DNA of 64,000 nt from Torpedo marmorata. Lineage: Eukaryota. Both the position numbers and the translations under genes were made by a program. Location of the stretch: NCBI GenBank assembly GCA_977017645.1, contig OZ360222.1, forward strand, positions 234,174,001 through 234,238,000, in the 5' to 3' direction. Under the pieces are notes generated by a model, which was not told the origin of the DNA, ran no database searches, and worked only from the letters and a program-made list of their open reading frames with translations. Below, piece after piece: positions 1 to 64,000 of this stretch. Within the stretch, counting starts at the first letter, position 1, and each line of letters opens with the position of its first letter.

Positions 1-1572
1 AGAGCAAAATGTCAGTTTGGTGTGAAGGAAATCACCTTTCTGGGAGATAAGCTGTCGGAGGCAGGTGTGGAGCCAGACAAGAGCAAGGTGAAAGCAATTC
101 TAGAGATGCCCAGACCCACTGACAAAAAGGGTATATTGAGAGTGCTGGGAATGATCAATTTAATTGGTAAATTCATCCCAAACCTGTCTTCCAAAACAAT
201 GTACCTAAGGAAGTTGTTACATGACAAATGTGAATTCAAGTGGACGGCCAACCACGAGGAAGAATGGGGACGACTGAAGACCATTCTAACTACAGAACCA
301 GTGTTTTTGACATTCTTTGACCCATCCAGAATGAAATCTAAGCAGATCGCAGCTGAAACAGAAAAGTTCACAGTTCTACAGAAGGTCATCAAGAATTTGA
401 ATGAAGGATGGCCTAGAGGTGAATGTCAGCCATACTACAACATCAGAGCTGAGCTGAGTGTTGTCAATGGGCTTCTACTCAGACAGAGCAGAATTGTCAT
501 TCCTCAATCACTGCGACAAGAGATGCTGAAAAGGTTGCATGAGGGGCATCTTGGAATGTAAAAATGCAAGAGGAGGGCCAGGACAGCTGTTTATTGGCCA
601 GGGATAAATGCTGACATTGACAGAATGGTTTCCAGCTGTGAGACCTGTTTGAAACATCACACAAAGCAGCCAAAGGAACCCATGATCATAACTGACTTAC
701 CAGCAGAACCATGGCAGAAAGTTGGGACTGATCTGTTCCACATGGATGGAAAGAATTACTTGCTGGTTATTGACTATCTATCGAACTATCCTGAGATGGC
801 ACTGCTTCCTAGCATGTCTGCTGCTTGTGTGATCAAATATATGAAATCGATCTTTGCAAGACATGGAATTCTTCAAATCGTCTGCAGTGACAATGGACCA
901 TGCTACAGTTGTAGAGAATTCCCGAACTTTGCAGAAGAGTATGATTTTGGACATGTGACTTCAAGTCCTCTGCATCCCCAGTCAAATGGTAAAGCAGAGA
1001 AAGGAGTTCACATAGTTAAACAGCTGCTCAAGAAAGCACAAGACAATGGCTCAGATCCTTATTTAGCTCTGTTGAGTTACCGAGCTTCACCACTTGAACA
1101 TGGCATGTCACCCACTGATCTACTGATGGGACGTAGACTATGTACCACACTTCCCTACTCTGCAGACTCAAGCAAGTACAGAGATGTTGAAGATGTCAAA
1201 CGGAAACAAAAGCATCTGCAAAGGGGACAAAAAGCAAACTATGACAAGTCAGCAAGAAGCTTAGGGCCACTGGCACAACATGACACAGTGAGACTCAGAG
1301 ATTCCAACACCTGGGACAAGAAGGCCACTGTTCTGGAGGAAGTAAATCCAAGATCCTACACTGTCAGAACAGAGGATGGTCAAATACTGAGGAGGAATCG
1401 AAAGAGCCTGCTGAAAACGCAAGTGACACTGCAAGAACAGACAAATGCAGAAGATCCAGCCTGCATAGCAACAGAGGAAATACCACCAGTGCTAGACAGT
1501 AGTGGACCAGCAGAGCCGACCATGAGAAGATCCACACGCGCTAACAAAGCACCTGACAGGCTGAATCTCTAA
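1..1572 (+). pseudogene. Disrupted Gypsy pol (RT end, RNase H largely deleted, HHCC zinc finger, DDE integrase)
   Basis: ORFs 22-561 and 625-1572 share a frame and are separated by TAA at 559-561 (LHEGHLGM*KCKRRARTAVYWPG...CETC). Integrase motifs: VGTDLF, VIDYLS, SDNGP, HPQSNGKAE. Confidence 0.9.
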
Positions 1573-1705
1573 AAGAAAAAGAACTGCACACTTAAAAAGT
1601 TTGTGCTACTGATATTTGTGTTTATGTTGGTGTTTAACGTTAAATTGAAATGAACACTGTATTAGTGTGTAATGTTGTTAGATTGAACATCTTAAGGAAA
1701 GGGGA

Positions 1706-1877
1706 TGTGGTGATAGAGTGCTAGTGATACTCCTGACCACTAGAGGGAGTCAGAGATGAATGCTGCACCTCTGGTTAGATACGAAAAATGGCTGCACCAC
1801 GAGGTCATGAGTTGTTAATAAAATATTGTTAATATAAAAGAACCCAAGTTTCTTTATTGCTTAAAAGAAACATCACA
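1706..1877 (+). repeat. 3' LTR of the Gypsy element (172 bp)
   Basis: TG...CA ends with a short inverted terminal repeat (TGTGGTG/CATCACA), AATAAA at 1817-1822, and the PPT immediately upstream. Confidence 0.8.
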
Positions 1878-2006
1878 AAACCCAGCTTTTTTATGCTTTG
1901 CAACAAATACACATTTTAAACTGGTCTCAATTTATATGTAGGGGTCGTATCCCAACAAGCTAGTTTTTATCTCAGTAACTATTTTCTGCCATTTCCAGAT
2001 ATATAA

Positions 2007-3908
2007 CAATAAAACCCCTGCTATCTAACACCTATGGGGATTGGTAGATGCCGGATAAGTGTATCTTCTGGTTGCTTAAGACTTACTCGTACAATGCCTA
2101 ACTAATACAATTGCATTAAGAATAAATAGTTTAAAATACAAAAATACTATACTGTACTTACAATGAACAAACTTCACTTGCATGAATATGTAAAGCTTAA
2201 AGCATTTTACTTTATTTTCAGTCACATTTTTTGAAAACATTTAACCATCGCTGTATCTGCAGGTTCCTCCCCCTCCACGGAGCTGTCCGAAAGATGAGCA
2301 ATAGCATTATAGATAATTAATTCCCCCCTTCCCTCAAGTTTACAGATAAAGCCTCTGACCGGGGTGACTGTTACTAAACAGGGATAAGGAGACACATTAA
2401 GAGAGTCACCACAACAGTGAGCGGCATCAACCAGCTCTTCATCGTGGGCAATGCCATTTTATTCAAATTAAACTTTATTTAAATTAAAACACGAAAATCT
2501 GTGGACACCGTGGTTGAAGTAAAAACACAATGCTGGAGAAACTCAGCAGGTCAAATAGTGTCCTTTATATAGCAAAGGTAAAAATACATAACCAACGTTT
2601 CGGGCTTGAGCTCTTCATTAAGGTATGGAAAAATGTCGGCAGGCATCCAAATAAAAGAGTAGGGGGGGAGGTGTGGTCGCAAAGGCAGGAGGTGATAGGT
2701 GGAGAAGGGAGGGAGGGGACAGCAGTAATCAAGGGGAGGAGGGATGGCTAGGTGAATAGAGAGGGAAGGGGGGAGGAGAACTGGAAGGGAATAACGAAGG
2801 GGGAGCGGGGGGTAGAGGAGAGCAGGTTAGCACAAACCGGAAAAGTCGATGTTAATGCCATAAGCTGGAGAGACCCCAGATGGAAAATCAGGTGTTGTTC
2901 CTCCAATTTGCGGGTGGTCTTGGTGGGATAGTACATAAGGCCATGGACAGACGTGTGAGTATGGGAGTGTGACACAGAACTGAAATGGTTGGCTACTGGG
3001 AGGTCTCTGTCACTGGTGCGGACGGAGTGAAGGTGCTCAGCGAAGCGATCTCTCAATCTGCGACCAGTCTCTCTGATGTAGAGAAGGCCACAAGAGAGAC
3101 TGGGCGCAGATTGGGAGATCGCTTCGCTGAGCACCTTCACTCCGTCCGCACCAGTGACAGAGACCTCCCAGTAGCCAACTATTTCAGTTCTGTGTCACAC
3201 TCCCATACTCACACGTCTGTCCATGGCCTTATGTTCTATCCCACCAAGACCACCCACAAATTGGAGGAATAACACCTGAATTTCCATCTGGGCACTCTCC
3301 AGCCAGATGGCATTAACATTGACTTCTCCGGTTTCTGCTAACCTGCTCTCCTCTCCCCCCCCTCCCCCCTTCCCTTCCCCCTTTCTAGCTCTCCTCCCCA
3401 CCTTCCCTCTCTATTCACCCAGCCATCCCTCCTCCCCTTGTTCGCTGCTATCCCCTCCCTCCCTTCTCCACCTATCACCTCCTGCCTTTGCAACCACGCC
3501 TCCCCTCCTACTCTTTTATTCGGACACCTGCCGACATTATTCCATACCTTAATAAAGGGCTCAAGCCCAAAACGTCGGTTATGTATTTTTACTTTTGCTA
3601 TATAAAAGGACACTGTTTGACCTGCTGAGCTTCTCCAGCATTGTGTTTTTACCTAAACTTTATTCAAACTTTTTTCAAACAGCTGCTATGAGAAAAGCAC
3701 GACCAAGGCACTCCACTGGCTGACTATTTGCTTCCATCTTCACCAAAGTTTTATGCGTACTTCAGAGAATATTTACTTTTACAATTTTAAACTTGCGTAT
3801 TTTTACCTATTATTTTATTCTTTTTTTTTAAATGTATTTTCCTCCATTTTTTTGCCAGTTGCTTGAGGCTGCCAGTTGCTTGAATTCTGGATACCAGGGA
3901 TTTTACTA
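2007..3908. mobile_element. Non-autonomous Tigger/pogo-like DNA transposon, interrupted by a Penelope-like insertion
   Basis: Imperfect TIRs CAATAAAACCCCTGCTATCT (2007) and GGATACCAGGGATTTTACTA (ending 3908) followed by TA. Consensus CAGTAAAACCCC... is typical of Tigger-type TIRs. Confidence 0.6.
2488..3653. mobile_element. Penelope-like element (PLE) fragment with fold-back (inverted) structure; GIY-YIG C-terminus plus pLTR on both arms
   Basis: Arms about 2519-3075 and 3093-3652 are reverse complements. Translation CGLLYI(R)ETGRRLRDRFAEHL...VANHF...RKLEEQHLIFHLG is a GIY-YIG endonuclease end. Flanked by the direct repeat TAAACTTTATT(T/C)AAA at about 2469-2483 and 3654-3668. Confidence 0.85.
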
Positions 3909-5250
3909 TACCAATCTTCGGGCTAAGCAGTGACTGAAGTTCTATTGCTGGACTGTGCATTACTTTAAACCAATAAGGAATGAACAGACAATGATGACCG
4001 GCTGAGTTTCCAGCATTTAATAAGCGATAGTGTCCAAGTTTCTATTTAGCATCTGTCCTGGATGAAGGAGCCATAAAATACATTGTCATTGACTGAAAAA
4101 GGTTTTTATTTGGTTTGGAATGGTAAAGCAGAATCATCAGTCAAATATTAAATCATCTACATTAAAAAAAAATTTAAAACGCTTGTTCTTAAATTTTTGG
4201 GAAAAGACACTTTGAATGTCATCTAGCAGTTGCGACCCATGTCTGGGTTAGATTGTGCATTTGTCTCTAAATATTAATCGTGAAACTTGAGAGCTAAAAA
4301 TGCCAAGTCATCTATAGGGGACTTTTGCAGGTTCTTTACCAGTCAATGGTATTTAAATAACAAAATAATAACATCAATACATGATACTCTGCGTCCGAAA
4401 GTCAATGGAGGGAATTTCAGAGGCAAGTGTGACTTGCTGTCCTCTCCATATGCACCATACCAACAAAGGATGAATTTCTAAGCAATAGGAAATGTAAATA
4501 TTTAATCCTGCCAAAAAAATAACTTATTTAAATTGTCCTATTACTGCAGCCTTAGGCATAAACATAAAAAGATATTCCAAGAGTAACGTCAGAAAATGAA
4601 TGGAAACAATTCTTCAGACAGAGGGAAGTATCTGAAATAGTCCCCCAAGGAAATAATAACATTTGTGTTTGTCAAGAAGCAGCAGGAAGCTGAGGTGAGG
4701 TAAAATTGGCCTTTTTAAATCTGTACAAGCCCTTGTGAAAAAAGGATATTCAAAATCTCAGGAGAAACTATTGAATTACACCAAGGAATTAGCCTTTGAT
4801 GTGTCTGTGAGACTTAACCTTAAGGGGCAGGTTGCAGTATTTTGGATCACTCAAGTGCATTATTCTGCACGTTAGATATCAGAACCTTTTACACTAATGG
4901 AGAGCATTAACAAATAAAAAGGCAACAGTATGTAATAAGAACCCAATTAGAGTTAAGGGCCATCAGAATTATCCTAAATTCTTTGATTTTCAATGGCAGT
5001 ACAAGAATTTTCCCCTTTTAACATCCCTCAAAATGCTCATCTTTATTTAAGCTCTTTTAATTAATTTTAAATCAAAGAAAATCTTCATGCCTAATCCACT
5101 GAGTAATCCCCTATCATTAATATTGCTGCTAATTGTATATAATTGGCTGATTTACATATATCTCAAGAGGAAAAATTGGAGACTTAATATGTGCAAATAC
5201 AAAGTGTCGGTCTTCTCTCACACTCTGCATCAAATCTGTGCTATCTGCAG

Positions 5251-5286
5251 GTCAGAAGCAGCCTCCACAAAGAAACGGCGGCACAG
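5251..5286 (+). CDS. SRRM4: SRRM4-like coding exon, 36 nt, phase 2/2: (R)SEAASTKKRRH(S)
   Basis: Acceptor tctgcag, donor AG|gtaagt. Resembles recalled human SRRM4 RSFSKKRRHS and is in frame with the next exon. Confidence 0.8.
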
Positions 5287-5380
5287 GTAAGTGAGCATTT
5301 TAATAAGAAAATTTATTAACTACTGTCTTGTCATGATTTCATGCCTACCTGCTAATACAACAACCTGTTCTTTTCTGCAG

Positions 5381-5431
5381 CGCAAAAAGTCAAAAGAGGA
5401 AAAGAAAAGAAGAGAAAAGGCATCGGAGAAG
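5381..5431 (+). CDS. SRRM4: SRRM4-like coding exon, 51 nt, phase 2/2: (S)AKSQKRKRKEEKRHRR(R)
   Basis: Acceptor ttcttttctgcag, donor AG|gtaaat, 94-nt upstream intron. Resembles human SSSPKSKRRDEKRHKK. Confidence 0.82.
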
Positions 5432-6801
5432 GTAAATGACATACTGTGGTGGTCCTTCTGCTGTCTTTTACATACATATTATTCAACTTTTAAAAAAATA
5501 TTTTATTTTAAATTTAAATTTTCACACACATGTAATACATAAGTAAATAGTGTACATTATTAACTTCAGAAAGGAAACATTCATATTATATTACATGGTG
5601 TAATCTACACCCTCCCTTAACCCCCCCAAATCCTATATAACAACTTTTCCAACATTTCAAATTAAAATTATTACTTAATATTTCTAAACCCACCCTCAAC
5701 CCACTCCCTCCCCTTACCTTCCCTCCCCCTCCTAATATCTACGAAAGAGAAAGAAGGAAATAGAAAAAAATAAAGTAATGTAATATTACTTATGAAAACA
5801 AATATATGGATTGCCCGGAGATTCACAGTCTGACGCAAGTTTTTAACAGTGTTTCTGTCAGTTTAGTTTTGAGGGAGTTAGCATAGGGCCTAAGGTGTGG
5901 AAGAACACATTTACATATTTATACCTAATGTCTGGATATTATTCAACTTTTTGTAGCAGTAGAATATTGAAACCATGCTCCAATCAAGTTTTCCCCAGCT
6001 AAGCTGATACAATTTGTTCGTCTGTGGCATCTTCCACTAAATCCCAGAATGTCTGCATAATTCTCTTAGAATTGAATCTCTGTACAATGAATTATTTTGA
6101 CTGTGTTGTAACTGCTGCCTAGTATGGCTGGTGTCAATTTGTTTAGATACTGTAAGTTGAGAGAAGGAATTGAAATATTGTGCAGTGAACCAGGAGTCTT
6201 TCAGAAATTAATGATGATATACATTAAGCTGGGATAATGAAAAGGAAACCTCTCTAGAGGTGGATAACAAGGCTCATTGACTTTGAAGTTCACACATAAC
6301 TGTTGCCCAGGCAAATGTGACATGCATTTTACATGTCTCAACCCGTTACCTGTGGTGGGATAAGCTGAGTGCTGCAAGTAGTCAAGCATGGCAAAAAAAT
6401 TTCCTTCAAATGGAACTGCGAGATCATTTATATCGACCTCCAAGAGTCTCACTGTATGGCACCTTCGACATTGCAGTGATCCTTCAAAACATCACTGCAT
6501 TTTCAGACAGGATGGTATGCTAAATATCTAGGTGGAGCTCACACACAACTTTCAAATTAGATGAAAAAATGCTGTGAACTGATTCAAGCTGAACTAAGCT
6601 GATACATGATTAATAGATGAAACTGAATATTAATTTCTATGATGATTGACTGTCTTGTTTAGTGAATGAGGCAAAACCAGTGATAAATCACGCAAATGAT
6701 AATACTTCTCATTTGTTCCCAGGAGAGATTGACAATGTTATTTCTCATGCTCGTTATGCTTGTACAAGTTCGGTTTTGCTAAAGTTGGTTGAAGAAAGTT
6801 A

Positions 6802-7068
6802 GGGCGGCACGGTTGGCGTAGCGGTTAGCGCAACGCCTTTACAGCGCCAGCGATCGGGACCGGGGTTCGAATCCTGCACTGTTTGTAAGGAGTTTGTACG
6901 TTCTCCCTGTGTCTGCGTGGGTTTTCCCCGGGGTCTCCGGTTTCCTCCCACCATTCGAAATGTACCGGGGGTGTATGTTAATTGGGTGTAAATTGGGCGG
7001 CACGGACTCGTGGGCCAAAATGGCCTGTTACCGTGCTGTATGTCTAAATTAAAAATTAAAATTAAAAA
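6802..7068 (+). mobile_element. tRNA-derived SINE
   Basis: A box TGGCGTAGCGG (6814-6824), B box GGTTCGAATCC (6864-6874), a V-SINE-like core (TGCGTGGGTTTTCCCCGGG...CCGGTTTCCTCCCAC) and an A/T-rich tail. A second copy lies at about 53568. Confidence 0.85.
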
Positions 7069-7128
7069 CATTGCAGATTCATACTATTTTTATTCGGCAG
7101 TAAACAAAACTTGCAATGAGAAATTGTG

Positions 7129-7427
7129 GTAAACATACCCCTCCCTCTCCCATTCTTCTCTTTTTCCCCATCCTTCTCTACAGACACCTGTCTCTCTTTT
7201 TTTACTCATACCTTGACGAAGGGCTCAGGCCTGAAACATAAGAAATATATCTTTACCTCCTATGGATGCTGTGAGACTGGCTGAGTTCCTCCAACATCTC
7301 TGTGTTTTTACAGAAATCTGCAGATACTGGGGTCTAGTGCAGCACACAAAAGTGCTGGAGAAACTCATCGCGTTGCGCAGCATACGTGGAAAGCAAAAGG
7401 AGTCGATATTTTTGGCCTGAGCCCTTC
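7129..7427. mobile_element. Short Penelope-derived insertion (two pLTR pieces in opposite orientation)
   Basis: Shares GCTGAGTTCCTCCA / TGCTGGAGAAACTCA and AAGGGCTCAGGCC motifs with the PLE at 2488. Flanked by the 13-bp direct repeat ATGAGAAATTGTG (7116-7128 and 7428-7440). Confidence 0.7.
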
Positions 7428-10404
7428 ATGAGAAATTGTGCCTTGTTATTGCAGTGAGAATGCAGCTTGACCACATAATTGTGTACTGTTCAATTTATGG
7501 CTAATGCCTCCATTACATTTGTGGCCAAAGCAGCATTATTCAGACGCATTAAGCCTTTATTTGCTAATATTGTACACAATCATCTAAATTACACAGAATA
7601 CTTCAGCAGCTGCCAACTCACCAATTGTGATGAATTATTGTGCAAATTCTGCAACATATCATTCAGCACATTAGCACCAAACCAGGGTTAGACGGCTGTA
7701 GATATTAACATAAAGAAGGAGCTCAAATTATGATGTAGATCATTAAATTAACATTTGAGCAATTTGTGCAGATTATCCAAATGCCAAGATAACACATTTT
7801 TTCTTTTCTTCCACTGATATTAATACCCGCCAGCCTGATTATTGCTTTGTGTCAGACTATTAATGTTCTCTGGACTTTAATATGTCAGCTTCATATTTCC
7901 AACTTTTATAAACGAAAATTAGCGTTGAAATCCAGACGGGATCCTGAGCATCCACCAATCCCATCTTAATCAACTTCAGGTCAGGTTTTAAATGCATGAC
8001 AAGCACTCCTATTAAAACACGTGGAAGACTGTTTAGATATGTGAATAGGTGTTCCACCTCTGTTGGAGGACAAGATTGAAGCCTTCAAGGAGAAACGTGC
8101 CATGCATCCCAGTGCCAGCATCTCAATGTGCTCAGAGCTTAATGTCTTCCTTCAAGGTATCTCCACCAGAAAATAGAACCAGAAACAAGTTGTTCAGACT
8201 CTATCCTTTTTTTCCAAATTCAATTAGATCATTTGTGCTTGATGTCATAACTCCATCCATCATCCTTGTTGACAAAGCCTTAATTGCCACACATAACAAA
8301 AATCTCAAAGGTCTCAGCAATTAATTTCGCTTTAACCCAACTTTCCAGCTGTCCACTTCACTTTGTGTTAAGAATGCTTCCTGGTGTCATCTCTAACATG
8401 CCTTGCAACAGTTTTAAGATTGTTGTCCCTTTCAAGAAGACAAAATTACTTTTTCTAAACTTTATTGGGATGAGTATGATCTGCAGTGTGGATAATTACC
8501 GGTATTTCCCCAAATCCTGCATTCAAACTGCAAATATCCCATCATCAGCCTTTCATTTGTGGAACCATCTATGACTTCCGAAATCAACTAATAGAGTGGA
8601 CCGATAACATCATGCCCATTATTCTTTTTCAAAAATAGGTGAGTGCATGATTACCTAAATGGTGAAAGACATTTAAATGGCAAAAGGGTTTGCAACTGGA
8701 GTACGATGTTGGCCTTGCTGCACTTGGCAATATTTCAAAATTTACAATGAACTTTTTTTTCAACCAAGAGTAAATTTGCAGAATTCTGTGGAATTAATTA
8801 TTTTATTTTTAAATTCCAAAATGTTATTATCTAAGTAAGGCAGATGATCCATCTTAGAGTTGAGCTGCACACAGAAATATGTACTTACATAGCACCTGGC
8901 ATTGGACATACATCAGAAGCATGAAATAGAGATGTTCAAGGATTAATGCATACAGCCATGCTAAGTCCTGGAGTTTTCGCAGTTATACAACTGCACATTG
9001 CATGAGTCACCCGAATATGATCGCCTTGGCTGAAAGTTTTGATTACAAATGAAGAAGCAAAGACCTTTGTCTGAAAATACACATGGGAAGCATTCCACAG
9101 ATGTGGTGGTCACATACTGGCAGTAACCATTCGTGATGCATTGGGTCCCTAATTACACATTGTAGAAAGAGAGTGAAATTATTAGGCTATTAAGAGCCAA
9201 TACTCCATTTGATTCACATTCTATTACCCTAATGGGCACGTGACATCATTATAATGGACATGTTCACTGATCACTTCAAGCCATCATCATTAATTAGTCT
9301 TCAACATAACCAGACACAATGTAAGGAAAACCCCATGACATAGAGAACGTGGAGAATTGGAGGCCAAGGTCACTTTCTCCCCTCAAGCATTTTACCACAT
9401 CATATTTCATATATTCTCATAAAATGACATTTTCTGTCAAGGATCTGCATCTGAATGAATCAATACTAAGTGTTTCTGTTGTCTTACAAGGGATCCTCTT
9501 TTATTATATGAGCTCTTCTGTATTGAAAGGTTGCTTCCGCCAGCTAGTTTTGAATTACCACCTTTCAAACACAGCTGTGAACTGATCTCCTGTTCTGGGC
9601 AAGGTGAAATGGTCTGTCATCTTTCAGAAATCATTGTCGTCAGAACATTTCCTATCAATCTCTGCCCAACACCTGTGATACATAGAAATAAAATTTTACA
9701 AGTGCTCACTGCCAATAAAGTGCCCCACATCCTCTGATGTGGTTTGGACGTTGAAAAGCTGTGATACCCTAACTCGGACCCAAATTTATCAGGCTTTGAA
9801 GGCTTCTACCCTGATCCTATTTTGCCTCCTTCCCTGCTTCATGTTTATTGCAAACCTAAAGGACAACGTTAACTCTTCCCAGAAAATGGTGAGCGGCCAT
9901 TCACCAGAAGGGAAGTGATTCAAAGTGGCACAAGGTGGGAGCGTGTATCGATGAGCTGATCCAGTGTTACGTCTGAACTTGACACCCATTGGTAATCTTG
10001 CAGGGCCAACATTTCTTTAAGGTTACCTGGAAATTCAGCTCTAAAACGCCTATACTATAATAAACAAACTACAATCTGCTTACAATTTGCTATAGGGCCT
10101 ATAGCATATTGTAAGCATATTATAGTTTGTTTCTGCAATTCGTTCCATTATAGTCAACATTATTGGGACTTTATAACACAAGCTCAAGTGACCAGGCCTG
10201 AACCTTTAGGCATGTAACTCTTGTCCCTTCTAAATCCATCTCTTATATTTTGACTTGTCATGTTACTTTTGTTTTGACTGAATTCGTCACTTCAATCTAA
10301 TGTATGCTTTAAAGATCATAAAATTAATTTTTCCATTTTAAATCAGTGTAAAGAAGTAAACAAATAAGTCTTCATAATAAAGCCAAAAAGTATTCTAATT
10401 TCTA

Positions 10405-10870
10405 TCCCAGAGGAGGATGGAGGCCCAGACCAAGAGCTGGTCCCCACGCAATGCACTGGGATGGGTGCAGAGGAGATTCATTCGGATGTTGCATGGGATG
10501 GAGCATTTCACTCATGAGGCAGTGTAGCCCATGTTTGTTTATCAAGGACCTGACAAGGCTGGGGAAGATACCTAATAGAAATATACAAAGTTTAGAGGGG
10601 TAGAGATAGGGGAGAGGTGCACAACAGAGGTGTCTAAAACTGGAGGACATCGTCTTGGGGTAAGAGGTTTATGGGAGATTCAACTAAGTACTTTTCTTAC
10701 CCAGAGATAGTTAAGGGAGTGATAGTGGCAGAAATTCCTTTTAAGAAGTGTCTAGATAAGCACTTGAATTGCCATGGCATAGATCAGGTGCCAACAAATA
10801 GGATTAAAATCATTGAGTATTTGATGGCCAGCATAGACATGATGGGCTGAAGAGCCTGCTTCAGTATTGC
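10405..10870 (+). mobile_element. Degraded CR1-type LINE 3' fragment
   Basis: Residual similarity to the CR1 3' ends at 41560 and 57190 (QRRF.RM-like coding trace, 3' UTR ATGGGCTGAAGAGCCTG). Confidence 0.55.
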
Positions 10871-11333
10871 ACAAAGTAACAAAATTTCCAGATACTCAGG
10901 GAAGCACAGGATATGGGATAGTGCTGGAAAATAGCACTAAGGTAGCTCAGCTGGAATGTAAAAGACTGATGGAGCAGGTGTGAAAAGCAGGATAGCCTTC
11001 TCTTCTGCTCTTCTCCAACTTACTGCAAATAAAATCACTTTGACATTAAAACTTGCATTGTAGGTCTTGCAAAATTTTTGTCTCGATGGATTGATTTTTC
11101 CGTACTCCATTCCACAATCACAAAATGTCAGCCCTAATCTCTTATTGAATTTCTGGCACTGATATAACCATGCTGCCGAAATTGTTACTGGGGGGACTGA
11201 AACTGCAACATTTATTAAGTTCTGTGAAATGCACAAGTTGTGTTGTAAAATGATCACTTGTGGGCTTGGGAACTGTATTGTGCTTATTAATTATCTTCTC
11301 ACCTTTACATCAAGGATTCAAACTGTTTGTTTA

Positions 11334-11647
11334 TAGTTCCATGTTTTTGATATACCCCGATTTTACGTGCCCCGATTTAACGCGAATTCGGATATAACGT
11401 GATGAGTCATTCGACTCAGGCATCGGGGGAGTCAGGCTCCCGGCAGGAGTGGGGGCGTCGGGCTCCCGGATTAATTTAAAATGCATACAGAATAACTGGG
11501 ATGTTCCAAATAAAGGAGAAATGGAAATGATGTAGGCATGCAAATTAAACAGGGAAATACAGTGAAACCCCGATTTAGCGCGACCCCGCTTTTTTCACGA
11601 TGAGATTTTATGGACCCCAACGATCGCGTTATAACGGGGTTTCGCTG
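11334..11647. mobile_element. Tigger-type MITE (11560-11647) with a related upstream remnant
   Basis: TA|CAGTGAAACCCCG at 11560 and CGGGGTTTCGCTG ending 11647 form TIRs. The CCCCGATTT(A/T) motif recurs at 11355, 11370 and 11568. The region is CpG-rich. Confidence 0.6.
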
Positions 11648-12134
11648 AAATGCACTGAGAGTACATCCGGGCTATGTGTGCTGCGTGATAAGGTTCTAGC
11701 TTTTATGTAGCACCTGATCTGAACCAAATTAACCGGACTCAGCCAACAATCTAATAGGCGCTCTACAAGTACCAAATCCAGCGTCAGGAGGAACTCACTT
11801 CCGCACTCTCGTTCCTGATTGCTGGGAAGCTTAGCTGCAGAGACTGTGTGAGAGTAGAATCAGGGTCCGCTTTGAAGCCCACAATCATCAAGTACTGTGG
11901 TGTGCAGACAAGACTGATTGAGATCACACTCAAATATAATGGTGAAAATAGAGTATTGTCATGCTTTGGGGAGCAAGTCAAAGCAATCTAAATTCAGTCC
12001 CTAATGGGGATAAAGATTGGTCAGAAATTGCCCAGTTAATTGGAATTGAGGGAGTGTCATTGAAGTGTGTGTACAATTAAATGGTCTGTATCATTCCGAC
12101 ATAATAAGGCACTGACTTTCGTCTCCCTGTCAAG

Positions 12135-12227
12135 GTCCCGGGCTGCATCACCTTCTCATAAAGGCCACAGATGCAGACATTCTAATTCTCAGAGCTCAGC
12201 CTCCAGGTCTTCCAGCTGCTTCAGCAG
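12135..12227 (+). CDS. SRRM4: SRRM4-like coding exon, 93 nt, phase 2/2: (R)SRAASPSHKGHRCRHSNSQSSASRSSSCFS(S); absent from the ORF track
   Basis: Acceptor ctttcgtctccctgtcaag, donor AG|gtaaat. Resembles human SRSRPRKSHRHRHHRCPSRSQSSESRPSSCES, and its phases link the flanking exons. Confidence 0.85.
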
Positions 12228-12966
12228 GTAAATCTCATTTTCAAGATTCAAAATTCTTATGTTGTCATGTAATAAAACAGAAAATGTAATATTACATTTC
12301 TTTGCTCATACGTCATGTTGCAGATCATTACTGTGACCAGGAGCTGACTAGCACTGACACTGGCAGCCCCACCCCCAATACAAACCAGTCAGTCTGCAGA
12401 TATTTAATCTTCAGATGCCAGTTAAGGAAACTAAGCCACAAAAGCTCAATGAAGTATGCAAAGTATAGATTTTTATCTCAGTGTGCAGGCTGCAAAACAT
12501 CATTAATATCATTATAAGCTCCACAGTATAATCTAATATTTCCGCAGTTCCTTACTCAGCTTTCCAGTGCTTGAATCAAATTGCTGTTAGAAAATCACAT
12601 TAAATTCTTTCCACCATCTGTCACCACCTCTAAAATGCCTACATTAGAATGCTTTAAGCCTTTCATAATCTCGGGCCGTTGTAGGCAGGCTTTCTGAGGA
12701 GGTTGAGAAGCAAAGATTCAGACAAGAAATTTGGAGGAATTGATGGCAATGTAGGGACAAGAGGTTATGAGGAAATTTAGTGAGGAAATAGGATTGCTGT
12801 GTGAGCTGACATGTACTTGATGGGCCGAATAGCCTGCTTCTATAACATAGAAAGATAAGAAAATGAATCTTAGAAGATCTGATTTATGACAAACTATCAG
12901 CTTCAGTTAAACATGAGGATTCCTTTTCAAACTGGATTCCTGCTGGAAGTGAGCATGATTTTTCCG

Positions 12967-13530
12967 GGGTGACAATAGAAAATACCAGAGGACATATGTT
13001 TAAGATGAGTGGAGGAAAGTTTAGGAGAGATGTCATAGGGAGTTTTTTTTTTTACACAGAGAGTGGCGGGTGCCACAGGTACTGGTGGAGGCTGGTACAA
13101 TAAAGATATTCAAAAGACTCTCAGATAGACACATGGATGTAAGAAAAATAGAGGGTTATGGGTGTGAGGTAGAGAAAAATTAGATTGTTGTAGAGTAGGT
13201 TCACCAGGTGTGGTAAACCACTATTGTACCAATGTATGTATTATGGGCTGGGGCAAGTCCGATCATGTCCTGTCTGTCTGTCCCGGTGACTCCTCCCCCT
13301 CTCCCCTGGAATAAAGGCCTTGAGCCACTGACTCCACCCACAGTTCCGGGACAGTCCAGCAGGGATCAACAGGTCAAAGTGTAGCTTAGCCCTGGCCTGA
13401 TTTCTGGTAATAAAAGCCTATTGATTTCCTGTACTTCTTGACTCGTGTAAGTCATTGATAGGTATATCACCAGGGTTGGCAGCACATCATGGGCTGAATG
13501 GCCTGTACTGTGTTGTAATGTTCTATTTCT
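12967..13530 (+). mobile_element. CR1-type LINE 3' fragment split by a solo LTR
   Basis: TRGH.FK...FTQRV-like coding trace and 3' UTR ATGGGCTGAATGGCCTGTACTGTG...TTCTAT tail. The sequence resumes after 13474. Confidence 0.7.
13209..13469 (+). mobile_element. Solo LTR (261 bp)
   Basis: TG...CA termini, perfect 5-bp TSD CCAGG (13204-13208 and 13470-13474), AATAAA motifs at about 13309 and 13409. Confidence 0.85.
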
Positions 13531-14235
13531 ATAATAGCACACTTGGCATCTAGTTGGGCATGGAGCATCATAGAGGAGTCACATGAGAGCTGATAGCTGA
13601 TGCTGGGACCTGAAGTGAAGAGCCTGAACCCTGAACCATTGTGTGACTGGTTAATCTGGGGCATAGAATCCTGGATCCCAGGGTTTTGTGTGTGTGTCGG
13701 AAGGAAAGGTTTATGTGAGGAAAGGAGGAGATGGCATCGGTTGGTAGAGGAGCTTGGAGGGGTGTGTATTTTGGGTGCACATTGTCTGCACGTTGTCCTG
13801 TAAAGAGACGGTCACTTTAAAGTCAAGCAGGGTGACAAAGGCTGCCACAACCCCTTAATTCGACCTCGTTTTGGAGATGATTTAACCAATGTCAGCAGGG
13901 ATAGTAAGAATGTTACAGGTTGGTTTCATCACCTCCAGTGGGGAAAAGAAGCTGACCTTTACTCAGTGGTAGCATCTCACCCAAGTCAAATGATCGTGAA
14001 CTCACTTCCTCTCAAGAGATTGAGACATTATCCAGATTAACAGTTAATTTGGTGACAAGGGAATGCTGTGCTGTCAGAGATGTTCCAGATTGGGGGGGAC
14101 GTCACGTGATGGCGTAGAGTCAGGACGTATAAACCCGACCCTCCTGGGACTGTTAAAAAAAGTTTAACTAAAAAACGTCTTTTTAAAATTTTAATTTCTT
14201 TAAAAGTAATACTAAAGTATCAAGGAAAAACAAGA

Positions 14236-15358
14236 ATGCCTCCAAAGAAAGAAAAAAACAACTAAAGACTTACCTAAAGTCCAACGAAAAGGGAAGACAT
14301 CGACTGCAAAAAGGCCTCGACGACAGGGAGCTGAAGTTCAAACGGAGCCCCAGGAAGAGGCTCTGTTGATGGGAACAGTTGCAGGCACCGATCCCTCCCA
14401 ACGGCAAAAACATGGCGCCGGTGAGGAAATCGGGCCTGAACCGCGCATGCGCGAAACTCCGCAACCTACTTCGGATACAACGACATCAGATCAGGGAGAC
14501 ACGAGTAGCTCCGATCTGGATGACGAGGGAGACCAGCTGGAGGCCGAAGAAGTACAACAACAACCACCGGAGGAATTACAACTAACATTTAAAGGTAAAT
14601 CACCAAGCAATGCAGCTTTATTAGCAGTATTAAAAGAACTAAAGGAAGACATGAAATATGTTAAAAAGGTGATTGATGACATGAAAGGCTTGAAGTTAAA
14701 AGTGAACAAGATTGAAAATAAAGTTAAGAAAATGGAAACAGAAGTGGAAACTACTGAAGGAAGAGTGGAGGCAATGGAAAATAATTACACTGTTTTAGAA
14801 ATGGAAAATAAGAAGCTTAAGCAACAAGTGGACATATTGGAAAATTTTAGTAGAAGAAACAACATAAAAATCGTTGGTCTTAAAGAAGGAGAGGAGGGAC
14901 AAGATATGATTGCATTTATGAAGGCTTGGATACCTGATGTGTTGGGTACAGATAAGTTTGAACATGAAATTGAAATTGAAAGAGCCCATAGGACTCTAAG
15001 AGCAAGACCATCACAAGATCAATACCCGCGTTCAATATTGGTCAAATTTCTACGATATCATGATAGAGAAAGAGTTCTGCAGTTGGCATTGGAGACGGCA
15101 AGACTGAGAGGAGGTCCCTTGATCTATAAAGCAGCTAAAGTTCTTTTTTACCCTGACATAAGTGCTGATTTGATGAAGAGGAGGAAAGAATTTAATCCAG
15201 TTAAAAAGACTTTGTGGGAGAAGGGATACAGATTTGTATTGCGACACCCAGCGACCTTGAAGATCTTCATACCAGACCAACAAAACAAATTCTTTACAGA
15301 CTATACTTTAGCAGAGGAATTTGCTAATGAGCTGCCGCTGATTAGGGATGAGCGCTGA
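14236..15358 (+). pseudogene. L1 ORF1 (coiled coil, RRM, CTD) with a +1 frameshift near the N-terminus
   Basis: Motifs LENFSRRNNIKIVGLKE, IERAHR, PRSILVKF, FYPDIS. ATG 14236 (MPPKKEK) joins the 14366 frame if one A is removed from the A7 run at 14252-14258. Confidence 0.88.
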
Positions 15359-15785
15359 AAAATGAATGTTTATTATATTGGTTAATGGAGTGATATATAT
15401 CAGTTTGTAACTTGGTAAAACTGATGATAAAAGAATGTCTATGCTAAAAATATTATACCAGGAGGGTTGGGGGGAGGAGGATGAGATCCTGACTTCTACT
15501 ACAATCATGTGTACTTTCGCGGCCAAGGTCGCGACCCGTAAAATAGAGGGGGGTAGCGCTGTATATATTAATAGCGCTAGTGGGGATGTAGTTAGATTAT
15601 GTTTTCTTTTTTGTAGAGAGGGGGGAATGTATTCATCAATTGTATATTTTTTTCTTTTTAACTGTGTTCATTGCTGGAAGGGACACATGTTGGCTCGATG
15701 TAGATTGAAGAAAGAAGTTGAAGAGAGTGAGATAGGGGTCTGGGATGGAAGAGGTAACATTAACAGGAATGAAATATAATTAAAA

Positions 15786-18700
15786 ATGAGTAATATATTG
15801 AAATTTTTGAATTTTAATATTAATGGGATAAATGGACCAATTAAGAGGAAAAGAGTTTTAGCATATATTAAAAAATTGGGTGTTGATGTGGCTTTTTTAC
15901 AAGAGACACATTTAACAGAGAAGGAACATCTGAAATTAAAAAGGGACTGGGTGGGGTATGTAATGGCTTCTTCATTTAACAGTAAGGCAAGGGGTGTGGC
16001 AATTTTAATAAAAAATAATCTTCCAATTAAGATACAAAATGTCGTGACAGATCCTGCAGGGAGATATGTAATGATCAATTGTCAGATATATTCCAAATTT
16101 TGGACTTTTTTGAATATATATGCTCCTAATACAGATGATGATAAATTTATTCAAGAGACCTTTCTTAATATAGCGGAAGCGCATGAAAATATTATAATAG
16201 GGGGAGATTTCAACTTTTGCTTAGATCTGGTTTTAGATAAATCTACAAGAGGAGTGAGGAGAACTAAAGCAGCAAAGGCTACGTTGGTATTAATGAATGA
16301 TCTAAACTTGATTGATGCCTGGAGGAGAATTCACCCTAGAGATAAAGATTTTTCATTTTATTCTACTAGACATGACTCCTATTCTAGAATTGATTTATTT
16401 TTAGTCTCAGCTCAAATGCAAGATAGAATTTTAGAAGCAGAATATAAAGCTAGAATTTTGTCTGACCATATTGATGACAGTGGTTACACCTGATAAAGAG
16501 AAATCGGTATACAGATGGAGACTAAATCCTTTATTATTAAAGAGAACAGATTTTTGTGACTTTATAAGGAGGCAAATTCAAATATTTTGTGAAACAAATT
16601 TAAATTCAGTGCCTGACAAATTTGTAATATGGGAAACGTTAAAAGTATTTTTAAGAGGTCAGATTATAAGTTATTCTTCAAAAATTAAAAAAGATTACAT
16701 GAAAGAAGTAGATAAATTAGAAAAAGAGATAACGATTTTAGAAAAAGATTTGCAAAAGAGGAGTTCTATAGATAAACATAGACAATTAACTAATAAAAAG
16801 TTACAGTATAATATGTTACAGACTTATAGAATGGAAAAAACTATTATAAGAACTAAGCAAAGATATTATGAGTTAGGTGAACGTGCACATAAAGTATTAG
16901 CATGGCAATTAAAAACGGAACAGGTATCAAGAACAATTAATGCAGTTAAAACTGAGACTGATGTTATTAGTTATAAACCTCAAACAATAAATGATTCTTC
17001 TAAAAAATTTTATTCTGATTTATATAAATCAGAATCTTTACAAGACGATAGTAAAATTGATGGTTACCTATCGCAGATAAATTTACCAAGATTAAATACA
17101 CAAGAGCGATTAGAACTAAGTACACAGTTTACGTAGAGGGAAGTAAAGGATGCAATTAGCTCATTACAAAGTAATAAAGCACCGGGAGAGGATGGTTTTC
17201 CACCAGAGTTTTATAAAGAATTCAAGGAATTATTAATTCCTATTTTTATGGATATGTTACAGCAAGCTTCAGTGACCCACACACTTCCGGAATCTTTTTC
17301 CACTGCAATAATTACAGTAATACCAAAAAAAGATAGATATCCATTGAAACCCTCATCATTATTGAACGCAAATTATAAGATTGTGGTAAAAATCTTGGCA
17401 AATAGGATAACAAAATTTTTGCCAAAATTAGTAAATATGGATCAAACAGGTTTTATAAAAAAAAGACAAGCAGCTGACAATGTAGCAAGGTTACTTAGTA
17501 TTATGCATTTAGCCCAAAAAAGGAAAATGCCAAGTATAGCAGTGGCATTAGATGCAGAGAAAGCTTTTGACAGGTTGGAATGGGACTTTTTATTCAAAGT
17601 TTTGGAGAAATTTGGATTTGGGAAGACTTATATAGATTGGATTAAAGCATTATATAATGCTCCAAAAGCTAAAGTAGTGACCAATGGACAAATATCAACT
17701 TCGTTTTGTTTAACAAGATCTAGTCGGCAAGGGTGCCCATTGTCACCAGCTTTATTTGTATTAGCTATAGAACCGTTAGCAGAGGCTATTAGAAGTGATT
17801 TGGCAATTAAGGGATTTATAGTTGGTCAAGAGCAACATAAAATTAATTTATTTGCGGATGATGTTTTAATATACTTGACAGAGCCTGAGACTTCTTTGCA
17901 AAGACTACATTTCAAGCTGGAGGAATATGGAAAAGTCTCTGGTTATAAGATAAATTGGGATAAAAGTGAAGTTATGCCTCTTACAGAGGGAGACTATACT
18001 GTATGTAAAAGAACTACTCAGTTTAAATGGCCACATAATGGAATAAAATATCTTGGGGTTCGGACAGATAATAAATTAAAAAATTTATATAAATGGAACT
18101 ATGTACCATTACTTAACAAGATTAAGGAGGATTTAGAAAAGTGGATTAATTTACCAATTACACTGATAGGAAGAGTTAATTGTATCAAAATGAATATATT
18201 TCCAAGGATACAGTATTTGTATCAGACTATACCTATTTTATTACCACAGGTTTTCTTTCAGGATTTAAATAAACAAGTGCGAAAATTTTTATGGAAAGGT
18301 AAAATGTCAAGAGTTTCAATGGAACGTTTAACATGGAAATATGAATTGTGGGGTTTGCAACTCCCTAATTTTAAGAATTATTATCGAGCGGCACAAATGC
18401 GATTTGTTGCTTCTTTTTTTGAAACTGAAGAAAGACCTGCGTGGGTTGGAATAGAACTAGGAGAAATAGGAGAAAAGATGATACAAGAATTTATATACAA
18501 ATGGAATTCAAAACTACTGACAGGTGTTAAAGAAACGCCGTTTTTAAAACATTTGATTAATGCTTGGAATAAAGTTAATGATGACATAGGGTTGAAAGGA
18601 AGTATATCACCCAAAATGCCTTTGATACAGAATAATCTTATACCATTTACAAAAGATAATCCATTTTTAAATACTTGGTCATTAAAAGGAATAAAGAAGA

Positions 18701-19540
18701 TAAAAGATTGTTACGAAGGAAATCAAATGATGTCATTTATACAATTACGGAATAAATATGGAATACCTAATAATACTCTTTTTTGTTATTTTCAATTAGG
18801 AGGTTATTTAAGAGAAAAATTAGGTCCAGACTTGTTGTTACATGATTGTAGTGAGGTAGAAACTCTTATTAGGAAAGGAAATACTAAGAAATTTACTTCT
18901 ATAGTATATTCTTTGCTACAAAGGGGAGCTTTAAAACGAGGACTTCATAAATCTAGACAAAGATGGGAACAAGATCTTAATGTTATAATTGATGAAAAAA
19001 GGTGGTCAGACCTATGTTTAGATAGTATGACTAATACTGTTAATGTAAGATATAGATTGGTACAATATAACTTTTTACATCAATTATATCTTACACCACA
19101 AAAATTGAATGATAAACTATACGATATCAAATAGATGCTTTAGATGTGGTGAAGAAGAGGGAACCTTTTTACACTCAACGTGGTCATGTTCAAAGGTTAA
19201 AGGTTTTTGGATAGAGTTAGGAAATCGGTTAAAACAAATTACAGGTGTTACATTTCCACAGAATCCTGACTTATTCTTATTGGGAAACGTGGAAGGAACT
19301 AGACCAAAATTGAAGTTATCTACATGGCAATTGAAATTTGTAAAAATTGCATTAGCAGTAGCAAGGAAATGTATAGCAGTAACTTGGAAATCAGATACAA
19401 ATTTAAGTATGGATAGATGGAACTCAGAGATGCAGAGTTGTATTCCATTGGAAAGAATAACATATAATATGAGGAATAAATATGGGGTATTTTTGCAAAT
19501 TTGGCGTCCATTTATCCAATTATTAGGAATGAATATTTAA
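15786..19540 (+). pseudogene. L1 ORF2 (APE endonuclease, RT, CCHC), broken into four pieces
   Basis: EN motifs NINGIN, LQETH, NIYAPN, GGDFN, SRIDLF, SDH. RT motifs DAEKAFD, RQGCPLSP, FADD. C-terminal CFRC...HSTWSC. Frameshift at about 16470, in-frame TAG at 17134-17136, frameshift at about 19110-19125. Confidence 0.95.
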
Positions 19541-20554
19541 ATGTGTTGCCCTACATCCTAGACCCTGCTGACTCTCTTAAATTTAAATTTAAAGAACGAA
19601 CATTGTTGAATATCTTGCACCGAGCCGTGGACCTGTACAGATATTTTTCTTCCTCTCTCTTTCTTTTCTTATTTTTAGTAAGGGGAGGGAATAAGGGATG
19701 GGAAGGGTGGAGGGTGGGTTGTTCTAGTGAGGGTGGGTTTAGATGGGGTTAGAATCACGGTAATACGAATTTTGTATGTATTGAATTTATTAATGTTTAT
19801 TATGTACCTTGTACTATTTTGTATTATTGTGAAAAATTTGAAAATTTAAAATAAAATATTTAAAAAAAAGAGATGTTCCAGATTGACAGAGTTAATCCAG
19901 ACTGACAGTGTAGTGACTAGAGAGTTCTGCAGTATCGGAGATATTATCTATCAGGGGAGACACTAAACAAGACGTAGGGTGCCTTTGCAAGTGGATAGAG
20001 AAGATTTCCTTGTGCTAGATATGGCCAGCTACTTATTCCTCAATCAACTTCATTAAAAATAAAAATCATTTGCACTTTCTCTCCTTGCTCCTGATAGAAT
20101 TAGGCAGTATGCAAATTAGCTGTCACATTTCTGACATTACAGCTTCAAATATATTTTGTAGCATAATGCTTTGGGATTGTCCGGGAATCATTAAGGAATC
20201 TTTCTTGATTATTATCCAATGGTTCATGGGTTAGATATTGTCTAAGGAAAGGACCAGGCCTTGTTGTGCTGGTGCTGTGCTCAATTTACCTATTGCTGCT
20301 GTCAGACTAATGGTGAAAGATGTCTTGATAAGTTAATAGCAAGGAGGCAACTCTGTACCATGGCATAACTCAGCGCTTTCAAGGATAGAGAGGACAAGAT
20401 TACAGAGGAAAAAAAATGATGTCACTCACTGATTTCCCTCCTAAATCCTCAGTTAGCACTTCACAGGTACGGTGAAGCAGCAACTGTCAAGGGAATGGAA
20501 AACTAACCCTGAGCTCTCAGAAAAATGATATTAGGCAAGTGCATAAGACGCTGT

Positions 20555-20725
20555 GATTGTTGTAAAAACACAAAAATGCTGGAGGAACTCAGCAGATCTC
20601 GTGGGCCATATGAGGCAAAGATATATAACCAATGCTTTGAAGGGCTCAGGCCTGAAATGTTGGTTACATAACTTTACCTCCAATGGATGCTGTGAGACCT
20701 GCAGTATTTTTGTATTTTGTGGATG
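20555..20725. repeat. Miniature palindromic Penelope-derived element
   Basis: AAAACACAAAAATGCTGGAGGAACTCAGCAG on the left and the complementary CTGCAGTATTTTTGTATTTT on the right, with central TTGAAGGGCTCAGGCCTGAAATGT. Confidence 0.6.
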
Positions 20726-20963
20726 CTTAGTTTAAGGTATCCATTAAATAAACTAAATTGTGCTAACGTGTTGAGTTTAATTTTAATTCTACTGCCATAC
20801 ACAATGAATTAAAATCAATTGTTTGGCTTAGTTGAATGACAATTCTGTGTTACTTCAATTCTGAAATTATGTTGTTGGTTCTTACAAAAAGTGGGCATAT
20901 TAGAGGAGTGAAGTGTACTATTTATTAGAGATATTGTTATCTACGAAATCCAGTTTGAGTGGG

Positions 20964-21618
20964 TGTCATGTTGGGAAGAGTATCAGGTTCGGTGGGTTCA
21001 CAGAGAGACGAGTCTGGACACAAGTGTTAGAATCACACGTAACTTTTATTAACACACAGGAAACAAACAGGGGAGAACGTTAAACGGTACTCGATCACTA
21101 TTTCACTTAAGCGACGATATAGACATTCACCTCAGACTTCGGTTGGATTCCGACAACGGTAAACCTATACTCGACTCGCTCACACACTACAAACAGGGAC
21201 ACTTACACACACCCGGTTCCCTGACCAATGGGGTTGTGGCTCCCTGCAAGTATTGATCTATCACAATACTACGGCTCAGCTTCAGTGTAGTGCACACCTT
21301 ACCCGCGACACTTCCAGCGATGTCCACAGTAGCGACCTGGCGTGGAGCGATGTCCAGGGCTTGGACCACGAGGCAGAGAGAAAGAATGTGCTATGCATCG
21401 ATGTTTTATACAGTTCTGATCTGGGCATCTAGCCAATAATGACCCTAGGTGATTTAAATTAGGCAATGGCAAGGTGTGCACTAATGGGTGGCCGGAGTCC
21501 AACCTTGATTGACAGGTGATGTGACTTCCGATAAGTTTCAAATGGGGAGGACACATGACCACCCGCAATACACACATTACAGACAGGCAGGGAGGCCACG
21601 TTTCCTCCACACACAACA
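20964..21618 (-). repeat. 3' LTR (655 bp)
   Basis: TG...CA termini, adjacent to the PPT, - strand TATAAA at about 21405 and AATAAA at about 21045-21050. Confidence 0.92.
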
Positions 21619-23135
21619 TTCCACCCCTCGGAAGTCACATCACTCTGCAATCACTATGAAGACAATCAATAACTCTATGTACATGTTATAACTATATAAA
21701 AAAAAGAAGAGAAAAAAAACAAAAAGGCATGTTAAAATAAAAACGATATCAATCAATAGATCAATATATACACAAGTGCCTTCTGTATGCTGGACAAGGC
21801 ACATAATCAAATTCAATGACAACACCTCACCAGCTACCACCCCCCCGCCCCTCCCCCCCTCCCCCCAGCCAAACAGGGTCGCTGTGTTTCTGATGGAGCA
21901 GGGTGCTGTGGGAGCTGCTCCCCAGTGTCAGAGGGGAGGGTAGAGAAAGAAATTTGTTTGGTCACCAACTCACGTGCCTGGTTTCTCCGGCTTGGCTGGC
22001 AAATGTGAGCACCCTTACCTCCAACGTCTGCGAGCAGGCAGTGCAAGGTCATCCATCAGGTGCCAGAGCCCTCTCTTGGCTTGCGCATCCCGCACCTTGG
22101 CCTCACGCTTGGGCGCTCCCTAAGCACAGCGCCCAGATGCCCTTCGCCGTGCTATCCCATGGTGAGGCAGGGGGCAGGCTGGCAGGCATACATTCAGGGT
22201 GTACCCGGAGAGCCCCGTTTTTCTGGGCTGTCGTCCGACACCAGGATGCCGTTCCTGCTCGTGTTCTCTTTAAACGGGTTCCACAAGTGCCTGTGTTGGA
22301 TCCTTGTAACGAGAGCCAGGAGGAGTCGGGACTGAAAGTTAGCCAATTTGTGATTTTAAGTAAAAGCTCTTGAAGCCCCCACCCCATGAGGCATTTGTTT
22401 CTGTTAATGGGAGGGCTGGGGCGATGCTGTCATTGTCAAGTGAAACAAAATATATACAATGTTTATTACTATTGTTTGATCAATGACACTCTACTTATTA
22501 ACTGTAACTTTGAATCTGTGACACTACGTATAAATTGTAACTGAGTCTGTGACACTCTACTTATAAATTATAACTTCAATTCCCTGAGTGTGCTTAGTAA
22601 AAACATCATTACTACAGCTCAGGGTGATTAAAAAGGAGAAAAACAACACAAAAGGTCCATTACAAAGTCTGTGCCCATAATGCGAATAACAATAGATGCA
22701 ATTGAATGTCCAATGCTGAGGTTTAGGTTTCCATGGCAACAGCTCTTGCCCGTCTTGCTGAGAGCTCTTTGCATAATAAGTGACAGGTGTTTCTTGCTGA
22801 TTGCTGCTGTAGTGACTGAAATCAGTGATGGGATCGCAGCAATCTGTTTTGATGAGCGTTTCGTAGACCCTCACATTGAGAAGAGGAACAGCTTGAAGGG
22901 TCGTCTTCTCCTGTGGGGGGTGAGTGTTTGGGAGAGCTCACAAGATAGATTAGTCAGGGGCCACCTCCGGTGGGGGAGGACCAGAGGGGAGGCTGGTCCA
23001 GGTCGGAGTGGGCAGCACATGGGAAACTCCACCCCCACGGAGCTTCCCGCTGCAATGCTCTCTCCAGAGAGCACACATATCTCCATAAGTCACCGGCAGG
23101 GTGACGTTGCCGAACTTCCCCTCAGCCCTGAAAAC

Positions 23136-24499
23136 TCAAGCAGGAATTCTCCGCTCCGTGTACTCCGATCCCTCCAGGAGGATAATGGCTTCCCAGACCA
23201 CCTTCCTGGTTACCAGTCCCATGAGGGGCAAGACAACACCTCCAAGGTTGAGGCATGCAGTGGTGACTAAATAGCCCACCAAGGCACCAGTCACCTTCGT
23301 GCTCCCTGAGAGGTGGTGCTCGCAGGTGCCCCCGTAGAGACCCACGATGAGTGCCCGCTCCCTAACACCCTGCGTCCCAATGCCAATGGTGTGACACTGT
23401 GGCCGGCTGTGTTGGCCCCATTCTAGGAGAGCAGGGAACCTGGCCCGGACCGCAGTCACCACCCATTCCCATAGGGTGGTGCCATCATCGACCCCTTCTG
23501 GCGGCGCTCACAAGGCATTGCCAGTCGTCTGTTGGTCAGACAGACCACCCAGGGCGCTCGCTTCCCAATGAGAGAAAAGGGAATTGGGAGCCCCCTCGTC
23601 TCCCAACTGAAGCAGCGGTATGGTTAGGTGTTCAGTTAGCCACTTAGCAGAGTAGTCCTGGGACTCCATTATCTCACAGTGACCACCTACATTCCCACCC
23701 GAGGTCCCCCCATTTTCGGCTACCTCCTCCTCTTGGAGGGTTGGCGGGGTGCCCTCGTGGTAGACCTGGGACCGCGTGCTCAGTGGTCAGGCTTGTAAAG
23801 GCTCGGCATACAGGGAGGAGGAAGTGTGTCGTGGGACTCAGTTTCCTCATGGTTATCACCATCCATCCACACATACCCATCCCCCAAACACATGTTGGTC
23901 CCCTCCCCCCGCTGGACTTTGGCTCAGATGTTACCTGAGTCAAGCTGCGAGCCAGATCAGCGAGCTGCTTGCAACTGCTGTGTTTCAATCAGCTTGGAAG
24001 CTGCCTCCATGACTTTAATTTCTAAGTTGGTCGCTTGCCCTTGGGCAATCTACACTGCCTCTTGCAGTTCACAACAGTCATGTTGCAGGGATTCTATCTC
24101 CCTATCTTTCTTGGTGCCCTGACTACTTATCTCGGACGTGATACCCCACTGGCACCTAAGCAGGGATATCAGTAACCATAGGGCTCCCCCACAACTCCCC
24201 CCGGCGTCGGTAAACCCCAGTAACTCCAGGTGGGAGACTACATGGTGCCCTATCTTCTCTCCGTGGGGGTCCAACCTGTCGACCGAATCGACTGGCATGG
24301 CGTGGCTTGCCAGCCACGCCGCCAAATGGCTGAACACCTGATGGTCATCGGTCCAACCGGGGATTTTATAATCCGACCCCAGGGTCCCTTCCCTATTTGT
24401 GGGTCGCCTCCTGCTGCCCCCGTTGGTGAGCAGGTACACAATCACACATGCACCCGACAGGACACCCACATACACACTTGTTAATACGATCTCCCACAT
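23136..24499 (-). pseudogene. Degraded gag (matrix-like region, coiled coil, capsid-like region)
   Basis: IPGW...HLAAWL...GALWLLISLLR, then a coiled coil, then LLQLGDEGAPNSLFSHWEASALGGL...TLWEWVVTAVRARFP...CHTIGIGTQGVRERALIVGLY in one frame with a TGA at about 23508-23510. Resembles recalled ERV-S/ERV-L Gag motifs. Confidence 0.65.
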
Positions 24500-24562
24500 T
24501 GTTAGTACGATCTTCCACTCCCACGTGGTTAAGACTCCACGTGTGTCCAGCCGGAACTCTTT

Positions 24563-24582
24563 GAACCCTGCTCGCAGCGCCA
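24563..24582 (-). promoter_or_regulatory. Primer-binding site complementary to the tRNA-Ser 3' end
   Basis: + strand GAACCCTGCTCGCAGCGCCA closely matches recalled vertebrate tRNA-Ser(TGA/CGA) 3' ends (...GAACCCTGCTCGCTGCG-CCA) and lies 2 nt from the LTR. Confidence 0.75.
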
Positions 24583-24584
24583 AT

Positions 24585-25242
24585 TGTTGTGTTGGGAAGA
24601 GTATCAGGTTCGGTGGGTTGACAGAGAGATGAGTCTGAACACAAGTGTTACAATCACACGTAACTTTTATTAACACTCGTGAAACAAACAGGGGAGAACG
24701 TTAAACGGTACTCGATTACTATTTCACTTAAGCGACGATATAGACATTCACCTCAGACTTCGGTTGGACTCCGACAACGGTAAACCTACACTCGACCCGC
24801 TCACACACTACAAACAGGGACTATTACACACACACCCGGTTCCCTGACCAATGGGGTTGTGGCTCCCTGCAAGTATTGATCTATCGCAATACTACGGCTC
24901 AGCTTCAGTGTAGTGCACACCTTACCCGCGACACTTCCAGCGATGTCCACAGTAGCGACCTGGCGTGAAGCGATGTCCGGGGCTTGGACCACGAGGCGGA
25001 GAGAAAGAATGTGCTATGCATCAATGTTTTATACAGTTCTGATCTGGGCATCTAGCCAATAATGACCCTAGGTGATTTAAATTAGGCAATGGCAAGGTGT
25101 GCACTAATGGGTGGCCGGAGTCCAACCTTGATTGACAGGTGATGTGACTTCCGAATAAGTTTCAGACGGGGAGGATACGTGACCACCTGCAATAAACACA
25201 TTCCAGACAGGCAGGGAGGCCACGTTTCCTCCACACACAACA
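24585..25242 (-). repeat. 5' LTR (658 bp)
   Basis: TG...CA termini, near-identical to 20964-21618, - strand TATAAA and AATAAA, adjacent to the PBS. Confidence 0.92.
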
Positions 25243-25429
25243 GTGGGGCCTTGTCTGTTAATGGCTGTCATAATTGCAATTTTGGAGAGGCAGTGAACTG
25301 TAACTAAAGAACATGGTCCATCGTAGGGAATGTTGGATGAATTAAGATTAATGACTGTAGAAATGAAAATAACATTATGCCTTGGATACAAATAGGTTCC
25401 CCATTTTTTTCTTTTTTGAGCCAGTTAAG

Positions 25430-27225
25430 ACCATAAGTCCATAAGATATTGGAGCAGAAGTAGGTCATTCAGCCCATTGAGTCCGCTCCGCCATTCCATC
25501 ATGTGCTGATCCATTCTCCCACTCAACCCCACTGCCCTGACTTCTCTCCATAACCTTTGATACCCTGACTATTCGGATGTCTATCAATCTCTGCCTTAAA
25601 TACACCCAACAACTTGGCCTCTTCAGCTGCCTGTGGTAGCGAATTCCAGAGATTCACCACTCTCTGGCTAAAGAAATTCCTCTGCATCTCTGTTTTAAAT
25701 GGGTGCCCTTCAATCCTGAGATTGTGCCCTAATGTCCTGGACTCCCCTACCATTGGAAACAAGTTTGCCACATCTACTCTGTCCAGACCTTTCAAAAATC
25801 GAAATACTTCCATGAGCCCCTCCCCCATTCTTCTAAACTTCAAGGAGTGCAGTCTAAGAGCTGTCAAATGTTCCTCATATGCTAATTCTTTTATTCCAGT
25901 AATCATTCTTGTGAATCTTCTCTGAACCCTCTCTAAAGTCAGCACATTCATTCTTAAATAAGGAGCCCAAAACTATACCCTGTACTCCAAGTGAGGCCTC
26001 ACCAGTGCCTTAACATCACATCCCTGCACATCCTCTAGATATGAATGCAACATTGCATTCACCTTCTTCACCATTAGGCCTTTTCACACCGCCGAGTTCA
26101 TGTGGGCAGACCGTCCAATTTCCCGGGAACTTACCTGTAAAATGTCCAGTCTAAAAAGGCCCAACCTGGCATGGCAGGTCAAAATCGACCAGGCTCCGAG
26201 ACCTAGTCGGGGGGTACTCTCGGAGCCCGGACGAGTTAACCCGGCAGCCGTCCTCTGGCGGTCTGAAAAAGCAAATGGCTCACCCAGTAATATTATTGAC
26301 GTCAGCGCCTGCGTGCTTGCGTCACATAAAACCTATAAAAATAGAAATAAGAGATACAACAATATAAATGTTACTTTAATGATGGCAAAGGGACCTAAGC
26401 CACAATATTAAAAGTATTTTAAAATTGAAACATTTGTAGCTTACCGAGATCAAAAAACAACAGGTCTGCTCAGGGCAGCGGCGGCAGCGGCTCAATGTGG
26501 GATCAATGGCCGTCTTCGTTACCCATAATCCCCCACGCAGCTGGAACCGCTCTGCGTTTCCCTGGCGCTGGCAAAGTGGCAGAGCGGTTCCAGCTGCGTG
26601 GGGGATTATAGATAACGAAGACGGCCATTGATCCCGCATTGAGCCGCCGCCCTGAGCGGGCCCGTTGTTTTTTGAAACATTTCCTGTGAGTGCGTAACGC
26701 GTCACTCGCACCGTCGTTGTTGGAGGCGGGACCGCCCTTAAATTGCCTGGTTGCTACTTCTACAGGTAAGTTAGGCTGCAGTCTGAAAGAACGCGGAGGT
26801 CCAGGCTTCGCTGGAACTTTTCCCGGGACACAAGATGTCGGCGGTCTGAAAACGCCTACTGACTCAACCTGGAGGTTAAGCTTTAGGGTATCCTGCATGA
26901 GGACAACCCAAGTCCCTTTGCATCTCCGAATTTTGAATTTTCTCCCCATCCAAATAATAGTTGTCCTTTTATTCCTTCTACCAAAATACATGACCATACA
27001 CTTTCTGTTTCCTCCTCACTACCTGCCCCTCCACCTATCTTTGTATCATCTGCAAACTTAGCACAAGGCCATTTATTCTGAAATCCAAATCATTAACATA
27101 CAATGTAAAATGAAGTGGCCCCAACAACGACCCCTGCGGAACACCACTGGTAACCGGTAGCCAACCAGAATAGGATAACTTTATTCCCACTCTGTTTCCT
27201 GCCGATCAGCCAATGCCGATCAGAT
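25430..27225 (-). mobile_element. CR1-type LINE 3' portion, interrupted at 26076-26857
   Basis: ORF 25523-25951 (LERVQRRFTRMI...FFSQRVVNLWNSLP) and an RT trace [10 protein letters not shown] near 27115-27145. (CTTATGG)-type tail at about 25430. Confidence 0.9.
26076..26857. mobile_element. Non-autonomous PIF/Harbinger-like DNA transposon (782 bp) nested in CR1
   Basis: TIRs AGGCCTTTTCACACCGCCGA and TCGGCGGTCTGAAAACGCCT. 3-bp flanks ATT/ACT restore the CR1 sequence. Repeated subterminal GTCTGAAA motif. Confidence 0.75.
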
Positions 27226-27733
27226 AATGCTCTACCAATGATCTGGTATCAATGGACATTACTTGTCAATATTTAAAGGTGTCAGCCAGTTTGGAATTGG
27301 AAAAGTGTTCTTGGGCAGAATGTTTTTATTATCTGAAACACACTCAATTTAATTATAAGAATAAGTGAAAGTTTCACAGTTATTGCAATTATTGAACACT
27401 TTGTTTTTTTATATTCTCAATGGAGGTTTTGCATAATAAGATTAGGATAAACTTTTGCTTGTATTCCCTGACACCATACTGAAATATGATGAGGTATAAA
27501 GCACATGCAGAATAAGAATCCCTCAACTTCGGAGGGATTTATTTTATAAGTGGCTTGCTTTCAGCTTGGCCTTACTGCAAGGGTCATTGCTCAGGGATGT
27601 GCCTAATGGGGACTAGCTGATTCTGGGCCCCACTATTTTCTAAGCATTGAATGAGTGCTTCCACCAGATCACAGATGGTTTACACCTGGCAACGTATCCC
27701 ACATTGTGCCTAAACTATTCTGATGCCCTAAAC

Positions 27734-28094
27734 CAGTGGTTTTCAAACTTTTTCTTTCCACTCACATACCACCTTAAGTAATCCCTATGCCATTGGTGCT
27801 CTGTGATTAGTAAGGGATTACTTAAGGTGGTATGTGAGTGGGGAAAAAAGGTTGAGAACCACTGCTCTAGACCCAATTGTTACTGAAATATTTTACTTGA
27901 GAAAAATTGTCATTGGCCCATTTCCTTTGGAGTTATGAGACCGTGCACAGAACGAGTCAATTAGGTACGATTAAAACAGTGGTTTTCAAACTTTTTCTTT
28001 CTACTCACATACCACCTTAAGTAATCCCTTACTAATCACAGAGGGATTACTTAAGGTGGTATGTGAGTGGAAAGAAAACGTTTGAAAACCACTG
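27734..28094. mobile_element. Composite hAT (Charlie-type) MITE, copy 1
   Basis: CAGTGGTTTTCAAAC TIRs, 8-bp TSD CCCTAAAC/CCGTAAAC, two palindromic units separated by a spacer of about 110 bp. Confidence 0.85.
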
Positions 28095-28267
28095 CCGTAA
28101 ACCAATGCCTGCCTTTGAACTAGAAGTCCTATGGTGCCAGAGCCCTCCACCACCTGCCAAGTTGTTGCATAGACCCAAGGTCAGGAGGTTGCCATGTACT
28201 GTATCACCATTTTAAAAGCCCTTGGATGAGCCACCTACCATCTCTCCCATTCTTCAGCCACAGCATC

Positions 28268-28640
28268 GTGTTCAAGTTTATTGTCACATGTACCAAGATT
28301 TTGTGAGCAGTCCACCTAGATATCTCATAAGTAGTAAAACATGTAAGACCCAGAGTACAGGAGTGCAGAGCTGGAGAGAGATCAGATGTTACAGAGCAAA
28401 GGCAACATAAATTTACTATTCTGAGGTTCATTCAGGAGTCTGATAACAGCGGGAAAAAAGCTGCTCTTGAATCTGTTGGAGCATGTCTCAGACTCGTGAA
28501 TTTTCTTCGTGATGTGAGGGCTGGTGGCGAGGGTGGGGGGGGGGGTGTGGGTGAAGAGAGTGTGGTTGGGATGGAATGAGTCTTTTAATATGTTGGTTGC
28601 TTTTCCAAGGCAGCAGGAGTTATAGATGGAGCATTTGATT
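28268..28640 (-). mobile_element. Degraded LINE 3' fragment (Rex/L2-like)
   Basis: TTCAAGTTTATTGTCA head and GAGTCTGATAACAGCGGGAAAAAAGCTG...TGAATCTG motif similar to 39558-39995. Confidence 0.45.
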
Positions 28641-29680
28641 ATCGGGGCTTTTACCAGAGAGATTATGAGTGCAAAGCAGCATAATGATCACACTTTTTAA
28701 TCCTTGTATGCAGGAACAATTTCCAGTGAAAGCTGGTGAGTCTGCATTGTTTATTGATATGAAAATCAATCCTGATCTTTGGGTGGATACAGTGTATCTG
28801 AGGGAGAGATGTTGGAATTGACTGGTATGGTTCAGTTGTAGTGCACCGTTCAGTAAGCTGCCAATGAAGAGATCTGAATGTGGTTTAATGTTGGACCTCC
28901 ATATCGTTGCCATCCCTCCATCATCTGTGTCACCATACTGAAGGTCTTGGTGCATTGGTGGCTGCAAACCATCGTTGCACAGTAGGCTGTGCAGCGCAGG
29001 GCGATGCATTGACATACGGGATACTCATTGATGGTCTCCCCATACCTACCTGCATTTACACTGGCCTGGTTATTTAATTACCATGTTCTGTGCAGAATCA
29101 TAACTGGGGGTTTAAATAAATAACTAAAGACTAGAATTCTGTATTTTGCAGTGAAATATCTTTACTTGAGGTTAAGAGATTACAAATAATAATGTGACAG
29201 CTGACACTATAGTTCTCTTCCCATTCTCTCCATTCCTCTGTACTACAAACTGAGCTCTGGGTATGTAGACTGACCATGTTGCTCTTGCGGGAGAACCCTT
29301 ACTTCTATGGTAAAATCTAGCTAGCTACTAACTATTGAAATTATGCTTTGTTTTTAATCTAATACTAATCTCAGTGAGATATGAGATGGGAAACCAGATT
29401 CAGTGGAATTGCATATTCACAGTATAGTTACTTCTCAGGTGAGAAAATATAGACTTAAAACCTTCTCTACCTGCACGCTGTTATTGAAAGCAGTCAACCA
29501 CACATTGACAAGAAACACCTGGGGCTTTGAACACCGTTAAAGCATTCTTTTAATGTTTTTTAACTCAATAGCTACTGACTTTGAGCCATCATGTATCTCA
29601 CTCAATGGTGAATGATATGTTTTTTTAGGATTAACAAAGACCATGGGAATGTCAGTGAAGTAAATATGTAGTTAAACTTG

Positions 29681-30314
29681 GGTAAACAAGAAATCTGCAA
29701 ATGCTGGGGCCTAGTGCAGTACACAAAAGTGCTGGAGAAACTCAACAGGCCACGCAGCATCCATAGGAAGCAAAAGGCAATCGACATTTTGGGCCTGAGC
29801 CCTTCTTCAGGAATGCCGAAAATCAGGCAGACACCCGAGTAGGAAGGTGGGAGGGTGAGGGCATAGGGAGGAGCACTGGCTAGCAAGTGATAGGTAGATA
29901 CAGGTGGGAGTGGGAAGAAGAAAAAGGAGCTGACAGGTGATGAGGAAGGACTGAGAAAGATGGCTTTCAGATGAAGGAAGGAAGGGAAGGGGCTTGGGAG
30001 CTGGAGGAAGGGGTTAAAAGGGATGAGGGAAAGTAAGAGACCGGGGGAAGAGGAAATTGGAGGTCGATATTGATGCCATCTGGTTCGAGGCAGAATATAA
30101 GGTGTACTTCCTCAAATTTACAAGAATCCATGGACAGTCATGTCAGTGTGGCAATTGGGTGTGAAATTAAAGTGGTTGGCCACTGGGAAGTCCTTGCTGT
30201 TGCAGCGGACAGAGCAAAGGAGGGCATGTGCCTGATTTTTAGCACACCCGAAGAAGGACTCAGAGCCAAAACGTAAACTGCCTTTTACTTTCCAGCAGTT
30301 TTGTGTACTGTAGT
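29681..30314. mobile_element. Penelope-like element fragment with a partial terminal inversion
   Basis: Homologous to the left arm of the 2488 element (TGCTGGAGAAACTCA, purine tract, TTCCTCAAATTT). About 30225-30312 is an inverted copy of about 29715-29840. Flanked by the 10-bp direct repeat GTTAAACTTG (29671-29680 and 30315-30324). Confidence 0.75.
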
Positions 30315-30874
30315 GTTAAACTTGAACAGCTTTTCCTTCAAGCCCTGGTCCCCTGATCCCCAGCCCCTCTCATTCTATACACACAGTTTGTATTTTTATA
30401 GTCTTCTAGGATATTAAACTGTCAATCTCTGACACTATTAATACAGGTTCAGTTCACCAGTCTTCCTGAGATATGGCGATAGCTCTATCCGCACTGGTGA
30501 AAGAATAAAAATTTACCATTATGTGTATTATCATGCCAGGTGCCAGGTTAGGGAACACAGGTCTTTGTGATGTACTGTTCAGTTATAGTGATGAAGAGGA
30601 AACCACTTGCAACTCATGAGTCTGCGTGGTCAACTAAAGTAGAGCTTAGAGTGATGTGGGTGAAGTAAATGAAACTCTGAAACCTGCAGTCTGTACTACG
30701 CTTCAAACTGCTGCTTCTCTCTGTCCAGGGAAAGTGACAGATAAGTTTTCTCCAGCAAGTATGGCATTGGTCATCCGCTTACTGCAAGTGCAAAAGTGGG
30801 TGATCTCTCTGATACCTTGTGCAGCTGCATGGAAGGAGCTGGAATCAAAGGAATTTCAGGAGCTTAGTACCCAT

Positions 30875-31371
30875 TATAAGAGCCAAAGGCTCGGTTCTTA
30901 CCGTCATCGCGGCGTTCCGATGGTCCCAGTGGGTGTCGGAGGAGTCACGGAGATTAGTAGGCCGTGCTAGGCCTATTGAGTACTCTGCGCATGCGCAGGA
31001 GTGCCGACGGGCGCATGCGCAGTGGGGTATGTGCGGTGGAGCATGCGCGGTGGAGTATGCGTGTGAATCGAAAAGGATGTAATACAAAACATGGCGACGT
31101 AGAGGAGGGTGAGTGAGATCGTCATAGTTTTCATTGACCGTTATAAAGGAACTTTATAAAAAATCACTATTAAGAATCATTATTAAAGAAAGTTATCGTG
31201 GATTGTTCATATTTTGTTAAAGAAGATATTTAAGTTATTGAAGATTGCAACAAGTCATCGTGTGTTAATAAAGCTTTTGAACCTATTGGACTTGTTAGTA
31301 AATTAACTGAAACGTGTCAAGAACAAATGTCTCACCAAGCCTCCAAGTAACTATTTATTGAAGTCACTACA
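30875..31371 (+). mobile_element. Solo LTR (497 bp), CpG-rich
   Basis: 5-bp TSD CCCAT (30870-30874 and 31372-31376), ends TATAAG (likely mutated TGTAAG) and CTACA, AATAAA at 31267-31272. Confidence 0.7.
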
Positions 31372-31493
31372 CCCATGTTTGCAACAAACTACTTTGTGGT
31401 GGTGTCGCAGTAGGTAGAACAATTCTGTGAGCTTCTTTGCAGGGAAACAAGCTTTGAAAGCTTCGTCACATCTTTGAAAGCTACCCTGCACCT

Positions 31494-31672
31494 TTAAACA
31501 AGGGTGTATTTAAGGCAGAGATTGATAGGTTCTTGATTAGCCAGGGCATCAAAGGTTATGGGAGAAGGCCAGGCAGTGGGGCTGAGTGGGAAAATGGATC
31601 AGCTCACGATTAAATGGCGAGGCAGATTCGATGGGCTGAATAGCCTATTTATGCTCCTCTGTCTTATGGTCT
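31494..31672 (+). mobile_element. CR1 extreme 3' fragment
   Basis: GVFKAEIDRFLISQGIKGYGEKAG-like end plus 3' UTR, matching the reverse complement of 25430-25610. Confidence 0.8.
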
Positions 31673-31920
31673 TGTACCATGGTGTGTATAGCAGTCTCAG
31701 TCATGACAGTGCAGAGGTATCAAGCAATCATGTAATGCTTCAACATGGAAAAGAAGGGAATAAGAAGTTGAGTCATTTGAAGCTGTTTTCCCACATCATT
31801 CAGCCAACAACCTTGCCTAGACTATCACACTGGACCTCGATAACTGAGAAAAGAAAAATATCCTATTTTGAACACACTGAAGTTGTTTTATCACTGATTC
31901 TTGGTTTGCTTATTCCGCAG

Positions 31921-32098
31921 TAATGAAGGCCATTCCGGGGCCGCACGCTGCCCGCGAGGCAGGTCACGAAGCAGCAATCCTGGAGCTTATTCAAAGAGCA
32001 GCCCCAGGCAGAGGGCCCCCATCAGCAGCAGCTCCCAATCTGGCAAGTCACCATGTAAAAGTCCTCAGAGTAAAAACAGCAAATCAACTGGCAAAATA
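31921..32098 (+). CDS. SRRM4: SRRM4-like coding exon, 178 nt, phase 2/0: (S)NEGHSGAARCPRGRSR...KSTGKI
   Basis: Acceptor ttgcttattccgcag, donor ATA|gtaagt, open S/R-rich frame, phases match both neighbours. Confidence 0.82.
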
Positions 32099-34699
32099 GT
32101 AAGTGTTGAGGCCAATTTCATCTATCGTACTGCAATAAGTCATGGAATTCTAATATTAACCTTTACTTGGGCCTTATAAAATGGTGTCTTTTTAAATAAA
32201 AACTGATGTGCAGAGAGTAGTGTACACAACCAGAATCATATCCCTACCTCATAGCACCATCCCAACGCCAGCTGCAATTAATACTCACTGGTTGGATTCT
32301 GTACTTTGTGGCAATTTCGTAGAATTGTAGAATATCTACAAAACACAAGTAGGTCTTTTGGGCCATCATACCTACGTTGGTCAATAAAGAACCTTGCACT
32401 TTCCAGAACAAGGACCTTATCCCTGCCTGCCACAGCTTTTCAAGTACTGTTCGATGAAGGTTTCTCTCTTCACCACACTCTCAGGCAGTGAATTCCAGAC
32501 ACCCATGCCCCACTGGCCAAAAAACAGTCTTTAATCTCCCCTCTAACTCTTTGACTACTTTAAATCCATGTCCCCTGCTGTTTGACCATCTTGACTAAAG
32601 AGCTGGATGGCCTGATGTTCTCACGTTCCTCCCCTCCTGACGGGAGCTTGGCCATAGGTGCCAACTGCCCTTCAATTTCTTGCTGAAATGAGGCCTCTTT
32701 ACACATGTCAACTTGGCAGGTTATTCAACCATAGAAAGTCTCACAGTCAACATGTTCTGTTGCCAATCGACATCCAAACATAGTGGTGCCTGCGAGTGAT
32801 CAATCAGTCGCAGTAGATACTCAAATTGATCACCTTTTTTCTCATTTCTATGATTTGAACACAACAGTCATGTCCCAGCTAATCAAAGAAAGGGAATTAA
32901 ATCTTTCTGTCTTGTAAGGGTCAGTACTATGGCCTGGTTATCTGACCTAAAGCCTGATCATACTATGTGTGTTGTGTTAGATGTATGCTCTGTCAAAACA
33001 TCACACTGACTTATTTCATTTTTCTTCCATCACGGTTTTCTGAGAAATTTGTCTTCAGGTAGATGGTGTTAAACACGCAATATACTGTGGGATCTGTGCT
33101 TAATGTTTCACTTCTGAAATTCAGCTCCTGTGAAGTCAGTGGAACTGAATTTCAAAAGAGGAGTAGAGGAAGTCGATATTTTTCTATTGTGAAATTAGGG
33201 ACAAACTTCCAGATATCATCTCTAGGTCAAGGATCCAGAAGTGCGTTAGATTTTAGATTCCCAAAGGGCCTTTGTACAGGTCTGAGTTTGATGTCTCGTA
33301 ATATACTGACCCACACCAATTATCCACAATGAAGCCACAGCAACGATGAGTTTGGTGATCCCACATTTGACCCAACTGTCACTACACTCCACAAAGGACA
33401 GGTACATTTTGAAAGCTCCACAACTGTTCACTGCCACATTATGCAACTTCAGTGGGCATATCTCAAAGATAACACGACATTGATTTTCTTGATGGATAAT
33501 GATATAGTCAACAAAGAAGAATGTCAGGCTGAGGCTATAAGATGTATTGCTAACTTCCGTCACCAATGCACTTATACATAAGTCAAACTCTTTTCAGCTT
33601 CACTGAGAATAGTTTTGTGGCATGGCACAGTCAATGTTTGTTATCTAAATTATTCTGAAAGTGTTGTCAATTTTAATACATCACCATAATTTGTTTTTAT
33701 ATTTTGGCTTTATGCAATTCTTTGCAGAAAAATCATTAAATCAGTGACTTAAAATTTGTGACTGTTGACAGACACTTTTTGTCATGTGCTCTATCTTTAA
33801 AATTCAATTGCAGAATTTTCAAACATAACAATGTTGAACTTTCTTAGTGCAGTATCTTAGTTCTATATTCAACATAAATTCCTACAAAACTTCACCAAGT
33901 TGTATCCAATGAGTTTTAAATGAGATCTACATTTGAGGAGTAAGAGGTTAACATTGGTTCTGGAGAGTGAGAGATGGAGAGAAAGAGCAGAAGGGGAGGG
34001 GGAGAGGGGAGGGGGAGAGGGATATCATGTTTTTTTTATAGCTATGTGATGTCAAAATGACACGATGATGCTTTTCAGTACAATTGTACAGTTTTACATT
34101 TCGTTCAACAAAATAATAGTTTGCCAAATTATTTCTGTGGAGATGGTTCCCTTGAAAGTAGAGAGAAATGTAGTAAGTTGGCAGCAGGCGTGGGTATGCT
34201 CACAATTTCTATGACATCTATGTTTCTGAAACCAAGGGACTGATCTATGGCAGGTAGGTTTGACTGAGAATAGACAAGACACAATGCATCATTGGCAATT
34301 TTCTTTCACAAAAACTGGATTCTCAGATCAAGTTCAAATCAAATCTTGAACTTTCCATTTGTCCAAATCAATCATTGGAGATCTTTAATCTCAGTTTTGG
34401 AAATCTTCCCAGAAATAGAAGAATTATGGTGATCTGTTGCCGGTGATCATCAATGCGCAGAAACACTTTAACAGCATGGCCCACTTGCAGAGACAAAACT
34501 CATTGAGAATGTATACAACCAGAAGCACTGTATGAATAATTGTTTAGTCTGCATTAATACTGATTATGTTGTTTGTTAGCATAATTCAACATTGCAAGGA
34601 AATGTAACGATCTAGAGACAAATGAGAAAGCTTGTTGTGGCATAGGAGGTATCAACTTCTGCGAGAGCTGCTGAGTTCCTCCAGCATTTTTGTGATTTT

Positions 34700-35010
34700 A
34701 GCTGAGAGATTGTCTGACTAGCAGACTAGGCATAGATGGGTGTGGTTCTGGTTGGCAAGTGGTGTGCCATTGGATTCACTGGTGAGTTCTCAGCCATTTA
34801 CAAATGACTTGGATAGGCAAACAAAGATGCGGTTGCTAAATTCTCTAATATCACAAAGATAGGTAGGAACATGAGCTGTAAAGATGGCATAAGAAAACTA
34901 CGAAGGGGTACAGATGGATTAAATGAGTGGGCCAAGATCTGGTCATTAGAGTACAATAGAGGAAAATGTGAAATTATTCATGTTGGCAATATTGAATAGA
35001 TCTAAAGTAC
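34700..35010 (+). mobile_element. Degraded CR1 RT fragment
   Basis: Traces of SGVP.G, KF..DTK.G, LNEWAK.W..EYN..KCE..H in eroded frames. Confidence 0.5.
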
Positions 35011-35599
35011 AGTTGAAAGAGTATTCAAAAATGTTAAATAATGACTATATATGTGTATGTTTTCAGCATTCTAATTACTTCCAAAACTTCTGCCTCCAAC
35101 TTTTGTATGTATTTCACAGAGTACCTAGTCAGAAATTACCTACCGGTAGTTCTACGAATCAGAACCAAAAATTTGCGCAGCTGTTGATCAGCTACTAAAG
35201 AAGTGCCCACGCATCCAGTTTGGCTTCAAATTTACTTTGTACTTAAATTTTATAAAGCCCTAATACAATTTGTGCTAATGAAAGGTGACAATATATATTC
35301 AGAAGATGAGCCTACTTTTATCCTCAATTCTGCTAGGCCCTTGATGGTTGCAAATGTAAAAGAGATTTAGACTACTCAAACTAAAATTGGGTTGAATCAG
35401 TGAAAGACATGCCATTTGGTTCAAACGTGTAAATGGAACACTGAGATGACAAACTGATGTTATGTTATGACAGGGGATTATGGGTCTCCTGCTAGGAGAT
35501 AAATGAGCAGCATTGATGCTGCCCATATCCTGAAACTATCATCATAGAAGAGACATCTGAAAGAAAATGGGAGAATCTCAATCTTAATGTTAACCAACA

Positions 35600-35785
35600 A
35601 CCCTGCAGATGCTGGAAACCTGATGTAAAATCAGAAAGTACAGGAAACAGTTAATGTTTCCATTCGAGACCCTTTGCGAGGACTGCCGACGACTGTCCCT
35701 AGCGAGATGACTTGGTTTTGAAACATTTATTGTTTCTCAGTCCACAGATGCTCCCTGGATATTTCCAGCATTTTCTGTTTCTCAT
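35600..35785. repeat. Old palindromic Penelope-derived miniature element
   Basis: TGCAGATGCTGGAAA...ACAGTTAATGTTTC on the left mirrors GAAACATTTATTGT...TTTCCAGCATTTTCTG on the right. Confidence 0.45.
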
Positions 35786-36743
35786 TCCTAATGGGACACC
35801 CTCATCATGAAAACGTGTTTGGCAAACGTACCTTACTGTGATAAATGATACTGAAATTCAACATTGTGTCATCTTTGTGTGAGATCATGTGTTATATCCA
35901 ACTATGTTCTGAAGCTTACCCTGCCCATAAGTCGATCATGAAGAGGAAGGCATGCTGATTGAGGAACCTAGTATCAGATAGCCTAAAGCTATCAATTTCC
36001 CTTATCATTCAGCTGGTAAATTCAGTTAAATCATTCACTTCCCAATTAATGATGAGTGAGCTGACCTTAGCTAGGCTGGCAACTAGTTTGATGGTGAACA
36101 GGGTAGCTGGTTACAATCAGGTAATTCTGATGTGGACATAACAACAGTACATACACATATCCCCAATTCTATGCTCTAATATTTTCCACTGAAGTCTTTG
36201 CGCCACAGTAATACTGGTGCTGTAATGAAATTGTCCTGTCATTAATCACTTTGCACAGCTCATTAAATATACATCACTATTCTGGAGGTTAATCTAACAT
36301 TATCATGTAAAACCAGTGGTTAAATGCTTATGACACCATACCAAGATTACATCTAACAGAAACCGGCAGTGTAATTTTATTTCTTTCCATTCCTTTACTT
36401 CAGTATATAATACAAGTCTCATTTAAGTGAATTGCTTTCGTTGCTTTAGCATTTGAAATATGGGGTCTAATCAGAGCTTGTTGTAAAAGTGAATGAAGGA
36501 GAAAGCCTCTTCGTTCCCATTATGCTGTGTCAGTGAGTTCTTAGAACCCAGCTTCTCTGTCCCATTGGAATATCAATTGCTAACGTTATCACTCAGAATG
36601 TTGTCAGCTTTTTGATTTTGTTTTATAGACTATTGATGATCATTTAAATTTATAAGATAATAACCAAAAATTGCTACAGCAAAGGTCATATTTCTATTGA
36701 AGGTTTTCTTAGACAAATACAATGTAAGCTATAAGGTCTAAAG

Positions 36744-37118
36744 CAGTGGTTTTCAAACTTTTTATTTCCACTCACATACCACCTTAAGTAATCCCTATGC
36801 CATAGGTGCTCTGTGATTAGTAAGGGATTACTTAAGGTGGTATGTGAGTGGGAAGGGAAGGTTGAGAACCACTGCTCTAGACCCAATTGTTACTGAAATA
36901 TTTTGCTTGAGAAAAATTGTCATTGGCCCATTTCCTTTGGAGTTATGAAACCGTGCACATAACGAGTCAATTAGGTACGATTAAAACAGTGGTTTTCAAA
37001 CTTTTTCTTTCCACTCACACACCACCTTAAGCAATCCCTTACTAATCACAGAGCACCTATGGCATAGGGATTATTTAAGGTGGAATGTGAGTGGAAAGAA
37101 AAAGTTTGAAAACCACTG
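36744..37118. mobile_element. Composite hAT (Charlie-type) MITE, copy 2
   Basis: Same architecture and near-identical spacer as 27734-28094. 8-bp TSD GTCTAAAG/GTCAAAAG. Confidence 0.85.
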
Positions 37119-37299
37119 GTCAAAAGCACTCCTCTATCTTCTTCATCTATCAGAATGAAATACCTTCTTTTGATAATTTGACATGGGGTCTGCTGTTTAT
37201 ATTTAATAAAATAATCAATTGGCAGAATTTTCAGCCCATAATTCTTCAATTCTGTCCCTATTTCCTGTGAATGAGTAGAAACCCTTACCTTGAGATGAT

Positions 37300-38320
37300 A
37301 GAAAATCGTGATCAAAATCCCATTAACTGGATGAGTTTATTCAGAGTGCTGGGCCCTCTGTACAGAGTAGATGGCAAAGGGAAAAGATGCATTTCGTTAC
37401 AAATTCAAACCAGCAATGACAGAAGACGCAATGCAAAAGGGGTAAAATTGAAATTTAGATTTATTAAAGACAATTAAACATATAATTTCACAACAATTAA
37501 CCCCACTATAAACGTCTATAAACACTATTCTTATCTAAAAGGTGTGTGTGTGTAAAGCCCAGACCATTACAGTCTGTGCCCAACCCTCATGTAAAAATGG
37601 AAAAACTTTCCCCAAAAACCCCAGGTCAGTCATAAAAACAAGTCAGTCAGAAAAATAATAGTCCACAAAAATTCACTCTCTATATTCAGGATCCAAATTC
37701 AGCTCTGTGTGCTGGCAAGAAGGACTTCTTAATGAACGTTGGAGAGAGACAATGACTGTTTATGCTTACGAATACTTGGCTTGCTTTTCTTCTCTGATGA
37801 CTTTCCCTTTTGGTAGAGATTCACGAGGATTGCGACTCCAAATCAGTATACCATTGATTGAGGCGTGTACTTGGATCTCACAGCTGGTCTCGCTGATCTC
37901 ACGCCTGTTCTCCACAAAAGTTGCTTTAACTCAGGATTTTGCTGAGACAGGAGGCCATGTGCTTTTCTCCCAGCCTTTTTCCCTGGGATGCACAAGCCTG
38001 GATTTTGCTGTGTTCTCTAGCCTTTGAAACTCCAAAACTGAATGCTTTTTGCAGAGGTTTGCACCTGCTTTTGCAAAAGTGCAACAAAGTATCTTTTCCA
38101 CAGCCTGTCTCTCTCTGGTCTCTCTCTCTCTCTCTGGGTACACCAAATCCTGGGCAAGTTAACTCCTTCAGTACCTGGCCCCAGTGTGTACTCCAAAAGA
38201 CTCCATCCTTCCTGCTGACCGTCCGCAGTCCAAATGGTCAGTCATGGTCCATAACAATATCATGTTTATTCTGTGAAATTGCAAAAAGAACAAGGACCTG
38301 AAGTGTTTATGTACGTTACT
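37300..38320 (-). repeat. Possible degraded solo LTR or unclassified repeat
   Basis: - strand AATAAA at about 37459-37464 and LTR-like composition. Termini and TSD not resolved. Confidence 0.25.
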
Positions 38321-39557
38321 CAAAATAACAATCAAAAGCACAGAGGCGTGTGATTGAACTGCTCTGTGCATATGGCATTCTTACACAGAGGTATGTTGCA
38401 CCCATGCAGTGAGGTGAAAGAACACTCAATGCACACTTTTGACAAATGTGCTTGTGCCCGTGCATCATGAATGAGCAGCACCGTTTATTCATCAGGAAGC
38501 GGGCTTTCACCATGCATTAGAGGTCTGCTTCTGCACAGTTAATGATCTAACCTGGCCAATCGCTGTGGAAATTTGATGCATAGATCATCTACAAACATAT
38601 CCTGTTTAAGCTCTTGTTCTCTGGTCAGAACTCTTGTCTCCATCCAGCACAATCACCCCCCCCACCCCCAAACATTTTGAATACATGCCTGAAGCGGTTC
38701 CTAATTCCAAAGACCCTGATGTGGCACCATCCACTTCCTCCAGTACCTTCAAACTTACCTCCAGCCTTGACTCATCCTGCCTGTCTTCCTGAAGACCTGA
38801 TCTTCTTTAGCACTCCCCCAGACTTTTCATAATTTCTTCAAACCCTCCGCCGCCCACAACCAACCTGCTTTTCATCTCCATCTCTGCACCAGATAGGCTA
38901 ATATGCATTGCCCCCAACCTCTCAACTTCCTGCCTTGCTGGTAATAATGTGCATGAGTTGTTTCTTTGAAGAGTTGCCATATTGCTGAAGCACTGTGTGA
39001 TGCAAGAACCAACCTTTTGTCTCCCTGTGCTGGTTTTAACCAACCTTTGACACATGGGAGCCATAAGGTTCTGATTGGATAATTTAATTGCATTTGCTGG
39101 TGGGCAGAGGACCACTACTCAATGATATCACTTGGAGACGACAGCGAGAATTTACACTAAAAGGTGTAAAATCTGAGGCGGGAGGCAGAAACGAAAGGTC
39201 CCTACTTCCAACTGTGCTGTTCCCATACTTCATGCTGACACCAGGCTTTTTTCTGTCATTCTTTACATTGGTCACCACATGTTCACAACAAAATAATCCT
39301 GGCATGGGTCTTGTCAGTAACCTTGCCCAAAAGGGATCAGCCCAAAGACTGTGACTAGAATCAGCATTAATAATAAGTGTGAACAAAACTCTAAAAGTGT
39401 CGAACACTGATTTTTACTAAGCGGCCAAAATAGTTTCAAATGTATATTCCACAGAACTTGGTTTTGCCCCTGATCTATTCATGATTTCTTCCAATGTATA
39501 TTTGAATTTAATTATTTTAAATTACATTATTTACAAACTAATTGCAAAAAAATTACT

Positions 39558-39995
39558 TCAGATTTCAGATTTATTGTCAGAGTATATACATGACATCACA
39601 TACAACCCTGAGATTCCTTTTTCCTGTGGGTGAGGCAGAATTACCACTTATTGGTAGTGAAAAAAAAACTGTACACAGCGAATACATGTAAACAAATAAA
39701 GAACTGTGAACAGATAACGAATGTAAACAAACTGACTGGGCAATACAGAAAGAATTTAAAAAATCAATAAAGTGCACAAGTAAGAGTCCTTAAATGAGTC
39801 CCTGATTGAGTTTGTTGTTGAGGAGTCTGATGGTGGAGGGGTAGCAGCTGTTCCTGAACCTGGTGGTGCGAGTCTTGTAGCACCTATACCTCTTTCCTGA
39901 TGGCAGCAGCAAGAAGAGAACGTGTGCTGGGTGGTGTGGATCCTTGATGATTGCTGCTGCTCTCCGGCGGCAGCGTTCCCTGTAGATGTTCTTGA
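39558..39995 (-). mobile_element. LINE 3' end (Rex1/Babar- or L2-like)
   Basis: (TCTGAAA)n tail on the - strand. - strand trace ...HPAHVLFLLLPSGKRYRCYKTRTTRFRNSCYPSTIRLLN is typical of the C-terminus of these LINEs. Confidence 0.75.
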
Positions 39996-41558
39996 TAGAA
40001 CAACTTCCAGTTGTTAATTATTTTTGATTTTCTTCTGAACAAAGGCTTCACCTTTTGATCTATATGCTGCCTGTGGCCTTGGTCAGGCAATGTTGTATAT
40101 GGTCTGGGAAGCCCAGACAGTGTGGGTCTGAATATTTAGAGAAATGCTTCCAGCGAGCTATCTTGGTGAATGTTTCCAACCATTGTTGTGGGCTCTCAAC
40201 TGTTGTTATTTGGGGCTCTGTTGTTACATAATGCTCTGCTTATTTTCTGGCCAATGATATCAAGTATCATTTTCTAATCTCCCAAACCAGGGCAGTGATA
40301 ATTGCCTCTCCCTGCTCTGAAGGGTGCACAATTTGTCTCTGTCTTTCACTTAAATGCCAGTGTGAGTAATCTCCAGATTGGGTTTGAGAATTCCAAGGAT
40401 GTCACAATGGCGCCTGGGTTACTGAGCAGGACAGCTGGGAAGAGTGACCTTACATATCACACTTGTTGCTTCCTCAAGCAAAAGCTCTCACGTTACAGGG
40501 GAATGGACAGCATTAGAAATGTGGTCAACATCCTTTTATACTTTCTGTTGCATCCTCAAACTTGGATAACCATGTTCCTTTTAAATATATCCTGACACAT
40601 TACTAATTCATCACAGAGATTCAATAATGAATGCAACAGCTAATGAGCTATAATTTCAAAGTAAAACATGCTTCAGTCAAGGTATTGAAAAAGTAATGAC
40701 ACTGAGTGACATAATAATGGATTAGGGTGACAGAGGAAAATGACGACAGTCTGTGATCCCTGCCAAGATTCATGATTCAAAAGTAGCTGGTGAACACCTA
40801 TTAGTATTGACTTAGTGTTGACTCTTAAATGCCCGATGAAATTGTCTCACAAGCATTCAGTTCAAGGGCAGTTAGGGATGGGGAATAAATACAGGTTTTG
40901 TCAGTGATGACCAGATCCACAAAAAGTGAATATATTAATAAAATAGGATATATTGAATTAAGCTATGCATATATTTAGCTTGACAGTGTGTGCCTTTTCT
41001 TTTGTAATATCCAGTATATTATAAAATAACCTATCCAACAGTCTTCCCTTTTATCTTGGTCACTCAAGTTTTTAAAAATGGCATATACACTCTAGGCTAG
41101 GATTTGAGCTCTTAAAGGAACAGTAATTTGTTGTTCTCTGTCTAAGATTTGTAATCTCCATTCAAAGAAGTAGGATGGCAATGCCTTTAATGATCTTCAG
41201 TATGGCAGCATTGTAACCATTGGGTTGGTGGCAGCTCCAAGTCTATGGTCTGCCTGTCACTTCAACTCACCAATGACATTCGGAGGAAGGGGCTTGGGAG
41301 AGGAGGGAGCAGGAAGAGTGGAGGAGAGTTCTTATATCAGACATTAGATGGCGCGCTTCACTTGAAATAGGTTGGAAGACAAAGAAACACTGACCTCAAC
41401 CACGTAATTTAAAGCAAAGTCACAAACAAGCAGTAAAACAAAAATGATTTCAGTGTGTACAATGCAGGGGGATTCACGTTTTAGCATGCTACAGGGGAAT
41501 ATATAGTGTGACACGAAATGATTCTGTCATTTACACACTTGAGTGGAAAGGTGGGAGC

Positions 41559-42547
41559 AGAGTGCCGCAGGGGTCTGTACTAGGCCCGCAACTGTTCACC
41601 TACATACATTAATGATTTGGAAGAGGGGACTGAATGTAATGTATCCAAGTTTGTTAATTGGGTGGATAAGCAAATTGTGCCAAGGATGCAGAGAATCTAC
41701 AGAAAGATAGATAAGTTAAGTGAGTGGGCAATGGTCTGGCAGATGGAGAACGATATTCGTAAATGTGAAGTCATGCACTTTGGAAGAAAAAGTAGTAGAT
41801 CAGAGTATAAGTTAAATGGTGAAAGGTTGCAGCGTGCTATTGTGTAGAGGGACTTGGGAGGGCATGAATCACAAAAAGTTAGTTTGCAGGTAAACAAGAA
41901 GGCAAATGGAACGTTGGCCTTCATTGCTAGAGACATTGAATTTAAGAGCAGGGAGGTTCTGCTGCAATTGTACAGGGTACGGGTGAAGCCACACCTGCAG
42001 TACTGTGTGCAGTTCTGGTCTCCTTACTTGCGAAAAGATAGACTGGCTTTGGAGTCAGCACAGAGAAGATTCACCAGGTTGATTCTGGAGATGATGGGTT
42101 TATCTATGAGGAGAGATTGTGTTGCCTGGGATTGTACTCATTGAAATTCAGAAGAATGACAGGGGATCTCATAGAAGTATACAAAAGAGTTCAAGGGATA
42201 GATAAGATAGAGCAGGAAAGTTGTTTCAACTGGTAGGTGAGACTAGAACTAGGGAGAGCCTCAAGATTCGGGGGCTATACATAGGACAGAGATGAGGAGG
42301 AATGGCTTCTCCCAGAGAGTAGGGAATCTGTGGAATTCTCTGCCCAAGGAAGCAGTAGAGGCTGCCTCATTAAATATATTTAAGACACAGTTAGATATTT
42401 TTGCATAGTAGGGGAATTAGGGTTATGGGGAAACAGCAGGTAGGTGGAGCTGAGTCTACAGCCAGATCAGCCATGATCTTATTGAATGGCGGAGCAGGAT
42501 CGATGGGCGAGGTGGCCTCTTCCTGCTCCTGTTTCTATGTTCTTATG
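41559..42547 (+). mobile_element. CR1-type LINE, 5'-truncated
   Basis: VPQGSVLGPQLF, KCEVMHFG, KANGTLAFIAR, PHLQYCVQFWSP, QRRFTRLI, then 3' UTR and TTCTATGTTCTTATG tail. Confidence 0.9.
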
Positions 42548-44559
42548 TGGACTTTTAACTAAGGGAATATAAAGAGTAGGTCGTCAGGTGTTATTAATGT
42601 TGATGAGTATTTTGAACAGAATCATAACAGTGAATAAAATGTAGGTTCAAATCCCCTAATATCTGCAGAGCTCAACTCTGTGGTTCAGGTTTTATGTGGT
42701 ACAGTAAATTATAGGACAAGAGGTCTTTGCCACAGTTACCCATGACATGGACCTTTGCAAGCTGTTCAGGAGAGAAACGCCGGATGAAGCAAAAGGCTTC
42801 CCATCCTAATGCCTGTCTCACTGCAGGACAACAGTTGCATGAGTGCAACTGATCAAACCTATACATAATAGTTCATTGTGCACTGCAGCTGAACACAGCC
42901 AAAGAAGATGGCTAATGTATGGCTCTCCATTTGGTACATATGGTGTCATGCAAACCAGAGACATTTCAATTTGCTTTTGGTCTGCATTGAGCTGGTCTGG
43001 TGTTGACCGAGTCTTATCTTGAGAAACAGCAGTTGCTATAATTGGCCCAAGTACTTCCCAAAGAGGGAAAGAAATCTTTAAGCAAATTTCCTGTGCAATG
43101 GTCTTGATAAGAAAGATGCTTGAGTAAGCACAGGTGAGCAACTGGAAGGTCACTGTGTTAAAATGACAAGTTGTCACTTAAGCACAAAGAACAGCCGCTC
43201 AGATAAAGGGCAGGGGTTGGGGATTGCTAATTACAACGCAAGGTAGGTCAAATATTTACAAAGTCATGCTTCCACAGATAAAATCATCGGAAGCAGTGTA
43301 AATGGCATATCAGTAAAAATTGTGTATGTTATAAAAAAGCGCAGGAATAGTTCTCATGGACTAATCTGCCATTCACTCACTCCTCTGTGTTAAAACCAGC
43401 TTTGCTTTGTTCCCCATCCCAACCCACATTTCTTGATATGGTTTTCAGGCAATGAATGGGTGCCTCTGTCAAACAGTATACAGAGTTCGGTACTGGTATT
43501 AAGAAAATGTAGCTACCATAAACTAAAAGTCATTTGTGCTTAAACAACATGCCATATAAAATGTAGTGAACAGTACGTAAACAATCGTTGTGCTTTCCTC
43601 ATGTTGCACTCCAATCTAGAAATTTTGTTTACATTTTCTTTCTAATACTGCACTCGAAATGAATAAGGGAAAGGTGGGTATTGTCACTAAATTTACCATT
43701 AAAGGCAAACAGGAATAGACAATGTAATTTTTTAAAATGTTGTTTAAAAGCAAAAAGAATTACATTACAATATGAATATGTGCGAGAGATTGGCTGCTGT
43801 AAATTATAATATGAATCCCTGCCTATTTTATATAAAATGTTTTATTTCTAGAACCCGAGGCCATATCATATTCTATGTCAGCCAGGTTTGCTTTTTATTT
43901 ACACATCTATAGCACAAACACTTTTAGGAGTTGTAGTTTATTAATAATTTTTATTTGATTCAAATAGTATGACCCAATAAAAATCTGTTTTTTTTAAACA
44001 GACCCTTCGCAAAGGTTACAGGAACTCACAAATATTAGCTTTAAATCTAATTTACATTAAATAATTAATACTATACTTGATATTAAACAAGTAAAGAGCA
44101 TTTGCTCTTGGTCCATCCCACCCCTACTCTGCCACATCGTCATTTACACCATATGATGAAAAGCCCCTATTAAAGACTGGATTGGTGTTTGAAACAGAAA
44201 CAATCAGCTAACAAGCCTAGTGTGCTCTCAAGAAAATAGTGACAATATGAGGAAATCTGGGATTGATGACGTGAAGACTCAAATTGCTAATTTGATTGAA
44301 TCAGAGGGAAGAGGTGCTCAGTACCTGGAGTAGTTTGTGCAGCTGATCAATTTGCTCTTCCATTTCATCCACCATGAGAAATCTATATTTTCCAAATTAA
44401 CAACTTCTTTACACATCCCTTGATATTTTCACAACCAAAGTAAATATACACAGTAAATATATGGAAGTCAAAACCTGCCAAATGACCACTTGGCTCAGCA
44501 GCCTTCTCTATCCACAAAAGTAAACAGTCCTAACCAAGTTTACCCATTCTATTCTCAAA

Positions 44560-44810
44560 TCACTTTTACACGCATCTCTTCCATCCATACATCAAATCCA
44601 ATCTTGAATGTTAATTAAACCTTAACAACTAACAAAAGCCTACATCCTCATTAAATCTGTGTAGAATGGTTTATCTGATCTGAATCTCTTTCTTTTAACC
44701 CTGTGTCCATGGCCTCTCATTCTAGTCTTCTCCATTATTGTAAACTGTCTGTTCTTTTCCACTGTGTCCCAGCCTTTCATGATTGCAAATACTTCCATCA
44801 AAATGCTTTT
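44560..44810 (-). mobile_element. Degraded CR1 fragment
   Basis: ORF 44640-44825 (EVFAIMKGWD...TRMRGHGHRV) resembles the CR1 ORF2 C-terminus. Confidence 0.5.
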
Positions 44811-47704
44811 GACAAAAATAGACAAATACTTGTCCTTACTTTTAGAATGTTTATTCTGGATATATCATCAAAAGATCTGAGAACTATATCCTGAATTTAA
44901 TTTTAATCTGTTTAATATTGATTCTAAAATCTGATTCTTCTGCTGACAGTCAATTTTACCCCTCCCAACATTATTTTAATTGCCCGTTACATCAACATAA
45001 CCTTCAGATTCCAAGAACTAAATTTACACACCTCACTTCATTGCAAGGTACCTGATGCTTGCCAAAGAAACATTCCTGTCAATCTTATTAATGCTTAGCT
45101 GACATCTCCAACTCTCTTTTTAATCCAAATTAAAATAAATTAACTTCCATGAGTTTCTATTCACAATCTAAAACCTTATGTCCTGGAATTGTTAATTAGT
45201 TTCCTTTTCCTGACCTTGCAAAAGTAATCTTTTAAAGGACTTAAAAATCTTAAATGCTTCAAATTTAACCTCATCAGTGAGGAGAATGTTAACTGACATT
45301 GACTTATTTCTAAAGTGCACGCCAAGACCTGATTACCTTTATACTGTACATAGATTTTTCACTTTTCCACCTATGCCAGTGGAGATTTCTTCATTTCAAC
45401 CTGCCTGTTGTCAGAATGTTCTCAGGCATTTACAATGTAATCATTGGATTATTGGGAGGCATTTAATTAATTTCATGCCTGATTGGGACCACACATATGC
45501 TGAAGCAAACCCCACCAGCAGGTATTTATTCCTTTCAAGGTGTTCACCAAACTGTTGTTCTGATAACAATCCAACATAGACTCTCTTCTCAAAAATCATC
45601 TTTTCATTTCCAGTTATTTTTTAAATCCATATTTGTACTGCCTAATATACCATAACACTATTTCAACTTGCTTTATCTCAGTTACTTGTCATAATGACAC
45701 CTTACCATAACACAAAAGTGCCTAATAATGAGAATCTTTGTCAAAATTCCTCTGAAAGTATAAATTAATTATAGACGTCAGCTCTGTTGATTGGGTTATT
45801 TCATCAAATACTTCCAAATTTTGAACCATTACTGCTTTTAAATTCCTGTTAACTGCTGCATATAACTTCAGTGACTTCTTATGAATTTCAACATCATTCT
45901 CTTAATCATATTCTTCACTGCACATGTCTCCTGTTATCTGACTGTTGTTCAGGATTACAGGACCTCAGCTATCATTCCTCCCTCACCCCAAAACAAGGTC
46001 AGTTGTTCTTACATTAGTGATTATTGAATTTTATCTTTCAACATCCTTTCGTCTAAACATTTATCATTTCATTCTGAACTCATGGTTTAAATTAAATAAT
46101 ATTTATTAATAGGAAGTTCCAACTTTTGTTCCTCATTTAACCTTCTCACAAAAATACTAAATTTGTCCTTTCAGAGTTTTAGTTGCATCTGATAACAAGC
46201 TGGTTTCCACAGCTGTAGAATTATATCCGCAGTAAAATGATTATTGAATGAAGATTTTCCATTAATGTGTACAGATACTGTTAGAGAGTTAGTTCAGTCA
46301 CATCTTGCAAGTCTCTGAGCTTGCATTGACCTTAGACTTTTTTAACCTAACAAAGTGAATTATATAATGTTCAGTTTTCACACCCAGCTTAGTATCCTGC
46401 AACCATGTTGAGTTGTAAGGAATCCTTGGTTGCATATATACACTGCTGTCATTTGCACAAAACAGCAACAGTGCTATAGCTACATAACTACAGCTCCTAA
46501 AGTGGCATATATGCGACATATATTAACCATTGAGTTTTAAAACACCTCTTGATTCATTGAATGTGAGTTCATGCAAATCCTAAATTTGTAAGGATAGAAA
46601 TGAAACTGGCAACATCTTGGGTTCTGACAGTAAGGGAGTGGTTGTTAACTTCTGTTTTTGTCTAAAGTTAAATTATACAAAAATCCCCACATCAATGTTA
46701 ACTGAGTTGTTCAGTCAACCTGTAACTATTTCTACATGAGCTCATTTGAAATGTAACCAACAAATGACTTTGTTAAATCAAAACCTTAAACCATGTTGAG
46801 GGAATGTGGAGGCCACTGAACCATTCCCAGAGCAAATGAGTTTCTTTGAAATCTGTTGCTTGAAAATTTTGCAAGCGATTGTTAAGGTTTTACCAGCAAG
46901 ATAATTTTAAAAATGTGAAATATGGCTGACAAACCTAATTTAGATTTTATTAAAGCTAATACTCCCGAAACAATTGAAATAGATTTAAAGCGACAAAAAG
47001 AATCAATAGTGAAAAGAAAGGAGGGATTGGACAGGGTTTTGTGTCTTTTTTCTTGTCATTTGAGACTCTAATGATGCACTTATGTTGCCCGCTCTTCCCT
47101 TTTTCTTACACCTTACCTACTTAAGGAGGAATTCTTGATTGGTAAGTCGATGCTACCCGCAGACTAGGGATTTATTATAGGTCGCTGGAGAGAATAGATT
47201 TCTTCTGCAGGAAACACAACAAAGCTGTACCTTTCAGAGGGGCTTTTTTAGTTAAAGTGATGGTCTATTTGTTTTGCGACTTTATTTTATACATAAACTC
47301 ATTTTGTGATGTTTGTTCATTGTCCTTTTTAATGCCACGCTTACTGGGGCCTCTTGGTTTTCTCCTTTTAATGCAGTATGTAGTCCTGTACGCACATCTT
47401 AATTTTACTTCCTTTACATCCTATTTATCATTTCTTGTGTTTCCTTTATTTTTGTTTTGAAAAAAATGCTTATTTATTTTTCTCTCTCCCATCATTCTTC
47501 TTTTATTATCACATCGTTCGCATGCTTTTTTTAAAAACAAAAAAAGAAAAAATATGCATGATATCTAATTCTACGAGTTTTCATGTTGGAAAGTTTTTCT
47601 TTTGTGTTTGGGGGTTAGGTGCCTTTGTAGAGAGTGCATCATACAGGTAGAAGACTGTCCCAGCAACACGGTGCCATGTAACAGCACAATGTTTCTGTTT
47701 GCAG

Positions 47705-48063
47705 ATATACAAGTCAGGGTCTTCTGGCCACAAGCTTGTGAAGGAAGAATACAGCAAGCCTGATAATGCACCCAGCCAGAATGGAGCCTATCAAGATTAT
47801 GATTCGGGCAACGATACAGCTTCGCCCCCATCAACCAAAGTTCCCTCATCTAAATCGCAAACTGAGGAAGAGAAAGGGCGGACCCTCAACCATCGTGCAG
47901 AGTTAGACAGCCAGACACTTTCTCCAGACAAACTAAAGCTTGGTGAAGCGGAGCCTAGCTCAGATTCAGGGAACTCTGTTACGAGCTGCTCCTCCCCATG
48001 CAAAGCCGTGGGCTCATCCCCAAGTGCATCTCCGGCTTACCAGCTGGACCAAGGGAACAGGAG
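47705..48063 (+). CDS. SRRM4: SRRM4-like coding exon, 359 nt, phase 0/2
   Basis: Acceptor tttctgtttgcag, donor AG|gtaggt. QDYDSGNDTASPPST and SDSGNS match recalled human SRRM4 QEYDSGNDTSSPPST and SDSGNS. Confidence 0.93.
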
Positions 48064-48399
48064 GTAGGTCCGTCCACTCTTGGAAAAGGTCTGAAAGAAA
48101 CAAAGCTGGTTTAAAGAAGCTTCAAAGTCACACAACACCAGGTAGTGCATGAATTATGCAATCTGAAACCCCACCTCCTCCTCGATCAATGGCAGTAGAC
48201 TGTCTAAACACTTTCCTTGCCCCCCCCCCCACCCCCCACCACCACCACCACGGTACCTAGGAGGAAAAATGTGATGCTGTTCCTACATTGATTCCAACCC
48301 TACCCTGGTTAGCAAACTCAGAAGTCTTATCCTGGTGAGTTTGTAGTTGCTAAATAGTGGTGTATTTTTGAACCAGTGATAACATATACCTATGGTACT

Positions 48400-49600
48400 G
48401 TAAGGAAAGGAGTTCCTGGATTTTGACTTATTTTCCATGAAGAACCAATCACATGTTTGCAATTTCAAGTCAGGATGGTTCATGACTTAGATGAGGTGAT
48501 GTTTCCATGTACCCAAAATAACTATTGTCAGTATTAAAGTTCCAGGTTTTTGGATCTTCTGTCAAAGAAGCGTTGCTGAGTTACTGCCTTATGCTGTGCA
48601 AATGGTCATTGTGTGCCATTGGTGGAAGGAGTGGATGCTGAGGTAGAGAAGGGTTGGGTGCCAATCACACTGAATGAATGTTGCTGGACCTGCGATCATC
48701 CAGGCAAGTGGAGAGCATGTCATTACTTTCCTGACCTGCATCTGCAGATAGTGGAACTAAGTGATTTGAAATTTGCTATAGGGTACCCAGCACCTGGTGC
48801 ACTCTTGTCTGTGGTGATTCCCAAGATGTTGGTGATGTTGTATTTGATATTTCTATATTATTGAATGTGAGGAGAAGGGGCTTAAACTCCGTCCTGCAGC
48901 AGATGGGCAAACATCTGGCACTTGCATAGCAAGAGTGTTACTTGCCACTTATCAGCCTGTTGCCATGGGCTTATTCCTTGCAGGCATGACTTTCTTCTCT
49001 TGCTGAGGATTTGCAAATGGAATGGAACATTGCGCAATTATTAAACATCCCCAAACATCCCATGATGGAAGGAAGGTCATTGATGAAGCAGCAGAAGATG
49101 ATTGAGCCCTGAAGAACTCCTGCAGTCATGTTTTGTGGCCAAGATAATTGGTCTCAAAAAACACACGCATATTATTTCAAGCTGGATATGACACTACAAA
49201 GTCAAGTGTTTTAGCCATGACCAAAAGAACAATTTAACTAAGGCTACTGGCGGACACACTCAACTAATTGCTAACTTAACATCAGGAACATTCATTCTTG
49301 TTTGGTTATAAAGTCAATAACAGTGAGAAGAAGACTCTCCAACATAGTTTACCTTTGACAGGGATGAGAGAATTAATTCATCCTTGACAAGACTGACCTC
49401 TTCTTGTTGGTGACTAGCTTGTTGGTGACTAGACTTGTTGGTGTTTCTGGAGTTATGCTTGATGTAGATTTCTTCATGAGATAAAATAGTTGGTTTGAGT
49501 TCTGGTACATCGAAGAAGTCTTGATGAGTTGGACAGATTTTTTGCCTTCTATGCATTTTCATATTTTTATGTTCCATGATTATTTTTAGTTGTTTATAGA
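48400..49600 (-). mobile_element. Heavily degraded LINE RT fragment
   Basis: The - strand near 49075-49125 reads as an eroded GVPQGS...IF.CFINDL motif. Boundaries are approximate. Confidence 0.4.
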
Positions 49601-49667
49601 ACCCAAGAAATAGCATTGGTGCTTTGTTCACCCAAATTTACATTGGCTTCTTTCTAATTCATTTCAG

Positions 49668-49886
49668 GGAAATCTCCTCACCACATGATTGTCCAACCTC
49701 CTCTGAGAGAAAGACAAGTCCTTCATCTTCACCTACTAGGAGTCATCGCTCAAGAAGTGACTCCCGCAGCACGAGAGGGCGAGACAGGAGGTCCCGCAGT
49801 TACAGCTGTTCTTCCCGCTCCCGCTCTCCTGAATACAAGTCGACTGCAAAATATTCAAGAAGCAGATCGCATTCTTCCGGGAAAAG
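49668..49886 (+). CDS. SRRM4: SRRM4-like coding exon, 219 nt, phase 2/2: (R)EISSPHDC...SRSRSHSSGK(R)
   Basis: Acceptor ctaattcatttcag, donor AG|gtacga. RS-rich, with an end resembling human RYTQSRSTSSEKR. Confidence 0.9.
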
Positions 49887-49932
49887 GTACGATCAAAAAT
49901 CCACTGAGAGAGAGTGAAGGAGACAGATGAGA

Positions 49933-50687
49933 ACACCCGCCCCCCCACCACCCCCCCCCCAACCCCATCACCCCCCCACCCCACCCCACTCCCCCCCACC
50001 CCACCCCACCACCCCCCCACCCCACCCCACCCCCCCCACCCCACCACCCCCCACCCCACCCCACCCCCCCACCCCCACCCACCCCACCCCCCACCCCACC
50101 CCCACCCCATCACCCCCCACCCCACCCCCACCCCATCACCCCCCACCCCACCCCCACCCCATCACCCCCCCACCCCACCCCATCACCCCACCCCCACCCC
50201 ACCACCCCCACCCCACCCCACCACCCCCACCCCACCCCCCCACCCCCCCCACCCACCCCATCACCCCACCCCATCACCCCACCCCCACCCCACTCCACCC
50301 CCACCCCACCCCACCCCCACCCCACCCCACCACCCCACCCCCCCCACCCATCCACCCCACACCCCCCACCCATCCACCCCACACCCACCCACCCCACCCC
50401 ACACCCCCCCACCCACCCCACCCCACACCCCCCCCACCACCCACCCCCCCACCCCCCCACCCCCACACCCCCCCCACCCCCCACCCCCCCACCCCACCAC
50501 CCCCCCACCCCATCACCCCACCCCCACCCCACTCCACCCCCACCCCACCCCACCACCCATCCACCCCACACCCCCCACCCCCACCCATCCACCCCACACC
50601 CACCCACCCCACCCCACACCCCCCCACCCACCCCACCCCACACCCCCCCCACCCACCCCACCCCACACCCCCCCACCCCCCCCCACC
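49933..50687. repeat. Low-complexity C/A tract of about 750 bp (CCCCA/CCCAC-type units)
   Basis: Almost only C and A with sparse T. It generates spurious Pro/His/Thr and Gly/Trp/Val ORFs. Confidence 0.95.
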
Positions 50688-51004
50688 AATGGAATTGTAG
50701 AACTTGGTCTTAAAAAGGAGGAGAGTTCCAAGTTCAATCACCATTCAATTATAGTTGGTCGTACTTTCACCTGTAACTCAGAAAATTGTGGGTTCATGTC
50801 ACATCCCAATGATTGGAACACACAGACTGAGTTGATATTTCAAGGGAGGGAATGCTACCTGTTGTGGATATACAGGAGGAGACATGAAAGTGGACCCTTT
50901 AGCTGCCCTTTCAGATGGATATTGCATTGTACTAAGAACAGGGGAATTCTGCCCAGTGTTTATGCCTCAACCTCAAACCTGAAGGAAAACTGCTTCAAAC
51001 GTGC

Positions 51005-51255
51005 TGCCTGTGTGGAGTTTGCATGTTCTCTGTGTGCTATGTGGGTTTCCCTTGGATGCTCTAGTTTGTTCCCACATCCCAAAGACTTGAGGGATGTTGG
51101 GAAAATCAGCCCTGTAAACTGCCCCTAGGGTGATAGTTAGCGGGAGAATGTTGAGGAAGTTGATGGGATTGGGGGAGGATAAAATGGGATTGGTGTAAAT
51201 AGGTGATTCATGGTCAGCATAGACTCAATGGGCCTGTCGGACTCTATGATTCTAT
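51005..51255 (+). mobile_element. Degraded SINE body
   Basis: TGTGTGGAGTTTGCATGTTCTC...GTGGGTTTCC...CCCACATCCCAAAGAC core and a CR1-like tail (ATGGGCCTG...CTCTATGATTCTATG). Confidence 0.65.
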
Positions 51256-52082
51256 GATAATTTGGGGCAGATCTTTTTTTTAAGGTAGCTCTTTCACTCG
51301 GTGCCAAAGGCTGGAAGTACCTGAGTGTGTGAAAGCTTGCGACTGGCGTTGGAAGCTGAAGCAGCCTTCCACTCCAGTTATGTGTGAGTCCAGCGATACC
51401 TGTACTGCACCAGTGACCTCCAGTGTGCTTCATCAGCTTTCCCAGAACTTTATCTGAATGGTTCAATTATAGGAGCCGCACGGAAACCAAATTCGAAGCA
51501 GAGCCAAGTCAATTTCTTCACTTGATTTAGTTCAGGTCAATTAAACGTATTAAATTGTTATGAAGCGTCTTCAAATGTTTTATTCATTTTGAACAATTTT
51601 AATTGTACTCAGTAGTAATATTACTGCCTTCTGATGGGGCACACTGTGTGAATATCTGCGTCATTCACAAACATTCCAACTGAATGACAGCTTTGACAAC
51701 TGGTGTGCCTCTGGGGCTGAGGCTTCACCTAAATGCTGCTGGAGGAAGTGCATTTAAGGAGGAACACTGAAAGAAAGGTCATGCTTTAGGGCAGGAGGTC
51801 AGCAACCTCAAGTCAGTCCGTGTAAAACCCAACCCCTCATGCACCAACCTTGTCAAAAAAAACTTTAAACAATTCTTAGGAGAGCTCATAATATATTCCA
51901 CAAGTTTAATGAGGAACTGCGCTATATCCCGTCAGATTTCTCAAAGGCAGAGAATACTTCAAGCTTTGCTCCCCTGCTGCGGAGCTGTGATAAGAAATGT
52001 GAGAAAGGAAGACCTGCAGCATCCAATCAATGTTACAGTACTCTTTGTGTTCCATCAAAATAACGATTATTTTGTCATCGAG

Positions 52083-52555
52083 TTACTGAGTTACACAGCA
52101 CAGAAACAGGCCTTTCAGCCCATCTTGTTCATGGTGACTAAGGTGCCTTCCTAAGCTGGTTATATTTCTCTCTAAACTTTCCCTATCCATGTACTTGTCC
52201 AAATGACTCTTAAGTGTTGTAATTATGCCAACCACGACCACTTCCACTGGCACCTTGTTTAATATACCTACCGCCCTCTGTATGTAAAACATCCCTCAGG
52301 TCTAGTTTTAGACTCCCCTACCTTGGGGAAAAAAATCTGTGAGCATCTACCTTATTTATGCACTCATTATTTTATTAACCTCCAAAAGGTCACCCCTCAG
52401 CCTCCTTTGTACCAATGAAAGAAGTCCCAGCCTCTCTTTACAACTCAGGCCCTCCATCAAATGTTTCTTCACCTCTCCAGTTCAATCACATCCTTCCTTA
52501 TAGACTGGCAACCAGAACTGCGTACAATATTCCAGGTGCAGTCTCACCCAAGTCC
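52083..52555 (-). mobile_element. Degraded CR1 3' fragment
   Basis: ORF 52083-52292 (FYIQRAVGILNKVP...LDKYMD) and a - strand HLEYC.QFW.P trace near 52505-52545. Confidence 0.7.
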
Positions 52556-53567
52556 TGAGTACTTATTGAGGGGTTGTGGATATTACTGGTATTGCTTGCA
52601 GTTATTGTCCGTCTATAATTGTCCCAGAAGTGAGCTGACAGTTAAGATGTCAGTAGGTCTGAGAGGCCAGACTATGCAAGGGCAGCAAACCTCCTTCCCT
52701 GAGGCACATTAATGAACCAGTTGTCATTTTTGGAACCTGCTGGTCTCTTGGCTACCATTACAGAGATGAGCTTTTTTATTTTAGATTTCTTTCATGTCCT
52801 AAGTATAAATTTCCAGCTTCCCCAGATCAATGGTCTATAACGTTGACTGCTCATACTTTCTTGGGCAGCTTCTTGTGGTCGACGGTTATTTGCTTCCATT
52901 CCATTTCTGAGTGGCTGATGAGACCAATGTTGGATCTGTAAGTTCTGCCACAGGAGGTACTTAAAGGAGTGGATGGGTTTGCTGGTTTGGAAGGTGATGC
53001 TGTCCTTCTGATTTTGTCATTGAGCTTATATGCTCTGGAAAAAATGCACGTGGGGCTCTTGACACCATCCTGAACACACCCTCTCTATTTTGAGACAGTG
53101 TGAATGTTAGACTTTTTAAGGAAGTTTACGGAACATCCTCAAATTGTTTACATCGTCCTCCTGGAAATCTCTTGCCATGACAGAGCTGTTTTGGGATTCT
53201 GGTGTCAAGCTTGTGAGCGCAAGGTCCTGCCCATCAGGGGAGGCCATCACTGGAGCTGCCCCTGCTCTCAATCATCTCTTGAGACCCTTGATTCTCATTG
53301 CTTTGAGTGGCACAGTTTGGCTCCTGCTATTTAGGCTCAGGGGAGTGTGTCGGGATTTAAATGTGACTGCTTCGGGAGGTAGATATTAATGTTGCTTATT
53401 AAACACAATGGTTATACCCATGTTTAATGAATGTTAGGGCACCCATTCAGTTGCTCTTCATCCCCACCTGAATCTCTGGTTTTAACTCAACACTCACCTT
53501 AATAAAAGCATGGTTCCTTACAGTCATATCATTGATGATAAAGAGTACCATCATGAACATTTCAGAA

Positions 53568-53827
53568 TGGGCGGCATGGTTAATGTAGCGGTTAGCGCAA
53601 CGCTATTACTGCACCAGCGATGTGGGTTAGAATCTGGCGCTGTTTGTACAAAGTTTGTACGTTCTACTTGTGTCTGCAGCGATTTCCTCTGGGTGCTCTG
53701 GTTTCCTTCTACTTTCCAAAGACATGCAGGGTTAGGTAAATTGGTCACATGGGTGTATTTGGGCAGTGCAGGCTTGTGGGCTGGAAGGGCCTGTTACCGT
53801 GTTGCATCTCTAAATTAAAAAAAAAAC
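53568..53827 (+). mobile_element. tRNA-derived SINE, older copy of the 6802 family
   Basis: GGCGGCATGGTTAATGTAGCGGTTAGCGCAACGC head and CCTGTTACCGTG...TCTAAATTAAAA tail. Confidence 0.8.
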
Positions 53828-53932
53828 ATTCATAGATTCCAAAACCCCCTCCCCCACCAGTATTATTTGTTACTTTGAAAGCTCTGAAATGCGCTCCACG
53901 TTTGTGACCAAATTCCATAACGATGACACGTG

Positions 53933-54220
53933 TGTGGCATAGTGGTATAGCTGGTAGAGCCGCTGCCTCACATCTCCAGGGACCCAGGTTCAATCCCGAC
54001 CTCGGGTGGTTGATGTGAACTTGGTGGGTTAATGGGATTGTTTACATCCTGTATATTTATATGGCTCTGAGAATCTAGAAAATGTGGGGTGGAGTTGATG
54101 GGAATAGGGGATGTAAAAAATTGAATTATTGTTCAATTAGTGTAAATGAACATATGGTGATTGGCATGGATTCAGTGGGTTGAAGGACCTGTTTCTGTGC
54201 CGAATAACTCAGTGACTCTA
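53933..54220 (+). mobile_element. tRNA-derived SINE of a second family, internally deleted
   Basis: Head TGGTATAGCTGGTAGAGC...GGTTCAATCCC (A and B boxes) and CR1-like tail GGGTTGAAGGACCTGTTTCTGTGC. Confidence 0.65.
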
Positions 54221-54408
54221 CAATTTGAGCTGCGCAAATCCATTCTGGAATATACACAGCGATAGTTCCTGGATGAAATGAAGCGGAAACTTAAATTTAA
54301 AATTGGGTTGCTGAAGTGTATTTATTGCCCAGGATGCATTAAAAGGGATACGGATATGAAGACAGATGGACTAAGAATCAAGGGCTGTTAATTTATTGTT
54401 GCCCCCAG

Positions 54409-54519
54409 GTCGTCTTCGCGTTCTCTGAGCTATTCACCGAGGTCTAGGAGGAGAAGCCCAGGAAGCAGGAGCTCCCGATCACGACGCAGCCCAAGCTATT
54501 CGAGATACAGCCCAGAGAG
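54409..54519 (+). CDS. SRRM4: SRRM4-like coding exon, 111 nt, phase 2/2: (R)SSSRSLSYSPRSRRRSPGSRSSRSRRSPSYSRYSPE(R); absent from the ORF track
   Basis: Acceptor ttgttgcccccag, donor AG|gtaata. SRSSRSRRSPSYSRYSP matches the recalled human SRRM4 sequence. Confidence 0.93.
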
Positions 54520-56701
54520 GTAATAAATTCAGGGTCTGATCTCACTGTGCGCACTTTACACAACAAGGGAGTTCAGGGTGTATAGAGGACAGCAGGGCCA
54601 GCTTTATGCACATTGTCAGTGTTGAGAAAATTATTCAGCTGCTTATGGCTGCACCGTACACGTCCCCAAATTCCTGATGTACCTCATTTCATGTTATGTT
54701 CTCTCCAAACTCAGAATACAGCCAGGTAGATGTCCATCTTCCCAAACTGCAACTAGTTTCTGCAGAAAAGTAAGAGGCTGGCAGGAAAAACACAGAGATC
54801 TTTTCTGATTTTGTATATTATGTGGTAGACAGAAATTTGAGACAGAAGTCCAATTTTAGTTTGCATGAAATAATTGTAAATAATTATTATGCCTAAATTA
54901 CAAAATGAGGATAACTTATTTTGCAGAGGATAAATACCAGAGTTGATTGGAACTATCAAATTTTGCTTTATGAGTCTATATATAATTCCCATCCCTAGTA
55001 AGAAATAAATATTAATATTTAAATGGATAAAATTGTACTAATCTCATCCCACTGGTAGTAAAGTCAACAGTATTTCCAGCATTGTTGATTCCAATTAACC
55101 CATCAGTGACACCTTGCACTCTATAGAACATCCTTGTTTTTGTTATCATAACTCTTTTAGCTTTCAATAATTTCATAGGGGATTGAGGGACACAAGATTG
55201 AACCTGCTAGTCCAATCAAGTCTGGAAATCTTCAGGCTCATTGTAGACTTCTATTATTCACATCCAGATTGCAGTTCTATTTGAGGCTGTAAGGTGCCAT
55301 CGTTAATATTGGGCATGGAACAATATTATGTGTCCATCATCTTGAAACAAGCATGCCAAGAAATTAAACTGTGTGCTCTCTCATTTTGAATGCTGCACAA
55401 TCCACAATGTCGCCCTCGCCTCCAGAGACAAATTAAGTGTGTATATTCCTGTGCAGTCATTTCAATTCTCCATTTCATGAGACAAGTTCTCTCCTTTGGC
55501 AGTCAGTTATAAACCATTGCATCTGTGGAATGGACTTGGGGAAAACTGGATAGGGAGAGTTGCTACTGCAACACACCCTGACCACTGTGCTTCATACAGA
55601 TGATGCCAACAAAATAAAATGAAAAATGTGCCAATCATTAGCATGGGAACATAGCCACAGCTGGACAATAGAAGTGCCTGCTCCATCCAGTTTGCCTTCT
55701 ACCCTCAACGTTGGTTGAGGACAGAATGGGGTTGTTCATTAAACATTGTGTTTCATCGTTATCAATGAACATACAGCAGAAATAAAGTGAGGAGAACCCT
55801 GTTGGTGGAGAGTAATAGTGTTCCTATCATGTGTCCACCCTATTTATCACATGTCATGCCTCAGGTACCACATCTTATTTTCCAAAAGGCGTCTATCTAA
55901 CTTACTATCTAACCCACCGGACTTTTAGTTTCAAGAGAACACATGAATTTCTTCTGCTAACTTCAGACATATATAATGGTTCAGTTGTACATTCTTATAC
56001 AGCAACATCAGTAGATTTTTGATGCTGAAATCTCCCTTTCCTTTTCATCTTCCTCAATATTCTTTTTTTCCCTTTTTAATATTTTATTCTTTGTCTTTTC
56101 AAATCCCATTTCACTTTATATTTATATAATCTTCAACAACTTTTCTCCTCAGTCTTTGCATCCTTCTTGTTTGTATGTAGTTGCCGTTCAAGTGTGCCAC
56201 CACATACAGTAGTTCTACTGAAGAGTCAGTCTTATCTAACCCTCCTTTCTCATTCAGTCACTGAGCAAACTGTGAAGCATTTTCGATGTTAAAGAAATGT
56301 TTTAACCAGCTTTAATATGAGGACCCTCTTGCATAACACCAACCATTTTCCCCCAACGGACCCCATCTATGGATAACAGAAGGTCGTATAAAATAAGGAA
56401 GTTCAGTTTTCAGAATACATGTCTGGCTCATCAACATTTCACTCACCTGAATAAATGCAAAACAGTCCAAGTCCAAACGAAACATCATGTAGTTTACTTC
56501 ATTGATGAAAAGAAAATATGCTTAGTAAGAAGAACAATATTTTGTCCTTTGAAAACACCAGCAGAAAATTTAGGGTGGCGGGGTGATTAAATGTGGATGA
56601 TACAGATTCTTGTGCATGTACCATTAAATAATAAAAGGGTCCAGTTGTTCTTCAACTCACTTTTGTTTTCAACGTGATGGTTGTCATTTGTAATTGGATA
56701 G

Positions 56702-56842
56702 GGACCACGACCGAGGTCGGGATGGTAAGAAGTACAGCTCCCGGGAGAGGGAATCCAGGAGACGTCGATCTCGCTCCTACTCTCCAATGAGGAAGCGCAG
56801 ACGAGATTCACCAAGTCATCTGGAACCTCGACGCATCACCAG
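56702..56842 (+). CDS. SRRM4: SRRM4-like penultimate exon, 141 nt, first half of the eMIC domain
   Basis: RSYSPMRKRRRDSPSHLEPRRIT(S). Acceptor ttggatag, donor AG|gtcagt. Confidence 0.93.
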
Positions 56843-57189
56843 GTCAGTGAAAGTTCAACCTGTAGTTAAATCGCATGATTTTAATGATTCAGAGTAGAAG
56901 CAAGAGGTGATGCTTTGCCTATCACCAAGCAGTTGTAGAGGGTTTCTCTTGACCTTTTCTAATGCTCACTCCAGTAACCTTTGCCTGCTCCCCAAGTAAC
57001 TCCATGTCCTCGCCTTGTTCATCCTTCATGGCAACTTGTTCCACCTGCTGATTGCCTTCTATGTGAAGAAAACTTTCACTCCTAACCTTGCCATTGTCAA
57101 CGTTTACTCTGTATCCTCTTCTCCTCCCAGTTAATATATAGCCACCATGAAGATGGCATTTATTATGTTAATTATGCTGCACACTTAAG

Positions 57190-57961
57190 AGCAGAGTATT
57201 ATTTAAATGGTGAAAAACTGCAGCATGCTGTTATGCAGAAGGACTTGGGAGGGCTTGTGCATGAATCGCAAAAAGTTGGGTTGCAGGTACAGCAGGTTAT
57301 TAAGAAGGCAAATGGAATGTTGGCCTTCATCGCTAGAGGAATTGAATTCAGGAGAAAGGAGGTAATGTTGCAACTGTACAAGGTATTGGTGAGACCGCAC
57401 CTGGAGTACTGTGTGCAGTTCTGGTCTCCATATTTGAGGAAGGATATACTGGCCTTGGAGGCAGTAGAGGAGGTTTACTAGGTTGATCCCTGAGATGAAG
57501 GGGTTGACTTATGATGAAAGATTAAATCGTCTGGGATTATACTCGCTCGAGTTCAGAAGAATGAGAGGAGATCTTATAGAAACATATAGAATTATGAAGG
57601 GGGTGGATAGGATAGATGTAGGAAGGTTTTTTTCACTGGCGGGTGAGAGCAAAACTAGGGGACACAGACTCAAGATTCGGGGGAGTAGATTTAGGACAGA
57701 GATGAGGAAAAACAGTTTTTCCCAAAGAGTGGTGAATTTGTGGAATTCTCTACCCAGGGAAGCGGGTGAGGCCGCTTCATTGAACATATTTAAGGTTCAG
57801 TTGGATAGATTTTTACATAAAAAAGGAATTAGGGGATATGGGGAAAGGGCAGGTAGGTGGAGTTAGGTCATTGATCAGATCAGCCATGATCTTATTGAAT
57901 GTCGGAGCAGGCTCGATGGCCCAGTTGGCCTACTCCTGTTCCTAATTTCTTATGTTCTTAT
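57190..57961 (+). mobile_element. CR1-type LINE 3' fragment in the last intron
   Basis: KKANGMLAFIARG...RPHLEYCVQFWSP and FSQRVVNLWNSLP, with a TTCTTATGTTCTTATG tail. Confidence 0.92.
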
Positions 57962-58722
57962 GGTGGGATATAGGTTTTGCATTAATTGTTGGTTGGATTG
58001 CATTTGCATGATATTGGACCATCAGACTGACATGGGTTTCATTTCTATTCAAGTCAAAATTACCACCGCAATCTAGTATGCCAGTTTTCTAACCCCCACC
58101 TAACTGCCTATGTTGCTCTCATAAATCATTGCTAATTACATTATCAATTATAGTTATCGTGTGGTGTAACTTCTTGGCTGATTTCACACATTAAGACGAT
58201 TTCATCAAATTCAGCAAATTTAAAAGGCACACAGATAGCTGGTTTGGGCATTCGGGAATTAAGGCATATCCTGGCATAGAAGATTATATAAATATAACTC
58301 CGCTGGATAAATCCATGAAGAGGTAACCATTTGAGAGGAAGGATTGATTGACAGACAGATAGACAAGGAAACAAGAGTGACATTTAAAAATATGTCAAGA
58401 ATGAGGTTGCAAAATGGTATTTTACCTAATTTAAAAATTACTGCTGATTCTCCAGGGGCTGGTAGGCAAAAGGGGTAGAATCACATTTGGCATCAACAGC
58501 AGGGTATGTCAGATTCTCAATTTGGTTGAAGTCAATGGAGCTGATTATCAACTGGAATATTTCACAGTAGAAGAATGTATTACCACCTGAATTGTTCTTC
58601 CACCATCTCCAGTTTAACCTCCTGTGTAGGTTAAAAGGGACACCTATCTTTGCTGGCTATCAACATATTGATTTTATCAGCATACTTTAAAATGCACCCT
58701 CCTATTTGTGTTTGTTTATCAG

Positions 58723-59020
58723 TGCTCGAAAACGGCCCATCCCATACTACAGGCCTAGCCCTTCATCTTCCAGCAGCGTAAGCAGCTACTCCTCCTGGTA
58801 CAGCAGCAGGAGCCGGAGCAGGAGCAGGAGCCGGAGTCGGACTCACAGCTGGAGCAGGAGCCGGAGCCGGAGTCGGAGCAGGAGTTATTCCAGCAGGAGC
58901 CGCAGTCGCAGCCACAGCAGGAGCCGCAGCCGGACTCGGAGTTCGGCCAGAGGGAGTAGCGGTCACAGCAGGAGCAAGAGTTACGATTCTGCGGGCAGCT
59001 ACGAGAGCTTGAGGCGTTGA
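58723..59020 (+). CDS. SRRM4: SRRM4-like terminal coding exon (second half of eMIC, RS tail, stop TGA)
   Basis: Acceptor tttgtttatcag. (S)ARKRPIPYYRPSPSSSSSVSSYSSWYSS...SYDSAGSYESLRR*. The C-terminus resembles human SRRM4 SYSSADSYSSTRR rather than SRRM3. Confidence 0.95.
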
Positions 59021-61890
59021 GCTGCAGCTCCCTCACCACTGCACCCCCTCTCCCCACACAAACAAACGTATACACACACACCAACACACCCCCTCCTATG
59101 TTTTCCTGCCCGCTACTTGCAGATTGACCTCTATGTTATTTTGGTCTCACAATGTTTAATTGATACATGGAATCTGGGGCAGTGTTAATATGTTGCAGAG
59201 CCCACTAAACAGACAAACATACTCAAAATTTCTCCAAGCTCATATCTTGCTTTAAAGATGAACTGAAATCCTCAAGCACTTTCACATTTGTTAACGCACC
59301 CCAACTTTGGACTAGAAACCGCAGACCCATTTTGCAACCAATGTGTGCTTTCTCAATCATACTCTAATCTAATTGTTTCAAAGGGATATTCTGGGGCTGT
59401 GCAGAGTCCAGGCACCACACCGCACAGACTCCATTCTATGAATAGTAACAGCTCCAACTGGACGCTGCGGCAACTCAGCAGGTGCACTGCGGCTATTTTC
59501 AGAGGGTATTTAGACTTGAGCTCACAGATATGATGAATCAAATTATGTGCAAGCGCAGCTGACATTCACCCTCCCCCACAGTAGTGTCATGTGCATTCAT
59601 TTGTACCGGATTCAATCTACATGCTGGACCAAAGACAACAAGGAGCTCAGCGAAAGGAGTGCAGTGTACGTTCGGGCATGTGTCAGACTGTTTATACCAG
59701 GATCCTGTTGACTTTCCCTACCCCAACAGAAAATCACCTTCATTGTTAATTAAGAGATAGGCTTTTAAATGTAAATCAGAGAATCTGGTGCAAGTCTCTT
59801 GGAACACAAGCCCTGTGGAGCACCAGCCTGGTCTGCTGCGTTTGTTTAATAATGTTTAATAGCCACTGACAGATGCTGATAAGCCAACCAGACCACTTGT
59901 TTAAATACAATCAATCATAAGAAGCCAGGCATCCAGTCCTCATGCAGAACACTGAAATGGCTCATTACCAAGCACATGGTGTTCCTCATATATCCCTTGT
60001 TAGCAGGAGATAAAATATAAATATTGACTTTCTCTTGAATGTTTCACCATGGAGATGAAAAAAATCCTCACTAGAAATTTCCTATGCAACCTTTAAATTG
60101 TCCGGTTGATGTTTTGTTAATTATTGGGCAATCTACATTGACAAGCCAAAACCATTGCCGACGGTGCAGGGTGCTGGCAAGATTTCAAACAGGATGGCAC
60201 AGTGAATCAAAACGGAATATCAAGGCTGGAGCAAAAAAAATGGAACTGCTGGAGAATTTCAGCAGGTCGGGCAGCATCTGTGAAAGCAAAGGTATGGTCA
60301 ACATTTCAGGTCAAGGACCTGCATCAGGACTTAATGCAAAGTATCGACCCAAAACGTAGACCATCCCTTTGCTTGACCCACTAAGTTCCTCGAACAGTTT
60401 ATTGTTTGCTCCAGATTGCAGCATCTTCAGTCTCTTGTGTCTCCAATATTACTGTTGGCCTTTGAAAGCCTGTAGAAGGCAGGACAGGGGTTCCTTGGTG
60501 TTGGGGTCAGGATGATTAGGCAAGAGTATAAGATTGGCATTGATTTCATCAGCTGAAAGGAACCTAGTCAATATGCAGTGAAAATTAAGTTAGTCTGATC
60601 TGAAATCTACAGCTTTTATGAAGAAAGCGATATTTTTTTCATCTTTATCATGTACAGAAGTATTCTAAAAACAAAATGGCACGAACTTCAACTCCGAACC
60701 AGGCTGGGTTTAACACAGGAGCTACTCCAAAATCTAAGGGTAAAACCTTGCTTCGGGGTGTCCTGAGAAAACTAGATGTTTCCTGACCCTACGTTGGCAA
60801 TGTTGCACAGAGAACAGAAGCTGCAGCCAGCTGCTACAGTAGTACACAGAGAATATATGTTGCCCAGCTTGCAGAGTAAGGTTTTTTTTCTAAGGATTCT
60901 GGATCTGGATTTTTCTTTCAGCAGAGTGAAGGGATACAAGTCTCTACCAGAACTTGAAGTACTAGACGCTCATTCTAGGTGCCTGAATTGTTTAGGTTAT
61001 TAGCACAAACATTCCTCACCCAAAAGAACAAGAGTGGCAGCATGCCAATGAGTGAAAATAAGATAATCCATCAGATCATTATATAAGAGTACCCCAGATG
61101 ACGTAGTAAGTTATTGATAGAATTTTAAAATTGCTCCTTAATTTGCACTCCTATATTTATTTCAAATATTTCACGTTTAAGTAAAAAATATACCAAATTC
61201 TTGTGCTAGCTCTTGATCAATTGTATTTTCTCTATGCACTGTAAATATATTGATAAAGGCCAACACTGTACCCATTTATTTAATATTTATTTTCCCTATT
61301 TATTGAACTTATTTATATGGTGGAGGCTGAGGCGCCTGTACTTATGGAACGGTGCATAGTGTGGAAACATTCCCATTGCTTTACTTTTGTAAACCATCAC
61401 ATTTGAGATTTTGTGAAATTGTGTGAAGAAGGGCCTGTAATCAGAAGATTTTTTTCTTCAAGAAAGATCTGAATTATATGAACCTCCCAATGATAAATTA
61501 TAGCAGCCAAAAAAAATCGCATTGGTTAATGTTCAGTATTATCAATTGTAGCTAGATTTATCAGTCACGTATAACAACAACAGATGTGTTTGTATTCGTT
61601 AGAATGCTTTCAACCCAAATAGTTTTTGAATGTCTTAGAACAAATGAAATAGGAAGAGCAAGGTTGAACAGGGAGCATACCTCTTCAATGATGTCAGTTG
61701 GTATCTAATTCTTCTGTCTCCTCTTGCACTGGAGTTGGAGGTTTCTCTTAATATTCCTGTACCAGCTCTTTTAATCCTTCTGTGAAAATAAGATATATTA
61801 TTCATGACATTAGTCTTCCTAATGCATTAAATTTGTGAGCTTGTAAAACAAAAACATTTAAAAAAATAAACCTCCTGAATTGAATATGAA
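59021..61890 (+). other. Probable 3' UTR ending near AATAAA at 61865-61870
   Basis: TE-poor sequence with AU-rich elements at 61150-61320, TGTAAATA at 61240-61247, and AATAAA followed by a GT-rich tract (TTGTTGGTGTCTTGTGT at about 61893-61909). Confidence 0.55.
60220..60445. repeat. Palindromic Penelope-derived miniature element within the putative 3' UTR
   Basis: TGGAGCAAA...ACTGCTGGAGAATTTCAGCAGGTC mirrors GACCCACTAAGTTCCTCGAACAGT...TTTGCTCCA. Confidence 0.55.
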
Positions 61891-62511
61891 GCTTGTTGGT
61901 GTCTTGTGTCATGCATATCCCAAACCCACCATAAATCCCCCATTTGCCAGAACTTGATATAACTAATTTATCCTCGGAGGTAAATGTCTACCAGAAACAC
62001 TACTCAGTAGTAGTGTCAGTGGTAGCAGTTGCAGCTGTGTCAGGAATTGTTGGTTCTTGTCTCACTCCTGAGACTTCGGTATAGGCTGACACTGTTGCAG
62101 AACTGAAGGTTTCATCTTTCAGGTGAGGTGTTAACCCAAAGCACTGTCACTGATAACCCATCCCAACACAGACATCCACTTTAAACATATGCAGTTATTA
62201 TATTGATGTCAACTTTTAAGGTCACAAAGAGTTGTTTAACTCAATGTACAAAAATTATATCAGGCCAAACATTAGTCATTATCTTTATTGACAGATCCTT
62301 TAATAGAAATCAAAGACATCAGCACTAACACATGGATAGCACTGCAACATGTATGGGGTAACAAATGTTCCAAGTTAAAATAGCACAGAGCAAAATTTTA
62401 CCTCAGTACGTTAAATATTCTGATGGGAACAGTTCTAATTGAAATTTGCACCCTAACTTTGGTCTGAATTTCCTAGTTGATCTAGTCCAGACTCTAATCT
62501 GTAGAATGAGG

Positions 62512-62667
62512 NNNNNNNNNNNNNNNNNNNNNNNNNNNNNNNNNNNNNNNNNNNNNNNNNNNNNNNNNNNNNNNNNNNNNNNNNNNNNNNNNNNNNNNNN
62601 NNNNNNNNNNNNNNNNNNNNNNNNNNNNNNNNNNNNNNNNNNNNNNNNNNNNNNNNNNNNNNNNNNN
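62512..62667. other. Assembly gap (156 N)
   Basis: Run of N. Confidence 1.
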
Positions 62668-64000
62668 TAGGTGTCATTCAATCTCGCACACAGACAAAAA
62701 AATATATTTTCACATTTTAGTAATTTTCCTGGAATTCATAATGTTAGTGATGATAATATTGTTGCTCAGTTATTTGCATATTTACATTATTAAAACAGAT
62801 TCTCACCACTGTAAAGTGTCTTCGGCAGCTATTTCCAGACAGACATTAGTGATATTTGCTGGTAATTTGAATACCAAAGATAGTTGGTCATGGTAGTTTA
62901 AGAGCTGCAGGATGAAAAAATAAATTGGCATTCACTCAACTTGCATTCTATCATCTTTGTTGTCACAGGTTGCAGTGATAAGGGAGAGGTTGACTTATCA
63001 CAAAAACCATTCCATCAGTTAATCTGAACAGCCAGGTAGTGTATAACAGAGAGCAAAGCAATAAAACTTTAGGACCAACAATTCAAAGTCATTTTTGTTC
63101 ATAGTGCGTTAAAGTTCAACTCAAATTCCTCATAGATTGATACCCAAAATGTTACAATTCTGAATTTTCGCCTTCCTGAGGTTTCCTTGAATAGTGAAAC
63201 TCTAAAATGTTAACCTCTCTCTTTCTACCAGTGATTTTCCCTCTGTGCCGTTGAGATGGGTATTGGGCAGATCAATAATTCAATTATTTTATGGCAACCA
63301 TTTTTTCTGTTGAATGAGAGATTTAAATTATTTTCCTTTTTCCATCCTTGGATTCCTCTCCACGATATACTGTCCTTACCAGAAAAGGTAGATAGGATAT
63401 CCTGCAAACAAATACCTCAACCAGCAGGGTGTGAGGTTAAGATGTACAAAAATTAATCCCCTTCCTGTGACACAAGTCCTGCTCAGAGGTCCCCTCAATG
63501 TAATGGGTGAATTGTTAAACTGGTAAGAAGACTTTGATGGATACGGCAAGTAATTTAATGCAGCACTCTCAATACATAAGTTAGTTGCACTTGAAGCCTG
63601 AAGTGCAATTTGCTGCTCAAGGACAATTTTGCATAAAAGCTCTTGAGGCTGTTTCTTTTCTTGAATTGATCTGAACCATAATCATAGGCAAAAGCCCATG
63701 TCCTGCTTTTCCCCAGGGCAGCTTGTTGGCACTTAAATGTGCCGTGTGTTTGCATCTCCCCTACAATTGCAATTTTCAATTTCTACTTACTGTGTATGTA
63801 CTCACAAAGTGGAATCAACTGTTTTCCAAGGTCAATTGTCCCTCAGAAATCTGCTGTAGAATTGAAGCATCAGTAGTGTGGCATTGCACTTGATTCCTAG
63901 TCAAGCAAATGATTTGAGTTTGAAAATGTAAAGTGCTTCCCTGCTGTTTTTTTGAGGCGTTGTTAGACAGCAGGGCCCCACGTGTGAAATGAAGTGGCCG

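Follow-up and report, generated by a model that had tools for sequence, protein, structure and literature searches.

The stretch of Torpedo marmorata DNA analysed here (64,000 bp of contig OZ360222.1; hereafter the window) was confirmed to carry a minus-strand provirus at 25242..20964, the features of which are collected in Table 1. Both LTRs have the originally predicted length of about 655 bp, while the proposed divergence of about 5% proved slightly too high (identity at 628 of the 655 positions aligned; p-distance 0.041, K2P 0.043). The expected target-site duplication (TSD), GTGGG, flanks the element on both sides, and perfect 5-bp TSDs were observed in 7 of the 9 family copies read at both ends (perfect 4- or 6-bp duplications: 0/9). 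The primer-binding site (PBS), TGGCGCTGCGAGCAGGGTT, begins 2 nt past the LTR. A tRNA-Ser(TGA) gene in the same genome carries the complement of this site at its 3' end, in agreement with the tRNA-Ser primer previously proposed; this complement has five exact matches in the host genome (four fetched, one of the four called as a tRNA).

The interior spans 2,966 bp (roughly 3 kb in the original prediction) and, as noted there, contains no reverse transcriptase (RT) or integrase (IN) motif in the three sense frames. The peptides quoted in the original prediction were located in the frame 23786-22950; it had overlooked the 5' portion of gag (24499-23885) as well as a decayed env (within 22941-21700). 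The gag is interrupted by three stops in its 5' frame, a frame change near 23885-23790 and two stops in its 3' frame. As it keeps an env relic, the window element is not gag-only. Pfam matched no family in the element (0/6 frames or ORFs) or in the sibling ORFs (0/2), and the window held no Rfam match and no tRNA gene. We also asked whether the 3' region hides an accessory gene, and rejected this on pN/pS values of 0.65-0.96 in each of the three sense frames (many-pair comparisons).

Table 1. Coordinates of the provirus features within the window
Feature	Position	Strand	Remarks
Upstream TSD copy, 5 bp	25243..25247	.	GTGGG on +
5' LTR, 658 bp	24585..25242	-	TGT...ACA ends; TATAAA 25033-25028; AATAAA 24671-24666
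Primer-binding site, 19 nt	24564..24582	-	complementary to tRNA-Ser(TGA) plus CCA
Hydrophobic N-terminal Gag segment, ATG start, 26 codons, then basic patch	24422..24499	-	
Decayed gag	22950..24499	-	coiled-coil region, capsid, Pro-rich end; no CCHC knuckle
Degenerate major-homology-region (MHR) motif	23589..23636	-	both conserved Trp missing in window copy
Patch of other ancestry	22860..24340	-	left edge uncertain, about 24340-24040
Pro-pol deletion junction	22941..22952	-	gag end meets pol-end/env-start stretch of L112, L115
Decayed gamma-type env relic	21700..22941	-	no coding signature left; ISD-region relic 22053-22008
Short polypurine tract	21619..21629	-	
3' LTR, 655 bp	20964..21618	-	
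Downstream TSD copy, 5 bp	20959..20963	.	GTGGG

Affinities of the Gag, RT and Env

The assignment of the Gag to class III (ERV-S/ERV-L-like) was borne out by its relatives: the MHR of the pol-bearing copies fits the ERV-L/HERV-S rows of the XtERV-S supplement (it is degenerate in the window family), the Gag matches include ray proteins named Fv1-like, and the ESM Atlas model of a homologue (P0006) lies closest to the Fv1 cluster. A CCHC knuckle was found in 0/7 proteins checked, and the N-termini bear no myristoylation signal. A PDB sequence search with Gag gave no match, a word-index homologue search with the window Gag returned 0 among 6,608 candidates, and an ESM Atlas query with P0003 gave no usable match. 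The nearest database relatives come from rays, in line with the cartilaginous fish host suspected at the outset. Contigs of related copies occurred in four runs from three organisms, an observation that informs neither transcription nor host range. The suggestion that such a lineage is poorly sampled in chondrichthyans was overstated, for in the available text of PMC11089739 clade III makes up the majority of chondrichthyan ERV RT hits (Table 2 therein: 2,843 clade III vs 2,018 clade I hits in 6 Chondrichthyes genomes).

The RT of the pol-bearing partners scored 90 bits with foamy virus, 84 with MLV, 71 with HERV-K and 69 with Ty3. In the RT tree, the sequences of this genome nest (support 97/95) with P0022, which is XtERV-S-like and whose motif positions fit the XtERV-S Pol, and with the ‘Chicken ERV’ match P0024, while Gypsy (100/100) and epsilon-like RTs fall outside. 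As mammalian ERV-L, HERV-S, foamy virus, SnRV and lokiretrovirus RTs are not among the references of this tree, the placement within class III rests on the XtERV-S-like and bird anchors and on the supplement motifs. By this placement the partner RT groups inside class III, far from Gypsy and not inside Metaviridae, which agrees with the retroviral (not Ty3/Gypsy) origin originally predicted. A scan of viral contigs with RT found nothing. Two dUTPase probes recovered 7 control proteins but matched none of 57 pol-bearing loci; these probes could miss a very divergent copy, yet the IN core and C-terminal domain lie close together. The absence of a detected dUTPase, the presence of env in relatives, the Ser PBS and an RT motif HSPT-x-CH (vs NSPALCHN in ERV-L rows) set the group apart from strict ERV-L.

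The env region of the window is 72% identical to that of L112 (score 245 vs 28.7 +/- 3.1 for shuffles), and a DNA profile built from 8 env-bearing copies matches the window at 22392-22147 with E 0.001 (siblings down to 2e-7; 0/100 shuffles matched). Env profiles at the protein level missed the window relic, the link being made by DNA and partly via subfamily N3. In the relatives, env yields a TLV_coat match (E 1.4e-4, below the curated cut-off) together with CWIC, a furin site, ISD and CX6CC; judged by these motifs it is gamma-type (class I), and the window carries its decayed relic. The 5-bp TSD, TGT...ACA LTR ends and lack of both CCHC knuckle and myristoylation signal are those of class III, within which the Ser PBS (also used by HERV-S), the gamma-type env (CWIC, ISD, CX6CC) and the lack of dUTPase and zinc knuckle point to an ERV-S/XtERV-S-like group. 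The lokiretrovirus affinity also put forward in the original prediction is not supported, the env of the relatives being gamma-type, and the RT nests among class III rows (in a tree holding no lokiretrovirus reference).

ERV-SA.a-Ppe, whose host may, to judge by its code, be a sawfish, may or may not be the window lineage. In the available text of bioRxiv 10.1101/2021.11.23.469661, an anamniote survey including 6 cartilaginous fishes, it is called SnRV-related, with a Pol of class III and an env of class I, gamma type. XtERV-S of Xenopus tropicalis, as far as described in the available text of PMC8278194, resembles our elements in its tRNA-Ser PBS, 5-bp TSD, TGT...ACA LTR ends, class III gag-pol and YIDD, in a Gag without myristoylation signal or zinc knuckle but with a PSAP late motif (here in relatives), in a gamma-type TM and a CWIC close to where SU begins (residues 39-42 in L051 vs 40-43) and in the existence of internally deleted copies. 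XtERV-S carries a dUTPase downstream of IN, seen in none of the 57 pol-bearing loci tested here, and its env is intact, whereas the window family is devoid of pro-pol, its env having decayed and its Gag having gained a hydrophobic leader; the RT of XtERV-S is only about 53% identical to that of the relatives and falls in a separate clade. HERV-S/ERV-S (available text of PMC4724089 and PMC8278194) shares the class III backbone, the class I env and the lack of dUTPase, and the pol-bearing relatives have an MHR much like the one given for HERV-S in the XtERV-S supplement (E-x-L-x-A-W-L-L-x-L-W-D-E-G); the host classes are, however, far apart, and the likeness is one of features, the RT tree holding no HERV-S reference.

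A pol-less family and its pol-bearing relatives

First-look searches of the genome gave 5,768 candidates for the LTR and 4,375 for gag (figures that are not copy numbers). The 21 pol-less copies form one star-like clade (support 100), and 9 of the 21 fetched copies align across the whole interior in one piece; the pro-pol deletion thus appears to be a family-level trait, not peculiar to the window copy. The proposal of a non-autonomous element with a pol-bearing partner elsewhere in the genome gained support: the window element has no pol, and the genome itself supplies candidate partners, of which some have an LTR and env relic 85-92% identical to those of the window element. L124 combines an LTR 90% identical over 656 bp with RT, RNase H and IN, and L127 and L128 match in LTR and 3' region (85-92%) and carry pol. 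An 8.3-kb locus (L011) taken for a full-length partner is the same pol-less element with nested insertions, subfamily N1 (L049-like) was set aside as a partner, the L124 type being closer, and a genome-wide search with integrase, which brought up a different, abundant and unrelated family, was left unused. LTR K2P ranges over 0.04-0.09 in the family (median 0.061, n=16); N1 looks older (median 0.093, n=7), and the one N2 pair dated gave 0.041.

Sliding identity to the pol-bearing, LTR-sharing copies is at sibling level outside 24340-22860 and at background within, where the window element is closest to subfamily N3 (L112, L115). The window family thus combines segments from two pol-bearing subfamilies as a mosaic. 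The opposite direction, in which the pol-less family kept the ancestral gag and N1/N2 swapped in a different gag middle, is suggested by the long branch (0.17, support 100) that sets N1/N2 apart in the (unrooted) middle-segment tree, and we regard it as unlikely, since N3 is the best match on either side of the deletion junction (gag end 73-83%, env start 78-91%) and the match to L124 resumes sharply at about 22860, which is what one would expect had a piece from N3, with the deletion already in it, been copied into an L124-like backbone. Still less readily do we credit the family with a working Gag of its own that borrowed Pol only, or that served the host, after the manner of BHIKHARI (zebrafish) and ENS-1/ERNI (chicken), which are likewise LTR-gag-LTR elements without pol and with a coiled-coil plus capsid Gag (available text of PMC12067270, where the ENS-3 RT is described as sister to ERV-L). 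Gag length is maintained across copies (495 stop-free codons spanning both gag parts in L013), dN/dS of the N-terminal 110 codons is about 0.4 on the family stem, and pN/pS of the hydrophobic leader is 0.24 against N1. The first conserved MHR Trp is nonetheless gone in 21/21 copies and the second in 19/21 (kept in 2/21), the C-terminal region is shorter than in relatives, no fetched copy could be shown open from start to stop, and dN/dS within the family (0.60-0.72) resembles the values of other subfamilies in decay (0.48-0.84). BHIKHARI (a lokiretrovirus) and ENS-1/ERNI are described in PMC12067270 as young, with an intact Gag acting in development, whereas the window family is old by its LTR distances, its MHR is degenerate and remains of env persist in it. 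Its capsid was probably already defective, a view that, with a noisy capsid stem dN/dS (0.24-1.34 by outgroup), rests mainly on one motif; given the MHR Trp loss and the mosaic structure, the family probably borrowed its capsid too, as a passenger for Gag as well as Pol.

A derivation from lokiretroviruses or Ty3/Gypsy seems to us exceedingly improbable. A coiled-coil plus capsid Gag without zinc knuckle would also fit the BHIKHARI Gag (available text of PMC12067270), and the weak fold matches of the capsid region (AlphaFold pLDDT 48.6; no Foldseek match at E <= 0.001) are led by the Gypsy-derived capsids MOAP1 (Z 4.3) and PNMA2 (Z 4.0), the best being to a Gag-derived domain (rmsd 4.3, 92 aligned). 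These scores, however, lie within noise, the partner RT stands among class III RTs with Gypsy outside, and the relatives' env is gamma-type, not paramyxovirus-F-like as in the lokiretroviruses of PMC7947760 (available text).

Taken together, these observations make it very probable that the window element is a dead copy of a high-copy non-autonomous family, which arose from an ERV-S/XtERV-S-like class III retrovirus with gamma-type env and was trans-mobilised by its relatives. The same genome holds subfamilies with a recognisable env and others with gag-pro-pol and a decayed env; the window family additionally lacks pro-pol and has a gag middle of different ancestry. Its RNA would have been transcribed from the LTR, packaged in particles of pol-bearing relatives sharing LTR, leader and 3' region (L123/L124/L127/L128 type), reverse transcribed from a tRNA-Ser(TGA) primer and integrated into the germ line with 5-bp TSDs. 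We infer this trans-mobilisation from the shared cis sequences and overlapping ages.

Env decay and the hydrophobic Gag leader

In the env-bearing subfamilies Gag mostly has a short basic start (11/13 readable copies), whereas the env-decayed ones carry an extra in-frame hydrophobic segment of ~25 residues (in the window leader, best 19-residue Kyte-Doolittle mean 2.13), a segment also carried by L051 and L094 of an env-bearing subfamily. The new observation is thus that env-decayed lineages also gained a hydrophobic Gag segment. With probes of equal length, first-look candidates for the env relic were ~6x as numerous as those for recognisable env (3,003 vs 529), as the ‘env-less superspreader’ idea predicts. 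The leader resembles the ER-targeting leader of mouse IAP Gag and may act alike; in work by Ribet from 2008, a hydrophobic N-terminus reportedly brings IAP Gag to the ER. SRP delivers IAP Gag to the ER membrane (available text of PMC3945221), and mouse IAP/IAPE (class II) likewise combine env decay with high copy number (available text of PMC10536682 and PMC12992720), although they belong to an unrelated retroviral class and host. Env loss and the hydrophobic Gag leader may mark a switch to intracellular spread. We tentatively propose, as a possibility somewhat short of even, that a class III retrovirus became an intracellular retrotransposon by the mouse IAP route, in which the leader, signal-anchor-like, would have taken the place of the short basic Gag start in env-decayed lineages, redirected assembly to internal membranes and later spread by recombination even to an env-bearing subfamily (L051, L094), the pol-less family being the most amplified passenger.

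Taken alone the locus is ordinary, for there are precedents for class III ERVs, for the pairing of a class III backbone with a gamma-type env and for pol-less passengers. In the literature covered (subscription papers and Repbase reports lying outside this scope), neither the pol-less family nor any class III ERV whose Gag has a hydrophobic leader was found described. The value lies in the series that a single genome preserves, from subfamilies with env through those with a decayed env to those without pol, all with LTRs that can be dated; the series also offers non-mammalian ERV-S-like material for placing ERV-S relative to ERV-L. A change of the Gag N-terminus alongside env decay is a testable molecular step from virus to intracellular transposon, a step that, to our knowledge, has so far been documented mainly in mouse class II elements. 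If the proposed route is correct, it would represent an independent origin in another retroviral class and in a cartilaginous fish, with the intermediates preserved side by side.

Structure of the provirus and its pol-less family

The pol-less provirus proposed in the original prediction was recovered in the window with all of its stated parts: LTRs of 658 and 655 bp (27 of 655 aligned positions differ, 19 by transition and 8 by transversion; K2P 0.043), GTGGG as target-site duplication (TSD) at both ends, a primer-binding site (PBS) starting 2 nt past the 5' LTR, and no RT or integrase motifs in the three sense frames of the 2,966-bp interior; the Gag peptides it quoted are likewise present. 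The PBS is complementary to the 3' terminus of tRNA-Ser(TGA) as encoded in the same genome (5 exact genomic matches to a 23-nt pattern, none to the reversed control; tRNA-Ser(TGA) called by ARAGORN in one of four fetched loci). The age of the element is uncertain: with a mammalian rate the LTR divergence corresponds to roughly 10 My, and with the tenfold slower rate that PMC4422223 assumes for elephant shark it corresponds to roughly 100 My.

Features of the window, with element types named where we presume them
Feature	Position	Strand	Remarks
Pol-less provirus	25242 to 20964	minus	LTR pair, TSD
Near full-length LINE	14216-19540	+	ORF1 380 aa; endonuclease-RT ORF2 split over several frames; presumably L1/Tx1 type (name from motifs)
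336-aa open frame	562-1572	+	zinc-finger and integrase-core motifs; presumably Gypsy-type element
Short MITE-like element, long terminal inverted repeats	27728-28103, 36735-37120		two copies, 96% alike
Long nested inverted repeat of repeat-element pieces	2513-3658		arms 91-96% complementary
LINE 3' fragments	25523-25972 (-), 41797-42530, 57086-57943		presumably CR1/L2-like
138-codon open frame	47651-48067	+	Ser/Asp-rich, host-exon-like appearance
Tandem array, C-rich short units	49884-50700
Sole N stretch in the window	62512-62667		156 bases

Genome probes returned 5,768 (LTR) and 4,375 (gag) first-look candidates, which are not copy numbers, and 40 per probe were scored. The 21 fetched family copies were top-scoring matches (a sample skewed toward similar copies); the whole interior aligns as one piece in nine, the others being broken by insertions, deletions or the fetch end. 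In the gag DNA tree (42 rows kept; 20 of 62 loci left out for low coverage or large insertions) the 21 pol-less copies form a single star-like clade (support 100), and the median LTR-pair K2P of the family is 0.061 (n=16). The loss of pol is a property of the family and not a single-copy deletion. Since 495 stop-free codons of the sibling L013 span both pieces of the window gag, this gene was originally a single ORF.

Pol-bearing partners and placement of the lineage

Querying the genome with the RT of P0005 (a stingray protein) gave 151 matches among 150 scored candidates, of which 20 were retrieved whole. A second search added 20 loci; 40 were taken as 3.3-kb pieces, and another 17 as long stretches. 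These loci sort into env-bearing (E1-E3) and env-decayed (N1-N3) subfamilies: env probes matched 11 of the 20 loci of the first RT set, none of the 20 of the second and none of 21 pol-less copies, and dUTPase probes matched none of 40 and then none of 17 additional pol-bearing loci. In L051 (an E2 copy) integrase is followed by an env whose residues 39-42 read CWIC and which further has a furin site, the immunosuppressive domain (ISD) LQNRMALDYLL and CX6CC (Pfam TLV_coat E 1.4e-4, weaker than the curated cut-off). The autonomous partner that had been called for has counterparts in the same genome, the closest pol-bearing copies being L123, L124 (LTR 90% over 656 bp), L127 and L128 (LTR and 3' region 85-92%). 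An abundant family unrelated to the provirus has many near-identical integrase cores within frames open over 700-1,170 codons and is therefore probably young.

Against solved structures the partner RT scored 90 bits with foamy virus, 84 with MLV, 71 with HERV-K and 69 with Ty3, a modest margin. In the RT tree (42 rows, LG+G4, ultrafast bootstrap/SH-aLRT) ten host-genome RTs and P0005 form a clade (100/100) nested with P0022 and P0024 (97/95); epsilon-like rows and Gypsy fall outside this group, so that the partner RT does not group within Gypsy. P0022 fits XtERV-S Pol at three of four checked positions (length, DYRGLN and YIDD, the DTG being displaced by 3 residues). P0024 corresponds to the 'Chicken ERV' row in supplement 1 of PMC8278194. 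ERV-S is distinguished from ERV-L by a Ser PBS, a class I env and the absence of dUTPase (PMC8278194 and PMC4724089), a combination by which the present lineage works like ERV-S. By features it is thus ERV-S-like, its RT having been compared in rows without HERV-S, mammalian ERV-L, foamy, SnRV or Loki.

A phmmer search of 1.84 billion proteins with the L013 gag ORF returned eight matches (three stingray, two electric-ray, one snake, one newt, one without name), one under an Fv1-like name; the top match, P0005, carries RT in the same protein. The nearest cluster to the Atlas model of the Gag homologue P0006 is Fv1 (TM 0.36/0.50), and our own fold prediction for Gag was too poor for use. The major homology region (MHR) of pol-bearing relatives resembles the HERV-S and ERV-L rows of supplement 6 of PMC8278194. 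Within the pol-less family its first tryptophan is missing in 21 of 21 copies and its second in 19 of 21, so the copies multiplied while their capsid motif was damaged, and the family probably borrowed Gag as well as Pol; a dN/dS test of capsid decay was noisy (stem values 0.24-1.34). Among database proteins, the stingray and electric ray RefSeq models P0005, P0007, P0009, P0010 and P0092-P0098 consist of ERV Gag or Gag-Pol pieces; several bear the name 'Friend virus susceptibility protein 1-like' or are fusions with host genes. The P0017 cluster is a second class III lineage with long Gag-Pol ORFs in stingray. P0105 (88 aa, labelled Klebsiella pneumoniae) clusters with owl ERV Pol and is probably contamination.

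Mosaic ancestry and the env relic

Segment trees (built by a quick method with SH-aLRT as the sole support, after removal of 3, 3 and 19 rows) conflict, the family joining N1/N2 in 5' gag (100) and the env relic (96-99) and N3 in the gag middle (93). Sliding identity between the window and L124 stays at 0.86-0.96 as far as 24343, falls to about 0.6-0.7 between 24042 and 22843 (shuffle 0.55-0.63), and recovers to 0.83-0.94 beyond. At the level of sequence, these comparisons show the window family to be a mosaic of two ancestries, between which we infer the direction of exchange.

One of the 40 extra RT loci (L104/L112, subfamily N3) has the gag nearest to the window family. The start of its env region matches window 22941-22722 (74% identity, score 93) and the remainder 22395-21619 (72%, score 245; shuffles about 28 in both cases). 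The TM stretch of L051 is matched by N3 copies (E 3e-7), whose ISD region shares 87% identity with window 22053-22008. A DNA profile built from only eight env-bearing copies detected N3 (E 1e-60), N1 (up to 1e-10), pol-less copies (up to 2e-7) and the window (1e-3 and 0.5, in colinear order; 0 of 100 shuffles matched); protein env profiles left the window undetected, and its relic has no coding signature. At the deletion junction the gag end is joined straight onto the env start, N3 being the best match for both sides. Judged from these DNA matches, the interior keeps a decayed env relic; the original reading, which had overlooked this relic, is supported in part (class III, ERV-S-like, non-autonomous). 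Equal-length genome probes gave 3,003 candidates for the relic and 529 for recognisable env (a rough comparison only). A family copy 3 Mb off on the same contig (G000:C11:231106611-231108091), its relic 97% identical to the window's (next-best matches 94%), is either a near relative of the window's copy or arose by local duplication.

Gag leader, env decay and proposed mode of spread

The PBS-to-IPGW distance (copies without a readable PBS or IPGW motif being excluded) is 99-103 nt, without a hydrophobic stretch, in 11 of 13 readable copies of env-bearing subfamilies, where no 19-residue stretch exceeds a hydropathy of 0.59; most of these copies have a short, basic N-terminus, M-F-W-N-R-G-K/R, resembling that of other class III Gags. 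It is 181-223 nt in all 21 readable N1-N3 and all 22 pol-less copies, and in 12 and 20 of them, respectively, the added part encodes an in-frame hydrophobic segment of hydropathy 2.0 or more; frameshifts affect most of the remaining copies. Mouse IAP has also lost env (PMC12992720) and its Gag is delivered to the ER via SRP (PMC3945221). A comparable shift toward intracellular spread alongside env decay is a possible reading that we hold tentatively. The pN/pS of the segment is 0.23-0.24 (family versus N1 or E2) and 0.47-0.72 in the remaining comparisons, over 26 codons only and with non-independent pairs. Its DNA is TG-rich, so hydrophobic codons could have arisen by chance, and two copies of the env-bearing subfamily E2 also carry such a segment; unless these arose by recent recombination, they speak against a strict association with the loss of env. 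These copies, L051 (G000:C5:266435600-266445500; least diverged LTR pair seen, K2P 0.026) and L094 (G000:C11:134106300-134109600), have a leader of env-decayed type before an E2-type gag, which looks like an acquisition via recombination.

The window family has intact cis signals and lacks pol, and its partners carry the same LTR and PBS; at least one N2 copy (LTR-pair K2P 0.041) overlaps it in age. Following general retroviral biology, proteins of the partners would package its LTR-driven RNA, tRNA-Ser would prime reverse transcription and the product would integrate in the germ line; co-packaging with partner RNA would account for the mosaic too. The family is an ERV-S-like, pol-deleted, env-decayed recombinant with identified helpers.

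According to the literature, clade III makes up the majority of ERV RT matches in cartilaginous fishes (PMC11089739), the pairing of class III Pol with a class I env has been described in XtERV-S and HERV-S (PMC8278194, PMC4724089) and in ERV-SA.a-Ppe (bioRxiv 10.1101/2021.11.23.469661), whose survey may hold the present lineage, and BHIKHARI and ENS-1 (PMC12067270) are, like the window family, pol-less ERV families. We found no description of the family or of the Gag-leader change in the literature (Dfam and Repbase lying outside this scope). The value of the lineage lies mainly in the graded series within one genome and in the putative switch of the Gag leader.
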